Assembly: GCA_044225175.1 (NCBI GenBank)
Contig: JBGAJA010000003.1
Location: 197,428 to 261,427, forward strand
Direction: 5' to 3'
Source of the DNA: Candidatus Omnitrophota bacterium
GTDB taxonomy: Bacteria > Omnitrophota > Gorgyraeia > Zapsychrales > Fredricksoniimonadaceae
Length of the DNA stretch: 64,000 nt
The position numbers and the translations under genes were made by a program. Below, in pieces: positions 1 to 64,000 of the stretch (its first letter is position 1; each line of letters begins with the position of its first letter). Below the pieces are notes generated by a model, which made no database searches, was not told the DNA's origin, and was given only the letters and a program-made list of their open reading frames with translations.

Positions 1-125
1 CGGAATGGCAAGGGTAATTCTTTGAAGAAATAGCTGGCAAATCCAATGCTGATAATGTTTTTGCCAAGGTCGCAATAGATTTTAGCGACGAATTCTTCGG
101 TTTCATTGTTGAAAATGATTTGCAT
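1..125 (-). CDS. Partial CDS (N-terminal ~41 aa: MQIIFNNETEEFVAKIYCDLGKNIISIGFASYFFKELPLPF...) running off the window start; hypothetical protein
   Basis: Reverse-complement translation from the ATG at 125..123 reads open to position 1. An AAAGGA RBS lies 5-10 nt upstream on the minus strand. Too short to assign a family. Confidence 0.35.
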   Translation of the reverse strand, partial: MQIIFNNETEEFVAKIYCDLGKNIISIGFASYFFKELPLPF

Positions 126-324
126 GTTATTCCTTTCGCTTGATCCATCGGCGAAAGTAGTAGGGGAATAACTACGGCAATAGGATGGAATGTTGTTTAA
201 TATAAAGTGGGGAAGAGCATTTGAAACAAATGAAAAATACCAAACAGACTAATGATTGTCAATAGATTATTTGTATCCAACAATATCTCTATGTATTTCA
301 TATACTTACAGCACATCTAAGAAT

Positions 325-352
325 TTGACAACCAAGATTTATATGGTATCTT
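325..352 (+). promoter_or_regulatory. Candidate sigma70-type promoter for large paralog A: TTGACA (325..330), 16 bp spacer, TG-n-TATCTT (344..352)
   Basis: Read directly in the AT-rich 300 bp intergenic region. The -10 region 'tatctttgcagcg' resembles the motif upstream of paralog C ('tatcttttagcagg') and paralog D ('tatacttttatcag'). Confidence 0.35.
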
Positions 353-431
353 TGCAGCGTACATTTAGATCCCTAAATTACCCATTAATTTTAAGACAGG
401 AACCGCAGGGCGTATCTTAAGGAGATAGAGC

Positions 432-3230
432 ATGTATAAACGATTTATCGCTTCCCTGATTATTCTTACCTTCAGTTGTACTTTAATAACTCCCCAAGCT
501 AACGCAGCACAAGAATCTTTAAATTTACCTATACCCGGCACCATGATTAACCTAAGCCCTGCGTTTGAACCAACCTTAATCAAAGGTCTAACAGTTCATA
601 AAGATAACCCATTTTTGTTTGATTTCATCGTAGATACCGGCAATTCAGGATTATCGTTAGAGATGACCGGCCGGTCGTCTCTACGGGAAGAATCTGACCG
701 ATTAATCAAATATTTTTTCGCCTGTCTGACAGTCCCTGAGAAAGACCTGTGGGTTAACCTATCCCCCTATGAAAAAGACCGAATAGTCCCAGAAGCATTA
801 GGCCAAACAGCCTTAGGACGCGATCTTCTGGCTCAAGACTATATCCTTAAACAGCTAACCGCTTCGCTGATATACCCTGAAAAAGACCTAGGGAAAGAAT
901 TTTGGAACAGAGTGTATGCCAAAGCACAAGCCATGTACGGCTCCAATGCCCAGATACCAGTTAACACCTTTAATAAGGTATGGATCCTAGCAGATAAGGC
1001 AACGGTCTACGAACATGGACAAACAGCCTTTGTAGTTAATGGGCATTTGAAGGTGATGTTGGAAGAAGATTATCTAGCCAGAGACAAGAATCACAAAAAG
1101 GTGTCAGACACCTTTTTGAGCAGTCAAATTATCCGTGATATCGTCATTCCTGAAATCGAAAAAGAAGTCAATACCGGTAAAAACTTCGCTACCTTACGCC
1201 AAATCTTCAATTCCCAGATTCTAGCCACATGGTACAAAAAGAACCTCAAAGAAGCTCTCATCAATCAGGTCTATACTGATAAAAACACCATCAAAGGTGT
1301 AAATTTATCAGACCCATCAGTCAAAGAGCACATTTACCAGCAATACCTTCAGGCCTACAAGAAGGGTGTATTCAACTATGTCAAAGAAGATAAACAAGCC
1401 AATGGCCAGGCAGTTCCAAGAAAATATTTCTCAGGCGGGTATCAAGGGGCCAATGCAGCCATGCTCATAGTATCTCATGATTCTAAGCAGGTTGAGGGAG
1501 CTTTGATGTCAACAGGAAATAGATTCCGTTTTCAAATAGCTCTTGCCATCAATAGTGATTCCGCCATGGCAGCTAGCGAGAGTATGTTTTCTAAAATGGC
1601 AGAAAAGGATATTCATAGTCTTCAAAATTGGCTGGCCCACACAAATAATTTTTTTGATATAAGTAAGATGCCTTTTGATGAGAAATTATCTGTGATTGGC
1701 GCAGATCTTAAATTAACAGTTCTTCCTACTTTAGAAGAATTAGAGCTATTGACTCAAGTTGAAATAATGATGTTAACCTTTGAAGGTAAGGCAGAGACGC
1801 CAATTAATCTTTTAAAAGACTTAGTGGTAAAGATAGCGCAGGATGATTCACTAAAGAAATTATTTGCCAACCCTTCCATTCAAATCCGGCTTAAAGCAGT
1901 AAAAACTCAAGAGATTGAACTAAATATATTATTTAATTTTCTAAAACAAATACTTGGAATAAGTGAACGTACTGTCCCCACAGGAGAGTTTAGCAGAGTG
2001 AAAGGAGGGGTCGTCTGGCAGAAACATGGTGTGAAAGGTGCTGAAAAGAATCCGTCAGTAATTCCTGCTGTCGTTGCATTCATTGATGATGGTTTATATG
2101 AAGTTGGGATTCATCAATCCCACATGGGTGAGATATTAAAACTCACTCCACAATCCCCAAATATGTTGGAACGATTAGTAGAATTATTAAATAAAAATGT
2201 CATTACGGTTCAAAATAAGATCAGACCTCTAACGCCTGAAGAAGTGATAATCTTTGCAAAGATTATTTCTGAAGAAAGAACAGCTTTACAAAATGTCCCT
2301 TTAAAATCTGCAACACTCCTTCCATCCTATCTTAATGCAGATCAGTTGAATGATTTGATTTTGTCGATTGTTAATAAGTATGATATTAAAACTGGTTTAA
2401 AGAAATCTGATTCAGCCATGGCTGCTAAACCCAAAGAAACTCAATCTTCGAATTTAGCTAAGGGCGTAAATTTTGAAGAATTAGACAGAGAAAACAAAGA
2501 GCTAATCCAAAAATTACCAAAGCAGGGAGGCTTAACCTTATCTGATCCCCTCAGCGAACGTCCGATGCAACCAACAGATACCTTTGAGATTCCCTTGGAT
2601 TCATTGAGAATTTACCCCGTCATAGTAACCGTTAATGGTTCCAACCCTTTACGAATTCTCAGAAATCAATTGGGAAAGGACGTCCATTTCCAAGCAGGAT
2701 GGTTAGGGGTGAGAGAACTATTAAACCCAGGTCTCTTTGACTTTACGAAGGGGCGTTGGAGAGTGATTCAATCTGATGGAAGAGAGAAAATTTCTCCATC
2801 TCTTAAAATTGAAGTCACCCCTGACAAACTGATTATTTCTACTACCGACTTTAGAGTTGGAGATCTAAGCATTCGATATTTTGATCAAAGTAATAAAGCC
2901 ATGGTGGTGGCTAAACCAGCAGGAAAATTTGCCGATGCAGCGATGGCGACTAAAAGCGAGACAGTAGCTGATAAAGTAACAATTACGGAAAAATTACCAC
3001 CCGGTGGTATCGACTTAAACTCAGCCAATATGGGTATGATGGTGACCAAGGATGCTAATGGCGGGGTGAAGGTTAATTTTGACCCTGCCATGATTGAACG
3101 CATAAAATCTCAAGGTGTGTTCTCGGCCGATCCGATTATTATTCAAATCACCCCAATCAATGCAACCCAGATACGCCCATTGCTTGGATTCAAAGATCTC
3201 GAGCAAACTCAAAAGCTGGCGAAAGTTTAG
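432..3230 (+). CDS. Large secreted protein, paralog A (932 aa). Signal peptide, then a conserved ~330 aa N-module and ~90 aa C-module shared with the CDSs at 37066, 40893 and 44630; unique central region
   Basis: AAGGAG RBS 8 nt before the ATG. N-terminus MYKRFIASLIILTFSCTLITPQANA is signal-peptide-like. The N-module (LPIPGTMINLSPAFEP...FLFDFIVDTGNSGLSLE...KYFSGG) is ~85% identical to paralog C. The C-module is PGGIDLN...ERIK.QG.FSA.P.II.ITP. No known family recognised. Confidence 0.8.
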   Translation: MYKRFIASLIILTFSCTLITPQANAAQESLNLPIPGTMINLSPAFEPTLIKGLTVHKDNPFLFDFIVDTGNSGLSLEMTGRSSLREESDRLIKYFFACLTVPEKDLWVNLSPYEKDRIVPEALGQTALGRDLLAQDYILKQLTASLIYPEKDLGKEFWNRVYAKAQAMYGSNAQIPVNTFNKVWILADKATVYEHGQTAFVVNGHLKVMLEEDYLARDKNHKKVSDTFLSSQIIRDIVIPEIEKEVNTGKNFATLRQIFNSQILATWYKKNLKEALINQVYTDKNTIKGVNLSDPSVKEHIYQQYLQAYKKGVFNYVKEDKQANGQAVPRKYFSGGYQGANAAMLIVSHDSKQVEGALMSTGNRFRFQIALAINSDSAMAASESMFSKMAEKDIHSLQNWLAHTNNFFDISKMPFDEKLSVIGADLKLTVLPTLEELELLTQVEIMMLTFEGKAETPINLLKDLVVKIAQDDSLKKLFANPSIQIRLKAVKTQEIELNILFNFLKQILGISERTVPTGEFSRVKGGVVWQKHGVKGAEKNPSVIPAVVAFIDDGLYEVGIHQSHMGEILKLTPQSPNMLERLVELLNKNVITVQNKIRPLTPEEVIIFAKIISEERTALQNVPLKSATLLPSYLNADQLNDLILSIVNKYDIKTGLKKSDSAMAAKPKETQSSNLAKGVNFEELDRENKELIQKLPKQGGLTLSDPLSERPMQPTDTFEIPLDSLRIYPVIVTVNGSNPLRILRNQLGKDVHFQAGWLGVRELLNPGLFDFTKGRWRVIQSDGREKISPSLKIEVTPDKLIISTTDFRVGDLSIRYFDQSNKAMVVAKPAGKFADAAMATKSETVADKVTITEKLPPGGIDLNSANMGMMVTKDANGGVKVNFDPAMIERIKSQGVFSADPIIIQITPINATQIRPLLGFKDLEQTQKLAKV
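658..683 (+). repeat. 26 bp near-perfect palindrome (tagagatgaccgg|ccggtcgtctcta) inside the paralog A coding sequence, encoding ..LEMTGRSSL..
   Basis: The two halves are reverse complements with one T/G (wobble-compatible) mismatch. Homologous palindromes lie at 37295..37320 and 41128..41153. Confidence 0.8.
1095..1117 (+). repeat. 23 bp perfect palindrome AAAAAGGTGTCAGACACCTTTTT embedded in paralog A's variable linker (encodes KKVSDTF)
   Basis: Exact reverse-complement symmetry. Two more copies lie at 60114..60139 and 60155..60177 inside another ORF. Confidence 0.85.
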
Positions 3231-3260
3231 AGATAAGATAGTCAAAAGGATGTTTTATAA

Positions 3261-3301
3261 AAACCTTCGTTGGGTAGAGTTTACCTAGCGAAGGTTTTTT
3301 T
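3261..3301 (+). terminator. Rho-independent terminator after paralog A
   Basis: 9 bp stem aaaccttcg (3261..3269) pairs with cgaaggttt (3289..3297), followed by a T7 run. Confidence 0.6.
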
Positions 3302-3353
3302 CTAAATAGAACCTGTCATTTTTTGAAATTAAATTTGACAACAGACTTTCAAA

Positions 3354-3372
3354 TGTTACTATTAAAGTAACA
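3354..3372 (+). promoter_or_regulatory. Inverted repeat TGTTACT-attaa-AGTAACA overlapping the -10 region and start codon of the Rrf2 regulator gene; candidate autoregulatory operator
   Basis: Perfect 7 bp arms. TTGACA at 3335..3340 sits 17 bp upstream of a TG-n-TACTAT -10-like element. Rrf2 regulators typically bind palindromes that overlap their own promoters. Confidence 0.4.
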
Positions 3373-3788
3373 TGAATAAAGACCAAAGGCTGTCTTCGGC
3401 CATTCATATTCTAGTTGCCCTTCACTACATGGGGAGTTCTTTGGATAGTAAAAAGCTTGCGATGAGTTTACAGACCAATCCGGCTTTAATTCGAAGGATT
3501 CTATCCCAATTATCGAAAGCCAAGCTTATTGTGACTGAAAAGGGTAAAGGTGGAGGTTCAACCTTGGCTAAGAAGCTCTCTGAGATTACGATTGGCGATG
3601 TCTATCAAGCCTTGGGGGAAAACAGGATTTTTAAGTCTTTTGATAAGAAACCTTTTGAGAAGTGCGAAGTGAGCTGTTGTATGAAAGATACCTTAGACAA
3701 TTTGTATGAAGATATTGAAGACGTCATGCTCAAGCGAATGCACAAGATAACTTTGGCGCAGGTGATTAAGGGGATTAAGAGAGGTTAA
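3372..3788 (+). CDS. Rrf2 (BadM/IscR/NsrR) family transcriptional regulator
   Basis: N-terminal winged helix (LSSAIHILVALHYMG...LAMSLQTNPALIRRILSQLSKAKLI...KGGGSTLAK) is typical of Rrf2. A C-terminal cysteine cluster (CEVSCC) may ligate an Fe-S centre. Confidence 0.6.
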   Translation: MNKDQRLSSAIHILVALHYMGSSLDSKKLAMSLQTNPALIRRILSQLSKAKLIVTEKGKGGGSTLAKKLSEITIGDVYQALGENRIFKSFDKKPFEKCEVSCCMKDTLDNLYEDIEDVMLKRMHKITLAQVIKGIKRG

Positions 3789-3889
3789 AACTAAATTTTT
3801 GAAGCTTTTTTGGCTTTTGGGACATAAATAATGTATCTTTAATACCAGTGTCTTAGAGGCTGGTTATATTTAATAGAAAGTAAAGGGAA

Positions 3890-5083
3890 GTGATTATGAT
3901 AGGTTTCATGAAGCAATATAAAATTGGGATCATCGTTTTAGCCGTAATCGTTTTATCCACTGGCACATGGGCTATTTACCATAATAGTAGTGCCAATGCC
4001 AGCCAGCCAAAGGCGGCCCCTCCTGCAGTTCCTGTATTTGTTCTAACTACTCAAGAAAAACCTGTTCGCACATGGACAGAATATTCCGGCCGCTTGCAGG
4101 CGGTTGATTATGCAGAAATTCGTCCTGAGGTGAGCGGGCGTATTAATGAAATTCGTTTTCAAGATGGTCAAACCGTCAAAGAAGGCGATATTCTATTTGT
4201 CATTGATCCCCGGACCTACCAGGCTGCAGTAGAGAAGGCCCAGGCAGATTTGACATCAGCCAAAACCAACGCAGAATTTTCAAAAACAGAGTTTGATCGA
4301 GCTTCCGACCTTATTAAGAATCAAGCTATTCCTCAACGAGTCTATGATGAACGTTCGAACGCCAATCAAATGGCCCAATCAGCTGTTCAGGCAGCCCAAT
4401 CTGGTCTTGATCAAGCTCAGATTGCCCTGGATCATGCTTATGTGAAAGCTCCTATATCGGGCCGAGTGTCTCGAGCAGAGATTACTGTTGGAAACCTGGT
4501 CAATGCTGGTCCTGGCGCTCCTGTATTAACAAGTATTGTCTCTAACAATGGCATCTACGCTGATTTTGAAGTGGATGAACAAACCTATTTACAAAGCATT
4601 CGTAAAAGCCCTCAGGATCAAGAAGAAGAACAACAAATCCCCGTCCAATTAACCATTCAAGGGGATCGTAATATCTATAAAGGAACCATCCATAGTTTTG
4701 ATAATCATATCAATCCTTCTTCAGGAACGATCCGTGCAAGAGCTAAATTTGGTAATGAAGATGGGAGCCTTGTTCCTGGGATGTTTGTGTCTATTAAATT
4801 GGGCAGCGCATTTGTCATCAATGCCATCCTTGTGCCAGAGCGCGCCATTGGTTCAGATCAAAACAAGAAATTTGTTTACGTCGTAGATAAAGATAATAAG
4901 GTCCTCTATCGTGAAGTTGAATTAGGTAAAGAAGTCGAAGGACAGCGCATTGTGATCGCTGGATTAAAACAAGGTGAGCGCGTCATTGTTGATGGCCTGC
5001 AACATGTACGTCCTGATACGATAGTAGATGCTAAGGACATTGCTTCTAAAGCAGATAACCCGCCGGTGGAGTCCAAAAAATAA
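3890..5083 (+). CDS. RND efflux periplasmic adaptor (AcrA/MexA membrane-fusion family)
   Basis: N-terminal TM anchor, coiled-coil/lipoyl-type segments, and a 1 nt overlap with the downstream RND permease. The true start may be the internal MKQYK. Confidence 0.8.
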   Translation: MIMIGFMKQYKIGIIVLAVIVLSTGTWAIYHNSSANASQPKAAPPAVPVFVLTTQEKPVRTWTEYSGRLQAVDYAEIRPEVSGRINEIRFQDGQTVKEGDILFVIDPRTYQAAVEKAQADLTSAKTNAEFSKTEFDRASDLIKNQAIPQRVYDERSNANQMAQSAVQAAQSGLDQAQIALDHAYVKAPISGRVSRAEITVGNLVNAGPGAPVLTSIVSNNGIYADFEVDEQTYLQSIRKSPQDQEEEQQIPVQLTIQGDRNIYKGTIHSFDNHINPSSGTIRARAKFGNEDGSLVPGMFVSIKLGSAFVINAILVPERAIGSDQNKKFVYVVDKDNKVLYREVELGKEVEGQRIVIAGLKQGERVIVDGLQHVRPDTIVDAKDIASKADNPPVESKK

Positions 5084-8000
5084 TGAATCTTTCTGCGTTT
5101 TTTATCAATCGTCCTATTTTTGCTGGCGTTATTTCGACCATTATCTTTCTAGGCGGACTGATGTCCATGGGTCAGTTACCTATTTCAGAATATCCAGAAG
5201 TCTCGCCACCTTCGATTGTTATTAATGCACAGTATCCAGGCGCCAATCCTAAAACCATTGCAGAAACAGTAGCTACTCCATTGGAAGAGCAGATTAACGG
5301 TATTGAGAATATTCTTTATATGCAATCTCAAGCTTCCTCCGATGGAAATTTGTCGCTTACGGTCACCTTTAAAATAGGGACAGATCCTAATTTAGCCCAA
5401 CAATTAGTCCAAAACCGCGTCAATCAAGCCTTGCCTCGTCTTCCAGATGTCACCCGGCAATTGGGTGTGACCACCGTTAAAAGTTCTCCAGATTTAACCA
5501 TGGTTGTGCACTTAAAATCTCCTAGTGAACGTTACAACGAACTTTATTTAAGAAATTATGCTGTGTTAAATGTTAAAGACCAATTGGCTAAGATTGAAGG
5601 AGTAGGGACGGTTCGTGTATTTGGTTCAGGAGATTATGCCATGCGTGTTTGGCTTAATCCGGATAAGATTGCCGAGCGAAGCTTAACAGCTAATGATGTG
5701 GTGAACGCCATTCGAGGACAGAACGTGCAAGTGGCAGCTGGGGTCATCGGAGGTCCACCATATGAGCAGAAGAATGAACTGCAAATGACAATCAATGCCC
5801 AAGGGCGGCTAACAGAGCCTGAGCAGTTTGCCGAAATTATCATCAAACGAGAGAATGATGTTATTACCCGTCTTAAAGATGTAGGGCGTGTTGAATTGGA
5901 TGCCTCAACCTATAGTTTACGCTCTTTGCTTAATAATCAACCAGCCGTTGCTATCGCTATTTTTCAAGCCCCCGATTCCAATGCCATTGAGATTTCCAAT
6001 CGTGTGCGAAAAGCCATGAAAGAAGTTAAGAAAAGCTTCCCAGAAGGGGTTGATTTTGCCATTGTTTATGACCCTACCGTCTTTGTGCGCGGTTCTATTG
6101 AAGCTGTTATCCATACCATGATTGAGGCCGTTCTTCTGGTCGTCCTGGTCGTTATTTTATTCTTACAAACATGGAGAGCTTCCATCATTCCTTTATTGGC
6201 TGTTCCCATTTCCATTATTGGAACCTTTGCCATTATGCACATGTTTGGATTCTCCATTAATACACTGTCACTTTTTGGGATGGTGCTGGCGGTCGGGATT
6301 GTCGTTGATGATGCGATCGTTGTTGTAGAAAATGTGGAACGTAACATTGAAAATGGACTGTCTCCTCATGATGCCACAATTAAAGCTATGCAAGAGGTCA
6401 CAGGCCCTATTATTGCAATCGCTTTGGTCCTTTGTGCGGTATTTATTCCCATTGCCTTTATTAGCGGTTTAACGGGTCAATTTTACCGTCAATTTGCTCT
6501 CACTATTGCATTCTCAACTATTATTTCAACCTTCAACTCCCTGACTTTATCTCCAGCATTGTCTGCTGTTTTACTTAAAAGTCACGACGCACCTAAAGAT
6601 AAATTGACTATCATCATGGATCGTGTGTTTGGAGGATTCTTTGCTGGGTTTAACCGGTTCTTTAAAGGCAGCTCCCAGAAATATAGTCAAGGTGTAGGTG
6701 GAGTTATTCAGCATAAATCCAAAACACTTTTTGTGTATGTTTTGTTGCTGGGTTTGACTTACATTGGTTTCCAACATGTCCCACCTGGCTTTGTTCCTAT
6801 GCAAGACAAGCAATATCTGATTAGTTTTGCCCAATTGCCAGAGGGTGCCACTTTGGAACGCACCGAAAAAGTCATTCGTGAGATGTCTGAAATTGCTATG
6901 AAAGAGCCAGGGGTTCAAGATGCGGTTGCATTTCCAGGACTGTCGGTAGCTGGATTTATGAACAGTTCATCAGCCGGGATTGTGTTTGTCCCCTTGAAAC
7001 CTTTTGAAGAAAGACGTTCCAAAGAACTTTCCGGTATGGCTATTTCCCAGAGCCTTCAGATGAAATATGCGGGCATTAAGGACGCCTTCATTGCTATTTT
7101 CCCACCACCGCCCGTTAGAGGTTTAGGAACGATGGGGGGGTTCAAGTTGCAGATTGAAGACCGATCAGATCATGGGTATGAAGAATTAGCTGCGACTGTA
7201 CAAAAAATTACGGGAAAAGCCTATCAAACTCCTGAACTAACTGGAGTCTTTTCTTCTTATAAAATCAATGTGCCTCAGCTTTATGTGGATTTAGATCGAA
7301 CCAAAGCTATGCAGTTAGGTATCAATGTTAAAGATGTATTTGATACCATGCAGATTTACTTAGGATCTATGTACGTGAATGATTTTAATAAATTTGGCCG
7401 TACCTATCAGGTGGTAGCTCAAGCTGATCGTGAATACCGTTCCTCTAAGGAGGATATTTTGAAATTGCGTACACGCAACGATAAAGGAGAAATGGTTCCC
7501 TTAGGTTCCGTCGTACAAATCCAAGAAATGACAGGCCCTGAAAGTGTGGTTCGCTACAACGGTTTTAGAGCCGCTGATATTAATGGCGGTCCAGCACCCG
7601 GGGTTTCTTCAGGCCAAGCTCAGGCAGCGATCACCAAGATTTTGGATGAGAACCTTCCTAAGGGGATGACCTATGAGTGGACAGATTTGGTGTATCAACA
7701 AATTCTGGCAGGCAATACAACCCTTTTGGTTTTCCCGTTATGCGTGCTTTTAGTATTTTTAGTGCTGGCTGCTCAATATGAAAGTTTTGTTTTGCCGCTG
7801 GCCATTATCTTGATTGTACCTATGTGTTTATTCTCAGCGATTATGGGAGTATGGCTTACTAAGGGTGATAACAACATGTTTACCCAGATTGCTTTCTTTG
7901 TGTTGATTGGGCTTGCCTGTAAGAACGCTATTTTGATTGTGGAATTTGCCCATCAATTGGAGCTTCATGGTAAGAAGACCATTGATGCTGCTATAGAGGC

Positions 8001-8229
8001 GGCACGGCTTCGTTTGCGTCCAATTTTGATGACATCATTTGCCTTTATCATGGGTGTCTTGCCATTAGTTATGTCGCATGGGGCAGGTGCTGAGATGCGT
8101 CATGCCATGGGTATTGCTGTGTTTTCAGGTATGTTAGGCGTCACATTCTTTGGGATATTCTTGACACCTGTTTTTTATGTCATTCTTCGTACAATGGAGA
8201 AAAAATTTAAGGGTGATACGAAGCATTGA
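5083..8229 (+). CDS. RND multidrug efflux permease (AcrB/MexB family, HAE1)
   Basis: 1048 aa with 12 TM helices and two large periplasmic loops. Conserved motifs include GLMSMGQLPISEYPEVSPP and the TM4 VGIVVDDAIVVVEN region. Confidence 0.9.
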   Translation: MNLSAFFINRPIFAGVISTIIFLGGLMSMGQLPISEYPEVSPPSIVINAQYPGANPKTIAETVATPLEEQINGIENILYMQSQASSDGNLSLTVTFKIGTDPNLAQQLVQNRVNQALPRLPDVTRQLGVTTVKSSPDLTMVVHLKSPSERYNELYLRNYAVLNVKDQLAKIEGVGTVRVFGSGDYAMRVWLNPDKIAERSLTANDVVNAIRGQNVQVAAGVIGGPPYEQKNELQMTINAQGRLTEPEQFAEIIIKRENDVITRLKDVGRVELDASTYSLRSLLNNQPAVAIAIFQAPDSNAIEISNRVRKAMKEVKKSFPEGVDFAIVYDPTVFVRGSIEAVIHTMIEAVLLVVLVVILFLQTWRASIIPLLAVPISIIGTFAIMHMFGFSINTLSLFGMVLAVGIVVDDAIVVVENVERNIENGLSPHDATIKAMQEVTGPIIAIALVLCAVFIPIAFISGLTGQFYRQFALTIAFSTIISTFNSLTLSPALSAVLLKSHDAPKDKLTIIMDRVFGGFFAGFNRFFKGSSQKYSQGVGGVIQHKSKTLFVYVLLLGLTYIGFQHVPPGFVPMQDKQYLISFAQLPEGATLERTEKVIREMSEIAMKEPGVQDAVAFPGLSVAGFMNSSSAGIVFVPLKPFEERRSKELSGMAISQSLQMKYAGIKDAFIAIFPPPPVRGLGTMGGFKLQIEDRSDHGYEELAATVQKITGKAYQTPELTGVFSSYKINVPQLYVDLDRTKAMQLGINVKDVFDTMQIYLGSMYVNDFNKFGRTYQVVAQADREYRSSKEDILKLRTRNDKGEMVPLGSVVQIQEMTGPESVVRYNGFRAADINGGPAPGVSSGQAQAAITKILDENLPKGMTYEWTDLVYQQILAGNTTLLVFPLCVLLVFLVLAAQYESFVLPLAIILIVPMCLFSAIMGVWLTKGDNNMFTQIAFFVLIGLACKNAILIVEFAHQLELHGKKTIDAAIEAARLRLRPILMTSFAFIMGVLPLVMSHGAGAEMRHAMGIAVFSGMLGVTFFGIFLTPVFYVILRTMEKKFKGDTKH

Positions 8230-9641
8230 TCAGGAAACTTATGAAGAAAATTTTTTTGTTTTTGATAGTTATTCCATTGCTTAGTTCTTGCGCGCATCCT
8301 CATGCTTTCCAATCTTCGGGAATCAAAGCGCCTTCTTTATGGAGCCGATGGTTTCAATCTAAAAACTCGCCTATGGATGATGTTCTTATTGTCGATGACA
8401 AAGCCCAAGTAGAGCACCATTGGTGGAAACATTTTCATGATCCAGTTCTTGATGAGTTAATTCAACAGGCTTTAAAGAACAATAAAACCCTGGCCATTGC
8501 TAAAGCTCGTGTCGAAGAGGCGGGTGCAAATTATGGAATTGGGTTATCTAATCAAATGCCTCAAATTGATTTGATTGGAAAACCAAAACGCGGCAATGAA
8601 GGCCTTGGCACCAGTGATAAGGTCAGAAGTATTGTCGATGTTAATCTGCAAGCCACATGGGAGATGGATATTTTTGGACGCAATCTTCCAAGGCTCGCCC
8701 AAATCCAAACCATCATGCAATCTCAGGAAGCAAGCAGGCAAGGAGTCATGGTTGGTCTTTTAGCCCAAGTGGGACGCAATTATTTTGATTTACGTAATTA
8801 TGAGCAGCAGATTGTAATCACGAAGAAGAATTTAGAGAACCAACAAAAGACATTAGACCTTATTAAAGCCCAACAAAAAGGGGCTATGGTGAGTGATTTT
8901 GATGTCGAGCGTGCAGGTGCCCAGGTTTCAAGGACTCAGTCCCAGCTTCCCTTGTTACAGGCCGCTTATGAAGCAACATTAAATCGTTTAAATGTACTTC
9001 TTGGAGCAGTTCCTGGAACTAAGGATTTTCTGCTTAAAGAAAAACAGGCGCAAGAACCCATTAATCAACAAGTGGTTGTTGCTGCTCCAGCGACTGTATT
9101 GGCTAATCGCCCCGATGTGAAAGCAGCGGAGCGTCTTTATGCCGCAAGCATTTCTGGTCGTGAATATGCAAAGAAAGAAATTTTTCCGAAGATTACATTG
9201 CTCTCATTTTTTGGTATTCAAGATTCAAAATTATTATCAACCTATCCATGGAGTGTGGGGATTACATTTATTCAGCCAGTTTTAGATTTTGGCCGTATCC
9301 AAGGAGATATTAAGGTAGCCCGTGCTCAAGAACGTCAGGCATTCTTGCAATATCAACAGACAGTCTTGGAAGCTTTGGAAGATATGGAAAATGCGCTCTC
9401 TGGCTATAAAAATGAAATGGTCCGCAATGGATTTCTAAAGACTTCTGTTGAACAAAATCGTAAAGCAGCAGATTTGTCCAAGCAACAATTCCAAAGTGGA
9501 TACACAGCACTTTTGGATGTTCTTGTTGCTGAACGCAATGTCCTAGATGCTGAATCAGATTTTGCCGATTCTGATGCCAAGCTTAGAAAAGATCTTATTG
9601 GTATTTATACGGCTTCAGGTGGTGGTTGGTTAGTTGAATAG
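8226..9641 (+). CDS. Outer membrane factor lipoprotein (OprM/NodT family) of the RND system
   Basis: Lipobox LLSSC| and two TolC-like repeat halves. Overlaps the permease stop codon. Confidence 0.8.
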   Translation: MIRKLMKKIFLFLIVIPLLSSCAHPHAFQSSGIKAPSLWSRWFQSKNSPMDDVLIVDDKAQVEHHWWKHFHDPVLDELIQQALKNNKTLAIAKARVEEAGANYGIGLSNQMPQIDLIGKPKRGNEGLGTSDKVRSIVDVNLQATWEMDIFGRNLPRLAQIQTIMQSQEASRQGVMVGLLAQVGRNYFDLRNYEQQIVITKKNLENQQKTLDLIKAQQKGAMVSDFDVERAGAQVSRTQSQLPLLQAAYEATLNRLNVLLGAVPGTKDFLLKEKQAQEPINQQVVVAAPATVLANRPDVKAAERLYAASISGREYAKKEIFPKITLLSFFGIQDSKLLSTYPWSVGITFIQPVLDFGRIQGDIKVARAQERQAFLQYQQTVLEALEDMENALSGYKNEMVRNGFLKTSVEQNRKAADLSKQQFQSGYTALLDVLVAERNVLDAESDFADSDAKLRKDLIGIYTASGGGWLVE

Positions 9642-9654
9642 GTGAAAAAAAGAC

Positions 9655-10719
9655 ATGTCAGCGCTATTATTCCCAATTAAAATAGGTGATTTAGAACTTC
9701 CTAATCGTATTTTCATGGCTCCTTTAACGCGTTGTCGGGCTATTGGTGGTGGGCGTGTGCCTAATGAGCTCATGAAGGAATATTACCTTCAGCGTGCTAG
9801 TGCGGGACTTATCTTTAGTGAAGCAACAGCTATTTCACCTATGGGTGTTGGTTATCCAGATACTCCAGGCATTTGGTCACAGGAACAAATTGAAGGTTGG
9901 AAGTCGATCACTGATGCAGTCCATAAAGCTGGTGGAAAGATGTTGCTTCAACTCTGGCATGTGGGCAGAATTTCTGATCCTATTTATTTAAATGGAAAAC
10001 TTCCAGTTGCTCCAAGTGCTATACAACCCTCTGGGCATGTAAGTTTGGTGCGTCCTGAAAAATCTTTTGTTACTCCTCGTGCCCTTGAATTAAGTGAGAT
10101 CCCAGGAATTATCGAAGAATATCGTCAGGGAGCCCTGAATGCGAAAATAGCAGGGTTTGATGCCGTTGAAATTCATGGAGCCAATGGATATCTATTAGAT
10201 CAATTCCTACAGGATGGTTCCAATCATAGAACAGACCAGTATGGGGGATCTGTAGAGAATCGTGCGCGTTTGATGCTGGAAGTGACAGATGCGGTCATCT
10301 CTGTTTGGGGTAAAGGGCGGGTCGGTATGCATTTAGCTCCCAGAGGTGATGCTCAATCCATGGGAGATTCTAATCCCTTGGCTACTTTTGGCTATGTTGC
10401 TCAAGAATTAGGCAAGCGTGGCATTGCTTTTATCTGTGCTCGAGAATCTTTAGGAGAAAAACGAATCGGCCCAGAACTTAAAAAATTGTTTGGCGGTATT
10501 TATATCGCTAATGAAAAATTTGATCAAAAATCTGCAGAGCAAATAATCGAATCAAAACAAGCCGATGCTGTTGCTTTTGGAAAATTATTTATTGCTAATC
10601 CCGACCTGCCTCAGAGATTTAAAAATTCAGCCGCTCTTAATCCGCCAGATCCAAAAACTTTTTATGGTTCCGACGCAAAGGGATATACTGACTATCCCAC
10701 ATTACCTATCTTAAGTTGA
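9655..10719 (+). CDS. NADH:flavin oxidoreductase, Old Yellow Enzyme family (NemA-like alkene reductase)
   Basis: Motifs FMAPLTRCRA and EIHGANGYLLDQFLQD are diagnostic of OYE TIM barrels. Confidence 0.85.
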   Translation: MSALLFPIKIGDLELPNRIFMAPLTRCRAIGGGRVPNELMKEYYLQRASAGLIFSEATAISPMGVGYPDTPGIWSQEQIEGWKSITDAVHKAGGKMLLQLWHVGRISDPIYLNGKLPVAPSAIQPSGHVSLVRPEKSFVTPRALELSEIPGIIEEYRQGALNAKIAGFDAVEIHGANGYLLDQFLQDGSNHRTDQYGGSVENRARLMLEVTDAVISVWGKGRVGMHLAPRGDAQSMGDSNPLATFGYVAQELGKRGIAFICARESLGEKRIGPELKKLFGGIYIANEKFDQKSAEQIIESKQADAVAFGKLFIANPDLPQRFKNSAALNPPDPKTFYGSDAKGYTDYPTLPILS

Positions 10720-10782
10720 ATTCCATCCTAAAAGAATTATACTAATTGGGTTATTAAGCTGAAGATAATATTAAGGAGAGAT

Positions 10783-11844
10783 ATGATTACGGAGTTTATA
10801 GGATTTTATTTGGCTGGATTAGCAGTTAATTTAACACCTTGCGTTTATCCAATGCTTACTGTCACCGCATCATTATTCAAACCTAAGAAGGATTCTCATG
10901 AAACACTTCGCCATTCGTTTTTAAAAGCATTTGTCTACGTGTTGGGTATTGTTTTAATGTATAGCACGCTTGGATATTTTGCGGCTTTTAGCGGCAAATT
11001 ATTCGGTTCTGCACTCCAAAGCAGATGGGTTTTAGGTGCGGTTGCTTTAATGATGTTTGCTTTAGCTTTATCGATGTTTGGACTTTTTCAAATTAGGATG
11101 CCTCAAGAGTTGCTTAATAAATTAAGCGGGCTTAGAAAAGCGGATTATGTGGGATTGTTTTTATCTGGAGTACTCGTCGGATATTTTGCTGCACCATGTA
11201 TTGGTCCTCCAGTTTTAGCTTTATTAGCTGCGGTAGCCAATCATGGAGACCCTGCCTTTGGTTTCTGGGCATTCTTTGTTTTTTCTTGGGGGCTTGGAAC
11301 TCCTTATTTGTTATTGGGAACATTTTCAAAATTAATTACCAAATTACCTAAAGCTGGAAAGTGGCTTCTTTGGGTCGAAAGAATCTTTGGGGTCGTTTTA
11401 TTGTGCTTTGCGTTTTTTTATTTATCTTTAGCATTACGCTTGAATCAACCTGCCACTGGTCAGCTCATCATTTTTCAACCATATAGTCCAACGAAATTAG
11501 AAGAAGTGATTAAGAATCATAGACCTGTTGTTATTGATTTTTTTGCTGAATGGTGTCCAGGATGTAAAGAAATGGATCGAAAAGTCTTTCCAGATCCTGA
11601 AATCAAAAAACAGCTTTCTCAAGTGACTGCTTTGCGGGTCGATGCAACTAATATTGATGATCCGCAAGTCTCTAAAATTATCGATTATTTTGGAGTTATT
11701 GGTCTTCCTACAGTTGTTTTTTTAGATAAAAATGGACAAGAGGTCAAGGAGGCCAGAATTGAAGGTGAGGAATCGGTCAGAGGGTTTCAAAGATCATTAG
11801 ATATTTGGTCTAAGAAAATTGGGGTTCAATTAGAGAGGAAATAG
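10783..11844 (+). CDS. DsbD-like thiol:disulfide interchange protein (CcdA-type membrane domain plus C-terminal thioredoxin domain, WCPGC)
   Basis: Polytopic membrane domain carrying TM cysteines (LTPCVYP, APCIGP), followed by a thioredoxin fold with a WCPGC active site. Confidence 0.75.
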   Translation: MITEFIGFYLAGLAVNLTPCVYPMLTVTASLFKPKKDSHETLRHSFLKAFVYVLGIVLMYSTLGYFAAFSGKLFGSALQSRWVLGAVALMMFALALSMFGLFQIRMPQELLNKLSGLRKADYVGLFLSGVLVGYFAAPCIGPPVLALLAAVANHGDPAFGFWAFFVFSWGLGTPYLLLGTFSKLITKLPKAGKWLLWVERIFGVVLLCFAFFYLSLALRLNQPATGQLIIFQPYSPTKLEEVIKNHRPVVIDFFAEWCPGCKEMDRKVFPDPEIKKQLSQVTALRVDATNIDDPQVSKIIDYFGVIGLPTVVFLDKNGQEVKEARIEGEESVRGFQRSLDIWSKKIGVQLERK

Positions 11845-11847
11845 TCT

Positions 11848-12381
11848 ATGAGAACTTTTATTTTGGTGGCATTGATATGTTGTGTTAGCTTTTTTTTTAC
11901 AAAAGCGAAGGGAGAACATATGGATTCTGTGAAACCTGGAAAGATTAAGATTTGGGACGTGGCAAGTAATAGTTATCAGACGGTAGATACAGTTATTAAA
12001 ACTGATGATGAATGGAAAAAGATACTAACTCCTCAGCAATATGAAGTTACCCGTGCCCATGGTACAGAACGTGCTTTTTGTGGATTACCAACCAAAGATC
12101 ACAAAAAAGGTGTTTATAAGTGCGTGGGTTGCAGGACGGATCTTTATCGAGCTGGAGAAAAGTTTGAATCAGGAACAGGATGGCCTTCTTTTTGGCAACC
12201 AGTTAATGAAGCTAATGTTGGATATACAGAAGATTTTGATTTTGGTATGCATCGCACAGAGGTCCATTGTGCTCGATGTGGTGCTCACTTAGGCCATGTT
12301 TTCGATGATGGTCCTCCTCCAACAGGAAAAAGATACTGTATTAATTCTGTGGCATTGAAGTTTGTGCCTGATGAAAAATAG
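11848..12381 (+). CDS. msrB: Peptide-methionine (R)-S-oxide reductase MsrB, with signal peptide (periplasmic)
   Basis: SelR motifs: CXXC...CARCGAHLGHVF...RYCINSVALKF. N-terminal hydrophobic leader. Confidence 0.85.
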   Translation: MRTFILVALICCVSFFFTKAKGEHMDSVKPGKIKIWDVASNSYQTVDTVIKTDDEWKKILTPQQYEVTRAHGTERAFCGLPTKDHKKGVYKCVGCRTDLYRAGEKFESGTGWPSFWQPVNEANVGYTEDFDFGMHRTEVHCARCGAHLGHVFDDGPPPTGKRYCINSVALKFVPDEK

Positions 12382-12410
12382 CCTGCAATTATTAGGCCAA
12401 GGAGACTATT

Positions 12411-13025
12411 ATGCGACTTACGGCTCTGTTTTTTTTAAGTTTGGTATTAATGACAACTTTTACGCATGCTCAGGAGGTTAAAATGAATCAAGAACAATTA
12501 GAAAAAGCAACTTTTGCAGGAGGATGTTTTTGGTGTATGCAGCCATTTTTTGATCGCATTAAAGGAGTTAAATACACCCAGGTGGGATATACAGGTGGAC
12601 AAACTAAAAATCCAACCTATGAAGAGGTGTCTATGGGAGAGACAGGTCATGCGGAAGCCATCGAAATCACATACGATCCTAAGGAAGCTACGTATGAACA
12701 ATTATTGAACGTCTATTGGCATAATATTGACCCAACTGTTGAAAATGCACAGTTTGTAGATCATGGGACACAATACCGAAGTGCTATTTTTTATCATGGA
12801 CAAGAGCAAAAGCACAAAGCTGAACAATCTAAGAAACAATTGGCAGCTTCTGGCAAGTTCGATAAGCCTATTATGACTGAAATCGTAGCTGCAGATACTT
12901 TTTATCCAGCCGAAGAGTATCATCAACAATACTACAAAAAAAGTCCTGTTCGATATCAAATGTATAGTGCAGGTTCCGGACGGCATGAATTTTTAGAGAA
13001 AGTATGGGGGAAAGACCAGCATTAA
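12411..13025 (+). CDS. msrA: Peptide-methionine (S)-S-oxide reductase MsrA, with signal peptide (periplasmic)
   Basis: GCFWC active-site motif and the conserved YHQQY region. N-terminal signal-like leader. Confidence 0.85.
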   Translation: MRLTALFFLSLVLMTTFTHAQEVKMNQEQLEKATFAGGCFWCMQPFFDRIKGVKYTQVGYTGGQTKNPTYEEVSMGETGHAEAIEITYDPKEATYEQLLNVYWHNIDPTVENAQFVDHGTQYRSAIFYHGQEQKHKAEQSKKQLAASGKFDKPIMTEIVAADTFYPAEEYHQQYYKKSPVRYQMYSAGSGRHEFLEKVWGKDQH

Positions 13026-13061
13026 TTGATCTCTTTCATTGATAATGGGTTAAGACATAGT

Positions 13062-13106
13062 AAACCCCTTACAATTTAATAAATTGTGAGGGGTTTAATG
13101 TTTTTA
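13062..13106 (+). terminator. Rho-independent terminator after msrA
   Basis: 16 bp stem (aaaccccttacaattt / aaattgtgaggggttt, one G·U wobble), 3 nt loop, then a T5 run. Confidence 0.6.
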
Positions 13107-13145
13107 AGGGTAAAAATAGCTCTTTAAAATATTTCATTTACCAGT

Positions 13146-13165
13146 TGCGAATATATAAATTCGCA
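13146..13165 (+). promoter_or_regulatory. Inverted repeat TGCGAAT-atataa-ATTCGCA in the promoter region of the pilus/secretin operon
   Basis: Perfect 7 bp arms, ~55 bp upstream of the secretin start and overlapping the likely -35/-10 region. Could also arise by chance in AT-rich DNA. Confidence 0.3.
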
Positions 13166-13219
13166 CATAATATAAAAACACATTATTAGAAAAATAACAT
13201 TTAATTTTGGAGGAATTCT

Positions 13220-14866
13220 TTGAAACGACCATTGAGGATGTTGTGTGCTTGTTTGATGGTCCTTGCTTTGTTCCCGCAGCAATCTTTGCATGCCTTAGAA
13301 AATCCTTTGGCTGACACTCAGAGAATTTCCATCGATTATAAAAATGCCGATCTCACAGATGTTATTAAAGCCATTTCCTATTCCTATAATCTTAATATCG
13401 TTGTTCAAAAAGATGTTTCCGGTAAAGTTTCTGCTCAATTAAAAGACATTACTGTCGACGAAGCCTTACATGCTATCCTTTCTGTTAATAATTATTCCTA
13501 TATTCGAAAAGGGAGTGTCATTTATATTTTAGATAAGAATGATGTAACCAGTATTACGGAATCTTTGCCTTTACATTTTTTGACTCTTAAAGCAGCCAAG
13601 AATTTGTTAAGTGGGGCATTGCCTAAATTTAATGGTGTCATTCAGGGAAGTGAGGATTCTAATAATCTTGTAGTTACGGCTAATCCTGCTGATTTAGAGA
13701 GTGTGAAAGAATGTCTTAAAGGCATAGATGTGCCGCCTATTCAAGTTCTTATTGAAGCGCAAATTATTGATATTAATAAATCAGACATTCAGAAATTGGA
13801 TAGTGCTGTGGGGCTTATATATTCGGCTTCTCAAACAGGAGGACAATTCGTTAAATATACTCCAACGGTAGGGCCTGCAGAATCTGGTGCTGCTGTACCA
13901 TTCAAAGATAACGTTACAGACGACCAAAGCGCTTTTACAATCTCTAATAATTCAGACAAACTTTTTTCACAAGTTTCACTTAATGCATTGGTCAATAATC
14001 ATAAAGCCCGGGTTATAGCATCACCATCCATTGCAACCCTCAATGGACATGAGGCTAATATTCTCATTGGTGAAAAATATCCATATATCAACTCTACAAC
14101 TGCGGCAGGGGGAACTGGCGGGGGAGTGGTTAATCAGACGACCACTTCTTATATTGACATTGGAACAAAACTTAGAGTTACCCCCAGGGTTTCTGTAGAT
14201 GGTTGGATTACCATGAAAATTCAACCTGAAGTTTCCACATTCTTAGGTCTTGTTAATGGAAATCCTAACATTGCTACACGTTCTGCAGAAACAGAAGTAA
14301 GGGTTAAGGATAATCAAACAATTATCATCGGTGGTTTAAAAGGTACGAGTAATATTCGTGATAAAAATGGCACGCCTTTTTTGAAGGATATACCTATTTT
14401 AGGAGCTCTTTTTTCAAGTAACGATAAAACAATTGTTGATGGAGAACTAACAGTTTTAATTACTCCTCATGTTATACCCATGCCTAAAACAGGAAATGTA
14501 GCAACTCCAGATAATTCATATGCTTCTACTCAGAATCGTAAAGATAATGAAATGATTCAGAATATCTTAAATTATGCCGAGACATTAGATGCAGAAAGAA
14601 CCAAAGATCCTGCAAAGAATCTTTATCTTAGCTCAGAACAGGTTAAATCTTACCGTATGGTCTTGCAGCAATTTCCTGACTCGGGTAGAAGTGATTTCTG
14701 TTTGTATAGAATAGCTTTAATTTATGCCAAAGAATTTGGTAAATGCGATGCTTCAAAGGAAGCTTTAGATGAATTAAAAGAATTAGATTCTGATAGTCCA
14801 TATGTCCCCGTCACAGAAGCCTTAGTTGATGCATGTAATGCAGTGAATAGAAGTCCAAAGAAATAA
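13220..14866 (+). CDS. Secretin (PilQ/GspD family) with an unusual ~140 aa C-terminal TPR-like extension
   Basis: TTG start with a GGAGG RBS. Signal peptide, N0/N1-like domains and a secretin domain (VIASPSIATLNGHEANILIGE...PFLKDIPILGALF...LTVLITPHVI). The extra C-terminal tail is helical and TPR-like. Confidence 0.8.
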   Translation: MKRPLRMLCACLMVLALFPQQSLHALENPLADTQRISIDYKNADLTDVIKAISYSYNLNIVVQKDVSGKVSAQLKDITVDEALHAILSVNNYSYIRKGSVIYILDKNDVTSITESLPLHFLTLKAAKNLLSGALPKFNGVIQGSEDSNNLVVTANPADLESVKECLKGIDVPPIQVLIEAQIIDINKSDIQKLDSAVGLIYSASQTGGQFVKYTPTVGPAESGAAVPFKDNVTDDQSAFTISNNSDKLFSQVSLNALVNNHKARVIASPSIATLNGHEANILIGEKYPYINSTTAAGGTGGGVVNQTTTSYIDIGTKLRVTPRVSVDGWITMKIQPEVSTFLGLVNGNPNIATRSAETEVRVKDNQTIIIGGLKGTSNIRDKNGTPFLKDIPILGALFSSNDKTIVDGELTVLITPHVIPMPKTGNVATPDNSYASTQNRKDNEMIQNILNYAETLDAERTKDPAKNLYLSSEQVKSYRMVLQQFPDSGRSDFCLYRIALIYAKEFGKCDASKEALDELKELDSDSPYVPVTEALVDACNAVNRSPKK

Positions 14867-14891
14867 ATTTATTATCTCTAGAAAGAAGTAT

Positions 14892-15281
14892 ATGGCAGAT
14901 GAATTAAAGAAAAAAATCTTAATTGTGGATGATGATCCGATGATAGTTGCTTTGATGGTAAAAACTCTTCAAGCTATGGGATTTGATGTTTTAAAAGGCT
15001 CTAATGGTCAGGAAGCTTTAACCATTGTTAAAGAAACCAGGCCAGATTTAATTATTCTTGATCAAATGATGCCTAAAATTGACGGGATTAAGACTTGTGC
15101 TTTATTAAAAGCTGATCGAAGATTTTTAAATATCCCTATCATTATGTTTACAGCTTCCGCAGAAGAAGCTGATAGAACTCTCAGTAAACAAATGGGAGCT
15201 GATGATTACTGTAATAAACCGTTAAATGTAGCAGAATTAAAACAGAAGATTGAATATTTGTTGTCTCAATCTAAAAACTAA
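14892..15281 (+). CDS. CheY-like response regulator receiver, single domain (PilH/PilG-like)
   Basis: ILIVDDDP...D(54)...K motifs of the REC domain; 129 aa. Confidence 0.85.
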   Translation: MADELKKKILIVDDDPMIVALMVKTLQAMGFDVLKGSNGQEALTIVKETRPDLIILDQMMPKIDGIKTCALLKADRRFLNIPIIMFTASAEEADRTLSKQMGADDYCNKPLNVAELKQKIEYLLSQSKN

Positions 15282-15287
15282 AACTTT

Positions 15288-16904
15288 ATGAGTACGCATA
15301 TAAAAAGATCCATGGGGGAGTTGTTTTTAGAAAAGGGATTAATATCCTCTTCTCAATGGGAGGAAGTACGTGCCGAACAGCAAAAAACTGGGGAATCTAT
15401 TTTTAGAATCATACCTAGGCTTGGTTTTATTACTCAAGAGAATATGGTTGAATTTATCGTTGAAAATAGTGGCGTCGTCCGCATAGATTTGAATCATCAT
15501 ATTATTAATCCAGCAATTATAGAATTAGTTCCTGAAGAAATTGCCCATAAACATTTGGTGATTCCTGTTTTAAAAATAGGCAATACGCTGACATGTGCAA
15601 TGGTGGATGTTTTTAATATTTATGTTCAGGATGAATTGGCTGCTAAAACAGGGCTTACAATCGATCCTGCTATTGCGACGGAGAATGAAATTAAATTAGC
15701 CATTGATGAATTTTATACAGTCAAAGGGGATGTGGATGATGTCATCAAGACATTAGATGACAATAAAACCACACAAAAAGATTCTGAAGAAGTAGATATT
15801 GTCCGTCTTGCTGATATGGGTCAAGATGCCCCCGTTGTTAAATTTGTTAATTTAATGATTGCACAGGCTGTTGGTGAAGGAGCTTCTGATATTCATATTG
15901 AGCCCGAAGAGAATACTTTGGCTATTAGGACTCGTGTCGATGGGATTTTAAGAAAACAGCCGGCTCCACCAAAACAGTTTCAAGCAGCCATTATTTCACG
16001 TATTAAGATTTTAGCTAAATTAGATATTGCAGAGACGCGTAAACCACAAGATGGTCGTATCCAATTAAAATTGGATAATAAGCGTATTGATATTCGTGTT
16101 TCCTGCTTACCGACAGTTTATGGTGAGAATATCGTCATGCGTCTTTTAGACACAAGTAATATTTTAATTGGTTTAGAAGAAATAGGTTTTGAAAAAGAGT
16201 TATTAGAAAAATTTAAAGGTCTTCTGCATAGACCCAACGGCATTCTTCTTGTTACTGGTCCTACAGGAAGTGGAAAAACAACAACACTGTACTCTTCGTT
16301 GAGTTTGATCAATGATCAAAGTAAGTCTATTGTCACAATTGAAGATCCTGTGGAATATCGTTTACCTGGAATTCGTCAGACACAGGTCAATACAAAAGTT
16401 GATTTAACTTTTGCGGCAGGCCTTCGATCTATTTTGCGTCAAGACCCTAATGTAATCATGGTTGGGGAAATTCGTGACGTAGAAACAGCCCAAATTGCAA
16501 TACAGGCAGCCTTAACAGGGCATCTTGTACTAGCTACATTACACACTAATAATGCTGCGGGCGCTATTACACGTTTGTTAGATATTGGAGTAGAACCATT
16601 CTTATTGTCCTCATCTATAGTTGGGGTATTGGCTCAACGTCTTGTGAGGTTAAAATGTAAGCACTGTAATGGTAAGGGTTGCAAAAGCTGCGTTCAGGGA
16701 TATAAGGGACGAACAAGTATTTTTGAATTGCTGGTTTTTAACGAAAAGATACGTGAATTAGTTTTGCGTAAAGCTTCAGCTGATGAGATACATCGAGTTG
16801 CAGTATCAACGGGCATGCAAAGTTTACGTGATGATGGGATGGCAAAAGTATCTCAGGGATTAACCACACAAGAAGAAGTGTTTAGAGTTACTCAACAAGA
16901 ATAA
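15288..16904 (+). CDS. Type IV pilus / type II secretion assembly ATPase (PilB/GspE family)
   Basis: N-terminal GSPII_E domain, Walker A GPTGSGKTT, Asp box, His box and a C-terminal tetracysteine CKHCNGKGCKSC zinc motif. Confidence 0.9.
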   Translation: MSTHIKRSMGELFLEKGLISSSQWEEVRAEQQKTGESIFRIIPRLGFITQENMVEFIVENSGVVRIDLNHHIINPAIIELVPEEIAHKHLVIPVLKIGNTLTCAMVDVFNIYVQDELAAKTGLTIDPAIATENEIKLAIDEFYTVKGDVDDVIKTLDDNKTTQKDSEEVDIVRLADMGQDAPVVKFVNLMIAQAVGEGASDIHIEPEENTLAIRTRVDGILRKQPAPPKQFQAAIISRIKILAKLDIAETRKPQDGRIQLKLDNKRIDIRVSCLPTVYGENIVMRLLDTSNILIGLEEIGFEKELLEKFKGLLHRPNGILLVTGPTGSGKTTTLYSSLSLINDQSKSIVTIEDPVEYRLPGIRQTQVNTKVDLTFAAGLRSILRQDPNVIMVGEIRDVETAQIAIQAALTGHLVLATLHTNNAAGAITRLLDIGVEPFLLSSSIVGVLAQRLVRLKCKHCNGKGCKSCVQGYKGRTSIFELLVFNEKIRELVLRKASADEIHRVAVSTGMQSLRDDGMAKVSQGLTTQEEVFRVTQQE

Positions 16905-16915
16905 AAAGGTTTTAA

Positions 16916-18196
16916 ATGAGCAAGTTTTCTTATAAAGCTAGAAATAATGAAGGACAGCTAGTCACAGGCCAGCTGGAGGCAGATTCTCAGCAAGAGATTT
17001 TGCAACAGCTGGGTAAAATGCAATATACTCCCGTGACTATTGCTCCTCTTGCTGAAAAGAAAATAGTTGTAAAACCCACAGAGAAAAATGTTTCTCCTAA
17101 ATCAAAAGGTTTTTGGGATTTATCTTTTAGCTCTTTATCTACACCAGGAAAAGTAAAAGTTAAAGATGTTATGGTCTTTTGTTCCAATTTATCTAGCATG
17201 TCTTCAGCAGGAGTGCCTTTATTAGGAGCTTTAAATACAATTGCTGAACAGTTTCAGAATCCAGCTATGACCAATACTTTGCGTAGGGTTGCGCAATTGG
17301 TTTCTCAAGGTTCTTCTTTTTCTGATGCTTTGGCGGCTTTTCCAAGAGTTTTTTCACCTTTTTTTGTCAGCATGGTGAAAGTAGGGGAAATGTCAGGTAC
17401 TCTCGATAGTGGTTTGAAAGCACTAGCTATTTATTTGGAGAAGCAGGAACGTTTAAGGCAAACAGTTCGAGGGATATTAATTTATCCATCCATCTTAATG
17501 ATTGTTGGTACTGCTGTAGTAACTTTGATTTTAGTTTTTTTGATGCCAAAGTTTGTTGCTATTTTTACAAAAGCAAATGTACCATTGCCAATTCCTACAA
17601 AAATTTTGTATGGTTTAAGCCTTTTCATTCGACAATACTGGATGTGGATTATAGGAATATTGCTGAGCATTACTGGTGCTATTGTTTTTTCTTTTCAGAA
17701 ACAACAAGGAAGATACTTCTGGCAAAGACTGTTTATTAATATGCCTGTGGTTGGAGATCTTATTAAGAAAACATTGTGTGCCCGTTTTTGTAGAACATTA
17801 GGTATTATGCTTGAATCAGGTGTTTCTTTATTAGTTGCCCTGAAAATGGTTAAGCAAACACTCGACAATGTGGTCTTCGCAGAGATTTTAGAAGAGGTTT
17901 ATGAAAGTGCTGAAAAAGGTGAAGGTATTCATAAACCATTGCTGTTAAGAAAAGAGATTCCAAAAGATGTGAGTTATATGATATCCGTAGGTGAGCAAAG
18001 TGGTAATATTGGTTCGATGCTCAATAAAGTGGCAGATTTCTATGAAACTAAGATTGAGTTTGAGGTCAAGGATGCCGTCACTTTAATTGAGCCGACGTTT
18101 ATAGTGATTTTGGGGGGCGTTGTAGGTGTGATCATGGCATCTATGATTTTGCCTTTATTTGATATGATTAAAACCCTAGAAGTGATGCATAAATAA
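16916..18196 (+). CDS. Platform protein (PilC/GspF family)
   Basis: Two GspF repeats and three TM helices. Confidence 0.85.
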   Translation: MSKFSYKARNNEGQLVTGQLEADSQQEILQQLGKMQYTPVTIAPLAEKKIVVKPTEKNVSPKSKGFWDLSFSSLSTPGKVKVKDVMVFCSNLSSMSSAGVPLLGALNTIAEQFQNPAMTNTLRRVAQLVSQGSSFSDALAAFPRVFSPFFVSMVKVGEMSGTLDSGLKALAIYLEKQERLRQTVRGILIYPSILMIVGTAVVTLILVFLMPKFVAIFTKANVPLPIPTKILYGLSLFIRQYWMWIIGILLSITGAIVFSFQKQQGRYFWQRLFINMPVVGDLIKKTLCARFCRTLGIMLESGVSLLVALKMVKQTLDNVVFAEILEEVYESAEKGEGIHKPLLLRKEIPKDVSYMISVGEQSGNIGSMLNKVADFYETKIEFEVKDAVTLIEPTFIVILGGVVGVIMASMILPLFDMIKTLEVMHK

Positions 18197-18236
18197 AAAT
18201 TAAAAATAAACAAAAAAATAAACTAAGGAGAATAAA

Positions 18237-18680
18237 ATGAAAAAAGGTTTCACGATTCTAGAATTGCTGGTTGTCATATCGGTTTTAGTTATTCTTATTG
18301 GTATTGCTATACCTAGATTTAAGGGTATGCAAGATGCAGCAAAAGTAGCTCAAGCAAAAGGTGAATTGCAAACCATGCAGGCAGCAATTGAGTCTTATTA
18401 CATGAACCAAACAACAAAAGCTTATCCTGCTAGTAATGCCACCGTTGGAGCGAGTGTTTTATCAACTCAATCCCCACAAATTATTTCTAGCACGCCTCCA
18501 TATGATCCATTTGGATCAACTAGCACAACAGAGTATATTTACACTAAATCAGCAAATGGTAATCATTATGTCATTTATTCTGTTGGAGCTGCAGGGAGTG
18601 GTTCAGCGAGTATTGTTAACGGAGGAACAGTCACTATCAGCAATTCTGCACTTTGTGTAACAAATGGAAGTGGTTGTTAA
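18237..18680 (+). CDS. Type IV major pilin, copy 1 (class III leader MKKG|FTILELL, C-terminal disulfide loop CVTNGSGC)
   Basis: Prepilin cleavage/methylation motif G|FTxLE, hydrophobic alpha1 helix and two Cys residues near the C-terminus. RBS AAGGAGAATAAAATG. Confidence 0.85.
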   Translation: MKKGFTILELLVVISVLVILIGIAIPRFKGMQDAAKVAQAKGELQTMQAAIESYYMNQTTKAYPASNATVGASVLSTQSPQIISSTPPYDPFGSTSTTEYIYTKSANGNHYVIYSVGAAGSGSASIVNGGTVTISNSALCVTNGSGC

Positions 18681-18694
18681 TCAAGGAGAATAAA

Positions 18695-19138
18695 ATGAAA
18701 AAAGGTTTCACAATTTTAGAATTGTTGGTTGTTATATCGGTTTTAGTTATTCTAATTGGTATTGCCATTCCTAGATTTAAAGGTATGCAAGATGCTGCAA
18801 AAGTAGCTCAAGCCAAAGGTGAATTACAAACCATGCAGGCAGCAATTGAGTCTTATTACATGAACCAAACAACAAAAGCTTATCCTGCTAGTAACGCAAC
18901 TGTTGGAGCGAGCGTTTTATCGACTCAGGCACCACAAATTATACCAAGTACACCTCCGTATGATCCTTTTGGTGCGACTAGTTCAACAGAGTATGTTTAT
19001 ACCAAAGGTGCGGATGGTAGCTACTATGTTATTTATTCTGTTGGAGCTACGGGAAGTGGTTCTGCGAGTATTGTCAACGGAGGAACAGTTACAGTCACTG
19101 GTGGGGCACTTTGCGTTACAAATGGAAGCGGTTGTTAA
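18695..19138 (+). CDS. Type IV major pilin, copy 2 (tandem duplicate of copy 1; the ORF tracker's upstream start at 18653 is rejected)
   Basis: Same RBS and same first ~78 aa as copy 1. Divergent C-terminal globular region. Confidence 0.85.
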   Translation: MKKGFTILELLVVISVLVILIGIAIPRFKGMQDAAKVAQAKGELQTMQAAIESYYMNQTTKAYPASNATVGASVLSTQAPQIIPSTPPYDPFGATSSTEYVYTKGADGSYYVIYSVGATGSGSASIVNGGTVTVTGGALCVTNGSGC

Positions 19139-19186
19139 GTAATATTTTATTAAAAGTAATTCAGTATGGGTGAAAAGGAGACAGAT

Positions 19187-19630
19187 ATGAAAAAAGGTTT
19201 TACGATTTTGGAATTATTAATTGTTATTTCTGTATTAGTTATTTTAATTGGAATCGCTATCCCTCGTTTCAAAGGTATGCAAGATGCGGCTAAAATAGCA
19301 CAAGCTAAAGCGGAATTGTTAACCATGCAGTCTGCGGTGGAGTCATATTATACTAATCAGTCTGTTAAAACATATCCTCCAACAAATGCTACAGTCGGGC
19401 AAAGCTATTTAGGGGTCACAACGCCTCAAATTTTACCTAATTCTCCACCATATGATCCATTTGGGGCAACTAATACAACAGAATATAATTATCTTTTGTC
19501 TGCAAATGGGGCCCATTATGTTATTTATTCTATTGGTGCTAATGCTTCAGGCACAGTAAGTATTGTTAATGGAGGAACAGTTACTATTAGTAGTAATGCA
19601 TTATGCGTAACTAATGGTAGCGGATGTTAA
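19187..19630 (+). CDS. Type IV major pilin, copy 3 (more divergent paralog)
   Basis: MKKGFTILELLIVISVLV..., ~70% identity to copies 1 and 2, C-terminal CVTNGSGC. Start chosen at MKKGF with an AAAAGGAG RBS. Confidence 0.8.
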   Translation: MKKGFTILELLIVISVLVILIGIAIPRFKGMQDAAKIAQAKAELLTMQSAVESYYTNQSVKTYPPTNATVGQSYLGVTTPQILPNSPPYDPFGATNTTEYNYLLSANGAHYVIYSIGANASGTVSIVNGGTVTISSNALCVTNGSGC

Positions 19631-19662
19631 TGCTGAGAGTTGTTTCCTGCGTATGATAATGT

Positions 19663-20955
19663 ATGAAATCTAAATTAGGTTTTACTCTTCTTGAAGTCCT
19701 CATTACTTCTTTAATGATTGGGCTTTTGACTGCCGCAGTGACCATGGTTTATTTAACATCTTATCGTGCTGTGAGTGGTGGTCAGGACAGCGCTGGTGTC
19801 ACAATCCCTCTTTCTCAAGGTTTTGTTCGAATGGTGGATGATCTGCATAATGCCAGAGGAATTACTATCTGTAATTCTACAACAATAAGATTTGAAGATA
19901 ATACGGGCAGTATAGGGACTAATTATACTTATACTTTATATACATCTGGGGGTGTAACAAAACTATTAAAAGCATTAGCAACTGATCCTGCTGGTTCAGG
20001 ACAGTTGATTATGTCTAATATTGTAAGCGCTTCATCAACTCTTTGTAGTGCAAGTAGCGGAATCTTCACTATTGATCTTACTGCAACCCAAAACTCTATT
20101 TCTAAACATTTTAAAACGAGTGTTAAATTAAATGTTTCTCCATCGCTGCCTATTGCATGGTGGAAATTTGATGAAAACACAGGGACTACGGCCTATGATT
20201 CCAGCGGGAACGGCTATACAGGAACTCTCAATGGCGGATCTCCAGGATGGGTAGCTTCTAGCACTAACATGGGATATGCCTTAACTCTTTCTGCAGTTAA
20301 TACGGATTATATGGAATTCACTCCTGCCATCACGCCTGCCGCAAACAGCTCTTACTCGATCAGTCTTTGGGCTTATTATTCGCTGGCTGGAGGAGTAAGC
20401 ATGCCAATATTTACTTCCACTGCCCAAACTGGATTATATTTAGATAGTACTAATAAAAGACTAAAATTGGTAGGAACAGACGCTTCAATTTACGCAAGAA
20501 ATTCAACGTATACACCTTTTGCTGCCAGCGCATATTTTCATGTTGTAATGGTTGTTACTGATTATGCTGCAACAAGCACAGTTTGGTTCTATGTGAATGG
20601 GTTATTGACCTATTCAACAAATATCACGGATAATACGGGTCTTATTAGTTACAGTAGAATAGGATATGATGGGGTCAATAAAATGAACGGAAGAATGGAT
20701 GATGTGCGTTATTACAATAGAGCACTATCTCCTGAAGAAATCAGACAAATGTATGGTCAATATGGAAAAGTTTGTGATTCGAATTACAATCTTTGTACTG
20801 CAACCTGTAAGGATTTATATTCTGCGGCGAGTACTAGTAGTTGTGGAGGATGTACCACGGCGTGTATAGGGGGCCAATCTTGCACAAAAGGGAAATGTTG
20901 CACTACAGGGTGGACTAATTGCAGCGGTACTTGTACCAATGGTGCTTGCCCATAA
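19663..20955 (+). CDS. Minor pilin/pseudopilin with LamG (concanavalin A-like) domain and a C-terminal Cys-rich tail
   Basis: Prepilin leader MKSKLG|FTLLEV. The LamG signature is WWKFDENTGTTAYDSSGNGYTGTL...MDDVRYYNRALSPEEI. The last ~60 aa contain 14 Cys (CDSNYNLCTATCKD...CTNGACP). Confidence 0.7.
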   Translation: MKSKLGFTLLEVLITSLMIGLLTAAVTMVYLTSYRAVSGGQDSAGVTIPLSQGFVRMVDDLHNARGITICNSTTIRFEDNTGSIGTNYTYTLYTSGGVTKLLKALATDPAGSGQLIMSNIVSASSTLCSASSGIFTIDLTATQNSISKHFKTSVKLNVSPSLPIAWWKFDENTGTTAYDSSGNGYTGTLNGGSPGWVASSTNMGYALTLSAVNTDYMEFTPAITPAANSSYSISLWAYYSLAGGVSMPIFTSTAQTGLYLDSTNKRLKLVGTDASIYARNSTYTPFAASAYFHVVMVVTDYAATSTVWFYVNGLLTYSTNITDNTGLISYSRIGYDGVNKMNGRMDDVRYYNRALSPEEIRQMYGQYGKVCDSNYNLCTATCKDLYSAASTSSCGGCTTACIGGQSCTKGKCCTTGWTNCSGTCTNGACP

Positions 20956-20966
20956 TCATACTTAAA

Positions 20967-22136
20967 ATGAAAAACAAATTTATTCATCAAAGTCAAGGCA
21001 TGCTTTTATTAGTTATTGTGTTTATGTTTGCCTTAATGGTTTTGGCTGTTGCTTTTATGGGATCAACCATATACAACGCTAGGGTATCTTCGAGTCAAGT
21101 AGACAAGACACAAGCCTACTACATGGCAATAGCTGGAATCAACAAGGCGGAATATTATCTGGCTAATACTGCTCCTGATGCTTCGACAGATGGCTCTTAT
21201 CGAATAGGAACAGCTGCTACATCTGCAAGCTGTCCTAGTGGTTCACCAACCTGTTGTCCTGATGGGTTAAATGAAACAAGTATTGGAGGAACTTCCGGAA
21301 GCTATACGATTTGTATTGAAACTGTTACTCCACCTACCCTTGGTCAACCAACTATTAAAATCACCTCCACTGGAACCTTCAACGAAATAAGTAAAACTGT
21401 TCAGACGATTGTCAGATATAGATCAACGCTTGAGGCATGGTATAAGGGAGATGAAGGAAGCGGTTCAATCCTGCTTGATTCTGGTTCTAAAGGTATTTAT
21501 ATGATTTTCCCAGCCGCAACAAAGCCTAAATGGACAGATTCTGGGAAAGTTAATGGTGGTTCTGTTCTTTATGCGGGAGGAGCGCAATCTTCAAATACCA
21601 ACATGCTAGCTACAATTGCTACTACATTGGGAGGCGGAATCTATCCTGCCGTGTCAGCATTTAGTATTTCTGCATGGGTTTATCCTACGGCGACGACCAC
21701 TGCAAAACAATGTGTGCTGTGTGATATTTGGGGTAGTAAAGGTTTTTATTTGACGGTAGCAGGGGGATCTTTTTATGTTAATTTTACCGATGTGGCTGGA
21801 ACAAGTTCGAGTGCTGCCTCGGGTGCTATGAGTACAGGAGCCTGGGCCCATATTGCAGCTTCATATGATGGAACGACTCTGACTTTATATAAGAATGGAA
21901 CTTCTGTCACAACGGCTACGACCAATGGATTCACATTTCTTAATGGATCTGGTACCGATGTGGCGGGGAATCATTTATATGCTTATTTAGATGAGGTTCG
22001 TTTCTATTCTCGAGCGTTATCATCGACGGAGATTGATTTGCTTTATACAGCAGGTACAGTGGAGGCCACTAATGCTACTGCTGTAACAGCATATGGTTAC
22101 ATTGTTCCAATTCCAGGATCTTTTACAGAGCTATGA
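20967..22136 (+). CDS. PilX-like minor pilin with LamG domain (start revised to MKNKF)
   Basis: The PilX_N-like hydrophobic N-terminus (QSQGMLLLVIVFMFALMVLAVAFMG) lacks Glu5. LamG-type segment LDEVRFYSRALSSTEIDLLY. The ORF tracker's 20919 start overlaps the upstream gene. Confidence 0.6.
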   Translation: MKNKFIHQSQGMLLLVIVFMFALMVLAVAFMGSTIYNARVSSSQVDKTQAYYMAIAGINKAEYYLANTAPDASTDGSYRIGTAATSASCPSGSPTCCPDGLNETSIGGTSGSYTICIETVTPPTLGQPTIKITSTGTFNEISKTVQTIVRYRSTLEAWYKGDEGSGSILLDSGSKGIYMIFPAATKPKWTDSGKVNGGSVLYAGGAQSSNTNMLATIATTLGGGIYPAVSAFSISAWVYPTATTTAKQCVLCDIWGSKGFYLTVAGGSFYVNFTDVAGTSSSAASGAMSTGAWAHIAASYDGTTLTLYKNGTSVTTATTNGFTFLNGSGTDVAGNHLYAYLDEVRFYSRALSSTEIDLLYTAGTVEATNATAVTAYGYIVPIPGSFTEL

Positions 22137-22555
22137 GAATGAACAAACAATCTATACGTTACAAACTTAATAAAAGAGGTTTTACTTTATTGGAGATAAT
22201 CATATCCTCAGTTTTAATTACTGTTGGAATAGTTTCAGTTGTAAGGGTCATATCTTCAGGACTTGTATTTAACAGCTCAATGGATGGAGAGTCTGTTGCT
22301 TTGGCTTTAGCCCAGCAGAAAATGGAAGTTCTTAGAAACACAGCGTATACAAGCATTTCTGATTCTTCGACTCTTTGTTCAGCGACGTATACAACTTGGG
22401 CTGCCGCGGATATTACGCCCTATTATCAATGTTGGTCTGTTACAGATAACACACATTACAAAACAGTGGTTGTTAAAATCGCTTGGGATTTTAAAGGAGC
22501 GCAAAGAACAGTCAGTTTAACAACTTATATCGCTAATCTTTATCCTAGGATGTAA
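22133..22555 (+). CDS. PilV-like minor pilin
   Basis: Prepilin leader NKRG|FTLLEIIISSVL; ~140 aa. Confidence 0.6.
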   Translation: MRMNKQSIRYKLNKRGFTLLEIIISSVLITVGIVSVVRVISSGLVFNSSMDGESVALALAQQKMEVLRNTAYTSISDSSTLCSATYTTWAAADITPYYQCWSVTDNTHYKTVVVKIAWDFKGAQRTVSLTTYIANLYPRM

Positions 22556-22673
22556 ATGCTCATAATTAAAGGGTTTACATATTTTCTGTGACAATGAAAA
22601 ATCAATTCAATTAATAGAATGATTTTTAATATCTGTTAATATATTGATAATATTATCATTCATTTGAAATCTT

Positions 22674-24383
22674 ATGGCGCAAGCTAACTCCACATATAAA
22701 AATTCTTTTATACTTTCCCTCTTCCATCAGATCAAGTTATTGTCTAATCAAAGATCTGTCATTGGTGTCGATGTCGATCTAAATTTCGTAAATATTGTTC
22801 AAGTACAGAGCGTTTTGAATGATCAAAAGATTATTCGTGCTGTTTCTGAGAAGGTTGAGCTTATCAAGGATGGACGAAGAGAAACTGCCATTACTATTGC
22901 ACTTCAAAAAGCATTAAACAAATTTGATATCAAAAGTTCAGATATTATTTATACATTAAGTGATCAAAAGGCTATTGTGGATCACATTACAATGCCTTTA
23001 ATGCCGACTGAAGAACTCGGTGAGGCTGTTAAGTTGCAAATAAGTAATACTCAACATTATTCTATAGAAAATCCCATTTTTGACTTTCAAATTTTGGGAC
23101 GCAGTCTTGAAAAGGGGATTGAGAAATTTAATTTGATAGTGGCGGCCATTGCTAAATCTTCTATGGATATCTATACGAGTCGATTCAAGGCCTCTCCAAA
23201 CGATGCTTTAAGTGGCATAAAGAAGTCATTGTTTCTTGAAAATTTGATGGATGTCAATATTACTAGAGCGATTCCGCTTTCAATAGCCTTTGAGAACATT
23301 ATTAAGGAATCGGAGAAATCTGAGACATTGGCTGTTCTTTATATTGGTGCATCAACTTCAGAAATTAATATCTATAAAGAAGGAAAGTTAGATTTCACAA
23401 GAAAGATCACTCTTTTAGCTGGAGATTTAACTAAAGCTTTAACAAGTGCTATTTTTACGGATAGTGGAAAGATAGAACTAACTGCAGCTGAAGCCCAAAT
23501 GCTTCAGAAAGAATTTGGTATTCCATCTTCTGGAGATAATTTTCTAATCCGAGGTAAAATCACAGCAAATCAGGCTCTTGCTTTACTACGTCCTAAGCTA
23601 GAACAGTTGAATCGAGAGATTCATCGTTGTTTTGATTATTATTATGATAAAACTCAATCTAATAAGATTGAGAAAATTATTTTATTTGGAGATGCTGCGC
23701 TTTTAAAGGGATTAGGTAATTCTTTAAATATAGAATTTGGTATTCCCGTAACGATAGGTAATCCTTTGGGAGGAAAAGTTCTTCATTTTAATGGCGAATC
23801 TGAATTCACTGCGGACGATATTCAAAGATTAGTTGCTGCAATCGGAGCAAGTCTTTCAGACTCAAAAGGGATTAATCTTTTACCAACGGCTTTTAGAAGT
23901 TTCCAAGTCAAATTTCTTCAAAGAGTATTGGTTGTTCTAGCTGCATGTGCAATGATTGGACTGTTTATTTTCGTATATCTGGGACTTTTGGTTCAACAAA
24001 CCATTACAAAGAAACAATTAGAAAATACAAAAAAAGAATACCTTGCTATTTTGCCAAAGGTTAATCAAATCAGAACTACCCTCTTAGCAAAAGATTATGT
24101 TGATCATCGTATGAATATCGCAAAATTAATGTTGCAGTTAAGTCACCTGCCTAAGAAGGTATTTATAACTGAATTGAAATTAGAACAGGATACTTTGACA
24201 TTATCCGGATTGGTTGCTCTTAAGCCTCAAGAAGCTAAGGCGAAGCTTAGTCGTCTTGAGGAAGAATTGGCTACAAATTATTTATATAACGTTCGAGAAA
24301 ATTCTTTAAAGCAGTCTGTGATAGATGCTTCTTTGACAGAGTTTGTGATTCAAGCCCAATTAAGAAAGGAGGAGGCAAAATAA
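22674..24383 (+). CDS. PilM-like actin-fold ATPase fused to a PilN-like TM/coiled-coil region
   Basis: The actin-like PilM signature (AVLYIGASTSEINIYKEGKL.FTRKITLLAGDLTKAL) is followed at ~aa 420 by a TM helix and a periplasmic coiled coil, as in PilN. Confidence 0.6.
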   Translation: MAQANSTYKNSFILSLFHQIKLLSNQRSVIGVDVDLNFVNIVQVQSVLNDQKIIRAVSEKVELIKDGRRETAITIALQKALNKFDIKSSDIIYTLSDQKAIVDHITMPLMPTEELGEAVKLQISNTQHYSIENPIFDFQILGRSLEKGIEKFNLIVAAIAKSSMDIYTSRFKASPNDALSGIKKSLFLENLMDVNITRAIPLSIAFENIIKESEKSETLAVLYIGASTSEINIYKEGKLDFTRKITLLAGDLTKALTSAIFTDSGKIELTAAEAQMLQKEFGIPSSGDNFLIRGKITANQALALLRPKLEQLNREIHRCFDYYYDKTQSNKIEKIILFGDAALLKGLGNSLNIEFGIPVTIGNPLGGKVLHFNGESEFTADDIQRLVAAIGASLSDSKGINLLPTAFRSFQVKFLQRVLVVLAACAMIGLFIFVYLGLLVQQTITKKQLENTKKEYLAILPKVNQIRTTLLAKDYVDHRMNIAKLMLQLSHLPKKVFITELKLEQDTLTLSGLVALKPQEAKAKLSRLEEELATNYLYNVRENSLKQSVIDASLTEFVIQAQLRKEEAK

Positions 24384-24910
24384 TGAATCTTCCTACTTTT
24401 AAACAAGAGGAATTCTTACCTGTCGCTGTGGTTGCATTCTTTCTATTTATTATTTTTGTAGGTCTGTGTGTATGTAAATCAGTTGCTGGAAATATTCATC
24501 AGAATAAAGAGCAGCGTCAGGCATATATACAAGAGACTCTTAATTTAAAGAAATTGATATCTGCTGCTAGTCAAAAGAAGTTTATCAAATTAACTTCTCC
24601 AAATAAATTAGATGAGTTTAAAGATAAAATTTCTAAGATAGCTGCTGATAATAATGTACGTTTAATTTTTAACAAATCGAATGATGAAGCGTCCTCAGAT
24701 ACTAATTCGTTTAACCGTATACCTTTTGAAGTTCAAACTTCTGGAAAGTTTCAAGATTTTGGTAAATTTTTGACGCAACTTAAGACAATGCCAGAAGGGC
24801 TGGTTGATGTAGAAAGAGTAGTTATGTCAACTGAAGGTCAGGCAAGTTCAGCAAATATCGTTGGAATTATGACATTAGGGATCTATTTGGCTAAAGATAA
24901 TGAAATTTAA
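24383..24910 (+). CDS. PilO-like inner-membrane pilus alignment protein
   Basis: Single N-terminal TM helix plus a ~140 aa periplasmic domain. Position between PilMN and the PilP-like gene. Start overlaps the upstream stop. Confidence 0.4.
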   Translation: MNLPTFKQEEFLPVAVVAFFLFIIFVGLCVCKSVAGNIHQNKEQRQAYIQETLNLKKLISAASQKKFIKLTSPNKLDEFKDKISKIAADNNVRLIFNKSNDEASSDTNSFNRIPFEVQTSGKFQDFGKFLTQLKTMPEGLVDVERVVMSTEGQASSANIVGIMTLGIYLAKDNEI

Positions 24911-25445
24911 TCAAACTACTTTTATTGGTATCGTTGTTGTCCTTTTTATAATAGCTATTATTTTCTTGTTTGGTTTATCCTCTTCCAAGAAGAAATTCGA
25001 GGTTTTGCCAAAGTTAAATAATAAACAAATAATGGATTTAATTGAGCAGAAAGATGATGTGCAATTAGTTTCTTCTCCAGCAAAATGGGGAAAAAGAAAT
25101 CCTTTTGTTTCACCCGTCTCTAATGCAACATCAGACCATACGATTGTGCTTGCAGGAGTGTTCTGGGGAAGCAGTAAACCAAGTGCTATTTTTAATACAT
25201 TTACTCAAGTGGATGGACAAAATATTCCGCAAAGTGTTGTAGCTGGGGTGGGCGAAAAGGTTAATGATCTAACAGTTAAAGAAATTAAAAGTGATGGAGT
25301 TGTCTTAAGTGATTCTCAAGGACAGGCAATGGTTTTCTTTATGAAAGAAGCTTTTAAAGTTCCAGATCCTTTAGCTGAAGAAGATGACGAAGATGATCCG
25401 CAGAGTACCGGTAATATGCAGCAGACGTCAATTCCTACCCAATAG
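24900..25445 (+). CDS. PilP-like protein (N-terminal anchor, NPF motif, C-terminal beta domain)
   Basis: KRNPF motif, then a VVLSD...VNDLTVKEIKSDGVVL beta-rich domain typical of PilP/GspC HR domains. Acidic tail. Confidence 0.4.
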   Translation: MKFNQTTFIGIVVVLFIIAIIFLFGLSSSKKKFEVLPKLNNKQIMDLIEQKDDVQLVSSPAKWGKRNPFVSPVSNATSDHTIVLAGVFWGSSKPSAIFNTFTQVDGQNIPQSVVAGVGEKVNDLTVKEIKSDGVVLSDSQGQAMVFFMKEAFKVPDPLAEEDDEDDPQSTGNMQQTSIPTQ

Positions 25446-25479
25446 AGAAAATCTATTTAGAAAACAGATTGGATAACTA

Positions 25480-25917
25480 ATGAAGAATATTTTTATTTTA
25501 ATTTTGTTATTAGGTTTTATTCTTCCTTCCATGACCTTGGCTATGAGCCTTTCGAAAGAAAAGGTGGATCGACTTAAATATATCAAGCAAAGTTTAATGG
25601 ATATTGATGGTAAAACGCTTCAACAGACCATCAATGAAGTAGAAAAGAGCAAACATCCGGAAATACAATTAAGCATTAAAGAAGCCATGGCTAAAACATA
25701 TATTGAGATTGTACAGGAACAAAATGTTCAAGGATTGTCTAAGAAAAAGTGGCTTTACAGTATGGTTGCTCTTAATATGGCTTACTTACAATTTGGTGGG
25801 GATAAAGATTCAGCAGGAAATGCAAGCAACCTAAATAAATTGATCCGCAGTAAATTAAGGTCTCATCTTCCTTCCGGTATCATGCAACAACCAGGATTTA
25901 GAACTTCTTTAGAATAA
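25480..25917 (+). CDS. Hypothetical secreted protein
   Basis: Signal peptide MKNIFILILLLGFILPSMTLA. No family recognised. Confidence 0.4.
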   Translation: MKNIFILILLLGFILPSMTLAMSLSKEKVDRLKYIKQSLMDIDGKTLQQTINEVEKSKHPEIQLSIKEAMAKTYIEIVQEQNVQGLSKKKWLYSMVALNMAYLQFGGDKDSAGNASNLNKLIRSKLRSHLPSGIMQQPGFRTSLE

Positions 25918-25929
25918 AATCTTTTAAGA

Positions 25930-27405
25930 TTAGCGGGATATTTTCAATCCTTCGATAAAGCTTTCTACAATATCCTGGTCGATTTCATCTTTCATCGAAC
26001 GAAGAATTTGAATGGCTTCGTTTGTAGATTTTTTCGGGCGGTAGGAGCGTTCTGTGGTGAGAGCATCATAGATGTCAGCCACGGTCAGAATACGGACTAA
26101 GGGGGAGATTTCAGAACCTTTTAAACCATCAGGATAGCCAGATCCATCTAGTTTCTCGTGATGATGCCTAATAATATCACAAAGGGGGGATAAAGATCGA
26201 ACGGGTTTGATAATGCTTTCTCCTATTTCAGCGTGACGACGCATAATGACCCATTCTTCTTCATTGAGTCTTTTGTCTTTTAGTAGAATTTCATCAGGAA
26301 TTCCTATTTTTCCTAAATCATGAAGGCGTGCCCCATCACGTAATATCTGTAAATCCTCGCCATCAATTCCAATTTGTTTAGCAATCAACATGACGTATTC
26401 AGATACGCGATCTAGGTGCCCTCTTGAATATTTATCTTTAGCATCAACAGCAAGTGCAAGGGCAGAGATAGTTTCAAAATAGGTTTTTTCAATGTCATTA
26501 TTGAGTTTTGAATTTTCAAGAGCGATTCCTGTTTGTGAGGCAAGATGAAAGACAAGATCAACATCATCTTGAGAAAATGTTGCATCTGAGGTTTCATCTT
26601 TACTTAAAGTTATAAGTCCTAGAATTTTCTCACGATAGAGTAATGGTACGCAGATTAAGTTTTCTCCAAAGAAATTAGCTAGTACAGGATTGTTTAAACT
26701 TTTCAGAAAGATTCCAGAGACTATGAAAGGCTTTTTTTCTTCTATCACTTTTGAAAATGGAGAGCCTTGGAAAAGTTGAATATGAATAGGATTGAGAATA
26801 TCATAACTGGCTCCGTATACACTATTAATGACTAGTTCTGTTTTACTGCTTTTGAGCAGCATTAAAGTTGAAACTTTACCATTTAGGGCATTAGTCATCG
26901 TTTCTAAAATCAGTTCAAGAAAGGTGTCAATTCTTTCCATATTGGAAATTCCTTGGCCTACTTTATCCATGACTGATTGCAGTGTTCTTTTTGCAGATTC
27001 CAAGCTTTGGATATTGTCTTCAAGCTTTTTCGTCACTGCAGAAAAGGAACGACTTAGGACGGCAATTTCATTCTCTCCTTGGTTCAATTGTTGAATCGTT
27101 TCGGGACTAAGGATTTTCTCTAAGATTTTACTGTTGTTTTCAGTAATATTAATGACTGTCTTTAATAATGTACGCATGGAGTTGTACCCAATAAGGACAC
27201 CCAAAGTCATGAAAATCATAGCTATTTGAAAATTACCCTCGCTTAATTCAATATGTCCAGATTTATTGTGTTGAAAATAGACATATGTAAGTAAACCCAT
27301 AGGGACAATGGAAGCTAAAAGAAAAAGAATGGTAAATTTACGAAGGATAGAGGCGTCTTCGAAAGAAGCGGCAAAGAAGAGTTTATTATTTTTTTTAGAA
27401 GTCAT
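25930..27405 (-). CDS. HD-GYP domain c-di-GMP phosphodiesterase with N-terminal 2-TM anchor and central GAF-like domain
   Basis: HD...HHHEKLDGSGYPDGL is the HD-GYP signature. N-terminal hydrophobic helices. Confidence 0.8.
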   Translation of the reverse strand: MTSKKNNKLFFAASFEDASILRKFTILFLLASIVPMGLLTYVYFQHNKSGHIELSEGNFQIAMIFMTLGVLIGYNSMRTLLKTVINITENNSKILEKILSPETIQQLNQGENEIAVLSRSFSAVTKKLEDNIQSLESAKRTLQSVMDKVGQGISNMERIDTFLELILETMTNALNGKVSTLMLLKSSKTELVINSVYGASYDILNPIHIQLFQGSPFSKVIEEKKPFIVSGIFLKSLNNPVLANFFGENLICVPLLYREKILGLITLSKDETSDATFSQDDVDLVFHLASQTGIALENSKLNNDIEKTYFETISALALAVDAKDKYSRGHLDRVSEYVMLIAKQIGIDGEDLQILRDGARLHDLGKIGIPDEILLKDKRLNEEEWVIMRRHAEIGESIIKPVRSLSPLCDIIRHHHEKLDGSGYPDGLKGSEISPLVRILTVADIYDALTTERSYRPKKSTNEAIQILRSMKDEIDQDIVESFIEGLKISR

Positions 27406-27650
27406 ATAGTCTTTTCAAAACACAATTACTAAATATAACTGTAATCTTATGCAATGAACAGAAAATTCTCTTTTCAATTTAAGATATATCATATTATTTT
27501 AAGTTAATCCAACTTGAAGAAATAATTTTCTGGGTTATTTTAAGTTGTATATCTCGCTGTCTTGCTTTAAAATATCGAGGTTTTAGATTCATTCCATAGA
27601 GAAATTTCACGGAAATTGACTATCACATTAAAATATTTTAGGAGAGATCT

Positions 27651-28169
27651 ATGCAAGGGACAATAGACAAGCTTTATGAATATTTTCTTCAATATGGGCT
27701 AAATATTCTAGCCGCGATTATTATTTTTATTCTGGGCCGAATGATTGCAACATTCGTGAGTAATATTGTAGAGGCAGCCCTTGTTAGAGCGAGAATCAAT
27801 GTCACTTTAGCCTCTTTTGCTAAATATTTAGGTTTTTACGGCATTATGACTTTTGTTGTCATTGCTTCGCTTAATAAACTTGGAGTAGAGACGAGTTCTT
27901 TCATTGCTGTTGTAGGAGCTGCTTCATTAGCTGTTGGCTTAGCTTTGCAGGGATCATTATCTAACTTTGCCTCAGGTGTTATGCTTATCTTGTTTCATCC
28001 TTTTAAAGTAGGAGATATTATTGATGCCGGGGGAGCCCAGGGACGTGTTCAGGAGATCCAAATTTTTAATACAATAATCATCTCTATTGATAATAATAAG
28101 AAAATCATCGTTCCAAATTCCAAAATTACAGGAGACAGAATCATTGTTGATATGTCAACCAAGGGCTGA
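27651..28169 (+). CDS. MscS-family mechanosensitive channel-like protein, short (172 aa; lacks the usual C-terminal vestibule domain)
   Basis: The TM3 and beta-domain signature (ALQGSLSNFASGVMLILFHPFKVGDIIDAGGAQGRVQEIQIFNT...IVPNSKI) matches MscS, but the protein ends ~100 aa early. Confidence 0.55.
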   Translation: MQGTIDKLYEYFLQYGLNILAAIIIFILGRMIATFVSNIVEAALVRARINVTLASFAKYLGFYGIMTFVVIASLNKLGVETSSFIAVVGAASLAVGLALQGSLSNFASGVMLILFHPFKVGDIIDAGGAQGRVQEIQIFNTIIISIDNNKKIIVPNSKITGDRIIVDMSTKG

Positions 28170-28223
28170 TGGGCCTCTGGCGGAAGCATAAACTATCGAA
28201 TACTTAATATTAAGGAGAATGAA

Positions 28224-28688
28224 ATGAAGAAAACTTTAAGTTTAGTTGTTGTAGGAATACTTGCTTTAGTAATATCTGGTTGTGCTGAGAACAAGACACG
28301 AGTGGGAGAAGGGGCTGGTATTGGGGGGATTTTAGGTGCTGCTGCTGGTGGTATTATTGGTTATCAAAGTGGGCATGGTTTAGAAGGGTCTTTAATTGGA
28401 GGAGCTGCTGGAGCTGGCGGTGGAGCGCTTGTCGGATCGCAAATCAATAAACCAGGGACGACAACTACAACATCTACCACCACGACGACGACTAAGACTG
28501 AACCTGTTGAAACAGTCACTTTACAAAAGGTGGTGGATTGGACCCAACAAGGTCAATCTGGAGATGAAATCATTGCCAAGATCAATGCATCTCACACAAC
28601 ATTCTCATTAACTAAAGACGATATTGATTATTTAAGAAAGCAGTCCGTTAGCCAGCGTGTCATTGAAGCTATGCAAGCAGTCCGTTAA
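28224..28688 (+). CDS. Lipoprotein with glycine-zipper segment and Thr-rich linker
   Basis: Lipobox VISGC, a glycine zipper (GAAAGGIIGYQSGHGLEGSLIGGAAGAGGGALVGS), then TTTTSTTTTTTKTEP and a ~50 aa C-terminal domain. Confidence 0.6.
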   Translation: MKKTLSLVVVGILALVISGCAENKTRVGEGAGIGGILGAAAGGIIGYQSGHGLEGSLIGGAAGAGGGALVGSQINKPGTTTTTSTTTTTTKTEPVETVTLQKVVDWTQQGQSGDEIIAKINASHTTFSLTKDDIDYLRKQSVSQRVIEAMQAVR

Positions 28689-28794
28689 TTAAACTCCCCC
28701 AGCCCCTTTTGAAAAAAAAAGAGGGAGGCACGCGGAGTTTCCCCTTTTTAATTAAAGAGGGGATTAAGGGGAGTTCAAATATAAGGAGTCAATA

Positions 28795-29169
28795 GTGGAT
28801 ATTCGAGCGACGTGTTTAAATTGTATGGATGGACGTGTTCAATTACCCGTCTTGGTATGGATAAAAAAGAATTATAAAATCGATTTTGTGGATGTCATTA
28901 CTGAAGCTGGAATGGATGGGGTTTTATCTAATCAGAAGTATATTGGAGAAATCCTTCGGAGTATTAATGTGTCCATCAAGATTAATAAATCAGAGCGGCT
29001 ATTTGTTGTAGGCCATTATGATTGCCGTGGAAATCCTATTGAAAAGGAAGCTCATCATCGTGAAATTATCGAGTCTGTCTGTCGTCTGAAAAAATACTGG
29101 CCTTCCATGCCCATTGTTGGCCTGTGGGTCAATAAGAAATGGCAAGTTGAAATCGTTAAAGAAAATTAA
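28795..29169 (+). CDS. Hypothetical protein (GTG start) with CxDxR and HxDC motifs
   Basis: AAGGAG RBS 8 nt before the GTG. CMDGRV and VGHYDCRGN resemble the zinc-ligand motifs of beta-class carbonic anhydrases, but the 124 aa length is atypical. Confidence 0.4.
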   Translation: MDIRATCLNCMDGRVQLPVLVWIKKNYKIDFVDVITEAGMDGVLSNQKYIGEILRSINVSIKINKSERLFVVGHYDCRGNPIEKEAHHREIIESVCRLKKYWPSMPIVGLWVNKKWQVEIVKEN

Positions 29170-29173
29170 ACGG

Positions 29174-30430
29174 TCAGCTATGAATTTTTTGATCAAGACT
29201 TTTGGGATCAAAGCGAAGCTGTCTTAGTTGAGGAGCAAGAATAGCTGTGGCTCCTACAACAATTAATGTCACAACTCCTCCTGTTCCAACACAAGCTACA
29301 GTTCCAATTAATCCTGCGAGCATTCCACTTTCAAAAGCGCCCAATTCATTAGAAGCACACACAAATACCCATCCAACCGAAGAAATTCGTCCCCGCATAT
29401 GGTCAGGAGATAAGAGTCTAACCATAGACCTGCGAATGACCATACTAATGCCATCAAAGATTCCTGTTAAAAATAACGCAGCAAGGGAAAGCCAGATATT
29501 GGTTGAGAAAGCAAAAATAAGTATGCTAATTCCAAATCCCCCGACGCTTAAAAGCAAATTTCTTCCTGCATGCTCGATCGGAGGTTTACGGGTTGCATAA
29601 AGCATCATTAGGAGCGCTCCTAAAGAAGGGGCAGCATTAAGCAATCCAAGCCCTCCAGCTCCAACATGCAGAATATCCGTGGCATAAATAGGAAGGAGGG
29701 CAATCATGCCTCCAAATAATACCGCAAAAAGATCCAAGCTCATGGCTGCAACTAAGGGTTGTCTAGAAAATACAAAGTTCCATCCCATAGAAATGCTTTT
29801 TAACATAGGTTCTTTGCGATCAAGGGCAGGCTGGGTTTTAGGTGGAATGAACGCCATGCAAACCCACGATAACAAAAACCAAAAAGCAATAAGGGCATAA
29901 CATCCTTTAGCTGAGAACCCCTCAAAAACAAATCCAATAATACCAGGACCAATGACCGAGCACCCTACCCAGAAACTTGAAATCCATGATGATGCATTGA
30001 CTGTCAAATTTTTTGGAACTACCTGAGCTTCAAATGCAGAATTAGCCGGATCAGAAAATCCTCGGGCAATTCCAGCTAAGAAAATAACAAAATACAGTGC
30101 TAAGACATTGGCATGGGTGTCGTTCCAGGAAAGTGCAAGAAGGGCCAGGGCGCAGATCAAAGACGCTGCACGGGTTATTAAAAGGATTTTTTGCCGATTA
30201 TAATAATCAGCCACCCATCCGCCAAAGAGAACTAATGAAAGAGCAGGAATCGCTTCAATCAAACCTAACCAACCTAAAGCAAATGGGTCACGAGTGATGT
30301 GGTAAATCTGAAATCCAATAACAACAGCTAAGGCCCGGCTTGCCAAAGTAAAGAAAGCGGTCGAACCAATGAATAGTTGGATATCTTTGATTTTAAGGGC
30401 AGAAAAACTGCTGGAATGTGTCATAGTCAT
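29174..30430 (-). CDS. MFS transporter (12 TM). The ORF tracker's start at 30484 would leave only a 22 bp divergent intergenic region, so the start is revised to 30430
   Basis: 12 hydrophobic helices and the MFS signature loop (GRISSVGWVF; G.L.DR..RR-like LITRAASL). Confidence 0.75.
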   Translation of the reverse strand: MTMTHSSSFSALKIKDIQLFIGSTAFFTLASRALAVVIGFQIYHITRDPFALGWLGLIEAIPALSLVLFGGWVADYYNRQKILLITRAASLICALALLALSWNDTHANVLALYFVIFLAGIARGFSDPANSAFEAQVVPKNLTVNASSWISSFWVGCSVIGPGIIGFVFEGFSAKGCYALIAFWFLLSWVCMAFIPPKTQPALDRKEPMLKSISMGWNFVFSRQPLVAAMSLDLFAVLFGGMIALLPIYATDILHVGAGGLGLLNAAPSLGALLMMLYATRKPPIEHAGRNLLLSVGGFGISILIFAFSTNIWLSLAALFLTGIFDGISMVIRRSMVRLLSPDHMRGRISSVGWVFVCASNELGAFESGMLAGLIGTVACVGTGGVVTLIVVGATAILAPQLRQLRFDPKSLDQKIHS

Positions 30431-30485
30431 TATTGATTTTATATATTTTAAGAGGATATCAAAGGATATTCTTGATAGAATCAAT

Positions 30486-30514
30486 GAAACTTTTTAAGAA
30501 GAGGTTTTGTCTAA
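30486..30514 (+). promoter_or_regulatory. Candidate ECF (sigmaE-type) autoregulated promoter: GAAACTT, 16 bp spacer, GTCTAA
   Basis: Reads tGAAACTTtttaagaagaggttttGTCTAAag, close to the RpoE-type GGAACTT-N16-TCTAA consensus. It lies immediately upstream of the ECF sigma gene and argues for the ATG at 30528 rather than the TTG at 30507. Confidence 0.35.
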
Positions 30515-30527
30515 AGATCAGAGGCTT

Positions 30528-31088
30528 ATGAACGATATAAGGCAGGATATTTTAGTTAAGGCATCTAAGGGGGATTTACAGGCTTTTGAAGAGGTTTATA
30601 AACTCTCCAGCAGCTTTGTATATAATGTGGCTTACCGTGTAATCGGCAATCAACAAGATGCCCAGGAGGCCACTCAGGAGATCTTCATGACGGTGTATCA
30701 TAAACTTAAAGATTTCAGATTTGAATCTTCTTTTAAAACATGGCTTTACAGAATCACAGTTAATCATTCGATTAATATGTCAAAAAAAATTTCCAAGACT
30801 AAGAATAAAACATTTGTTTTCGATGAAAATGTCAATCCTCCCTCTGTAGAGCCAGAAACTCATGAAAAAATGGATAGAGAATATAACGAGAAAATAGTAC
30901 AAGATTTCTTAAGTGAGCTCAATGAAGATCAAAGGGCGTGTATTGTTTTGCGTAATATCGAAGGATTAAGTTATGAAGAAATTTCTCAGAGTTTAAATAT
31001 CAATATTAATACAGTCCGTACGAGATTAAAAAGAGCTAGGGAGAAGTTGTTGACCTTACGCAAACAGGGGGCATATGGACAACTGTAA
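30528..31088 (+). CDS. ECF-family RNA polymerase sigma factor (sigma-70 regions 2 and 4)
   Basis: Region 2 (FEEVYKLSSSFVYNVAYRVIGNQQDAQEATQEIFMTVYHKL) and region 4 HTH (LSYEEISQSLNININTVRTRLKRAREKL). Confidence 0.85.
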   Translation: MNDIRQDILVKASKGDLQAFEEVYKLSSSFVYNVAYRVIGNQQDAQEATQEIFMTVYHKLKDFRFESSFKTWLYRITVNHSINMSKKISKTKNKTFVFDENVNPPSVEPETHEKMDREYNEKIVQDFLSELNEDQRACIVLRNIEGLSYEEISQSLNININTVRTRLKRAREKLLTLRKQGAYGQL

Positions 31089-31560
31089 AACAATCCAAGA
31101 GTTAATTTTGACTGACTATCTTGATGGCCAGATAGATAGTTCTACTAAAATTTCCATAGAAAATCATTTCTTATCTTGCTCTTCTTGCAAAGATTTTGCT
31201 AAGGAAGCAAAAGAACATTTGGTTAAGCCTTTTCAACAAGCGCTTATCAAAGAAGTGCCTTCAAGTATATGGATTGGGATTCGCGGAGAAATTGATAATC
31301 AGCAGTATGCTAAATCTGGAGTTATTGATCGAGTCAAAGAATGGTTAAATACTCTTACTTTGCCAAAACTTGTTCCCTCTTTGGTGAGTTTTGTCATGAT
31401 CGTTTTTGTATCATCGACAGTGTATTTTAATCAACAGATAAAACAATCTAAAGATCAAGAAACAGGAGCTTATGTGGCTTATGTATTGACTTCTGAAAGC
31501 GGAATAAATCCGATGGAGAGTGCAGATTTTGATACTCCCATTGAGAAATACTTTCTTTAA
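31075..31560 (+). CDS. Anti-sigma factor, zinc-finger (HxxxCxxC) type with a central TM helix
   Basis: ENHFLSCSSCKD matches the ZAS motif. TM helix LVPSLVSFVMIVFVSSTVYF. Overlaps the sigma gene by 14 nt. Confidence 0.65.
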   Translation: MDNCKTIQELILTDYLDGQIDSSTKISIENHFLSCSSCKDFAKEAKEHLVKPFQQALIKEVPSSIWIGIRGEIDNQQYAKSGVIDRVKEWLNTLTLPKLVPSLVSFVMIVFVSSTVYFNQQIKQSKDQETGAYVAYVLTSESGINPMESADFDTPIEKYFL

Positions 31561-31582
31561 ATTTAAATAACAGGAGGAATCT

Positions 31583-32038
31583 ATGGATATTCTTAAACAA
31601 GCTTTATTAACAGTTTTAATGTGCGGAGTTGTTTCTTTGCAACCAGCATATGCACAGCTACCCCAAGTCGAAAACCAAGAAAGAAGGGAACATAGTTTCC
31701 ATAAAATATTTGATCAATTAAAATTGAGTGAGGAGCAAAAGAAACTCCTGGAGGTCAATAAAGAAAAACAAAGAGAACAAATGATGGCATCTTTGCCAAG
31801 AATGAAGGCGCAGAAAGAGGCCTTACATCAGGAATTAATGAAACCTCGGCTGGATATGAATAAAATCAATACTATTCAAAAACAACTGAAGAAGAATATG
31901 GTACAGATGGCAGATAACCGTTTAAATTCTATTCTTGAGGTCAGAAAGATTTTGACCCCTGAGCAATTTAGTCAATTTCTTAATCTCATGAAAGAACGTC
32001 GTAAGAATAAAGGTTTAAATAAAGATGAATCTATGTAA
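31583..32038 (+). CDS. Spy/CpxP-family periplasmic protein (two LTxxQ motifs)
   Basis: Signal peptide, then LSEEQKKLL and LTPEQFSQF. Mostly helical and charged. Confidence 0.5.
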   Translation: MDILKQALLTVLMCGVVSLQPAYAQLPQVENQERREHSFHKIFDQLKLSEEQKKLLEVNKEKQREQMMASLPRMKAQKEALHQELMKPRLDMNKINTIQKQLKKNMVQMADNRLNSILEVRKILTPEQFSQFLNLMKERRKNKGLNKDESM

Positions 32039-33317
32039 TACATCAATTAGATTGGCAGGTCTCACCATTGTTTTTTTTGGGTTTTTCATTGGGGGAAATG
32101 TTAAGGCTGATTCTCTATCATCGAGTGTTGGAGAACAGCTGACGTGGGAAGAAGCGCTTAAGAAGGCTGCCCAATTCCATCCTGATTTGGTCTCTGCTAA
32201 AGAACAAATTCGTCAAAGTAAAGATTCTAAGCTGATCATTCAAAGTTCTTTTTTGCCACAAGTAACTGGCAATCTCGGCGTTACGCAGGCTAAATCACCA
32301 ACGACAACTACTTATTCTTATGGAGTTTCTGGTTCCCAGCTTTTATTTGATGCTGGAAAGACTATTAATGATGTACGTTCTGCCAAAGAAAATGTTAATG
32401 CCTCAACTCAGAATTTTCAGTATGTTTCTTCTTTAGTAAGACTTCGCCTGAGAAATGCTTTTATTAATCTTCTTAAAGCACAGCATTCTGTTGACCTGAC
32501 CCGTGAAATTCAGAACATTCGAAAACAAAATTTGGATTTAATTACTCTTCGTTATAATTCTGGAACAGAACATCGAGGAGCATTGCTAACAGCCTCTGCA
32601 AATTTAGCTCAATCCGAATTCGATATCCATCAGGCCTCACGTATTCTACATGTGGCTCAACGCAGTTTAACTAAAGAAATTGGAAGCAAGAAAATTGAAC
32701 CTATTAGTGTGGTGGGGGATTTTGATATTACTAATCAATATAAGGAAACTCCTAATATAGATGATTTAGTGTCTAAGCATCCACAATTTCTTAAGATCAT
32801 TGCGCAGAAAAACGCAGCAACATTTATAGTTGGAGCAGATAAAGCTGACCTTTGGCCTTTGGTATCTTTGAATGGAGGGGCAGGAAAAAGTGATCGAGAA
32901 TGGCCCCCTTCTACAACTAGCACAGATGTAGGTTTAAGCTTAAGCTGGTCTATTTTTCAAGGAGGGGCCAAGCGGGCTCAACTTGATCGGGCAAGAAGTC
33001 AGGTGTTAGATCTACAAGCCCAAGAACAAAGTCTCAAAGATGCCTTAAGCCTCACACTAGAACAAGATTGGGCTGATTTGGAAGATGCGAGAGAGCAGGT
33101 GCAGGTGCAGAAACTTTTTCTTGAGGCTGCCGAAGAACGAGCCAAAATTGCAGAAGGACAATATAAGGTTGGTCTGATTACCTTTGATAACTGGACAATT
33201 ATTCAAGATGATTTAGTCAGCAGTAAAAAGACATTCTTAAATACACAGGCAAATGCTTTGTTAGCTGAGGCCAACTGGGTCGCTGCCCAGGGAAGGACAC
33301 TTGAGTATGAAAATTAA
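32025..33317 (+). CDS. TolC-like outer membrane efflux channel
   Basis: Signal peptide, two OEP repeats and coiled-coil-rich sequence. First gene of a three-gene exporter. Confidence 0.75.
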   Translation: MNLCNTSIRLAGLTIVFFGFFIGGNVKADSLSSSVGEQLTWEEALKKAAQFHPDLVSAKEQIRQSKDSKLIIQSSFLPQVTGNLGVTQAKSPTTTTYSYGVSGSQLLFDAGKTINDVRSAKENVNASTQNFQYVSSLVRLRLRNAFINLLKAQHSVDLTREIQNIRKQNLDLITLRYNSGTEHRGALLTASANLAQSEFDIHQASRILHVAQRSLTKEIGSKKIEPISVVGDFDITNQYKETPNIDDLVSKHPQFLKIIAQKNAATFIVGADKADLWPLVSLNGGAGKSDREWPPSTTSTDVGLSLSWSIFQGGAKRAQLDRARSQVLDLQAQEQSLKDALSLTLEQDWADLEDAREQVQVQKLFLEAAEERAKIAEGQYKVGLITFDNWTIIQDDLVSSKKTFLNTQANALLAEANWVAAQGRTLEYEN

Positions 33318-34290
33318 AAAAGGTCATGTGATTATCGGGATTCTTATTCTTGTTGTTGCAGGAGGAATTGGGGTTTGGATGAAATCCAAAGCTTCGAAAT
33401 CTGAAGACAAAGATAAGATCATTAATCCCCATTATGGTTCCTTGCAGACAGTGATTAATACGACTGCAAGTGTCCTGCCTAAGAATCGTTTGGAGATTAA
33501 GCCGACGGTAGGCGGAAGAGTCCAGGAAATTCTTGTTAAAGAAGGAGATATGGTTAAAACTGGCCAAATTTTAGCCTGGATGAGTTCGACAGATCGTGCG
33601 GCACTTTTGGATTCTGCGAGAGGACAGGGAGAGAAAGAATTCAAATATTGGCAAGATGTTTATAAGCCTATTCCTTTGATGGCACCTATTGATGGTCAGG
33701 TTATTGTAGCTACGACCCAACCTGGTCAGACGGTGTCAATTATAGATCCTATTATTGTCCTTTCCGATCATTTGATTGTGCGTGCCCAGGTGGATGAAAC
33801 AGATATTGGGAAGATCAAATTGAATCAACAAGCCATCGTTTCGTTGGATGCTTATCCTGATCAAAAGATTGAGGCTACGGTCGAACATTTATACTATGAA
33901 TCTAAAACAGTTAATAATGTCACCACTTACGAAGTTGATTTGCTTGCAAAAGAGCTTCCTGCTTTCTTTCGCTCAGGGATGAATGCGAGTGTTGATTTCA
34001 TTACCCAAAAAAAAGACCATGTTCTTCAGATCCCTGTAACAGCCATTATTAAGAAAAAGGATCAAAGTTTTGTGCTCTTGAAGAGTCCCAAGAATTCCAA
34101 AGGTGTTATGAAAGAAATTCAGACGGGAATCAGTGATGATAAGAATATTGAAGTTACACAAGGGTTAAAAGAAGACGACGACATCATTGTTAAACAAAAG
34201 AAATATTCTTTGAATCCAGCTAAAGGAGGAAGCAATCCTTTTATGGCAGGTGGCCGAGCTGGCAGCGGTGGAGGCAATCGAGGACGCTAA
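33301..34290 (+). CDS. Efflux periplasmic adaptor (HlyD/MacA family)
   Basis: TM anchor, biotinyl/lipoyl-like hairpin and beta-barrel segments. Gly-rich C-terminal tail. Confidence 0.75.
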   Translation: MSMKIKKGHVIIGILILVVAGGIGVWMKSKASKSEDKDKIINPHYGSLQTVINTTASVLPKNRLEIKPTVGGRVQEILVKEGDMVKTGQILAWMSSTDRAALLDSARGQGEKEFKYWQDVYKPIPLMAPIDGQVIVATTQPGQTVSIIDPIIVLSDHLIVRAQVDETDIGKIKLNQQAIVSLDAYPDQKIEATVEHLYYESKTVNNVTTYEVDLLAKELPAFFRSGMNASVDFITQKKDHVLQIPVTAIIKKKDQSFVLLKSPKNSKGVMKEIQTGISDDKNIEVTQGLKEDDDIIVKQKKYSLNPAKGGSNPFMAGGRAGSGGGNRGR

Positions 34291-34298
34291 GACAATTT

Positions 34299-36266
34299 AT
34301 GATTGAAATCTCGAATATCAAGAAAACCTATCGTTTGGGTGCGCATGACGTTCAGGCGGTGCGGGAAGTTACTCTTACAATCAAAGCTGGTGAATTTGTA
34401 GCTATTATGGGTTCTTCTGGTTCAGGCAAATCCACACTCATGCATATTTTGGGACTGTTGGACAGACCAGATAGCGGTAGTTATAAACTCGCTGGATTTG
34501 ATGTTACCAAGCTCTCCGACGAGCAGATGGCCATTGTCCGTAATCGTTTAATTGGATTTGTTTTTCAGCAGTTTCATCTTCTTCCTCGTATGACGGCACT
34601 CGAAAATGCTGGTCTTCCTTTGGTCTATGCTTCCATTCATAGTCTTGATAAATCGAAAGAAAAATTAATTGCAGTTGGGCTGGAGGACCGCATTACCCAT
34701 AGGCCTAATGAACTCTCCGGCGGTCAGCAGCAGCGAGTTGCCATTGCCCGAGCCCTTGTCAATGAACCTATGCTTTTGATGGCTGATGAACCAACAGGAA
34801 ATTTAGACAGCAAAAGCAAAGATGAGATCATGTCCATCATCAAAAAACTCAATAATGAGGGGAAAACGATTGTCATGGTGACTCACGAGAAGGACATGGC
34901 TGCCTATGCTACACGAGTCATTGAGATGAAAGATGGGGTCATTATTTCTGATGTTGTTCAACAATCAAAGAAAGTTTTCAGTTCAGCATCTATCCCATCC
35001 CCAGACTGGAGTTTTCTTGATAAAATTATTTCGTCTTTTTCTGATATAGAGAAATGGGCAGATTCTCTTAAACAAGCCATTTATGCCATGCTTTCCCATA
35101 AAATGCGCTCTTTGTTATCAATCCTTGGGATTTTGATTGGGGTTGCTGCGGTGATTGCCATGCTAGCCTTGGGAAGTGGGGCCCAAGAATCAATCAAAGC
35201 TCAATTAGCATCACTGGGTTCGAATTTACTTATGGTGCGTCCTGGTACAATCATTTCAGGTGGAGTTGCAATGCAGGCGGGGTCAGTGACACGATTGACA
35301 TTTGCCGATGTCACAGCCGTTCGTCAGGGGTCTAGTGACATTACCAGAGTATCCGGAGCTGTTTCAGGGCGAGTTCAAATGGTTGCTGGAAGCAAGAATT
35401 GGAACACTGAGGTCAATGGTGTGGATGTGGATTATGCTCCTATGCGTGCATACACTCCTGAAAGTGGACGTTTTTTTAATGAGGAAGAAGTAAGCACGCG
35501 AAGTAAGGTAGTTCTCCTTGGGACAACTGTTGCCAGAGAGCTTTTTGGAGATCAAAATCCTATTGGGGAGGAAGTGAAAATCAATTTAATTAATTTTAGA
35601 GTCATCGGCATATTACCTTCTAAAGGCGGGAATTCGTTTCGAGACCAGGATGATGTGGTCTTAATTCCTTTGACTACTGCCATGTACAGATTATTGGGAA
35701 AACAATATATTGATACTCTTTTTATCGAAGGATCTTCTTCTGAGGTGCTTGATCCTTTGCAAGATACAGTGACCCAAATTCTCAATAAGCGCCATCGCAT
35801 CAGTCCGAAAGATGAAGACACTGCCTTTCAGGTGAGAAACATGGCGGATATTAAGGCCACATTGGAGTCTACTACCAAAACCATGTCCATGCTTTTAGGT
35901 TCCATTGCTGCAATCTCATTACTCGTGGGGGGAATCGGTATTATGAATATTATGCTGGTTTCTGTGACCGAGCGTACCAGGGAAATTGGTTTGCGCAAAG
36001 CCATCGGTGCCAGCCGTCAGGATATTATGCTTCAATTTTTGATTGAAGCCGTCATGATGTCGTTGATTGGAGGCCTTGCAGGAGTTGCACTTGGAGCTGG
36101 GATATCGCTTTTATTGACTTTCTTTGCAGGGTGGACTGTTAAGATTTCGTTACTCTCTATATTCTTGGCAACTGGTTTCTCATTAGTTATCGGACTTGCC
36201 TTTGGTTTGTGGCCCGCCTATAAAGCTTCCCTCCTAAATCCTATCGAAGCTTTAAGATATGAATAA
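34299..36266 (+). CDS. MacB-type ABC exporter (N-terminal ATPase fused to an FtsX-like 4-TM permease with a large periplasmic domain)
   Basis: Walker A GSSGSGKST, ABC signature LSGGQQQRVAIARAL and Walker B LLMADEPTGNLD, followed by a MacB_PCD/FtsX domain. Confidence 0.9.
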   Translation: MIEISNIKKTYRLGAHDVQAVREVTLTIKAGEFVAIMGSSGSGKSTLMHILGLLDRPDSGSYKLAGFDVTKLSDEQMAIVRNRLIGFVFQQFHLLPRMTALENAGLPLVYASIHSLDKSKEKLIAVGLEDRITHRPNELSGGQQQRVAIARALVNEPMLLMADEPTGNLDSKSKDEIMSIIKKLNNEGKTIVMVTHEKDMAAYATRVIEMKDGVIISDVVQQSKKVFSSASIPSPDWSFLDKIISSFSDIEKWADSLKQAIYAMLSHKMRSLLSILGILIGVAAVIAMLALGSGAQESIKAQLASLGSNLLMVRPGTIISGGVAMQAGSVTRLTFADVTAVRQGSSDITRVSGAVSGRVQMVAGSKNWNTEVNGVDVDYAPMRAYTPESGRFFNEEEVSTRSKVVLLGTTVARELFGDQNPIGEEVKINLINFRVIGILPSKGGNSFRDQDDVVLIPLTTAMYRLLGKQYIDTLFIEGSSSEVLDPLQDTVTQILNKRHRISPKDEDTAFQVRNMADIKATLESTTKTMSMLLGSIAAISLLVGGIGIMNIMLVSVTERTREIGLRKAIGASRQDIMLQFLIEAVMMSLIGGLAGVALGAGISLLLTFFAGWTVKISLLSIFLATGFSLVIGLAFGLWPAYKASLLNPIEALRYE

Positions 36267-36405
36267 TTCCAACTATTGCTTTAGGATGGCGTTGATATGT
36301 GAGGGGTTTGTTATGAAATATTGCATTTTTTGGTATTAAGTACTATACTTCTCATCAATTCTTGAAAAAGGTTATTTTTATTAATCTCAATGTAGGAGTA
36401 GAGCA

Positions 36406-36699
36406 ATGGTTAAAAACAAATTTTTCTCAGCAGTACTACTTACGTTGTTTGTGGTTTCCGTAATGTCCATTTCAAAAGTTTTAGCATGTCCCCCATGTCC
36501 TGCTGGGGTTATTCAGATTGGATGCACAGAGAATGGTGAACCCATATGTGTATCTCAATATCCAGGGGATAATCTTGATCAAGATACTGACTCTGATGAT
36601 AATCCACCTCCTCGAAATCCAAAACAACCCAAAAAAGAGGAATCCTTTTGGGATGACGTTAAGTTTTGGGCTTCATATTTTGAATCTTATTTTGAATAA
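36406..36699 (+). CDS. Small secreted Cys-containing acidic/Pro-rich protein, cassette copy 1 (97 aa)
   Basis: Signal peptide, C-x(14-16)-C motif (CPPCPAGVIQIGCTENGEPICV), then a D/E/P-rich linker and an aromatic C-terminus. Paralogous to the CDSs at 40427 and 44201. Confidence 0.7.
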   Translation: MVKNKFFSAVLLTLFVVSVMSISKVLACPPCPAGVIQIGCTENGEPICVSQYPGDNLDQDTDSDDNPPPRNPKQPKKEESFWDDVKFWASYFESYFE

Positions 36700-36740
36700 T
36701 GAAGGCATTAAAACTCTTTCATTGGTCATTAGTCGTTTTA

Positions 36741-36772
36741 AAACCCTCTGATTACAATTCAGAGGGTTTTTT
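36741..36772 (+). terminator. Rho-independent terminator after small gene 1
   Basis: 10 bp stem aaaccctctg / cagagggttt, 9 nt loop, T6 run. Confidence 0.7.
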
Positions 36773-36875
36773 ATGCAATGCCCTAAAAATGCCTTTTCTG
36801 GCATTATGGGCTATACTTCTTTTAGATTTTAATAAGTGAGCTCTATCTTATTAACTCACATGTATGGAATAAGCC

Positions 36876-37044
36876 ATGACCAAAAAAAATCTTTTCAGTA
36901 GTATTACTTACGTTGTTTGTGGTTTCCGTAATGTCCATTTCTAAGTTTTAGCGTGTCCACTATGTCCTGCTGGGGTTGTTCAGATTGGATGCACAGAGGA
37001 TGGTCAAGCCATATGAGTGTCTAAATATCCAGGGGATAATTTCT
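36876..37044 (+). pseudogene. Degenerate duplicate of the 5' part of the small-protein gene (~92% identical to 36433..36578), with frameshift and in-frame stops
   Basis: Direct alignment of 36898..37044 with 36433..36578 (ttacgttgtttgtggtttccgtaatgtccatttc...tgtcctgctggggtt.ttcagattggatgcacagag.atggt...atatccaggggataat). A 2 nt length difference after the ATG and a TAA stop disrupt the frame. Confidence 0.7.
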
Positions 37045-37065
37045 GTTTTTAAGGAAGTCCAATTT

Positions 37066-40000
37066 ATGTTCAAAAGATTGATCTCTATTTTACTTATTCT
37101 GACCTTTTGCAATGAAACCTTTATGGTTTCTCCTGCAATAGCTTTAGAAGGTAATATACAGCTGCCTGTTGCAGGATCTATGGTCAATTTAAGTCCTGCC
37201 TTTGAACCGGTCCTTATTAAAGGGTTAACCATTCATAAAGAAAATCCATTTCTGTTTGATTTTATCGTGGATACTGGAAATTCAGGATTATCGTTAGAGA
37301 CGCAGCATGCTGCGTCTCTACGTAAGGAATCTGAGAGATTAATCAAATACTTCTTCGCTTGTTTGACCATTCCAGAAAATGACCTATGGGTCAACCTTTC
37401 GCCATACGAGAAACAGCGTATGGTTCCAGAAGCCCTGGGACAAACCGCCCTGGGTCGAGATCTTTTAGCTCAAGACTATATCCTTAAACAGCTCACTGCA
37501 TCCTTGATCTATCCTGAGCGTGAGCTGGGAAAAGAGTTTTGGAATCGAGTCTACGCTAAAGCCCAAGCAATGTATGGGCCAAACGTTCAAATACCAGTCA
37601 ATACATTTAATAAGGTATGGATCCTGGCAGACAAGGCCAGTGTGCACGAACGAGGCCAGAGCGTGTTTGTGGTCGATGGGCATCTCAAAGTAATGTTGGA
37701 AGAAGATTATCTAGCCGTAGACAAGAGCCTACAGCCAACCAGGGGATATGTTCAGAACAAAATTAACAGGAACGTGTCCCCAAGCACATTGCCAAGCGAC
37801 GTAGTATTGAATACGAAAGCACCCCAGGGAAACCCCGTTAACGCCATCGGAAGCCAAATCATCCGAGACATCATCCTCCCTGAAATCGAAAAAGAAGTCA
37901 ACGAGGGCAAGAATTTTGCAACCTTACGTCAGATTTTTAATTCTCTGATTCTAGCAACCTGGTATAAGAACAATCTCAAAGACTCGATTCTTAATCAGCT
38001 TTATTCTGATAAGAACATCGTCAAAGGTATCAACCTTTCTGATTCTTCAATCAAAGAGAAAATTTATCAGCAATATCTTCAGGCTTATAAGAAGGGAGTA
38101 TTTAACTATATTAAGGACGATCCACAGGCCAGTGGTCAAAATATTCCCAGAAAGTATTTCTCTGGCGGTTTTGGGGCAAAGAAAGGTTTTTTAAGTAAAA
38201 TTAGTTCTGCTAAGGCCCACCATCCTACGGGTCGTGATTATGTTATGAAAGTTGGATTGGATGTGCAAGGCTCCGCAAATTTGTTCGATCAGGCACAGAT
38301 AGCAAGGGCACTCCACTCTTTAAGGGTTTTTCTTATGGGTTCTATTGTAGCGTCAGGAGCAATATCAAATCTAGCAACGGGTTACCAGCAGCCAGTTATT
38401 CAAGAAACATCAGAAAATCTCTCTGATCATCCATTAAAGACACCAAACGGTAATATTCATATTTTCCCATCTCTTCATGCAAGTAATAAAAGTAGAGAAA
38501 AGCTTGAAAAGGCTTTAAAGACTTTTGATGAATTTTATAAACAACAAAATAAAGATAGGAAGCAATTCACAGAAGCAGCAAAAGTAGCAATAGGGGCTAT
38601 AGATCAATTCTTAAATGATAATAGTTACGTCCTAGAAGATCAGAAAAAGCAAGTACCGGATTTGATAGGAAAGATTACAAACAACCACATCAAATATCTT
38701 TCACCTGAGGGTGTCCCCGTAGAAATGGATGGGGTAACAATGCAAGAGATGATTATGAAGGCGAATAATGAATATACAAAACTTGAAGAACAATTAGAAC
38801 CTCTAAAGAATTTAGGTTGGAAAGGAAGTGTCTTGAATGTTTATAGCTTATCAAGAGGGACAATTGCTTTTTTATGCAGAACTTACGGTGATTTTTTAAT
38901 TCAGCAGGAAGTAGAGATCTTTCCGGTAGACTTACTGATGTGGGGAAATATGGGAGAGAAGATGGAAGTTGAATTTATGATGTATGGTTTCACAGAGGAA
39001 GAAGCTCAGAATGAATCTTTACAATTGAAAGGAGATGCCAGAAATAGGTTTACTGCTTTTAGAGTTAATAATGGATCTCAATGGAACAGAATAACGCATA
39101 AAAACGTGAGCTTCGAGCCACCCCTAGGTAACAAGGATATTATCATTGGAAATGGACATACAGTTACGCAGTTAGAAGAAAATTCTCCTAAAGTTAAAAC
39201 TACACTTCAAGGAGAAATTAAAAGACAACAGTTAAGGCCAAATAGTGAGATTGATTCAACTATAGAGCTTGATAGGGATGTTCTTATGCTTCAATTGAAT
39301 GCAGATCCTGTATTTAAGTATCTTTACGGAGAAGTAACAAAAGAAGATTTAACGAATTGGAGCAGGAATGGCACAGTGTATCAGCCGCTAATAGAGATTA
39401 TTAAAGAAGACACCTTAGGTCCAATGACTAAACTGTCGAAACTGTCAAAAGACCCTAAAACTATCGCAGATCCGTCAAATTTGAAATTTATCTTCTTTAA
39501 CAGTCCCAAAAACAATGAATTTGGAATTAAGAAGGGAAACCTTTTTGTTTATAGGGTAGGCTCGCGCGTCTATGTTTTAGTACCTTTAGATGCTTTTCAA
39601 GAGAACGTAAATGATGCGCACAAAATGACGTTTTTACTTAAATGCGCTTTATTAGCATTAGTAGATCAAGACAAGGGATTAACGTTGTTGGAGCAAGAGA
39701 TCAAGGCTATGAGGATGTTTAGAGACATGCTTTTAAAATATGATCCAAACTCAAGCCGCCGTACGATAGAAGTATATCAAGAGTTAGCGGCAAGGTTTCA
39801 ATCATTAGATAATAATATAAAAAGTATTGAAGAGTATATTGATTGGAGCTTTACGAAGGTTGATGTTTCAAAATTGAGATATTATGAATCTAAACGTGAT
39901 GAAGAGGATCCTAAGATTATAGTTGTACAGTTGTTTGATCCACAAACAGTTAATCAAGATGGAAAAGCAACCTTCATTAATGTCAAGATAGTTGAAGGTG

Positions 40001-40290
40001 AAGCTCCAGTAGTTAAAGAGGAATTAGGTCAGATTTCAAATCCAGCTATGATTAGTGAAGATAGAGAAGAAATGTCGCAATTATTAAGAGTGACGGAAAC
40101 ATCGCCAGGGGGTATCGATTTAAATACCACTGATATGGGTATGGCAGTGACAAAAGATGGCTCTGGTGTTGATATGTCTGCCTTCGGCGGAAATCCAGCC
40201 ATGTTAGAACGTATCAAGGCCCAAGGGATCTTTTCAGCAGAACCAATCATTATTGAAATTACCCCTGTAACCGCTTTAATGTACGAATAG
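37066..40290 (+). CDS. Large secreted protein, paralog B (1074 aa from MFKRL). Central region is homologous to paralog C but not to A or D
   Basis: Signal peptide; N-module and C-module shared with A, C and D. The ORF tracker's 36976 start runs back into the pseudogene remnant. Confidence 0.8.
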   Translation: MFKRLISILLILTFCNETFMVSPAIALEGNIQLPVAGSMVNLSPAFEPVLIKGLTIHKENPFLFDFIVDTGNSGLSLETQHAASLRKESERLIKYFFACLTIPENDLWVNLSPYEKQRMVPEALGQTALGRDLLAQDYILKQLTASLIYPERELGKEFWNRVYAKAQAMYGPNVQIPVNTFNKVWILADKASVHERGQSVFVVDGHLKVMLEEDYLAVDKSLQPTRGYVQNKINRNVSPSTLPSDVVLNTKAPQGNPVNAIGSQIIRDIILPEIEKEVNEGKNFATLRQIFNSLILATWYKNNLKDSILNQLYSDKNIVKGINLSDSSIKEKIYQQYLQAYKKGVFNYIKDDPQASGQNIPRKYFSGGFGAKKGFLSKISSAKAHHPTGRDYVMKVGLDVQGSANLFDQAQIARALHSLRVFLMGSIVASGAISNLATGYQQPVIQETSENLSDHPLKTPNGNIHIFPSLHASNKSREKLEKALKTFDEFYKQQNKDRKQFTEAAKVAIGAIDQFLNDNSYVLEDQKKQVPDLIGKITNNHIKYLSPEGVPVEMDGVTMQEMIMKANNEYTKLEEQLEPLKNLGWKGSVLNVYSLSRGTIAFLCRTYGDFLIQQEVEIFPVDLLMWGNMGEKMEVEFMMYGFTEEEAQNESLQLKGDARNRFTAFRVNNGSQWNRITHKNVSFEPPLGNKDIIIGNGHTVTQLEENSPKVKTTLQGEIKRQQLRPNSEIDSTIELDRDVLMLQLNADPVFKYLYGEVTKEDLTNWSRNGTVYQPLIEIIKEDTLGPMTKLSKLSKDPKTIADPSNLKFIFFNSPKNNEFGIKKGNLFVYRVGSRVYVLVPLDAFQENVNDAHKMTFLLKCALLALVDQDKGLTLLEQEIKAMRMFRDMLLKYDPNSSRRTIEVYQELAARFQSLDNNIKSIEEYIDWSFTKVDVSKLRYYESKRDEEDPKIIVVQLFDPQTVNQDGKATFINVKIVEGEAPVVKEELGQISNPAMISEDREEMSQLLRVTETSPGGIDLNTTDMGMAVTKDGSGVDMSAFGGNPAMLERIKAQGIFSAEPIIIEITPVTALMYE

Positions 40291-40426
40291 CCGCCTAATA
40301 TCTTATTTAAGAAGGATTTTGGGCTCTTTTTAAAAAAGATTCGAATGACCTCTAATTGTCTTTTTCAACTTTTTGGTATATACTTTTTATGACTTGAGAT
40401 TTTTGTCTTTTAATTAATCATTACTA

Positions 40427-40729
40427 ATGGGAGGGATAAACTTGAAAAAAACAATACTAATGCTGGCTTTAACACTAAGTTTCACAGTACTAACTACATC
40501 ATTAAGCGTGGCCCTTCCGCCTCCAAAATGTCCTCCAGGATCTCATTTGGAACTTGTTGATGGTACACCTGTGTGTGTTCCTGATGGCGATGGTCAACCA
40601 CCCCCAACAGAATCACCAGATGAGGAGGGATTAGATGAGATGATCCCAGCTGATTATAATCAAAAGAGTTTCTTGGGGAAGTGTTGGGTTATTACTAAAG
40701 CTTTTATAAAAAGTTGCTTTGATAATTAA
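40427..40729 (+). CDS. Small secreted Cys-containing acidic/Pro-rich protein, cassette copy 2 (start may be the TTG at 40442, preceded by GGGAGGG)
   Basis: LPPPKCPPGSHLELVDGTPVCVPDGDGQPPPTESPDEEG, then a C-terminus with two Cys and Trp. Confidence 0.7.
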   Translation: MGGINLKKTILMLALTLSFTVLTTSLSVALPPPKCPPGSHLELVDGTPVCVPDGDGQPPPTESPDEEGLDEMIPADYNQKSFLGKCWVITKAFIKSCFDN

Positions 40730-40762
40730 TGACTCGAAAAACATCTTAATAGGAGAATGTTT

Positions 40763-40796
40763 TAAGACCCTCTGTGATTACAGAGGGTCTTTTTTT
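40763..40796 (+). terminator. Rho-independent terminator after small gene 2
   Basis: 11 bp stem aagaccctctg / cagagggtctt, 6 nt loop, T8 run. Confidence 0.75.
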
Positions 40797-40892
40797 TGAA
40801 TTTGCAATGATGACATAGGCATGCTATCTTTTAGCAGGCCTCAATCGTACCCATAGCATCTCTTTTTAAAGCAATTGAATATTGGGACAATT

Positions 40893-43800
40893 ATGTTTAA
40901 ACAGTTGATTGCTTTTCTAATCATTTTGACCTTCAGTACTTCCTCAATTTATGTGCCTCAGGCGCAAGCCATAGAGAAGCCATATCTTTTGTCTTTGCCT
41001 GTTCCAGGCACAATGGTCAATTCAAGCCCATCCTATGAACCTGCATTAATCAAGGGGTTGACCATTCATAAAGACAACCCATTTTTGTTTGATTTTATTG
41101 TGGATACGGGTAATTCTGGATTATCGTTAGAGACGACCGGCCGCTCGTCTCTACGCGAAGAATCTGACCGTTTAATTAAATATTTTTTCACCTGCCTGAC
41201 AGTTCCAGAAACAGACCTCTGGGTCAATTTGTCACCTTATGAGAAAGACCGTATTGTTCCTGAAGCATTGGGAGAAACGGCCTTAGGACGAGATTTGCTT
41301 GCCCAAGACTATATCCTTAAACAACTGACTGCATCGCTAATTTATCCCGAGAAAGACTTAGGCAAGGAGTTCTGGAGCCGTGTTTATGCCAAAGCACAAG
41401 CCATGTATGGCTCTAATGTTCAGATTCCAGTTAATACCTTTAATAAGGTATGGATCCTGGCAGACAAAGCAAGTGTTTATGAAAATGGCCAGAGCGTGTT
41501 TGTGGTTGACGGACATTTGAAAATTATGTTAGAAGAAGATTATTTGGCCCTTCAGAAGAACCACATTTCCTCTCCCCACAAGGGGAAGGAAACCAGTTCT
41601 ATCGGATCCCAAATCATCCGCGACATCGTCCTTCCTGAAATAGAAAAAGAAGTCAACCATGGCAAGAATTTCGCAACTCTACGACAAATTTTCAACTCTC
41701 TCATTCTAGCTAGCTGGTATAAGAAAAATCTCAAAGACTCTATTCTTAATCAGCTCTATTCTGATAAAAATACGGTTAAAGGCATTAATCTTTCAGATAT
41801 CTCAGTGAAAGACCAGATTTATCATCAATATCTTAAAGCTTATAAGAAGGGAGTATTTAACTATATTAAGGAAGACCCTTCGACTGACTCTCAGGGCAAG
41901 TCCCAAGCAATTTCCAGGAAATACTTCTCTGGTGGTTTTGGAGTAAGGAAAGATTTCTTAAGCAAGGCAAGTCCTGCTATGGCGGCCCAAAAACTCGGCC
42001 GTACAACAGGTCAAGATTATGCTATGAAGGTAAGGTTGAATGTAGAAGCCCCATCTAACTTATCAGATCAAGCACAAATAGCTGCTGCAATAAGATATCT
42101 CAGAGCATTTTTGATTGGATCGATATTATCCTCAGGATTTATTGAAAATAATGTGAATAGCTATCAACAGCCAGAAACTCTAGAAGCTACTTTCAAAGAA
42201 GCACAAAATGTTCCTGAATCCTCAGTTCAAACACCTAAAGGAGAAATTACTTTTTTCCCGGCTGATCATGTAAGTATGGATAGTATCGAAGAATTGGAAA
42301 AGGCTTTGAATTCTTTCGATAAGAATGAGGCTAATAAAGCCATTGATAAGTTCTCTACACAGAACAGAGCAATATTAGAGGGGCAGAGAAGTCAAGTCGA
42401 AGATATGATCGATAAGATTAAAAGAAATCATATCAAATACCTTTCACCAGAGGGAGTATCCGCAGATATGGAAGGGATGTCAATGCAAGAGGTGATCGCA
42501 CTGGCTCGCGAGCAATACACTACACTGGAAGCCCAATTAGAAAAATTAGGTCGTAAAGAAAGCGCTGAGGATCTTTATTTAGGAATAACTGGTCCTACTT
42601 CCTTTTTATGTTTGATGCATGGGGATGTCTTAATACAGCAGGGTGTTGAACTCTTTCCTATTGATTTGCCGATTTGGGGCAATATGGCGAGAGATATCAA
42701 AATAAAGCTTGAGAAACAGGGGATAACAGGAAAAGAAGCATGGGAAACAGCTTTTTCTCTTATGTTAACAAGTAGAAATAAGTTTATGGCGTACAGATTT
42801 TTCCAGGGACCACAAGGCAAAAAAGGTAGCTCTATGGGACCCTTTCACACAGGTGAGAAACCTGAAGGAGAGAATCCTCCTAGAATTGATTCGACCTTAC
42901 CGGGTGAAATTGAAAAACTAATTGAAAAATCAAAATCAAGCCCCGCCATTGAAATTGATCCGAAGGTTGAATCAGATCGTAAAGAACTTATTGCGCGTTT
43001 GAATGCTGACCCTGTATTTAATTTGCTTTATGGGGATGTAAACACAGAAAATATCAAATCATGGAGTAAGAATGGATTGCAGTATCAGCCTTTGATAGAC
43101 ATCGTGACTAAGTACACCTTGGATCCAATGAGTAAGGCATTCCAAATTTCTATCGCAGATCCTTCTAATTTAAGATTTGTATTCTTTGAAAGTCCTAAAA
43201 ATAATGAATTTGCAATGAAGAGAGGGCATCTTTTTACTTATAAAGTCGGCTCTCGCACGTACATCTTAATACCTTTAGATACTTTTCAAAAAGCCAGGGC
43301 AGCAGAAGCAGTAGCTTTCTTACTTAAAAGTGCCTTGGTAGCTTTAATGGATCAAGACAAGACAGTACCAGCAATGAAAAGAGACATAGATATTCTTACC
43401 TATTTTAGAGGAATCCTATCGAATTATGATAACAATCCTTCTTTTAAGGAGAGAAATTTAGAAACAAAAACAAGGTTTGAACTTATACAGAGTAATATAA
43501 GTGGTGTTGAACAGGCTATTCATAAGGATTTGCCGCAAGTTGATGTTGCAAAATTGCGATATTATGATTCTAAGCGTGATAAAAAGGACCCTACGGTTAT
43601 ATTTGCTCAATTCTTCGATCCACAAACTGTCACCAGGGATGGAAAAGTTCCCTTTATTAAAGTAAATATAATTGATAAGCCTGGATCAACAGTTACAGTC
43701 AAGCAAGAACCTGGTCAAATTAGCAATCCAGCGATGATTGGTGAAGAAGATATACAATCGAAAGTAACGCCAGGGGGTATTGATTTGAATACTACTGACA

Positions 43801-43976
43801 TGAGTATGGCCGTGACCAAGGATGCTGGAGGAGTCAAGATGAATCTGCCAGCCAGAGGCTGGTCCGCCTCCGGCGGAGATTCAGCCATGCTTGAGCGTAT
43901 CAAAGTTCAGGGGGTATTTTCGGCCACTCCTGTAATTATTGAAATTACACCTGTGAGTTCTTTAAGGTACAAATAA
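40893..43976 (+). CDS. Large secreted protein, paralog C (1027 aa from MFKQL)
   Basis: N-module ~85% identical to A. Central region shares blocks with B (NHIKYLSPEGV, LNADPVF, ADPSNLRFVFFESPKNNEF, VDVAKLRYYDSKRD). C-module conserved. Confidence 0.8.
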   Translation: MFKQLIAFLIILTFSTSSIYVPQAQAIEKPYLLSLPVPGTMVNSSPSYEPALIKGLTIHKDNPFLFDFIVDTGNSGLSLETTGRSSLREESDRLIKYFFTCLTVPETDLWVNLSPYEKDRIVPEALGETALGRDLLAQDYILKQLTASLIYPEKDLGKEFWSRVYAKAQAMYGSNVQIPVNTFNKVWILADKASVYENGQSVFVVDGHLKIMLEEDYLALQKNHISSPHKGKETSSIGSQIIRDIVLPEIEKEVNHGKNFATLRQIFNSLILASWYKKNLKDSILNQLYSDKNTVKGINLSDISVKDQIYHQYLKAYKKGVFNYIKEDPSTDSQGKSQAISRKYFSGGFGVRKDFLSKASPAMAAQKLGRTTGQDYAMKVRLNVEAPSNLSDQAQIAAAIRYLRAFLIGSILSSGFIENNVNSYQQPETLEATFKEAQNVPESSVQTPKGEITFFPADHVSMDSIEELEKALNSFDKNEANKAIDKFSTQNRAILEGQRSQVEDMIDKIKRNHIKYLSPEGVSADMEGMSMQEVIALAREQYTTLEAQLEKLGRKESAEDLYLGITGPTSFLCLMHGDVLIQQGVELFPIDLPIWGNMARDIKIKLEKQGITGKEAWETAFSLMLTSRNKFMAYRFFQGPQGKKGSSMGPFHTGEKPEGENPPRIDSTLPGEIEKLIEKSKSSPAIEIDPKVESDRKELIARLNADPVFNLLYGDVNTENIKSWSKNGLQYQPLIDIVTKYTLDPMSKAFQISIADPSNLRFVFFESPKNNEFAMKRGHLFTYKVGSRTYILIPLDTFQKARAAEAVAFLLKSALVALMDQDKTVPAMKRDIDILTYFRGILSNYDNNPSFKERNLETKTRFELIQSNISGVEQAIHKDLPQVDVAKLRYYDSKRDKKDPTVIFAQFFDPQTVTRDGKVPFIKVNIIDKPGSTVTVKQEPGQISNPAMIGEEDIQSKVTPGGIDLNTTDMSMAVTKDAGGVKMNLPARGWSASGGDSAMLERIKVQGVFSATPVIIEITPVSSLRYK

Positions 43977-44200
43977 TGCTAAACCTCGATATTTCAAGGT
44001 GTTTTTACTCTTTTTAAAAAAAATTGGCATTCTCTAAATTTATAGTTTATACTTTTTGAAGTTTCACAGTAGTGCCCCTATTTTTCCCGTTTTGTTACAT
44101 CTTGATTTTTTTTGGTTCTTAAAGGAAGCGCTTACTCCAATAAAGAATGAATAAATCAAGAATTATTAAAGAAGTAACCCATCAATCAGAGGAGGGAAGT

Positions 44201-44500
44201 ATGTTGAAAAGAATGCTAGTAGTGTTGGTTTTAGCAGTAAGCTTCACATTTCTAACTACATTGCCTAGTTTTGCCCAACCGAGTAAGGGTTGTACTGCAG
44301 GTACTCATATGGAATTAATCGATGGTTATCCTGTGTGTGTTCCCGATAGTGATAATAATAATCCACCACCTCCACCAACACCTCCTCCTACACAAAATGA
44401 ACCACCAAGTGAATTAGATAAGCAGATTCTTAACTGCGGTTTGTTTGTCTGGGATTGTTATAAAAAGTGGGAAACATGGAAGTCCATTTTAGATGATTAA
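44201..44500 (+). CDS. Small secreted Cys-containing Pro-rich protein, cassette copy 3 (start revised to MLKRM after GGAGG)
   Basis: AQPSKGCTAGTHMELIDGYPVCVPDSDNNNPPPPPTPPP, then a Cys/Trp-rich C-terminus. Confidence 0.7.
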   Translation: MLKRMLVVLVLAVSFTFLTTLPSFAQPSKGCTAGTHMELIDGYPVCVPDSDNNNPPPPPTPPPTQNEPPSELDKQILNCGLFVWDCYKKWETWKSILDD

Positions 44501-44519
44501 AATTTGGTGTTATCTTAAG

Positions 44520-44549
44520 AACCCTGTACCATACGGTACAGGGTTTTTT
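44520..44549 (+). terminator. Rho-independent terminator after small gene 3
   Basis: 11 bp stem aaccctgtacc / ggtacagggtt, 4 nt loop, T6 run. Confidence 0.75.
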
Positions 44550-44629
44550 ATTGCTTAATTTTCACCTTCCTTGGATTTGCTTTTCCACTATTCAGTCGAG
44601 TATACTTTTATCAGATCCTATTAATATGT

Positions 44630-47467
44630 ATGTATACTAAGGTCCTAATGCTTAAGCGTTGCATATCTTTCTTTATTCTTTTGTGTTTCACCTATACTTC
44701 GGTAATTCCACCTGCCTATGCCCAGGAAATGATTCATTTACCTATACCTGGTCAGATGTTAGATCCTAGTCCAGTTTTTAATTTTCCTATAATTAAAGGT
44801 TTAACTATTCATCCTGAGAATCCTTTGCAGTTCGATTTTTTGATTGATCCTGGCCAGGGCAATCTTTCCCAGAAAGATAAACAAATTGAATATCAGAAGA
44901 TTATTAAGTATTTTTTGGCTTCTTTGACTGTTCCTGAGAAGGACTTATGGGTCAATCTTTCTCCTTATGAAAAGAACCGCATGATTCCTGATAGTTTTGG
45001 CAAGACAGAGATGGGAAGAGATCTTCTGGCTCAAGACTATATTCTCAAGCAAATTACAGCATCGCTCATGTATCCAGAGAAGGAGCTAGGGAAAAGCTTT
45101 TGGAATAAGGTCTATCAAGAAGCTCAGAATCGTTTTGGCAATACCGATATTCCCGTGAACACCTTCAATAAAGTTTGGATAGTCCCGGACAAGGCATCGG
45201 TGTATGAGAAGGAGAATACGGTATTTCTGGTAGAAGGGCATTTGAAGGTGATGTTGGAGGAGGATTATCTGGCCATCCAAAAACACCACCAGGGAAAGGG
45301 AACCAATTCTATCGGCAGCCAAATCATCCGTGAAATCATTCTCCCTGCCATTGAAGAAGAAGTCAACCAAGGCAAAAATTTTGCCAACCTCCGCCAAATC
45401 ACCAATTCATTGATCCTTGCGACGTGGTATAAGACCGCCCTTAAACAAAGCCTTCTGAATAAGATTTATGCGGATAAAAGTAAAGTAGAAGGTGTTAACC
45501 TAGATGATCCTAAGGACAATCAAAAGATTTACCAACGATACCTCCAAGCCTTCAAAAAAGGCGTTTATAACTACATCAAAGAAGAATCAGACCCAGTGAC
45601 CAAAGAATTCATCCCTAGAAAATATTTTTCTGGAGGGTTTTCACCAGACTTAGATGGAGTCATGTTAGGTCAACGCATTAAGCAACTAGATCTAATCAAA
45701 GATGCAGCCTTAATAGCAAAAGTTACGAAGAGTACTTTTGTATTAGATCAAACCCAAGTTTTATTAAAAGATGTGCCAAATCATCCTTATGGGAATGAAA
45801 GTTTTATTAGTAGAGAGTTGGATAAATTATTTCAAACTTATATTGATTTTCATTCTTGGTTGTCAAAGAAGAGGCAACAGAGAGTGCTTTTAGTTGGTGT
45901 TGGAAGAGGGCTAGCAGCTATGCAATTAGCACTGAGATATCCCAATTTAGAAATTATTGCGGTCAATAAAGAAAGCGACTTATGGTCTGATAAAATTATT
46001 GGAGATTATCTAGTCAGTACAGGTGTGCGCAAGAAAGATGTTACAGCCGCACGAAAAAGGATAACCTTAAACATAGTTGATTTAGATTCTGAATCAGGAA
46101 AGCAACAAATTTTTAAAGAAAGATATGATGCGATTATTTTCGAGCCATTCGTTCTAATATATTTTAGAGATAAAGTAAAAGCAATTGAAGCTGCCTACAA
46201 TGCATTAAATCCTAATGGATTTTTAGGGTTTGAAAAAAATAGAATTCTGGCATCAAATAAGAATAAGGAAGAAGAAGTTCTTAACGTTTTGTTAAGCAGT
46301 CTTGCTGCACCAAGGCCAATAATAGATACTGTAAATAGTGTTCAATTAATTAAGAAAAGTTCAAAAAAAATAAATATTCCTCTTAAGTTAAAACGTTCAG
46401 AATTAGCTGCAATACCTAATTATTCTAGTGTTAAGCCAATAAATTCTTTTTATTCATTAGACCAAGCGCAAGTTACATTGCAGGAGCCAACGTATTCGTC
46501 TGATTCAGCAATGGCATCTAAACAAAAAGATACGCAAATAAATAAGCGCGATCAGAAATACCATTATGAATGGTCCATTGACCATTTAGGCAAAGGCAGC
46601 GTGGAGATCAATTATTCCCCTATGCAGAATAAAACATGGGTGGAATATACTGCACCAGGTGAACTTAAGAAAAAAGCTGAATTATCGGGGAAGCATGTAG
46701 TTCCTATGAAAAACAAATTTTATTCGGGCATGGATGGAGACATAAAGATATTTCCTTATATTGTCTCTAAAGGTTTTTCGGAATTGTTAAAAAAAGCAGG
46801 CATCCCATTAAAGTTTCTAGTTCCAGATACAATTCCTAACCGAGTAAGAGTTTTTATATTTGCTTTAACTCAAGCAGGTATAAGTATTGGAAATTCGGAT
46901 CAATTAAAAGACAGCCCACAATTTGCTCAAGGTGGCAAGCAAGATGAGGCTATGGTCGCGATAAGTCCGATTAATTGGAAGATAGTAGAAGGACAAGGCT
47001 ATCCTTTTGAGATTTCTAAGGATAAAGATACAAAAATTGCACCTATTGTTCGTCATTATTATGTGACTTTCAATGGGAAACGTGTGACATTCGCAGATAG
47101 GAAACAGTCTAGCTCAAGTGTTCTTTATATTTATGCCGATCGAAAGATCGTTCATATGGAATCATTTAATCCATTATTTCCTAGAACCAAAGAAATGCGC
47201 CAAAAAGTAAGTCAAGATCTTGGAGGTATTGACCTTAACCCAAGGAATTTTAACCTCCAAATCAAACGCGACGGTAAGGGTGTGCCTTTGCCGGTCGAGT
47301 TTCAGGATGTTGAGCATATCAATGTACGTGGATTTATTCCTGTGATTATCAAAATTACGCCTGTTTCGAATCTGAGATTGTTGTTAGGAATGGCAGAGAA
47401 CAAAGAGCTCCCGAAAATCCCATCCAATTCAGAAGCACATTTCCCACAATACGCGCTTAAGGAATAA
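44630..47467 (+). CDS. Large secreted protein, paralog D (945 aa; most divergent). Central region contains a SAM-dependent methyltransferase-like segment
   Basis: Conserved N-module (~60% identical to A) and C-module (GGIDLN...ITPVSNL). Central segment RVLLVGVGRGLAAM...YDAIIFE...LNPNGFLGF resembles class I MTase motifs I, II and III. Confidence 0.75.
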   Translation: MYTKVLMLKRCISFFILLCFTYTSVIPPAYAQEMIHLPIPGQMLDPSPVFNFPIIKGLTIHPENPLQFDFLIDPGQGNLSQKDKQIEYQKIIKYFLASLTVPEKDLWVNLSPYEKNRMIPDSFGKTEMGRDLLAQDYILKQITASLMYPEKELGKSFWNKVYQEAQNRFGNTDIPVNTFNKVWIVPDKASVYEKENTVFLVEGHLKVMLEEDYLAIQKHHQGKGTNSIGSQIIREIILPAIEEEVNQGKNFANLRQITNSLILATWYKTALKQSLLNKIYADKSKVEGVNLDDPKDNQKIYQRYLQAFKKGVYNYIKEESDPVTKEFIPRKYFSGGFSPDLDGVMLGQRIKQLDLIKDAALIAKVTKSTFVLDQTQVLLKDVPNHPYGNESFISRELDKLFQTYIDFHSWLSKKRQQRVLLVGVGRGLAAMQLALRYPNLEIIAVNKESDLWSDKIIGDYLVSTGVRKKDVTAARKRITLNIVDLDSESGKQQIFKERYDAIIFEPFVLIYFRDKVKAIEAAYNALNPNGFLGFEKNRILASNKNKEEEVLNVLLSSLAAPRPIIDTVNSVQLIKKSSKKINIPLKLKRSELAAIPNYSSVKPINSFYSLDQAQVTLQEPTYSSDSAMASKQKDTQINKRDQKYHYEWSIDHLGKGSVEINYSPMQNKTWVEYTAPGELKKKAELSGKHVVPMKNKFYSGMDGDIKIFPYIVSKGFSELLKKAGIPLKFLVPDTIPNRVRVFIFALTQAGISIGNSDQLKDSPQFAQGGKQDEAMVAISPINWKIVEGQGYPFEISKDKDTKIAPIVRHYYVTFNGKRVTFADRKQSSSSVLYIYADRKIVHMESFNPLFPRTKEMRQKVSQDLGGIDLNPRNFNLQIKRDGKGVPLPVEFQDVEHINVRGFIPVIIKITPVSNLRLLLGMAENKELPKIPSNSEAHFPQYALKE

Positions 47468-47540
47468 TTATTTTTTGATCTCGTTTTTATTTTGTTCCTT
47501 ATATAATGCTTACAATTGAATTCTATGAAAGGAAAGAGTT

Positions 47541-47951
47541 ATGGTTAAAATGAATGTGGTTTATGAAGGTGATTTGCGCTGTAAGTTGACCCATGAACAA
47601 AGCGGGTCTGTGATCACGACGGATGCGCCTAAGGATAATATGGGCAAAGGGGAGGCGTTTTCTCCCACCGATTTAGTTGCCGCGGCCTTATCGTCTTGTA
47701 TGTTAACTGTCATGGGAATTGCAGCTAAGCGGCACAATATTGATTTTAAAGAAGCCAGAGCAGATGTGACTAAAGAAATGGTAGCCATCCCTGTACGTCG
47801 CATTGGTACCATTACTGTGAATGTTCATATGCCTAAAGGTTTAACGAACGAACAGCGCACAATTCTTGAACAGGCAGCTCACACATGTCCAGTCCATAAA
47901 AGCCTAAGTCCAGACGTCCAAACTCCAATCAAATTTCATTATGCGGATTAA
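47541..47951 (+). CDS. OsmC/Ohr family peroxiredoxin-like protein
   Basis: Two conserved Cys contexts (AALSSCMLTVMG and AAHTCPVHKSL). Confidence 0.8.
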   Translation: MVKMNVVYEGDLRCKLTHEQSGSVITTDAPKDNMGKGEAFSPTDLVAAALSSCMLTVMGIAAKRHNIDFKEARADVTKEMVAIPVRRIGTITVNVHMPKGLTNEQRTILEQAAHTCPVHKSLSPDVQTPIKFHYAD

Positions 47952-49314
47952 ATTTATGAAAAAAATGGTCCTGATTGCGGTCTTTTTGTGTAGTTGTTCA
48001 TGTGTTTTTGCAGCTAATCAGGAGAGTTATTCGGCTCCCAGCCAATTGCCTAATGTCAAAAGCCAAATGCTGACGGCAGGCTTCTGGATTTCTAAGCATC
48101 CATCCGTGGATCAAATTGTCATGAATGAAGAGCAAATCAGAGCGTTTAATGACAATATCCGTAATAATTTAAAACTTACCAAGGATATTTTTTCTTTAGT
48201 TGAGAATTTTAAGACAGAGTCTTTAATGGATGTGTTTAAGAAGAATTTAGAAGACTATGCAGAAGGCGGTTACTACACCATAGATGGCACTCGCAATGAT
48301 GCGGCTTTTATGGAGAAGGTTAAAACCAGTATGCATTTAAGCGGTCTTGTTTTGGGTGTTGCTCCTCGATATGGGATCATCATTCATAGGGCGGATCAAA
48401 GGTTCCTGCCAACTGCGCAAGGTCTTTTTGCTCAACGGGGAGATGTAGATTTTGATGAGCTTCAAAATAGCGCTTTGGATATTGGAACGCCTGTTGCAGT
48501 TATCCATAAAAGCCAGGATGGAAAATGGTCTTATGTGCTTTCTGAATTAAGTGATGGTTGGGTTAAAACACAGAATATTGCTTTTGGCGATTCAAAGGTG
48601 ATCAAGAATTTCTTGGGCCAAGAGAAATTCGTCGTGATAACGAGTCCTAAAGCAGATATATTCTTAAATGATGCTATGACGGAATTTTATGATGAAACAC
48701 GTATGGGGGTCACTCTGCCTCTTCTTGAAGAAAGCGAAAAACATTGGATTGTGGAGTTACCTCTCAAAGATAAACAAGGCCAACTACAAATGGGAATTGC
48801 CTTTATTCCAAAGAGCATGGCTCACCGAGGCTATCTGCCTTATACGGCCCGCAGCATTTATAACCAAGCTTTTCTCATGCTGGATAAACCTTATGGATGG
48901 GGAGACATGAATGGCCAGCAGGATTGTTCAAGGTTCTTGCAAATGATTTATGCCACAGCAGGTATTCATCTTCCTCGGGATTCCAAGGACCAAGCCCAGG
49001 TAGGTGAGCCACTATCTTCTTTTGATGGAAAGACTCAAGATAAGGCTAAATTAGAATTCTTCAAAAATATTCCAGGAGCCACAAGTGTTTTGACACTTAA
49101 AGGGCATATTCTTTTGTATTTGGGAATGATTGAGGGAACTCCCTATGCCATTCATGAAACATCAGGATATTCTCAAACCAAGGATGACAGACAGATTAAA
49201 TATGTGTTAAATCGTGTGATTGTTTCAGATTTGTCTTTGGGAGAAGGATCAACCAAAGGTTCTTTACTTAGACGTTTATTAAAAATTGTAGGAATTCAAT
49301 CCAGTGCGCATTAA
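47941..49314 (+). CDS. Secreted NlpC/P60-family cell-wall peptidase with N-terminal SH3b-like domains (YkfC-like gamma-D-Glu-diamino acid endopeptidase)
   Basis: Signal peptide. C-terminal catalytic triad context DCSRF...GHILLYLG...HE. Confidence 0.7.
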   Translation: MRIKFMKKMVLIAVFLCSCSCVFAANQESYSAPSQLPNVKSQMLTAGFWISKHPSVDQIVMNEEQIRAFNDNIRNNLKLTKDIFSLVENFKTESLMDVFKKNLEDYAEGGYYTIDGTRNDAAFMEKVKTSMHLSGLVLGVAPRYGIIIHRADQRFLPTAQGLFAQRGDVDFDELQNSALDIGTPVAVIHKSQDGKWSYVLSELSDGWVKTQNIAFGDSKVIKNFLGQEKFVVITSPKADIFLNDAMTEFYDETRMGVTLPLLEESEKHWIVELPLKDKQGQLQMGIAFIPKSMAHRGYLPYTARSIYNQAFLMLDKPYGWGDMNGQQDCSRFLQMIYATAGIHLPRDSKDQAQVGEPLSSFDGKTQDKAKLEFFKNIPGATSVLTLKGHILLYLGMIEGTPYAIHETSGYSQTKDDRQIKYVLNRVIVSDLSLGEGSTKGSLLRRLLKIVGIQSSAH

Positions 49315-50368
49315 ACACATCGAAGTCAAATCTCTGCGGGCGCCTTTAATTCAACCCTTTCGTGTGGCAACGGGGCAGCACAATTCTTTGGATAATTTAT
49401 TAATTATTCTTAAATTTGACGACGGAACCATAGGTTACGGAGAAGCTGCCATTGCCTCTCACATCACAGGAGAAACGATTGAAGAAACACGTGCTAATTT
49501 GCAAACTGCAGCTCAATGCCTCGTTGGGTTCTTAGCCTCAGATTATTTGCGTATATCCAAATGGCTGCATGATTCTTTCCCTCTTAATAAGAGTGCTGTC
49601 TGTGCGATTGAAATGGCTTTGTTTGATGCTTTAACTAAATCTATGAAAATTCCATTGTGGAAGATGTTTGGGGCTCAACCTAAGATGCTAAAGACGGATA
49701 TTACAATTGTGATTTCATCGCTACAAGAGACCCAGGATACGACTAAGACGTTTTATAAGAAAGGTTTTAGGTCTTTTAAAATCAAAATCGGCAAAGACAT
49801 GGATTTAGATTTTAAACGTGTACAAGCCGTCTCTAAGATTGCCCGAAACTCCAGTATCATTCTGGATGCTAATCAGGGATACACTTCCAAACAAACGCTC
49901 CAATTTTTAAACATGGTCCAAAAGGCAAAGATTAAGGTGGATTTGATTGAACAACCTACAGCTAAAGCTGATTTTGAGGGGTTAAAGCAAGTCACCCGTT
50001 TATCGAAGGTGCTTGTCTGTGCTGATGAGAGTGCATCCTCAATTGCTGATGTGATAAAACTGATCCAAGAAAAGGCTGTGGGGGCAATTAATATTAAACT
50101 GATGAAGACTGGCATTGTTCACTCTTTTGAAATTGCCCGTATAGCCAAAGCCTCAGGACTCAAACTGATGATTGGCGGCATGATGGAAAGCAATCTAGCC
50201 ATGAGCGCCTCAGCCCATTTGGCGACAGGCTTAGGCTTTTTTGATTTTATTGATTTAGATACACCGTTTTTTATCAAGAAGGAAGTTGCTCGGAATCCTT
50301 TTTTAAGTGATAAGGGAGTCTACAATTTGTCCCAAGCCAAAGCTGGTATTGGCATTAATCCCAAATGA
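49304..50368 (+). CDS. Dipeptide epimerase (L-Ala-D/L-Glu epimerase, enolase superfamily)
   Basis: MR/MLE capping and barrel domains: KIKIG...DANQGYT...IEQP...DES...KLMKTG. Overlaps the upstream peptidase stop. Confidence 0.8.
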   Translation: MRIKHIEVKSLRAPLIQPFRVATGQHNSLDNLLIILKFDDGTIGYGEAAIASHITGETIEETRANLQTAAQCLVGFLASDYLRISKWLHDSFPLNKSAVCAIEMALFDALTKSMKIPLWKMFGAQPKMLKTDITIVISSLQETQDTTKTFYKKGFRSFKIKIGKDMDLDFKRVQAVSKIARNSSIILDANQGYTSKQTLQFLNMVQKAKIKVDLIEQPTAKADFEGLKQVTRLSKVLVCADESASSIADVIKLIQEKAVGAINIKLMKTGIVHSFEIARIAKASGLKLMIGGMMESNLAMSASAHLATGLGFFDFIDLDTPFFIKKEVARNPFLSDKGVYNLSQAKAGIGINPK

Positions 50369-51522
50369 TTCAAAACCCGCTCGCCATTGTTGCAATATTA
50401 TTATTAATCGAAACCCTCATTCTTTATTTAGCTAATCACGCCCGTTATTCCAAGTTCTTTAGTGTACTTCCGTCGGTATTTTGGATTTATTTTGTGCCCA
50501 TGATTGTTTCTAGTTGTGGGTTAATTGACTCTAAATCAGCAATTTATGGAACAATCACGACCTATGTTCTTCCGATCGCCCTCTTTTTGCTTTTAATGAC
50601 CGTGGATTTAAAGGCTATTTTCCGCTTAGGTCCCAAAGCATTAATAATGTTCTTTATTGGTTCGATTGGAATCATGATCGGCATGACAGTTGTGTTTGCT
50701 TTGTTTAAGAGCGCTGTCGGTTCCCAGTTTGCTCCTGGTTTTGCAGCCTTGTCTGCTTCATGGACAGGAGGGAGCGCTAATATGATTGCTGTCAAAGAAG
50801 CGCTCAATGTTCCAGAGAATGTCTTTTTGCCTATGGTGATTGTCGATACCATTGTTCCTTATGTTTGGATGGCTTTGATGATTGCTTGTGTGGGATTTTC
50901 ACCTCTTATTGATCGACTCAACAATTGCGATCGATCGGTTTTGGATGATTTAAATCAAAGGATCGAAAATGTTTCTACGGTCATTATTGAGAAGCTTACA
51001 TTAACAAGAGTAGCAGGTTTGGTGGTTTTGGGGGCGATCGGGGGATTTCTATCCATTTGGCTTAGCCGCTTGCTGCCTGAAATCCCAGGTGTCATTTCTA
51101 CCTATGCGTGGGGTATTATGATTGTCACTATCCTAGGGGTGGCCTGTTCTTTCACTCCCGCTCAGAAATTGCAGCAATATGGTTCCAATAAAGTAGGCTA
51201 TTTTCTGCTTTATTTTGTCCTCACTTCCATTGGAGCACGAGCCAGCATTAGCCATATCGACTCTTCTTTAATTTTAATAGCAGCTGGATTTCTAGTTATC
51301 CTTATTCATGGGGCAATTTTGTTAGCAGCAGCCAGGATTTTAAGAGTCCCCATATTTCTAGCTGTGGTCGCTTCCCAAGCCAATGTGGGAGGGGTCGCCT
51401 CTGCCCCTATAGTGGCTGAAATCTACCAAAAGGGATTTGCTAGTGTAGGGCTTCTTTTAGCCATCTTAGGTAACATTGAAGGCACTCTAATAGGAATAAT
51501 TATGGGACAAATTCTTCATTGA
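50365..51522 (+). CDS. Polytopic membrane protein (DUF819-like; possible transporter)
   Basis: ~10 TM helices; translationally coupled to the epimerase. The family assignment is tentative. Confidence 0.5.
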   Translation: MIQNPLAIVAILLLIETLILYLANHARYSKFFSVLPSVFWIYFVPMIVSSCGLIDSKSAIYGTITTYVLPIALFLLLMTVDLKAIFRLGPKALIMFFIGSIGIMIGMTVVFALFKSAVGSQFAPGFAALSASWTGGSANMIAVKEALNVPENVFLPMVIVDTIVPYVWMALMIACVGFSPLIDRLNNCDRSVLDDLNQRIENVSTVIIEKLTLTRVAGLVVLGAIGGFLSIWLSRLLPEIPGVISTYAWGIMIVTILGVACSFTPAQKLQQYGSNKVGYFLLYFVLTSIGARASISHIDSSLILIAAGFLVILIHGAILLAAARILRVPIFLAVVASQANVGGVASAPIVAEIYQKGFASVGLLLAILGNIEGTLIGIIMGQILH

Positions 51523-51550
51523 ACCCGCGATTTTCTAGCACACAATAGTA

Positions 51551-51579
51551 TTGATATTCAATAATCAAACCTATATAAT
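51551..51579 (+). promoter_or_regulatory. Sigma70-type promoter for trxA: TTGATA, 17 bp spacer, TATAAT
   Basis: Near-consensus hexamers with ideal spacing. The -10 lies ~70 nt upstream of the trxA ATG. Confidence 0.5.
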
Positions 51580-51647
51580 GTGGCTTCATTTGAGTTAGAA
51601 CACTCGTACTCAATAACGATAGAAGGATCAAGAAGGAGAATAACATT

Positions 51648-51968
51648 ATGGGAGCCTTACACTTAGATCAAAATAACTTTAAAAGCGAAGTTTTAAACAG
51701 CACTGTACCTGTGTTGGTAGATTTTTGGGCTGAATGGTGTGGGCCTTGCAAAATGTTAAGCCCTATTATAGATCAAGTTGCCACTGAGTTAAATGGCAAG
51801 CTCAAAGTAGCCAAAGTCAATGTTGATGAAGCCCCTGACCTGGCAGGTGAATACAGTGTCATGTCAATTCCCACCCTAATTGTTTTTAAGAACGGAAAGC
51901 CTGTTGATCAGTTTGTAGGCGCTATGCCTAAAGATAAATTATTAGCCAAAATTAACCCCCATTTATAG
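51648..51968 (+). CDS. trxA: Thioredoxin
   Basis: WCGPC active site; 106 aa. Confidence 0.95.
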   Translation: MGALHLDQNNFKSEVLNSTVPVLVDFWAEWCGPCKMLSPIIDQVATELNGKLKVAKVNVDEAPDLAGEYSVMSIPTLIVFKNGKPVDQFVGAMPKDKLLAKINPHL

Positions 51969-51973
51969 CGTAG

Positions 51974-51998
51974 GGGCGGGTTTTAAACCCGCCCGTTT
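51974..51998 (+). terminator. Hairpin terminator after trxA (short T-tail)
   Basis: gggcggg-ttttaaa-cccgccc followed by GTTT. Confidence 0.45.
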
Positions 51999-52009
51999 AA
52001 GGAAATGAT

Positions 52010-52363
52010 ATGTTTATCGAAGTTTTAAAATCAAAAATTGGCCAAGCCACATTAACTGGTGCAGAGCTTCATTATGAAGGAAGTATCACCATTGATAGCA
52101 ATGTTTTAAAAGCTGTAGGATTGATTCCAGGTGAAAAGGTTCATGTTCTTAATGAAAATAACGGGAATCGTCTGGAAACATACATCATTGCAGGTCGTCC
52201 AGGCTCTGGAGAAATTTGTCTTAATGGACCTGCTGCCCGCCATGGATACGTGGGAGATAAGCTTGTCATTTTAAATTATGCCATTTGTACTCCCAAAGAG
52301 GCTAAGAGTTTAAAGCCTAAGATTGTTTATCTCGATTCCAATAATAAAATTAAAAAAATTTAA
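52010..52363 (+). CDS. panD: Aspartate 1-decarboxylase proenzyme
   Basis: HYEGSITID contains the Gly-Ser self-cleavage site. ~117 aa, typical of PanD. Confidence 0.9.
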   Translation: MFIEVLKSKIGQATLTGAELHYEGSITIDSNVLKAVGLIPGEKVHVLNENNGNRLETYIIAGRPGSGEICLNGPAARHGYVGDKLVILNYAICTPKEAKSLKPKIVYLDSNNKIKKI

Positions 52364-52368
52364 CTGTC

Positions 52369-52878
52369 ATGATATTGAAAGTCCGTTTATATGGGGATTC
52401 TTGTCTTAGGGAAAAGTCCAAACCGGTCAAAGCGGTTGGTCCTGCGGAACGTATGCTCATTGCATCTATGTTTGAGACGATGCGGGCGCAAAAGGGAATA
52501 GGTCTTGCTGCCCCTCAAGTAGGGATTAACGAACAGATTTTTGTGGTGGATACGGGGAAAGACTCCTTTGCCATTATTAACCCTAAGATCATTAAAGCAG
52601 CTGGCGCACAGGATTCAGAAGAGGGGTGTTTAAGTATCCCTAATCTTCATGTCAATGTTCAAAGGGCCAAAGAACTTGAGGTTGAATTTATAGATGAAGA
52701 CAATGAACCTGTAAGGGCCAAGATTTCAGGGCTTTTGGCCAAAGTTTTTCAACATGAGAACGATCACTTGCAGGGTAAGTTAATCATCGATTATCTTTCT
52801 CCAACTGACCGAAAAAAGGTCCTTAAAGATATTAAAGATGGCATTTATGTGGGTGTAGAAGAGAAAGAAAAAGAATGA
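52369..52878 (+). CDS. def: Peptide deformylase
   Basis: GIGLAAPQVG, EGCLS and HENDHL motifs. Confidence 0.9.
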   Translation: MILKVRLYGDSCLREKSKPVKAVGPAERMLIASMFETMRAQKGIGLAAPQVGINEQIFVVDTGKDSFAIINPKIIKAAGAQDSEEGCLSIPNLHVNVQRAKELEVEFIDEDNEPVRAKISGLLAKVFQHENDHLQGKLIIDYLSPTDRKKVLKDIKDGIYVGVEEKEKE

Positions 52879-53774
52879 AAACCGTGGTTCCACAGAAATA
52901 TGAAAATGGTTTAGTCAAACTTCCTGATTGGTTTAAACAGCCTTTGCCGGAAATGGAACAAATCAATTCCATGAAGGACATGTTCCGGTCTTCGGGGCTC
53001 CATACCGTTTGTGAAAGTGCTAATTGTCCTAATATGGGCACATGCTGGAAGGCAGGTGTTGCTACTTTTATGATTTTAGGCGGTACCTGTACGCGTGCTT
53101 GCCGTTTTTGCTCAGTTCCTGCTGGACGCCCAGACCTTCTGGATCCTCACGAACCCATGCAAGTGGCCCAAGCGGTTCAAAATTTAAAATTACGTTACGT
53201 TGTTATCACATCCGTTGCTCGCGATGATTTAAAAGACCAAGGCGCTACTCATTTTTCAGATACCCTCAAAGCCATTCGTAGTCTTAACCCTCACATTAAA
53301 ATTGAAGTTTTGATCCCAGATTTCTCTGCTAAAGAAGAATCTTTAAAGATACTCAGCGAAGCTAAGCCTGAGGTGATTGGACATAATATTGAAACTGTTC
53401 GCCGTTTGAGTGAATTTGTCCGATCGAAAGCCTTGCATGATCGTTCCTTGCATGTTCTTAAACGTTTCCGTGAGCTGAATCCTACATCTTTTGTAAAGTC
53501 TTCTTTTATGGTGGGCTTAGGAGAAACTGAGGAAGAAGTCAAAGGAACTATGGGAGAGCTTTTAGAGAATGGTTGTCAAATTTTAACAATTGGTCAGTAT
53601 TTAGCTCCAACCCGCATGAAAAGACATGTGCCTGTGGATCGTTTTGTAACTCCAGATGAGTTTGAAAACTTTCGTAAGATTGGCATGCAAATGGGCTTTA
53701 AATACGTAGAAAGTGGACCCTTGGTGCGCAGTTCCTTTATTGCAGAAAAAGGCTATCGAGAGGCATTAGGCTAA
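52875..53774 (+). CDS. lipA: Lipoyl synthase (radical SAM)
   Basis: CPNMGTCW auxiliary-cluster motif and CTRACRFC radical-SAM motif. Confidence 0.9.
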   Translation: MKTVVPQKYENGLVKLPDWFKQPLPEMEQINSMKDMFRSSGLHTVCESANCPNMGTCWKAGVATFMILGGTCTRACRFCSVPAGRPDLLDPHEPMQVAQAVQNLKLRYVVITSVARDDLKDQGATHFSDTLKAIRSLNPHIKIEVLIPDFSAKEESLKILSEAKPEVIGHNIETVRRLSEFVRSKALHDRSLHVLKRFRELNPTSFVKSSFMVGLGETEEEVKGTMGELLENGCQILTIGQYLAPTRMKRHVPVDRFVTPDEFENFRKIGMQMGFKYVESGPLVRSSFIAEKGYREALG

Positions 53775-54766
53775 TGAAAGAACGAATAAAAACACTTTGG
53801 ACATTTTTCTTACGTTTTGGATTAAGTGCGATTCTTCTAGGTTGGTTATTTAGTCGCATTGATTACAAACATACATGGGCTGTTGTCAAAGATGCTGACC
53901 ACAATTATTTATTAGCTGCTTTTTTTGTTTTTTTTACCACATGTGCGTTGATTCTGTGGCGATGGATCATTTTATTAAAAGCATTAAATTTAAAGTTTAC
54001 GCGTCTGACAGCTGCCCGTTGGTTTTTTGTGGGAATGTTTTTTAATTTATTTCTTCCCACTTCAATAGGGGGAGATGTTATTAAAGCTTTAGGGTTATCT
54101 TCCCAAACGGGACAAAAACCAAAAGTTTTTGCTTCCATTGTTTTAGATCGCTTAATTGGACTTCTTGGAATTGTATTAATTGCGTCTATTTCTTTTTTCT
54201 TTGGCCGCAAAATCATTGGAGATTCTTCCATAACGTTATCGATTATCACATTAGCTGGTGTAACAATGGTGATTGGTCTTGTTCTTTTTAGCAGTCGTGT
54301 TTTTTCTTTTGTGTGTAAGATCTTTAAAAAATTGCCAAAGGTCAAAGAAACTTTACTTAAATTACATGGTGACCTTATTTTGATGAGAGGAAAGCACAAG
54401 CAGTTCTTAGCGACCCTTAGTATTTCAATCCTTTCACAAATAGTTCTAGCGTATGATTTTTATCTGACGGCTTTAGGATTGCATCAAAAAATTCCTCTAG
54501 TCTATTTCATTGTGTTCTCTCCCTTAGTTTGTGTGGTGACCTCTTTGCCCTCTATTGGGGGTTTAGGAGTCAGAGAAATGGGCTGGGTTTATCTGCTATC
54601 TAAAATTGGCGTGTCACAGAATGTTGCGTTAGCGTTGAGTTTAATTAATTTTACTTTTATTGTGATAGTCGGTCTGATTGGAGGGATATGGTATGTCGCT
54701 TCATTTTCTTCTGGACGGCTACAACATCATCAAGCAAACGCCAGAGTTGAGTCACGGCACGCTTGA
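53774..54766 (+). CDS. Flippase-like / lysylphosphatidylglycerol-synthase-TM-like membrane protein (UPF0104)
   Basis: ~8 TM helices; the N-terminal region matches the LPG_synthase_TM family (LGWLFSRIDYK...RWIILLKAL). Confidence 0.55.
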   Translation: MKERIKTLWTFFLRFGLSAILLGWLFSRIDYKHTWAVVKDADHNYLLAAFFVFFTTCALILWRWIILLKALNLKFTRLTAARWFFVGMFFNLFLPTSIGGDVIKALGLSSQTGQKPKVFASIVLDRLIGLLGIVLIASISFFFGRKIIGDSSITLSIITLAGVTMVIGLVLFSSRVFSFVCKIFKKLPKVKETLLKLHGDLILMRGKHKQFLATLSISILSQIVLAYDFYLTALGLHQKIPLVYFIVFSPLVCVVTSLPSIGGLGVREMGWVYLLSKIGVSQNVALALSLINFTFIVIVGLIGGIWYVASFSSGRLQHHQANARVESRHA

Positions 54767-55178
54767 GAATCAGCGTCTTGCTCTTTTAAAATGGATCAGT
54801 CTTCATCAGCCCCAAGGGAATTCTAGTAATGCGGTGACAGTTGTTTTTGACGGGAAGGAAGATTTCTTTGGTCCTCAACTTATCGCAGGGATTAAAATTA
54901 TTTTTAGTTCGGGAGAATCTGCTGATGATGTGATTAAAAGGATTGTTGAAGAAACATCCAAGAAGAACTTTGTTATTGTAACGAATGATAAAGGAATCAA
55001 GTTGTATGTGAGGGCATTGGGAGTGCAGGTTTTAAGTGTTAGAGAGTTTATTGCTAAAAGACGTAAAAACTCAAGATCTTCTAATAATTCACAGAAAGCT
55101 TCAGATAAGAATATTTCAATGACGCAACAGAATAAAATAACCCAAGAGTTTGAGAAAATCTGGATTAAATCGAAATGA
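54693..55178 (+). CDS. YacP-like NYN (PIN-like) domain protein
   Basis: LLDGYNII...VVFDG signature of YacP/Rae1-type NYN domains. Confidence 0.55.
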   Translation: MSLHFLLDGYNIIKQTPELSHGTLENQRLALLKWISLHQPQGNSSNAVTVVFDGKEDFFGPQLIAGIKIIFSSGESADDVIKRIVEETSKKNFVIVTNDKGIKLYVRALGVQVLSVREFIAKRRKNSRSSNNSQKASDKNISMTQQNKITQEFEKIWIKSK

Positions 55179-55951
55179 TGAAACTTCCATTCGTCAAAAA
55201 TATAGCGATCACTCTTAAAGGTGTAGGGGAAGCTGTTTACTTTTTTGGTGATATTCTTAAAGTAATTTTTTCAGGGCGGGTGAGGTTTGATCAGGTTTTG
55301 CAGCAAATGTATTATCAGGGAGTTCAATCGGTTGTCATTATTATTTTGTCATCGATCGCCTCTGGTATGGTGCTAGGTTTGCAAGGTGCAATTACATTGC
55401 AGCGTTTTGGTGCACGTGAGTTTATAGCGCCTTTAGTGGCCCTTTCTTTGGTACGTGAACTAAGTCCTGTATTTACTTCATTTATCTATTCAGGAAAATC
55501 AGGAGCAGGTATTGCAGCTGAACTAGGGACTATGAACACACATGAACAAATTCAGGCGACCCGTGCATTAGGAGTTGATCCTATTGAGTTCTTAGTAGTA
55601 CCTAGGTTTTTGGCCTGTGTGCTGGTGCTTCCAATTTTGGTTGTCCTATCAGAATTGGTAGGGATATTTGGAGGTTATTTGGTGGCAATCTTTCGTGCAA
55701 ATTTGCCAGGGGCCATTTATATCAACCACACTATTCATTCGCTTAATTATGTAGATTTCGTAAGCGGTATGATCAAAACATTCTTTTTCTCGATTATCAT
55801 TGGATGGATTTGTTGCTATCAGGGATTTTTTACATCTGGGGGAGCTTTAGGAGTAGGTCGCTTTACCACCAGAGCGGTCGCATTTTCTTACTTGGCCGTC
55901 ATTCTTTCAAATACTTTATTAACCATGCTTATTTTAACAACCTGGGGCTAG
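55175..55951 (+). CDS. mlaE: MlaE-family ABC transporter permease
   Basis: Conserved MlaE/TTG2B sequence (QMYYQGVQSVVII, ALSLVRELSPV). Confidence 0.85.
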   Translation: MMKLPFVKNIAITLKGVGEAVYFFGDILKVIFSGRVRFDQVLQQMYYQGVQSVVIIILSSIASGMVLGLQGAITLQRFGAREFIAPLVALSLVRELSPVFTSFIYSGKSGAGIAAELGTMNTHEQIQATRALGVDPIEFLVVPRFLACVLVLPILVVLSELVGIFGGYLVAIFRANLPGAIYINHTIHSLNYVDFVSGMIKTFFFSIIIGWICCYQGFFTSGGALGVGRFTTRAVAFSYLAVILSNTLLTMLILTTWG

Positions 55952-55955
55952 CATT

Positions 55956-56300
55956 ATGCATAAAAAATTAATGATTACTCTTGGGACTATGGTTTGTGGT
56001 CTTTGGTTTTTTGGCTGTGCCCATACAGCAAGTCAAAATGAGGGCCAAGTTCAAAGTTACCCTGTCCCTGATGTTGAGGCAGGTTGGATTCGGGATGGCA
56101 AGCCGATCGAATTTGATGGAAAGATGTGGTATCCCGTCAACGATGTGGAAGTTTTGTTAGATAGTGAAGTGTATCAAGTCAGCGTATATAAGGGTATTCA
56201 AGTTTTTGTAGATAAAATTGATACAAAACCTTACAGACGGCTTTATACCAAATTCGGCAAGCATAAATTCCGTTACTTTGAAAAAAAAGATTATGATTAA
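55956..56300 (+). CDS. Small lipoprotein of unknown function (overlaps the mlaF start)
   Basis: Lipobox FFGC. The 3' end overlaps the MlaF start by 8 nt. Confidence 0.4.
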   Translation: MHKKLMITLGTMVCGLWFFGCAHTASQNEGQVQSYPVPDVEAGWIRDGKPIEFDGKMWYPVNDVEVLLDSEVYQVSVYKGIQVFVDKIDTKPYRRLYTKFGKHKFRYFEKKDYD

Positions 56301-57021
56301 AGTCGAACATTTATCAAAAACATTGGGGGATCAAAAGGTTCTCAATGACATTAGCTTCGAGGTCGCAACAGGTGAAATTTTAGTTTTTTTGGGACCCAGC
56401 GGTACAGGAAAAACTGTGCTACTTAAACATTTGATAGGTCTTTTGATTCCTGACAGTGGCAGCATCATTATTGATGGCGAGGATATTACAAAATTCTCAC
56501 AGCGAGAGCAGTTGAAGATGCGAAGAAATTTCGGTTATCTTTTTCAAGAAGGTGCATTATATGACTTTATGAATGTTTTTGAAAATGTGGCTTTTCCCTT
56601 GAAAGAGCATACAGATTTAAAAATCGAAAAGATTAAAGAACGTGTGAGTGAAGTTTTAGAAATGGTGGATTTAAAAGGTGTAGAGGAAAAAGTCCCATCT
56701 GAACTTTCTGGAGGAATGAAAAAAAGAGTTGGATTGGCTCGAGCTATTGTTTTAAGGCCATCTATTCTTTTGTGTGATGAACCAACTTCTGGATTAGACC
56801 CGATAAGAAGTTATGATATTTCAAATTTGATCCATCAAGTTGTCAAAAAAATGGGTACTACTACTGTTATAATGTCCCATGATGTTGCAAATTCATTTAG
56901 AATCGCAGATAGAGTGGCGATTCTTAATAAAAGTCATATCGAAGTCATTGGCACAAAACAAGATTTAATAAGTTCAAAAAATCTTTTTGTTCAAGAATTC
57001 TTAAAACCATCGTTGGTATAA
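56293..57021 (+). CDS. mlaF: MlaF-family ABC transporter ATP-binding protein (start revised to MIKVEHL)
   Basis: Walker A GPSGTGKT, signature LSGGMKKRVGLARAI, Walker B LLCDEPTSGLD. Confidence 0.85.
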   Translation: MIKVEHLSKTLGDQKVLNDISFEVATGEILVFLGPSGTGKTVLLKHLIGLLIPDSGSIIIDGEDITKFSQREQLKMRRNFGYLFQEGALYDFMNVFENVAFPLKEHTDLKIEKIKERVSEVLEMVDLKGVEEKVPSELSGGMKKRVGLARAIVLRPSILLCDEPTSGLDPIRSYDISNLIHQVVKKMGTTTVIMSHDVANSFRIADRVAILNKSHIEVIGTKQDLISSKNLFVQEFLKPSLV

Positions 57022-57049
57022 GTCTGCCTAAGGCAGGCAGGGGAGAAAT

Positions 57050-57643
57050 ATGGAGGATCATAGTTCTTTAAAGAGGTTATTAGCGGGTTTGTTCTTTATT
57101 GTCGGTTTGGGATTAATCGTCATGATTATCTTTATCATTGGTTTTGATAAGGGATTAAGCCGGCCGAAGTTTCAAGTGATCGCTTTATTTAATGAAGTAG
57201 GTGGGTTGATTGAGGGGGCTCCTATTCGTATGTCGGGGGTCAATGTAGGTGTTGTGGGTAATATTGATTTTTTAGAACAGCCTATTGAGGATAGAAATTT
57301 GAAGGTCACGCTCAACATTTTTCAGAAATATGAATTTCAATTCCGTAAATGTTCCAGAATAGGTATTAAGACAGAAGGTGTTTTAGGCCAAAAGCTTGTT
57401 GAAATTACCGATGATCGCTCTCGCAAAATGTTTGACACAACTAAACCTATCATTGGTGAAGATCCTTTAAATGTCGAGGATATGGCAGGTGTGATTACTA
57501 GAACGGCCATTTCTATACAGGCAACCAGCGCTAACATCAGTGAAGTATTGGATGAATGGAAATATATTTCCAGAAAAACTAAACGAGTCATTAATCGTGT
57601 CGAAGATAAATTGGTTGAAGGTAATCTTTTTAAAATATTCTAA
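57050..57643 (+). CDS. mlaD: MlaD-family MCE-domain protein
   Basis: N-terminal TM anchor plus an MCE domain (GAPIRMSGVNVGVVGNI). Confidence 0.75.
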   Translation: MEDHSSLKRLLAGLFFIVGLGLIVMIIFIIGFDKGLSRPKFQVIALFNEVGGLIEGAPIRMSGVNVGVVGNIDFLEQPIEDRNLKVTLNIFQKYEFQFRKCSRIGIKTEGVLGQKLVEITDDRSRKMFDTTKPIIGEDPLNVEDMAGVITRTAISIQATSANISEVLDEWKYISRKTKRVINRVEDKLVEGNLFKIF

Positions 57644-57652
57644 GGGGATTAT

Positions 57653-57946
57653 ATGTTTGTCATGGGAAATTTTGTAAGTGCATTAGCTTATTTGGTTAAT
57701 ATTGTTTTAATAGCTCTTTATTGGCTGGTGCTCATTAGAGCATTGATCAGCTGGGTTTCACCAGATCCTTTTAATCCGCTGGTTATTTTCTTACATCGTG
57801 TTACAGAGCCTATTTTGGAGCCTATTCGAAGATTATTGCCTCCAATGCCTATTGATTTGTCTCCTATCATTGCATTTTTTGCTATTATGTTTTTAAGAGA
57901 GTTCTTAGTCCGTACGCTTTATGATTTAGCTGCACGCATGCAGTAA
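57653..57946 (+). CDS. yggT: YggT/Ycf19-family membrane protein
   Basis: YGGT motif region LIRALISWVSPDPFNP...EPIL.PIRRLLPP. Confidence 0.8.
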   Translation: MFVMGNFVSALAYLVNIVLIALYWLVLIRALISWVSPDPFNPLVIFLHRVTEPILEPIRRLLPPMPIDLSPIIAFFAIMFLREFLVRTLYDLAARMQ

Positions 57947-58013
57947 AAAGGACTATTTGTTGCAAAGATTTATAGTTTATAGTATATAAATAAGTGTTTA
58001 AGAAAGGAAAATC

Positions 58014-58310
58014 ATGTTTGATAAAGTCAAAGAGCTTATGGAGCTCAAAAAGAAAGCTGATCAACTCAAAAAAGAACTAGAGGGGATCACCATTGAAGTT
58101 AATGATGTACGTCCTATCAAGATCAAGATCAATGGGGCCCAGATTTTTCAATCTATCGAAATTGATGAAAGCCTCTTAAGTGCCTCCCAAAAAAATCGTA
58201 TTCAAATGGATTTATTACGTAGTGTTAACAGCGCGGTTAAGAAGTCTCAACAAGCTGCGGCTAATAAAATGAAAAATATGCCAGGTTTAAATATTCCTGG
58301 ATTGTCTTAA
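58014..58310 (+). CDS. ybaB: YbaB/EbfC nucleoid-associated protein
   Basis: MFDKVKELMELKKKADQLKKELE...GLNIPGL is typical of YbaB. Confidence 0.85.
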   Translation: MFDKVKELMELKKKADQLKKELEGITIEVNDVRPIKIKINGAQIFQSIEIDESLLSASQKNRIQMDLLRSVNSAVKKSQQAAANKMKNMPGLNIPGLS

Positions 58311-58329
58311 CCTTCGAAAGGAACAAGTT

Positions 58330-58560
58330 ATGCCATACGATGCAAGTTTAGATGCTTCAACATTCAAAGAAGTGCTCGATTTTGAAAATACACGTCTCAC
58401 CGTCGGTGTTTTCTCATACAATGGAGCTCCAAAGAAATTACAGATCAGTCGTGAAAATTTAATTGATGGTGCATGGAGTTATACAAAATTAGGTCGTATG
58501 AGCAAGGATGAAGCTATTGCTGTCGCTCCAATTTTGAAAAAAGCTATTGAAACAATGTAG
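58330..58560 (+). CDS. Hypothetical small protein (76 aa)
   Basis: ORF with an AAAGGAAC-type RBS, located between ybaB and a strong terminator. Confidence 0.35.
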   Translation: MPYDASLDASTFKEVLDFENTRLTVGVFSYNGAPKKLQISRENLIDGAWSYTKLGRMSKDEAIAVAPILKKAIETM

Positions 58561-58591
58561 TTTTTAAGGTGCAATGACGATCTTAAACTAA

Positions 58592-58624
58592 AGTTATCCC
58601 GCTAACAAAGCGGGATAACTTTTT
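58592..58624 (+). terminator. Rho-independent terminator
   Basis: 11 bp stem agttatcccgc / gcgggataact, 7 nt loop, T4 run. Confidence 0.7.
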
Positions 58625-58641
58625 ATAACTAAAGAGGAAAT

Positions 58642-59121
58642 ATGGGAAACGAAGTCTATTTAACTCGCAAAGGTTTTCAAAAATTACAAGAAAAGTTAGA
58701 AGCTTTAAAAACAACAGAGCGTCAGAAGATTGCAAAAGCAATTGGTGAGGCCAGAGCGCAGGGGGATATTTCTGAAAATGCTGAATATGACGCGGCTAAA
58801 GACGCTCAGGCTCATAATGAGGCGCGTATTGCGGATTTAGAAGGTCAATTGGTAAATGTGCGTATTATTGAAAATGAGAATATTCCTTCAGACAAGATTT
58901 ATATTGGTGCTATTGTGACGTTAGAAGATTTGGATAACGACGAAGAATTAACATATATGCTTGTTTCTCCGGAAGAGGCGAGTTACGAAGAAAACAAGAT
59001 TTCTATTTTTTCACCAATTGGAAAAGGTCTTTTGGGACATAAACCCGGTGAGACGGTTTCTATCAAAGTTCCAGCTGGAACGCTTAACTACAAAATCAAG
59101 AAACTTAAGCGTCCTTCTTAA
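58642..59121 (+). CDS. greA: Transcription elongation factor GreA
   Basis: N-terminal coiled coil (LTRKGFQKLQEKLEALK...) plus an FKBP-like C-terminal domain. Confidence 0.9.
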   Translation: MGNEVYLTRKGFQKLQEKLEALKTTERQKIAKAIGEARAQGDISENAEYDAAKDAQAHNEARIADLEGQLVNVRIIENENIPSDKIYIGAIVTLEDLDNDEELTYMLVSPEEASYEENKISIFSPIGKGLLGHKPGETVSIKVPAGTLNYKIKKLKRPS

Positions 59122-60409
59122 AGAAGCTTATTCCCATCCATAGAAATACAGAAGGCATGAGTGCAAAGATAATACGATGCAGGGTATTATCCATCCACCA
59201 TTTGATATCATCGAAAAACATATTTGTCTGATAATAGGCAATTGTGACCATCAGATAGGCGGCCATAAAAAGACCTATAATTGCCAAAGGTTTTTGAAAA
59301 GCCTTTTTCCATCCTAATCCTATCCCCAAAGCAGCCAGCGCCCACAGCCCCATCCACTTAAGGCTCAAGAATTCAAAGAGGGTATAACTTAAAATAAAAA
59401 GAAATCTTGGGAAGGTTGATGGTTTTTCAGGTGAGAGAAGACCATTAATAAAGGCATCGCCATGAGGAGCCATGGTTAGTGTGAAAATAATCATAGGTAG
59501 GGCTGCAAGAAAGATTGTTCCAATGATTTTCCACAATTGAGATGGCTTCTCAATAAGAAGAAGGATGCATAAGATTCCTGCCGCTGCCAGGCCTTCATTT
59601 TTAGTAAATGAAAGAAGTCCTATAAAAATGGCTGATAAGATTAAGAATCGAAAGTCTCTAAGTTCAACAGAAAGCAGATAACAAACGAAAAAGCAAAGTA
59701 AGTAAAGACCAAAGAGAACATCGCTATATTGGCTTATAAATAAAGTATTTCCAAATGCCAAGGTAAATACCGCCCCTGTTATTAATGTCGAATAGAGGAT
59801 TGATACGCCCAAAGCTTGAAGTCCAAGGAGCAAAACTCCTGCTGTGACTAGTGTTAAGACGATAGCATTCAACATACAAACGTTTTGAGAGAATCCTGTC
59901 CATTGCCAAAACCAAACATTGAGAGTGGGTAAACCTAATGGGTATCCAGTATTACTACGCCATAAAATCGGACTAAACATGTCTTTCCAATGATGTTCCC
60001 CAAAATAGATAAATTTCGCTTTAAGGTTCCAGCAAGACCAAGCATCCCACCCCCCCATAGGATAATGACAAGCTTCAAACCATAGAGGAACAGCCAAAAC
60101 AGGCAATACCAGCAAAAAAGGTGTCAGACACCTTTTTTTGCTAAAACACTCTTCAAAAAGGTGTCTGACACCTTTTTGATTAAGCCAGATTAGGAGTCCT
60201 AAAAGTATGATGCTTACAAGGAGAGGTAAGAAGTGGTTGAAGTTATTGCCAACAAGTTGCAAATAAAAGATGATTTGGCTAACAAGACCAAATCCTAAAG
60301 CTGCACCTAAGAAGATTGATAATTGGTTTAACGGACGATTTTTAAGAACAAGACGCAGGCACAATGTCCCTAAGCACACGGCTATTAATAAAGCTATAAG
60401 ATACATCAT
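59105..60409 (-). CDS. Polytopic membrane protein, possibly a GT39/83-like glycosyltransferase; its coding sequence hosts two copies of a 23 bp palindrome
   Basis: ~11-12 TM helices; convergent with greA (3' ends overlap). Family not firmly recognised. Confidence 0.4.
   Translation of the reverse strand: MMYLIALLIAVCLGTLCLRLVLKNRPLNQLSIFLGAALGFGLVSQIIFYLQLVGNNFNHFLPLLVSIILLGLLIWLNQKGVRHLFEECFSKKRCLTPFLLVLPVLAVPLWFEACHYPMGGWDAWSCWNLKAKFIYFGEHHWKDMFSPILWRSNTGYPLGLPTLNVWFWQWTGFSQNVCMLNAIVLTLVTAGVLLLGLQALGVSILYSTLITGAVFTLAFGNTLFISQYSDVLFGLYLLCFFVCYLLSVELRDFRFLILSAIFIGLLSFTKNEGLAAAGILCILLLIEKPSQLWKIIGTIFLAALPMIIFTLTMAPHGDAFINGLLSPEKPSTFPRFLFILSYTLFEFLSLKWMGLWALAALGIGLGWKKAFQKPLAIIGLFMAAYLMVTIAYYQTNMFFDDIKWWMDNTLHRIIFALMPSVFLWMGISFFKKDA
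60114..60177. repeat. Two copies of the same 23 bp palindrome (aaaaaaggtgtcagacacctttttt and aaaaaggtgtctGacaccttttt), 15 bp apart, inside the minus-strand membrane-protein ORF
   Basis: Sequence read directly. The centre base alternates A/T, so the copies are in opposite orientation. They are translated in two different frames (SKKRCLTPFL and QKGVRHLF). Confidence 0.85.
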
Positions 60410-60819
60410 GGCTGTAATCCTTGAGCTTTAGGATTAATGGCAATAATTACCCCAAAATTACTCGCTTTAACAGGTGTCATTCCAAGTTCTTTGATCTTTT
60501 CCATAGCAATTTGAGCAGTGGTGCAGTCGAAAATAACTACCGGATAGTCAGTATGATTTAAATCTAGTACTGTTGGGGCCAAGTGGTATTGAGCTTGTTC
60601 AAACTGTGCAATAGCGAGGGTGTTATTGAGATCTTTATCTGTATAGTAGCCAACTTTGGGCATTTTATTAAAGATTTGTTCTAAACCCTTAAACTGATCT
60701 CCCAGATTATGCAGTTGTAAATCTTTAGAATGCTGTTGGTGATGAATGACTTGAGTCGTCAATTGAATGACATTGATGGCAATTAAAATGAAGAATATCA
60801 ACACAAATACTTTATGCAT
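60406..60819 (-). CDS. Hypothetical exported/anchored protein (137 aa)
   Basis: N-terminal hydrophobic helix MHKVFVLIFFILIAINVIQL. Translationally coupled to the downstream membrane protein. Confidence 0.4.
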   Translation of the reverse strand: MHKVFVLIFFILIAINVIQLTTQVIHHQQHSKDLQLHNLGDQFKGLEQIFNKMPKVGYYTDKDLNNTLAIAQFEQAQYHLAPTVLDLNHTDYPVVIFDCTTAQIAMEKIKELGMTPVKASNFGVIIAINPKAQGLQP

Positions 60820-60925
60820 AGGGGGGATTCTACTGACTTAAAGATGGCAATGCAATAAAAATGATGTCTCTTAGATTGACGAACAAATCGTTTGCGACTC
60901 AGGTAAGTTTCAGTATAATTGGCCT

Positions 60926-61939
60926 ATGATTTCAATAGGCGTTATTGGATGCGGACATTGGGGACCTAACCATGTTCGTATTTTCTCACAACTTCCCAAT
61001 TCTCAAGTGTTGATGTGTGCTGATTTAGACGAGAAACGTCTAGCTGCCATGTCGTCGCTATACCCCCAGATTCAAACCGTTAAAGATTATCGAGAAATCC
61101 TTAAAAATCCTCAAATTGATGCAGTTATCATTGCTTTACCTACTAAATTTCACTATCAATTAACTCAAGAGGCTCTTGAAGCGGGCAAACATGTGCTTTG
61201 TGAAAAACCTCTTTCTTTATCTTCCCAAGAATGTTTAGAACTCAAAGAAATTGCTAATAAAAATAAAAAACTTCTCATGGTAGGGCACATTTTTGTCTTT
61301 AACCAAGGTGTTGTTAAGCTTCGTGAATATATTCAAAATGGTGATTTGGGAAACATTCATTATGCCAATTCTCAACGTACCAATTTAGGGCCTTTTCGTT
61401 ATGATGTAAATGCCCTATGGGACTTAGCTCCTCATGATATTTCTATTTTTAATTATCTGTTTAATGGTCCCCCATCTAGTGTATCTGCCAGAGGTCATAG
61501 GTGTCTGGGAGGTAAGCTTGAAGACTTAGCTTTTGCCACATTGGATTATCCAAACAATGTGATGGTGAACATTCATGTCAGTTGGATTGATCCTAAAAAG
61601 GTGCGCAATATCACGATAGTTGGAGATAAAAAGATGGTGGCTTGGGATGATTTGGATACTGAAGGCCCCATCAGACTTTACGATAAGCACGTCGAGAAGA
61701 CAGATATTTATTATGCAACATATGGTGAATTTCAACTCTTGTCTCGTGAAGGCGGCATTATGATTCCTAAGATTGGTGTTAATGAACCTTTAAAAAACCA
61801 AGCCCAATACTTTTTAGACTGCGTAGCCAATCAAAAAGAGCCAGCCATTGCCGATGCTCAAAAAGCCTATGATGTTGTGCACACTCTGGAAGCCATTAGT
61901 GAATCGATTAACCTTAAAGGTCAAATGGTGAAGATATGA
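60926..61939 (+). CDS. Gfo/Idh/MocA-family NAD(P)-dependent oxidoreductase (sugar/UDP-sugar dehydrogenase-like)
   Basis: Rossmann motif [10 protein letters not shown] and EKPL motif. Confidence 0.85.
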
Positions 61940-62493
61940 GTTTCTTTAAACATGAACAGGCCCTAGTTAACTCTAAAGCTCAAATTGGTGATCAAACCCG
62001 TATTTGGGCCTTTGCTAATATTCAAGAAGGGGCTGTCATTGGGGAGCATTGCAATGTTTGTGATGGCTGCTTTATTGAAAGTGGCGCAATCATTGGTAAT
62101 CATGTAACCATTAAAAATGGAGTTGAGGTTTTTAATGGAGTCACTATTGAAGACGATGTTTTTCTTGGAGCCCATTCAACTTTTATTAATGACAAATACC
62201 CTCGAAGTAATCGTAAGGATTCCTGGGTCTTAGAAAAGACTCTTGTTAAAAAAGGTGCAACCATTGGAGCGAATGCCACGATCATGGGTGGAATTATAAT
62301 CGAAGAATATGCTGTTGTAGGAGCAGGTTCGGTTGTTACCAAAAATGTATTTCCTTACACAATCGTGGTAGGCAATCCTGCGAAACTGATTGGTTATGCA
62401 TGTGCCTGTGGACGAAAACTTAATGATGACCTTATCTGCAGCTGTGGATTAAGCTATGCAGTAGAAAAATTTCGATTAATTCCAAAGAAGTAA
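61936..62493 (+). CDS. Left-handed beta-helix (hexapeptide) acyltransferase (WbpD/WxcM-like sugar N-acetyltransferase), with a C-terminal Cys4 tail
   Basis: Hexapeptide repeats ([32 protein letters not shown]...). C-terminal CACGRK...CSCG. Confidence 0.75.
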
Positions 62494-62496
62494 TCT

Positions 62497-63234
62497 ATGC
62501 CCTCAAAAATTCTTGTTTGTCCAATCGCTTTTAATGAACATATTAAACTCCGTCGAGTGATTGAACGATTCTTGGAAAGTCGTATTCATGACAAGGTTGA
62601 TTATCTGATTGTGGATGATGGATCTGATGATGGTACGACTCAAATGATTGCTGAATACAAAAATCGCCGTGTGCAAACAATCAAGCATGCTCAAAGAAGC
62701 GGCGTTGGTGCTGCAATTAGGACAGCGATCAATCATGCCCGCAAAGAGAATTACGATATCATTGTAATCATGGCGGGAAATGATAAAGACAACCCTCAAG
62801 AGATCCCTTTTTTGATTGAACCAATTATTCATGAAGGATTCGATTTGGTCCAAGGATCCCGATATTTGGGAAAGGTAGGTTCCGGTGGGCAAATGCCCCT
62901 GTATCGAAAATTAGCGACTCGGCTGCATCCATGGGTATTTTCTGTATTTACAGGCCGACATTTGACAGACACCACCAATGGTTTTCGTGCGATTAAGCTT
63001 TCTATCTTGGATGATGAGAGAATTAATCTAAATCAGGACTGGTTGGACACATATGAGCTGGAACCTTATATCCTATGGAAGGTCATCACACTGAAGTACA
63101 AGTTCAAAGAAACATTTGTTACTAAGATTTATCCTCCTAAGAATTTGGGCGGCTATACCAAGATGATTCCGCTGATTAGCTGGTGGAGTATCCTTAAACC
63201 TTTGTTTTATTTAAGATTAGGAATTAAAAAATGA
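62497..63234 (+). CDS. Family-2 glycosyltransferase (polyprenyl-phosphate sugar transferase-like)
   Basis: DDGSDDGT...D.D motifs of the GT-A fold; 245 aa. Confidence 0.75.
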   Translation: MPSKILVCPIAFNEHIKLRRVIERFLESRIHDKVDYLIVDDGSDDGTTQMIAEYKNRRVQTIKHAQRSGVGAAIRTAINHARKENYDIIVIMAGNDKDNPQEIPFLIEPIIHEGFDLVQGSRYLGKVGSGGQMPLYRKLATRLHPWVFSVFTGRHLTDTTNGFRAIKLSILDDERINLNQDWLDTYELEPYILWKVITLKYKFKETFVTKIYPPKNLGGYTKMIPLISWWSILKPLFYLRLGIKK

Positions 63235-63947
63235 AATTGTATGGTAAGAATCCCGTATTAGAGCGCATCAAGGCGAATCCTAAAAGCATCAAGCATGTTT
63301 TGATAGAGCAAGGCCATGTGGAGTCTGCTTATATTCATATGAAAGGCAAGCAGTACGGATTTGCAGTCTCAACTGTACCTTACACCAAGATTCAAAGATT
63401 AGCTCAAAGTGTAAATTCTCAAGGGGTTGTGGCAGAGGTTGAAGAATTCCCCTACATGAACATCGATGAACTTTTGCCTATGGCTGTAGAGAAGAAGTGG
63501 TCAGTTCTGTTTTTGGACAACTTGACTGATCCTCAAAATTTGGGAGGAATTATCCGTACATGTGGAAGTTTAGGGGGATTTGCGATTGTTCTTCCAACCA
63601 GTGAGTCGGTCAGCGTAACAGAGTCTGTTCTGCGGGTCGCTTGCGGAGGAGATAATTATGTCCATGTTTCTAAAGTGTCTAATCTTGGAAATGCCATTGA
63701 GAAAGCTAAGAAATTGGGTTTCTGGATCGTTGGAACAGCGACGAAGGAATCAAAACCCATCTTTGATGTTAAACTTCAATTTCCTTTAGGGTTAATTTTG
63801 GGTTCAGAGGAAAAGGGAGTTCGAGATATTCTTCGTAAGAAATTGGATCAGGAAGTCATGATCCCTATGAAACATGAAAGGATGTCGTTGAATGTCGCGC
63901 ATGCCTCGTCCATCATCTGCTACGAAATCATCCGTCAGCGCACTTAA
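63231..63947 (+). CDS. SpoU/TrmH-family rRNA 2'-O-methyltransferase (RlmB-like)
   Basis: SPOUT motifs LFLDNLTDPQNLGGIIRT, GLILGSEEKGV and SLNVAHAS. Confidence 0.8.
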   Translation: MKLYGKNPVLERIKANPKSIKHVLIEQGHVESAYIHMKGKQYGFAVSTVPYTKIQRLAQSVNSQGVVAEVEEFPYMNIDELLPMAVEKKWSVLFLDNLTDPQNLGGIIRTCGSLGGFAIVLPTSESVSVTESVLRVACGGDNYVHVSKVSNLGNAIEKAKKLGFWIVGTATKESKPIFDVKLQFPLGLILGSEEKGVRDILRKKLDQEVMIPMKHERMSLNVAHASSIICYEIIRQRT

Positions 63948-64000
63948 TTTTTTTGCTGAAGCTGGCCTTTTGAAACGTGTCAAAAGAAGCGGCTGGTGGG

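Follow-up and report, generated by a model that had tools for sequence, protein, structure and literature searches.

The four large genes of this window (the whole 64,000-nucleotide stretch that was analyzed) are paralogues within a large undescribed protein family whose members carry essentially only labels of the ultra-small Omnitrophota. Every member has a Sec-type signal peptide, a constant head of ~310 residues, one or more exchangeable cargo domains, and a constant tail of 60 to 80 residues. Our best reading, held tentatively with a probability of roughly 0.45, is that these proteins are Sec-exported carriers whose exchangeable payload probably acts on or in host or prey cells by a mechanism that we infer.

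The initial annotation of this DNA described three units of a small secreted-protein gene followed by a gene for a ~1000-residue protein, together with a fourth large copy, and all of these are present on the + strand. L0 (932 aa, 432..3230, signal peptide MYKRFIASLIILTFSCTLITPQANA) consists of an N-module (432–1439), cargo (1440–3002), and C-module (3003–3230), with [DN]xAM sites at residues 341, 376, 660, 821, 835, and 884; as read from the sequence, a terminator-like hairpin followed by a T-run lies 3′ of the gene (3262..3296, +). L1 (1074 aa, 37066..40290) consists of an N-module (37066–38169), cargo (38170–40107), and C-module (40108–40290). We place its start at ATG 37066, and the homologue P0002 begins MFKRL; the TTG start at 36976 in the list of open reading frames is an artefact in which the reading frame extends into a small-gene remnant. 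L2 (1027 aa, 40893..43976) is divided at 41936/41937 and 43772/43773, and L3 (945 aa, 44630..47467), the most divergent member, which probably starts at 44648 (MLKR...), is divided at 45637/45638 and 47221/47222. Each of the four proteins has a signal peptide, a ~310-residue N-module ending RKYFSGG, an unrelated middle, and a GGIDLN C-module, which measures 60 to 81 residues rather than the ~90 first estimated. When HMMs built from homologues were run against the six-frame translation of the window, they matched exactly the L0–L3 open reading frames and no other, at levels far beyond chance (N-module E 1e-156 to 1e-171; C-module E 1e-15 to 1e-29).

The N-modules of L0–L3 are 60 to 80% identical in protein and 69 to 79% identical in nucleotide sequence. 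The initial annotation had put nucleotide identity at ~88% and called the duplication recent; at no more than 79%, no higher than the protein identity, the duplications are not recent. The middles behave differently from the heads. L1 and L2 have heads that are 79% identical and homologous middles (46% identical), whereas L0 and L2 have heads that are 80% identical and unrelated middles. No match to anything was found for the L3 and L0 middles, and the L2 cargo has no detected relative other than that of L1; the earlier description of two middles alike and two different agrees with this when its labels are assigned in the order of the genes along the DNA. None of the four window cargos has a recognizable domain, although that of L3 includes a weak class-I methyltransferase-like stretch (GxGxG, residues ~411–532) and the joints DSAM (residue 625) and DEAM (residue 772).

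Beyond the window, the family comprises 8,013 cluster representatives at E ≤ 1e-3 (6,156 at E ≤ 1e-30), with the N-module at the protein N-terminus in all matches listed. Species-representative genomes contain at least 573 confirmed stretches, several genomes giving several loci, and the 79 loci that we kept are labelled Omnitrophota/Omnitrophica or "uncultured Planctomycetales", except for two labelled only "bacterium". As the initial annotation had also found, the large proteins belong to no family that we could recognize, whether by profile searches of the Pfam and NCBIfam libraries, other database searches, or a fold search with the head. Among 120 homologues the head motifs LSPYE and YFSGG occur in 119 and 118, respectively, and GGIDL lies 60 to 90 residues from the C-terminus in 112. 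Head and tail occur together in 51/51 complete open reading frames; the apparent exceptions are either truncated at the end of a contig or interrupted by a frameshift. Heads are 55 to 70% identical across the phylum with ~60 invariant residues, many of them aromatic or lysine, indicating strong purifying selection on the protein. The head is globular alpha/beta, and we found in it no fold match, no long hydrophobic helices, and no translocation-type feature. The tail has an internal repeat-like pattern (GGIDLNxxxM / GxGVxxxxDPAM). The model of the full-length protein (pLDDT 54) is too poor for judging how head and tail pack. Export is suggested by the N-terminal sequence: 147 of 172 full N-termini passed a simple signal-peptide heuristic (basic n-region, hydrophobic core, small-x-small site), and the scarcity of Arg-Arg (24/169 n-regions) favors Sec over Tat.

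Between these constant ends, middles are swapped freely across the family. No other middle matches 96 of the 160 compared, and among pairs with heads 80 to 90% identical the middles are unrelated in 246 of 255; P0048 and P0133, for example, have heads that are 94% identical and no similarity in the middle. Thus the signal-peptide proteins with conserved ends and swapped middles first noticed in the window hold family-wide. Pfam domains are found in the cargo of about a quarter of homologues (31/120), and these are mostly cytoplasm-type, a label that rests on this annotated quarter because the other three quarters have no recognizable domain. They include enzymes (adenylate kinase, enolase, phosphoglycerate kinase (PGK), transaldolase, hexokinase, Glu dehydrogenase, malate synthase, and aminotransferase), an acyl carrier protein (ACP), receiver, RNA polymerase alpha-CTD, and XRE HTH domains, and, in some members, the binding modules ankyrin, HEAT, and LysM, with a few cargos of extracellular type (LysM). 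The PGK cargo covers profile positions 3 to 379 of 379 with its motifs kept (277 bits against the Pfam model). The enolase cargo is near-complete and keeps most catalytic residues (144 bits), but a His aligns to a catalytic Glu and its activity is uncertain.

Joints between the parts are marked by a family-specific tetrapeptide, [DN]xAM. D.AM occurs 449 times in family proteins against 16 expected and N.AM 124 times against 13, while permuted motifs occur at expectation; the motif is absent from non-family neighbors after family fragments are removed. The sites have a median spacing of 180 residues, and one ACP-like domain has a DAAM motif exactly at each of its two borders. Because the codons used for the motif vary, the signal is at the protein level. 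Inside the tail the motif starts a short helix (DPAMIxRI), and it might equally be a helix cap or hinge. No candidate protease for cutting it was identified.

We considered whether the head and tail instead serve to fix the protein to the envelope of the cell that makes it, or to assemble it there into a coat or S-layer-like "velamen", with no delivery into another cell. The middle would then face outward and serve in adhesion to hosts, provide variation in antigens or phage receptors, or moonlight as a binding module. This is possible, though we think it unlikely. The export signal and hypervariable middles fit it as well, the extreme conservation of head and tail across the phylum (55 to 70% identity) agrees with their binding a conserved structure of the producer itself, and the invariant aromatic and lysine residues of the head, the ankyrin, HEAT, and LysM cargos, and the fact that glycolytic enzymes are surface adhesins in other bacteria all count in its favor. 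However, pure display would not need the catalytic and nucleotide-binding motifs kept in the complete PGK and near-complete enolase, and receiver, HTH, ACP, and RNA polymerase alpha-CTD domains have no obvious surface role. Models of anchoring motifs (LPXTG, PEP-CTERM, T9SS CTD, SLH) went unmatched, and many paralogues per genome would be unusual for a lattice protein.

Quite improbable, in our estimation, is an extracytoplasmic housekeeping role, in which the N-terminal hydrophobic segment is an uncleaved anchor and the family is a scaffold that keeps metabolic and regulatory domains at the inner membrane or in the periplasm to serve the metabolism of a very small cell. Central-metabolism enzymes do dominate the cargo list, the hydrophobic core is rather long (median 18 residues by a crude count), and the genes sit among housekeeping genes, the upstream neighbor having the same orientation at 47 of 51 loci. 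Yet the hydrophobic core is preceded by basic residues, and the positive-inside rule then places the bulk of the protein outside the cytoplasm, where ATP, NAD, and sugar phosphates are unavailable. Most cargos are orphan sequences with quick turnover, unlike housekeeping genes, and the cargo enzymes are divergent paralogues; canonical PGK and enolase would be expected to score much higher against the Pfam models than the values given above. Strict-threshold enolase and PGK are, moreover, reported in all 176 complete Omnitrophota genomes, a count that possibly includes fused copies (bioRxiv 10.64898/2026.06.07.730766).

The initial annotation had proposed a two-gene cassette of small and large gene, regulated and exported by the adjacent ECF sigma/Spy/TolC–MacA–MacB module. 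Its components are real. The ECF sigma factor, zf-HC2 anti-sigma, LTXXQ/Spy-like protein, OEP, HlyD, and MacB lie directly upstream of the array (30507–36266), and the type IV pilus/T2SS-like machine described further upstream is there as well (secretin, GspE, GspF, and PilM, 13220–24383). The small genes are sA (97 aa, 36406..36699, +), with a signal peptide, Cys loop, acidic/Pro-rich linker, and aromatic C-terminus, sB (100 aa, 40427..40729, +), and sC (100 aa from ATG 44198, 44198..44500, +). The listed sC start at 44147 is a 5′ extension; a Shine-Dalgarno sequence (GAGGAGGG) precedes 44198. Their layout is shared, and homology is clear for the pair sB and sC (BLASTP E 1e-17); sA and sB are marginally similar (E 1e-4), and sA and sC are not significantly similar in pairwise comparison alone. 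The promoter-like motif and strong terminator assigned to each small gene are likewise present. A TATACT −10-like box lies upstream of sA (36344..36349, +) and recurs with its flanks at 36812, 40379, 44048, and 44601. Hairpin-plus-T terminators lie 3′ of sA (36740..36770, +), sB (40764..40791, +; 12-bp stem then T8), and sC (44517..44548, +; 14-bp stem). The remnant of a fourth small gene (36790..37040, +) lies immediately before L1, to which it is fused. It is a degraded copy of the promoter and 5′ half of sA (82–85% nucleotide identity), in which the loss of 1 nt has produced an in-frame TAA.

Three consecutive units plus this remnant, signal peptides on all the proteins, the MacB module next door, and an RND-type efflux pump adjoining L0 favor a cassette, but we consider it very improbable, and at the family level it is largely refuted. 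A terminator separates each small gene from its large gene, making sA, sB, and sC separate, strongly punctuated transcription units; promoters in the array look sigma-70-like (TTGnnn/TATACT), not ECF-like; and the small-gene grouping ((sB,sC),sA) does not match the large-gene grouping ((L1,L2),L3). No small gene lies upstream of L0, no relative of the small proteins was found in a 5.8-billion-protein database, the 79 other family loci, or two metagenome scans, and tandem family genes in other genomes abut with gaps of 3 to 5 bp and no small gene between. At other loci, the 96 nearest neighbors of family genes represent 139 Pfam families, each in at most three neighbors, and among them we found no recurring exporter family, no conserved gene of any kind, and no recurring immunity-like gene. 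Family members in other genomes thus lack a small partner gene and a conserved exporter beside them, a pattern that the initial annotation itself had named as one that would refute it, and the cassette and the MacAB–TolC link are therefore unsupported. The initial interpretation is thus partly supported, its diversifying secreted protein standing, and the small Cys-loop/Pro-rich proteins are found in this genome only and lie outside the family's general mechanism.

We give almost no credence to a selfish or artefactual origin, in which head and tail bound a mobile element that captures genes, or a decaying pseudogene, and the fusions have no function of their own: middles do resemble captured genes or fragments, some members are frameshift-split, and short identical motifs occur at both joints, but there are thousands of intact in-frame open reading frames of 600 to 2600 aa under the head conservation described above, the joint motif is conserved in protein and not in DNA, no transposase or recombinase recurs among the 96 neighbors, and the family has no phage or defense-system matches.

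The architecture resembles several known systems. Multifunctional autoprocessing repeats-in-toxin (MARTX) proteins have constant ends around a set of effector domains that can be exchanged and that include enzymes, with short processing sites between domains and repertoires shuffled by recombination; the family likewise has constant ends, an exchangeable middle, and short motifs between domains. MARTX toxins, however, are not known to have a Sec signal, use type I secretion, and carry long glycine-rich constant repeats and their own cysteine protease domain. Neither of these last was detectable in the family by profile searches. Its members are also ~5-fold smaller, each genome encodes many of them, and their globular alpha/beta head gave no fold match. 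T9SS cargos share with the family a Sec signal peptide, a conserved C-terminal domain (~70 to 80 residues, on dozens of unrelated proteins per genome; 60 to 80 here), and restriction to one phylum-level lineage. Nevertheless, the family has no match in NCBIfam or Pfam, which are expected to include Por/T9SS CTD models, we know of no common 310-residue head among T9SS cargos, and those cargos are known as hydrolases and adhesins, not cytoplasm-type enzymes. Cellulosomal enzymes have the same order of signal peptide, catalytic module(s), and ~70-residue C-terminal dockerin, and the family tail has a repeat-like pattern, but its spacing as read does not fit a Ca-binding loop, Pfam searches gave neither a dockerin nor an EF-hand match, we identified no cohesin partner, and cellulosomal enzymes have no known counterpart of the head. 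Giant proteins of dockerin type have been reported from Omnitrophota (bioRxiv 10.1101/2023.11.21.568195). The family is also like polymorphic toxins in its N-terminal module, swapped payload, junction motif, and multiple paralogues per genome. In those toxins a short conserved motif such as VENN or DPxGL marks the constant/variable junction. They include CdiA and Rhs, with a conserved N-terminal trafficking module and a variable payload replaced by recombination (PMC3482391, Zhang et al. 2012), and SitA-type lipoprotein toxins are counted among them (PMC8546572). Their variable toxin is at the extreme C-terminus and is followed by a cognate immunity gene, whereas the family C-terminus is constant and its recognized payloads are metabolic or regulatory, not nucleases, deaminases, or pore-formers.

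If these proteins are indeed Sec-exported carriers, they would first leave the cytoplasm through Sec. The invariant head and tail would then serve as a common handling device recognized by one conserved cellular partner, which might act in export across the outer membrane, in attachment at the surface, or in translocation, and the middle would be the payload. New payloads would arise as middles are swapped between constant frames, and [DN]xAM joints may be hinges or processing sites that free payload domains. The recognizable payloads are for the most part whole domains of cytoplasm type, which depend on ATP, NAD, or PLP or bind DNA, and so their site of action would most plausibly be the cytoplasm of another cell, a host or prey with these epibiotic or predatory nanobacteria attached to it. 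A T2SS-like locus, such as the one in this window, is reported as conserved across the phylum (bioRxiv 10.1101/2023.11.21.568195). Ca. Velamenicoccus archaeovorus, the one member of the Omnitrophota for which the literature consulted describes an enrichment culture, is a predatory epibiont for which open cytoplasmic contact with prey and predator molecules inside prey cells have been reported (PMC13153191; PMC12583861).

The four large genes of the window, L0 (432-3230), L1 (37066-40290), L2 (40893-43976) and L3 (44630-47467), all on the + strand, encode proteins of one build. The four proteins can be aligned over a signal peptide and an N-module of ~310 residues that ends in RKYFSGG (the head), and again over a C-module of 60-81 residues that starts with GGIDLN (the tail). 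We refer to head and tail together as the frame, and to the stretch between them as the middle, cargo or payload. Between heads, identity is 60-80% for protein and 69-79% for DNA; between tails it is 39-75% for protein. The initial annotation had put the nucleotide identity of the N-modules at ~88% and the length of the C-module at ~90 aa; we could not reproduce the first value (our maximum was 79%), and the C-module is shorter than stated. Its description of two middles as alike and two as different agrees with our comparison: L1 and L2 have homologous middles (46% identity), while those of L3 and L0 had no match among 160 family middles at E<=1e-5. HMMs of the two modules, searched against a six-frame translation of the window, matched exactly these four genes (N-module E 1e-156 to 1e-171; C-module E 1e-15 to 1e-29), and no further family match was found in the window.

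We found no match to the four proteins in Pfam, NCBIfam, PHROGs, PADLOC or PDB sequences. With the first four of these collections, the seven proteins encoded by the large genes and by the window's three small secreted-protein genes (sA, sB and sC) gave nothing above noise save a weak methyltransferase-like stretch in L3. PDB sequence searches with L2, with the family profile and with the middles of L3 and L0 matched no module or middle, the family profile returning low-complexity matches only. Nor is the family described in the literature that we found, two recent Omnitrophota genome surveys included. It is nonetheless very large. A word-indexed search returned at least 3,500 relatives; among the matches listed, every one with an organism name was Candidatus Omnitrophica or Omnitrophota, only the first 31-53% of the query was aligned (mostly 33-40%), and identity was 43-70%, two paralogues on the same contig excepted. 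HMMER over 1.84 billion cluster representatives gave 8,013 matches at E<=1e-3 and 6,156 at E<=1e-30, and in every match listed the N-module was N-terminal, with a start almost always no later than residue ~45. Scanning a single genome for each species, we confirmed at least 573 matching stretches, from which we kept 79 loci (up to five per genome). The genomes of 77 of these are labelled Omnitrophota/Omnitrophica or "uncultured Planctomycetales", the remaining two "bacterium" only.

The build of the family is uniform, and its head and tail are strictly coupled. Among 120 homologues, LSPYE was present in 119 and YFSGG in 118, the latter near residue 330, and GGIDL lay 60-90 aa before the C-terminus in 112. 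Between these landmarks the middle ranged from ~200 to 1,300 aa, and it is longer in other members. At the 79 loci both modules were present in all 51 complete ORFs, and every apparent one-module ORF either ran off a contig end or was interrupted by a frameshift beside the missing piece. No "empty" member, with head joined straight to tail, was seen; the shortest complete members have ~606-620 aa and middles of ~200 aa. Frameshift splits into a head-only and a tail-only ORF occur in other MAGs at loci L007, L009, L041 and L077, and such genes are either pseudogenes or the product of misassembly in long paralogues rich in repeats.

All four window proteins open with a signal-peptide-like segment followed by an LPxPGxMV start. 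Their heads share the motifs WVNLSPYE, GRDLLAQDYILKQ, PVNTFNKVW, HLKVMLEEDYLA and RKYFSGG, and each carries on the same polypeptide a 60-80-aa tail of the form GGIDLN...DPAMIxRI...ITP. Across 58-121 sequences, ~60 head columns are invariant, many of them aromatic, Lys, Asp or Glu. The predicted structure of the N-module is alpha/beta with no barrel. The full-length model of L3 (pLDDT 54) is too poor to judge how head and tail pack; it suggests that the tail may be a small beta-alpha-beta unit, and a Foldseek search with it came back empty. Pfam gave no sequence-level support for a tail of dockerin-like or EF-hand-like type, and we rejected both. The N-termini resemble Sec signals, with a basic n-region, a hydrophobic core and a small-x-small site (e.g. 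...PKAHA), and 147 of 172 full N-termini passed a simple signal-peptide heuristic; cleavage is predicted from these N-terminal features. Arg-Arg is present in just 24 of 169 n-regions (14%), so this is not a Tat family, and we rejected Tat export.

Inside this constant frame, middles are exchanged freely. BLAST detected no similarity to any other middle for 96 of the 160 middles, and just 23% of middle residues matched another member. Where two heads were 80-90% identical, the middles were wholly unrelated in 246 of 255 pairs. The homologues P0048 and P0133 share 94% of head residues and no middle similarity, and P0091 and P0115, from one MAG (HQL12_ locus tags), have heads 96% identical and 21% of the middle in common. 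The same is seen within the window: heads of L0 and L2 are 80% identical over unrelated middles, while those of L1 and L2, at 79%, flank middles that are still homologous. Thus, divergence of the frame is far outpaced, either by replacement of middles or by gene conversion that homogenises the ends; the pairs at 94-96% point either to very recent cargo replacement or to within-genome gene conversion of the ends. With an export-type N-terminus, constant ends and exchanged middles, the annotation of these genes as encoding diversifying secreted modular proteins stands.

About a quarter of the homologues (31 of 120) carry recognisable Pfam domains in their payloads, nearly all of cytoplasmic type. 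They include adenylate kinase (5 members), enolase, phosphoglycerate kinase (PGK), transaldolase, hexokinase, Glu/Leu dehydrogenase, malate synthase, aminotransferase, inositol monophosphatase and a 6-phosphogluconolactonase-type domain, as well as SAM methyltransferases, ACP, a response-regulator receiver, RNA polymerase alpha-CTD, XRE HTH, HD, NUDIX, ankyrin, HEAT and one LysM. These domains are whole: PGK spans profile positions 3-379 of 379 and has the GRP, GGGDS, TGGGA and NGPMG motifs, and the enolase cargo of P0044 (aa 399-867) retains the metal ligands and the equivalents of Lys342, His370 and Lys393. In the HMMER alignment a His stands opposite the catalytic Glu209 of E. coli enolase, so the P0044 enolase may have altered activity or none. 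The recognised payload enzymes are divergent paralogues of bacterial-type enzymes. Among the less usual cargo domains, found in P0110, P0071, P0066 and P0077, are eukaryote-type hexokinase (PF00349/PF03727), ankyrin repeats, SMODS-associated NUDIX and LysM. The cargos of the window itself are orphans: the L2 middle found only itself among 5.8 billion proteins, the L3 and L0 middles have no PDB relative, and a weak methyltransferase-like GxGxG stretch in the L3 middle is the sole hint.

A tetrapeptide, [DN]xAM, marks the borders between parts. In the 160 middles we counted D.AM 449 times against 16 expected from composition, a ~27-fold enrichment at cargo-domain borders, and N.AM 124 times against 13; most composition-matched controls (M.AD, A.DM, E.AM, D.AL and others) were at or below expectation. 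DA.M was also high (189 vs 16) because it overlaps with the frequent DAAM form. Median spacing is 180 aa, approximately the size of a domain, and the motif brackets recognised domains exactly, as with PGK in P0053 and ACP in P0033. In many members it lies 0-3 residues after YFSGG (YFSGG-x-DxAM), it also precedes GGIDLN, and the tail itself holds it as DPAMIxRI and shows it twice in a repeat-like form (GGIDLNxxxM / GxGVxxxxDPAM). The window proteins have six copies in L0, three in L2 and two each in L1 and L3, and the motif sits where homology among L0, L1 and L2 resumes ahead of the tail. It is specific to the family: in 408 non-family neighbour proteins, from which unrecognised family fragments had been removed, it was at or below expectation. 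The D, x and A positions are encoded by varying codons, and conservation does not extend to the adjoining DNA; we conclude that [DN]xAM is selected at the protein level. The idea that captured genes left their start codon behind as the Met of DxAM was rejected as a general explanation, since the P0044 enolase fits it and the P0053 PGK does not; the unconserved flanking DNA also counts against it.

The family is of a known kind, in that exported proteins combine constant trafficking modules with an exchangeable payload, and in logic it is nearest to MARTX toxins and T9SS cargo. Like MARTX toxins it has constant ends, an exchangeable array of putative effectors and putative inter-domain processing sites; unlike them, the window proteins match no glycine-rich A/B/C repeats, internal cysteine protease domain or type I signal in Pfam or NCBIfam, and carry a Sec-type N-terminal signal instead. 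It resembles T9SS cargo in that varied proteins from a single lineage bear a Sec signal and share a C-terminal tag of ~70 aa, but L0-L3 had no Por/T9SS sorting-domain match (NCBIfam, Pfam, E<=1), and no T9SS machinery was seen among the ORFs of the 64-kb window scanned against Pfam. Payload replacement and a junction motif recall polymorphic toxin systems (PMC3482391). Those toxins, however, have a variable C-terminal domain, whereas the C-terminus here is the conserved GGIDLN module in all four window proteins and in 112 of 120 homologues. They also have a cognate immunity gene immediately downstream, whereas here no family recurs among 45 downstream neighbours; what follows the window's family members is either a gene for a small secreted protein, under its own promoter, or OsmC. 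Autotransporters and chlamydial Pmp proteins are unlike the family too, which has no C-terminal beta-barrel translocator in Pfam, a tail of 60-81 aa and an N-module modelled as alpha/beta. The defining features of polymorphic toxins, T9SS cargo, MARTX and beta-barrel translocators are thus unmatched, and the family belongs to none of them. We found no precedent for two constant ends, a head without a known fold, a four-residue joint motif and payloads of housekeeping-type enzymes.

How might such proteins work? We read head and tail as a constant handling device and the middle as a payload that would act in the cytoplasm of another cell, a reading to which we give a probability of about 0.45. 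One conserved partner would recognise both head and tail, the middle would be the part delivered, and the [DN]xAM joints may serve as hinges or processing sites. Because the periplasm and medium offer no substrates for ATP-, NAD-, PLP- or DNA-dependent domains, another cell's cytoplasm is the most economical site of action. Delivery is in keeping with reports on the phylum. The predatory epibiont Ca. Velamenicoccus archaeovorus is reported to make open cytoplasmic contact with its prey, and its RNA has been detected in prey cells that had died (PMC13153191; PMC12583861); traits of host dependence are said to pervade the Omnitrophota (PMC10066038); and a T2SS-like locus, present in the window as well, is reported to be conserved across them (bioRxiv 10.1101/2023.11.21.568195). 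A bolder form of the delivery reading, possible and still tentative, is a phylum-wide platform in which a novel-fold head/tail frame would carry Sec-exported, swappable payloads through the envelope into host or prey cytoplasm and cleavage at [DN]xAM would free them. Its payloads would include working glycolytic and nucleotide-metabolising enzymes, ACP, receiver and DNA-binding domains.

The main rival is surface display without delivery, which we regard as unlikely. A self-directed membrane or periplasmic scaffold would place the payload domains in the producing cell's own envelope and is improbable.

The initial annotation had proposed a two-gene cassette, in which each large protein is paired with a small secreted partner, and had thought a link to the adjacent MacAB-TolC pump as exporter conceivable. 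Much of the local description behind it holds. Three small + strand ORFs, sA (36406-36699), sB (40427-40729) and sC (44198-44500), precede L1, L2 and L3, respectively, with L0 as a fourth large copy; for sC, a listed ORF from 44147 is an upstream extension, and the ribosome-binding site GAGGAGGG lies before 44198. Each has the promoter-like motif and strong terminator that had been described, namely a TATACT -10-like box, in promoters that resemble sigma-70 and not ECF sites, and a strong hairpin (36740-36770, 40764-40791 and 44517-44548). All three proteins show the expected layout of signal peptide, Cys loop (C-x14-16-C), acidic Pro-rich linker and aromatic C-terminus, and sB and sC are clearly related (E 1e-17), sA and sB marginally (E 1e-4). 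A CTCTTTTTAAAAAA stretch is common to 40291-40360 and 43977-44030, that is, 3' of L1 and L2 and 5' of sB and sC, and ACCCTCTG...CAGAGGGT forms the terminator stem of both sA and sB; therefore, intergenic punctuation was copied together with genes. A decayed duplicate of sA (36790-37040), comprising the promoter and 5' half at 82-85% nt identity, is fused directly upstream of L1 and contains a 1-nt deletion that leads to an in-frame TAA stop. The TTG start given to L1 at 36976 by the ORF finder falls within this remnant and is spurious, and L1 appears to have gained a small-gene promoter from it.

The pairing itself was not found outside the window. We found no relative of sA, sB or sC in the 5.8-billion-protein database, in the 79 family loci (by regex, HMM and phmmer) or in two metagenome scans; a metagenome scan for DGxP[VI]CVPD gave 112 chance-like matches, all of them outside small secreted ORFs and away from family-gene loci. 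Tandem family genes in other genomes lie 3-5 bp apart (e.g. loci L006 and L051), no small gene lies upstream of L0, and the relationships of the small genes, (sB,sC),sA, are incongruent with those of the large genes, (L1,L2),L3.

The exporter fares no better. As described before, an ECF sigma factor, zf-HC2 anti-sigma factor, LTXXQ/Spy-like protein and OEP-HlyD-MacB (30507-36266) precede the array, and genes for a secretin, GspE, GspF, pseudopilin-like proteins and PilM occupy 13220-24383. Two proteins of the latter cluster contain Laminin_G_3 (concanavalin-like) domains, one of them also PilX_N, and DsbD-MsrB-MsrA, for envelope thiol and methionine repair, lie immediately 5' of it (10783-13025). 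Rrf2, an RND pump and OEP follow L0 within 3372-9641, such that tripartite efflux systems adjoin both sites of family genes in the window. Nearly all window genes are on the + strand, with a cumulative GC skew that climbs steadily, and the whole 64 kb is free of tRNA genes and, at gathering threshold, of Rfam families. No efflux association was found at the 79 loci in other genomes, so the adjacency in the window is probably coincidence, and coincidence is the simplest account of both the MacAB-TolC and the RND pumps. The 96 nearest neighbours of family genes elsewhere fall into 139 Pfam families, and no single family is present in more than three of these neighbours. Pumps, secretins, proteases and recombinases do not recur among them, and ABC, FtsX, HlyD and OEP are absent from the families seen at least twice. 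In 47 of 51 loci the gene upstream has the same orientation as the family gene. With no recurrent neighbour, the family is therefore scattered among ordinary genes without a conserved partner. The cassette-and-pump model, lacking small-protein relatives and recurrent exporter neighbours elsewhere, is very improbable, and a false lead is removed: neither the small genes nor the MacAB pump belongs to the system, and both simply lie next to it locally. An origin as a selfish element or artefact is barely credible.

Omnitrophota are widespread, ultra-small and known almost wholly from metagenomes. A family with ~8,000 cluster representatives, several copies per genome, an export signal, a conserved frame and fast-turnover payloads has the profile expected of a host interface. 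Its two HMM-definable modules and joint motif can be searched for in existing metaproteomes, and heads and tails are natural baits for the handling machinery. Exported, apparently intact PGK, enolase and adenylate-kinase-type domains would, if delivered, be unusual effectors. If the bolder, phylum-wide form of the delivery reading is true, this family would supply the principal effectors of these predatory or parasitic nanobacteria, and its frame would define a new class of substrate for secretion or translocation. Together, these features make the family a concrete candidate for the repertoire with which a widespread, largely uncultured phylum interacts with its hosts, one that can be searched for and that would act by a mechanism we infer.
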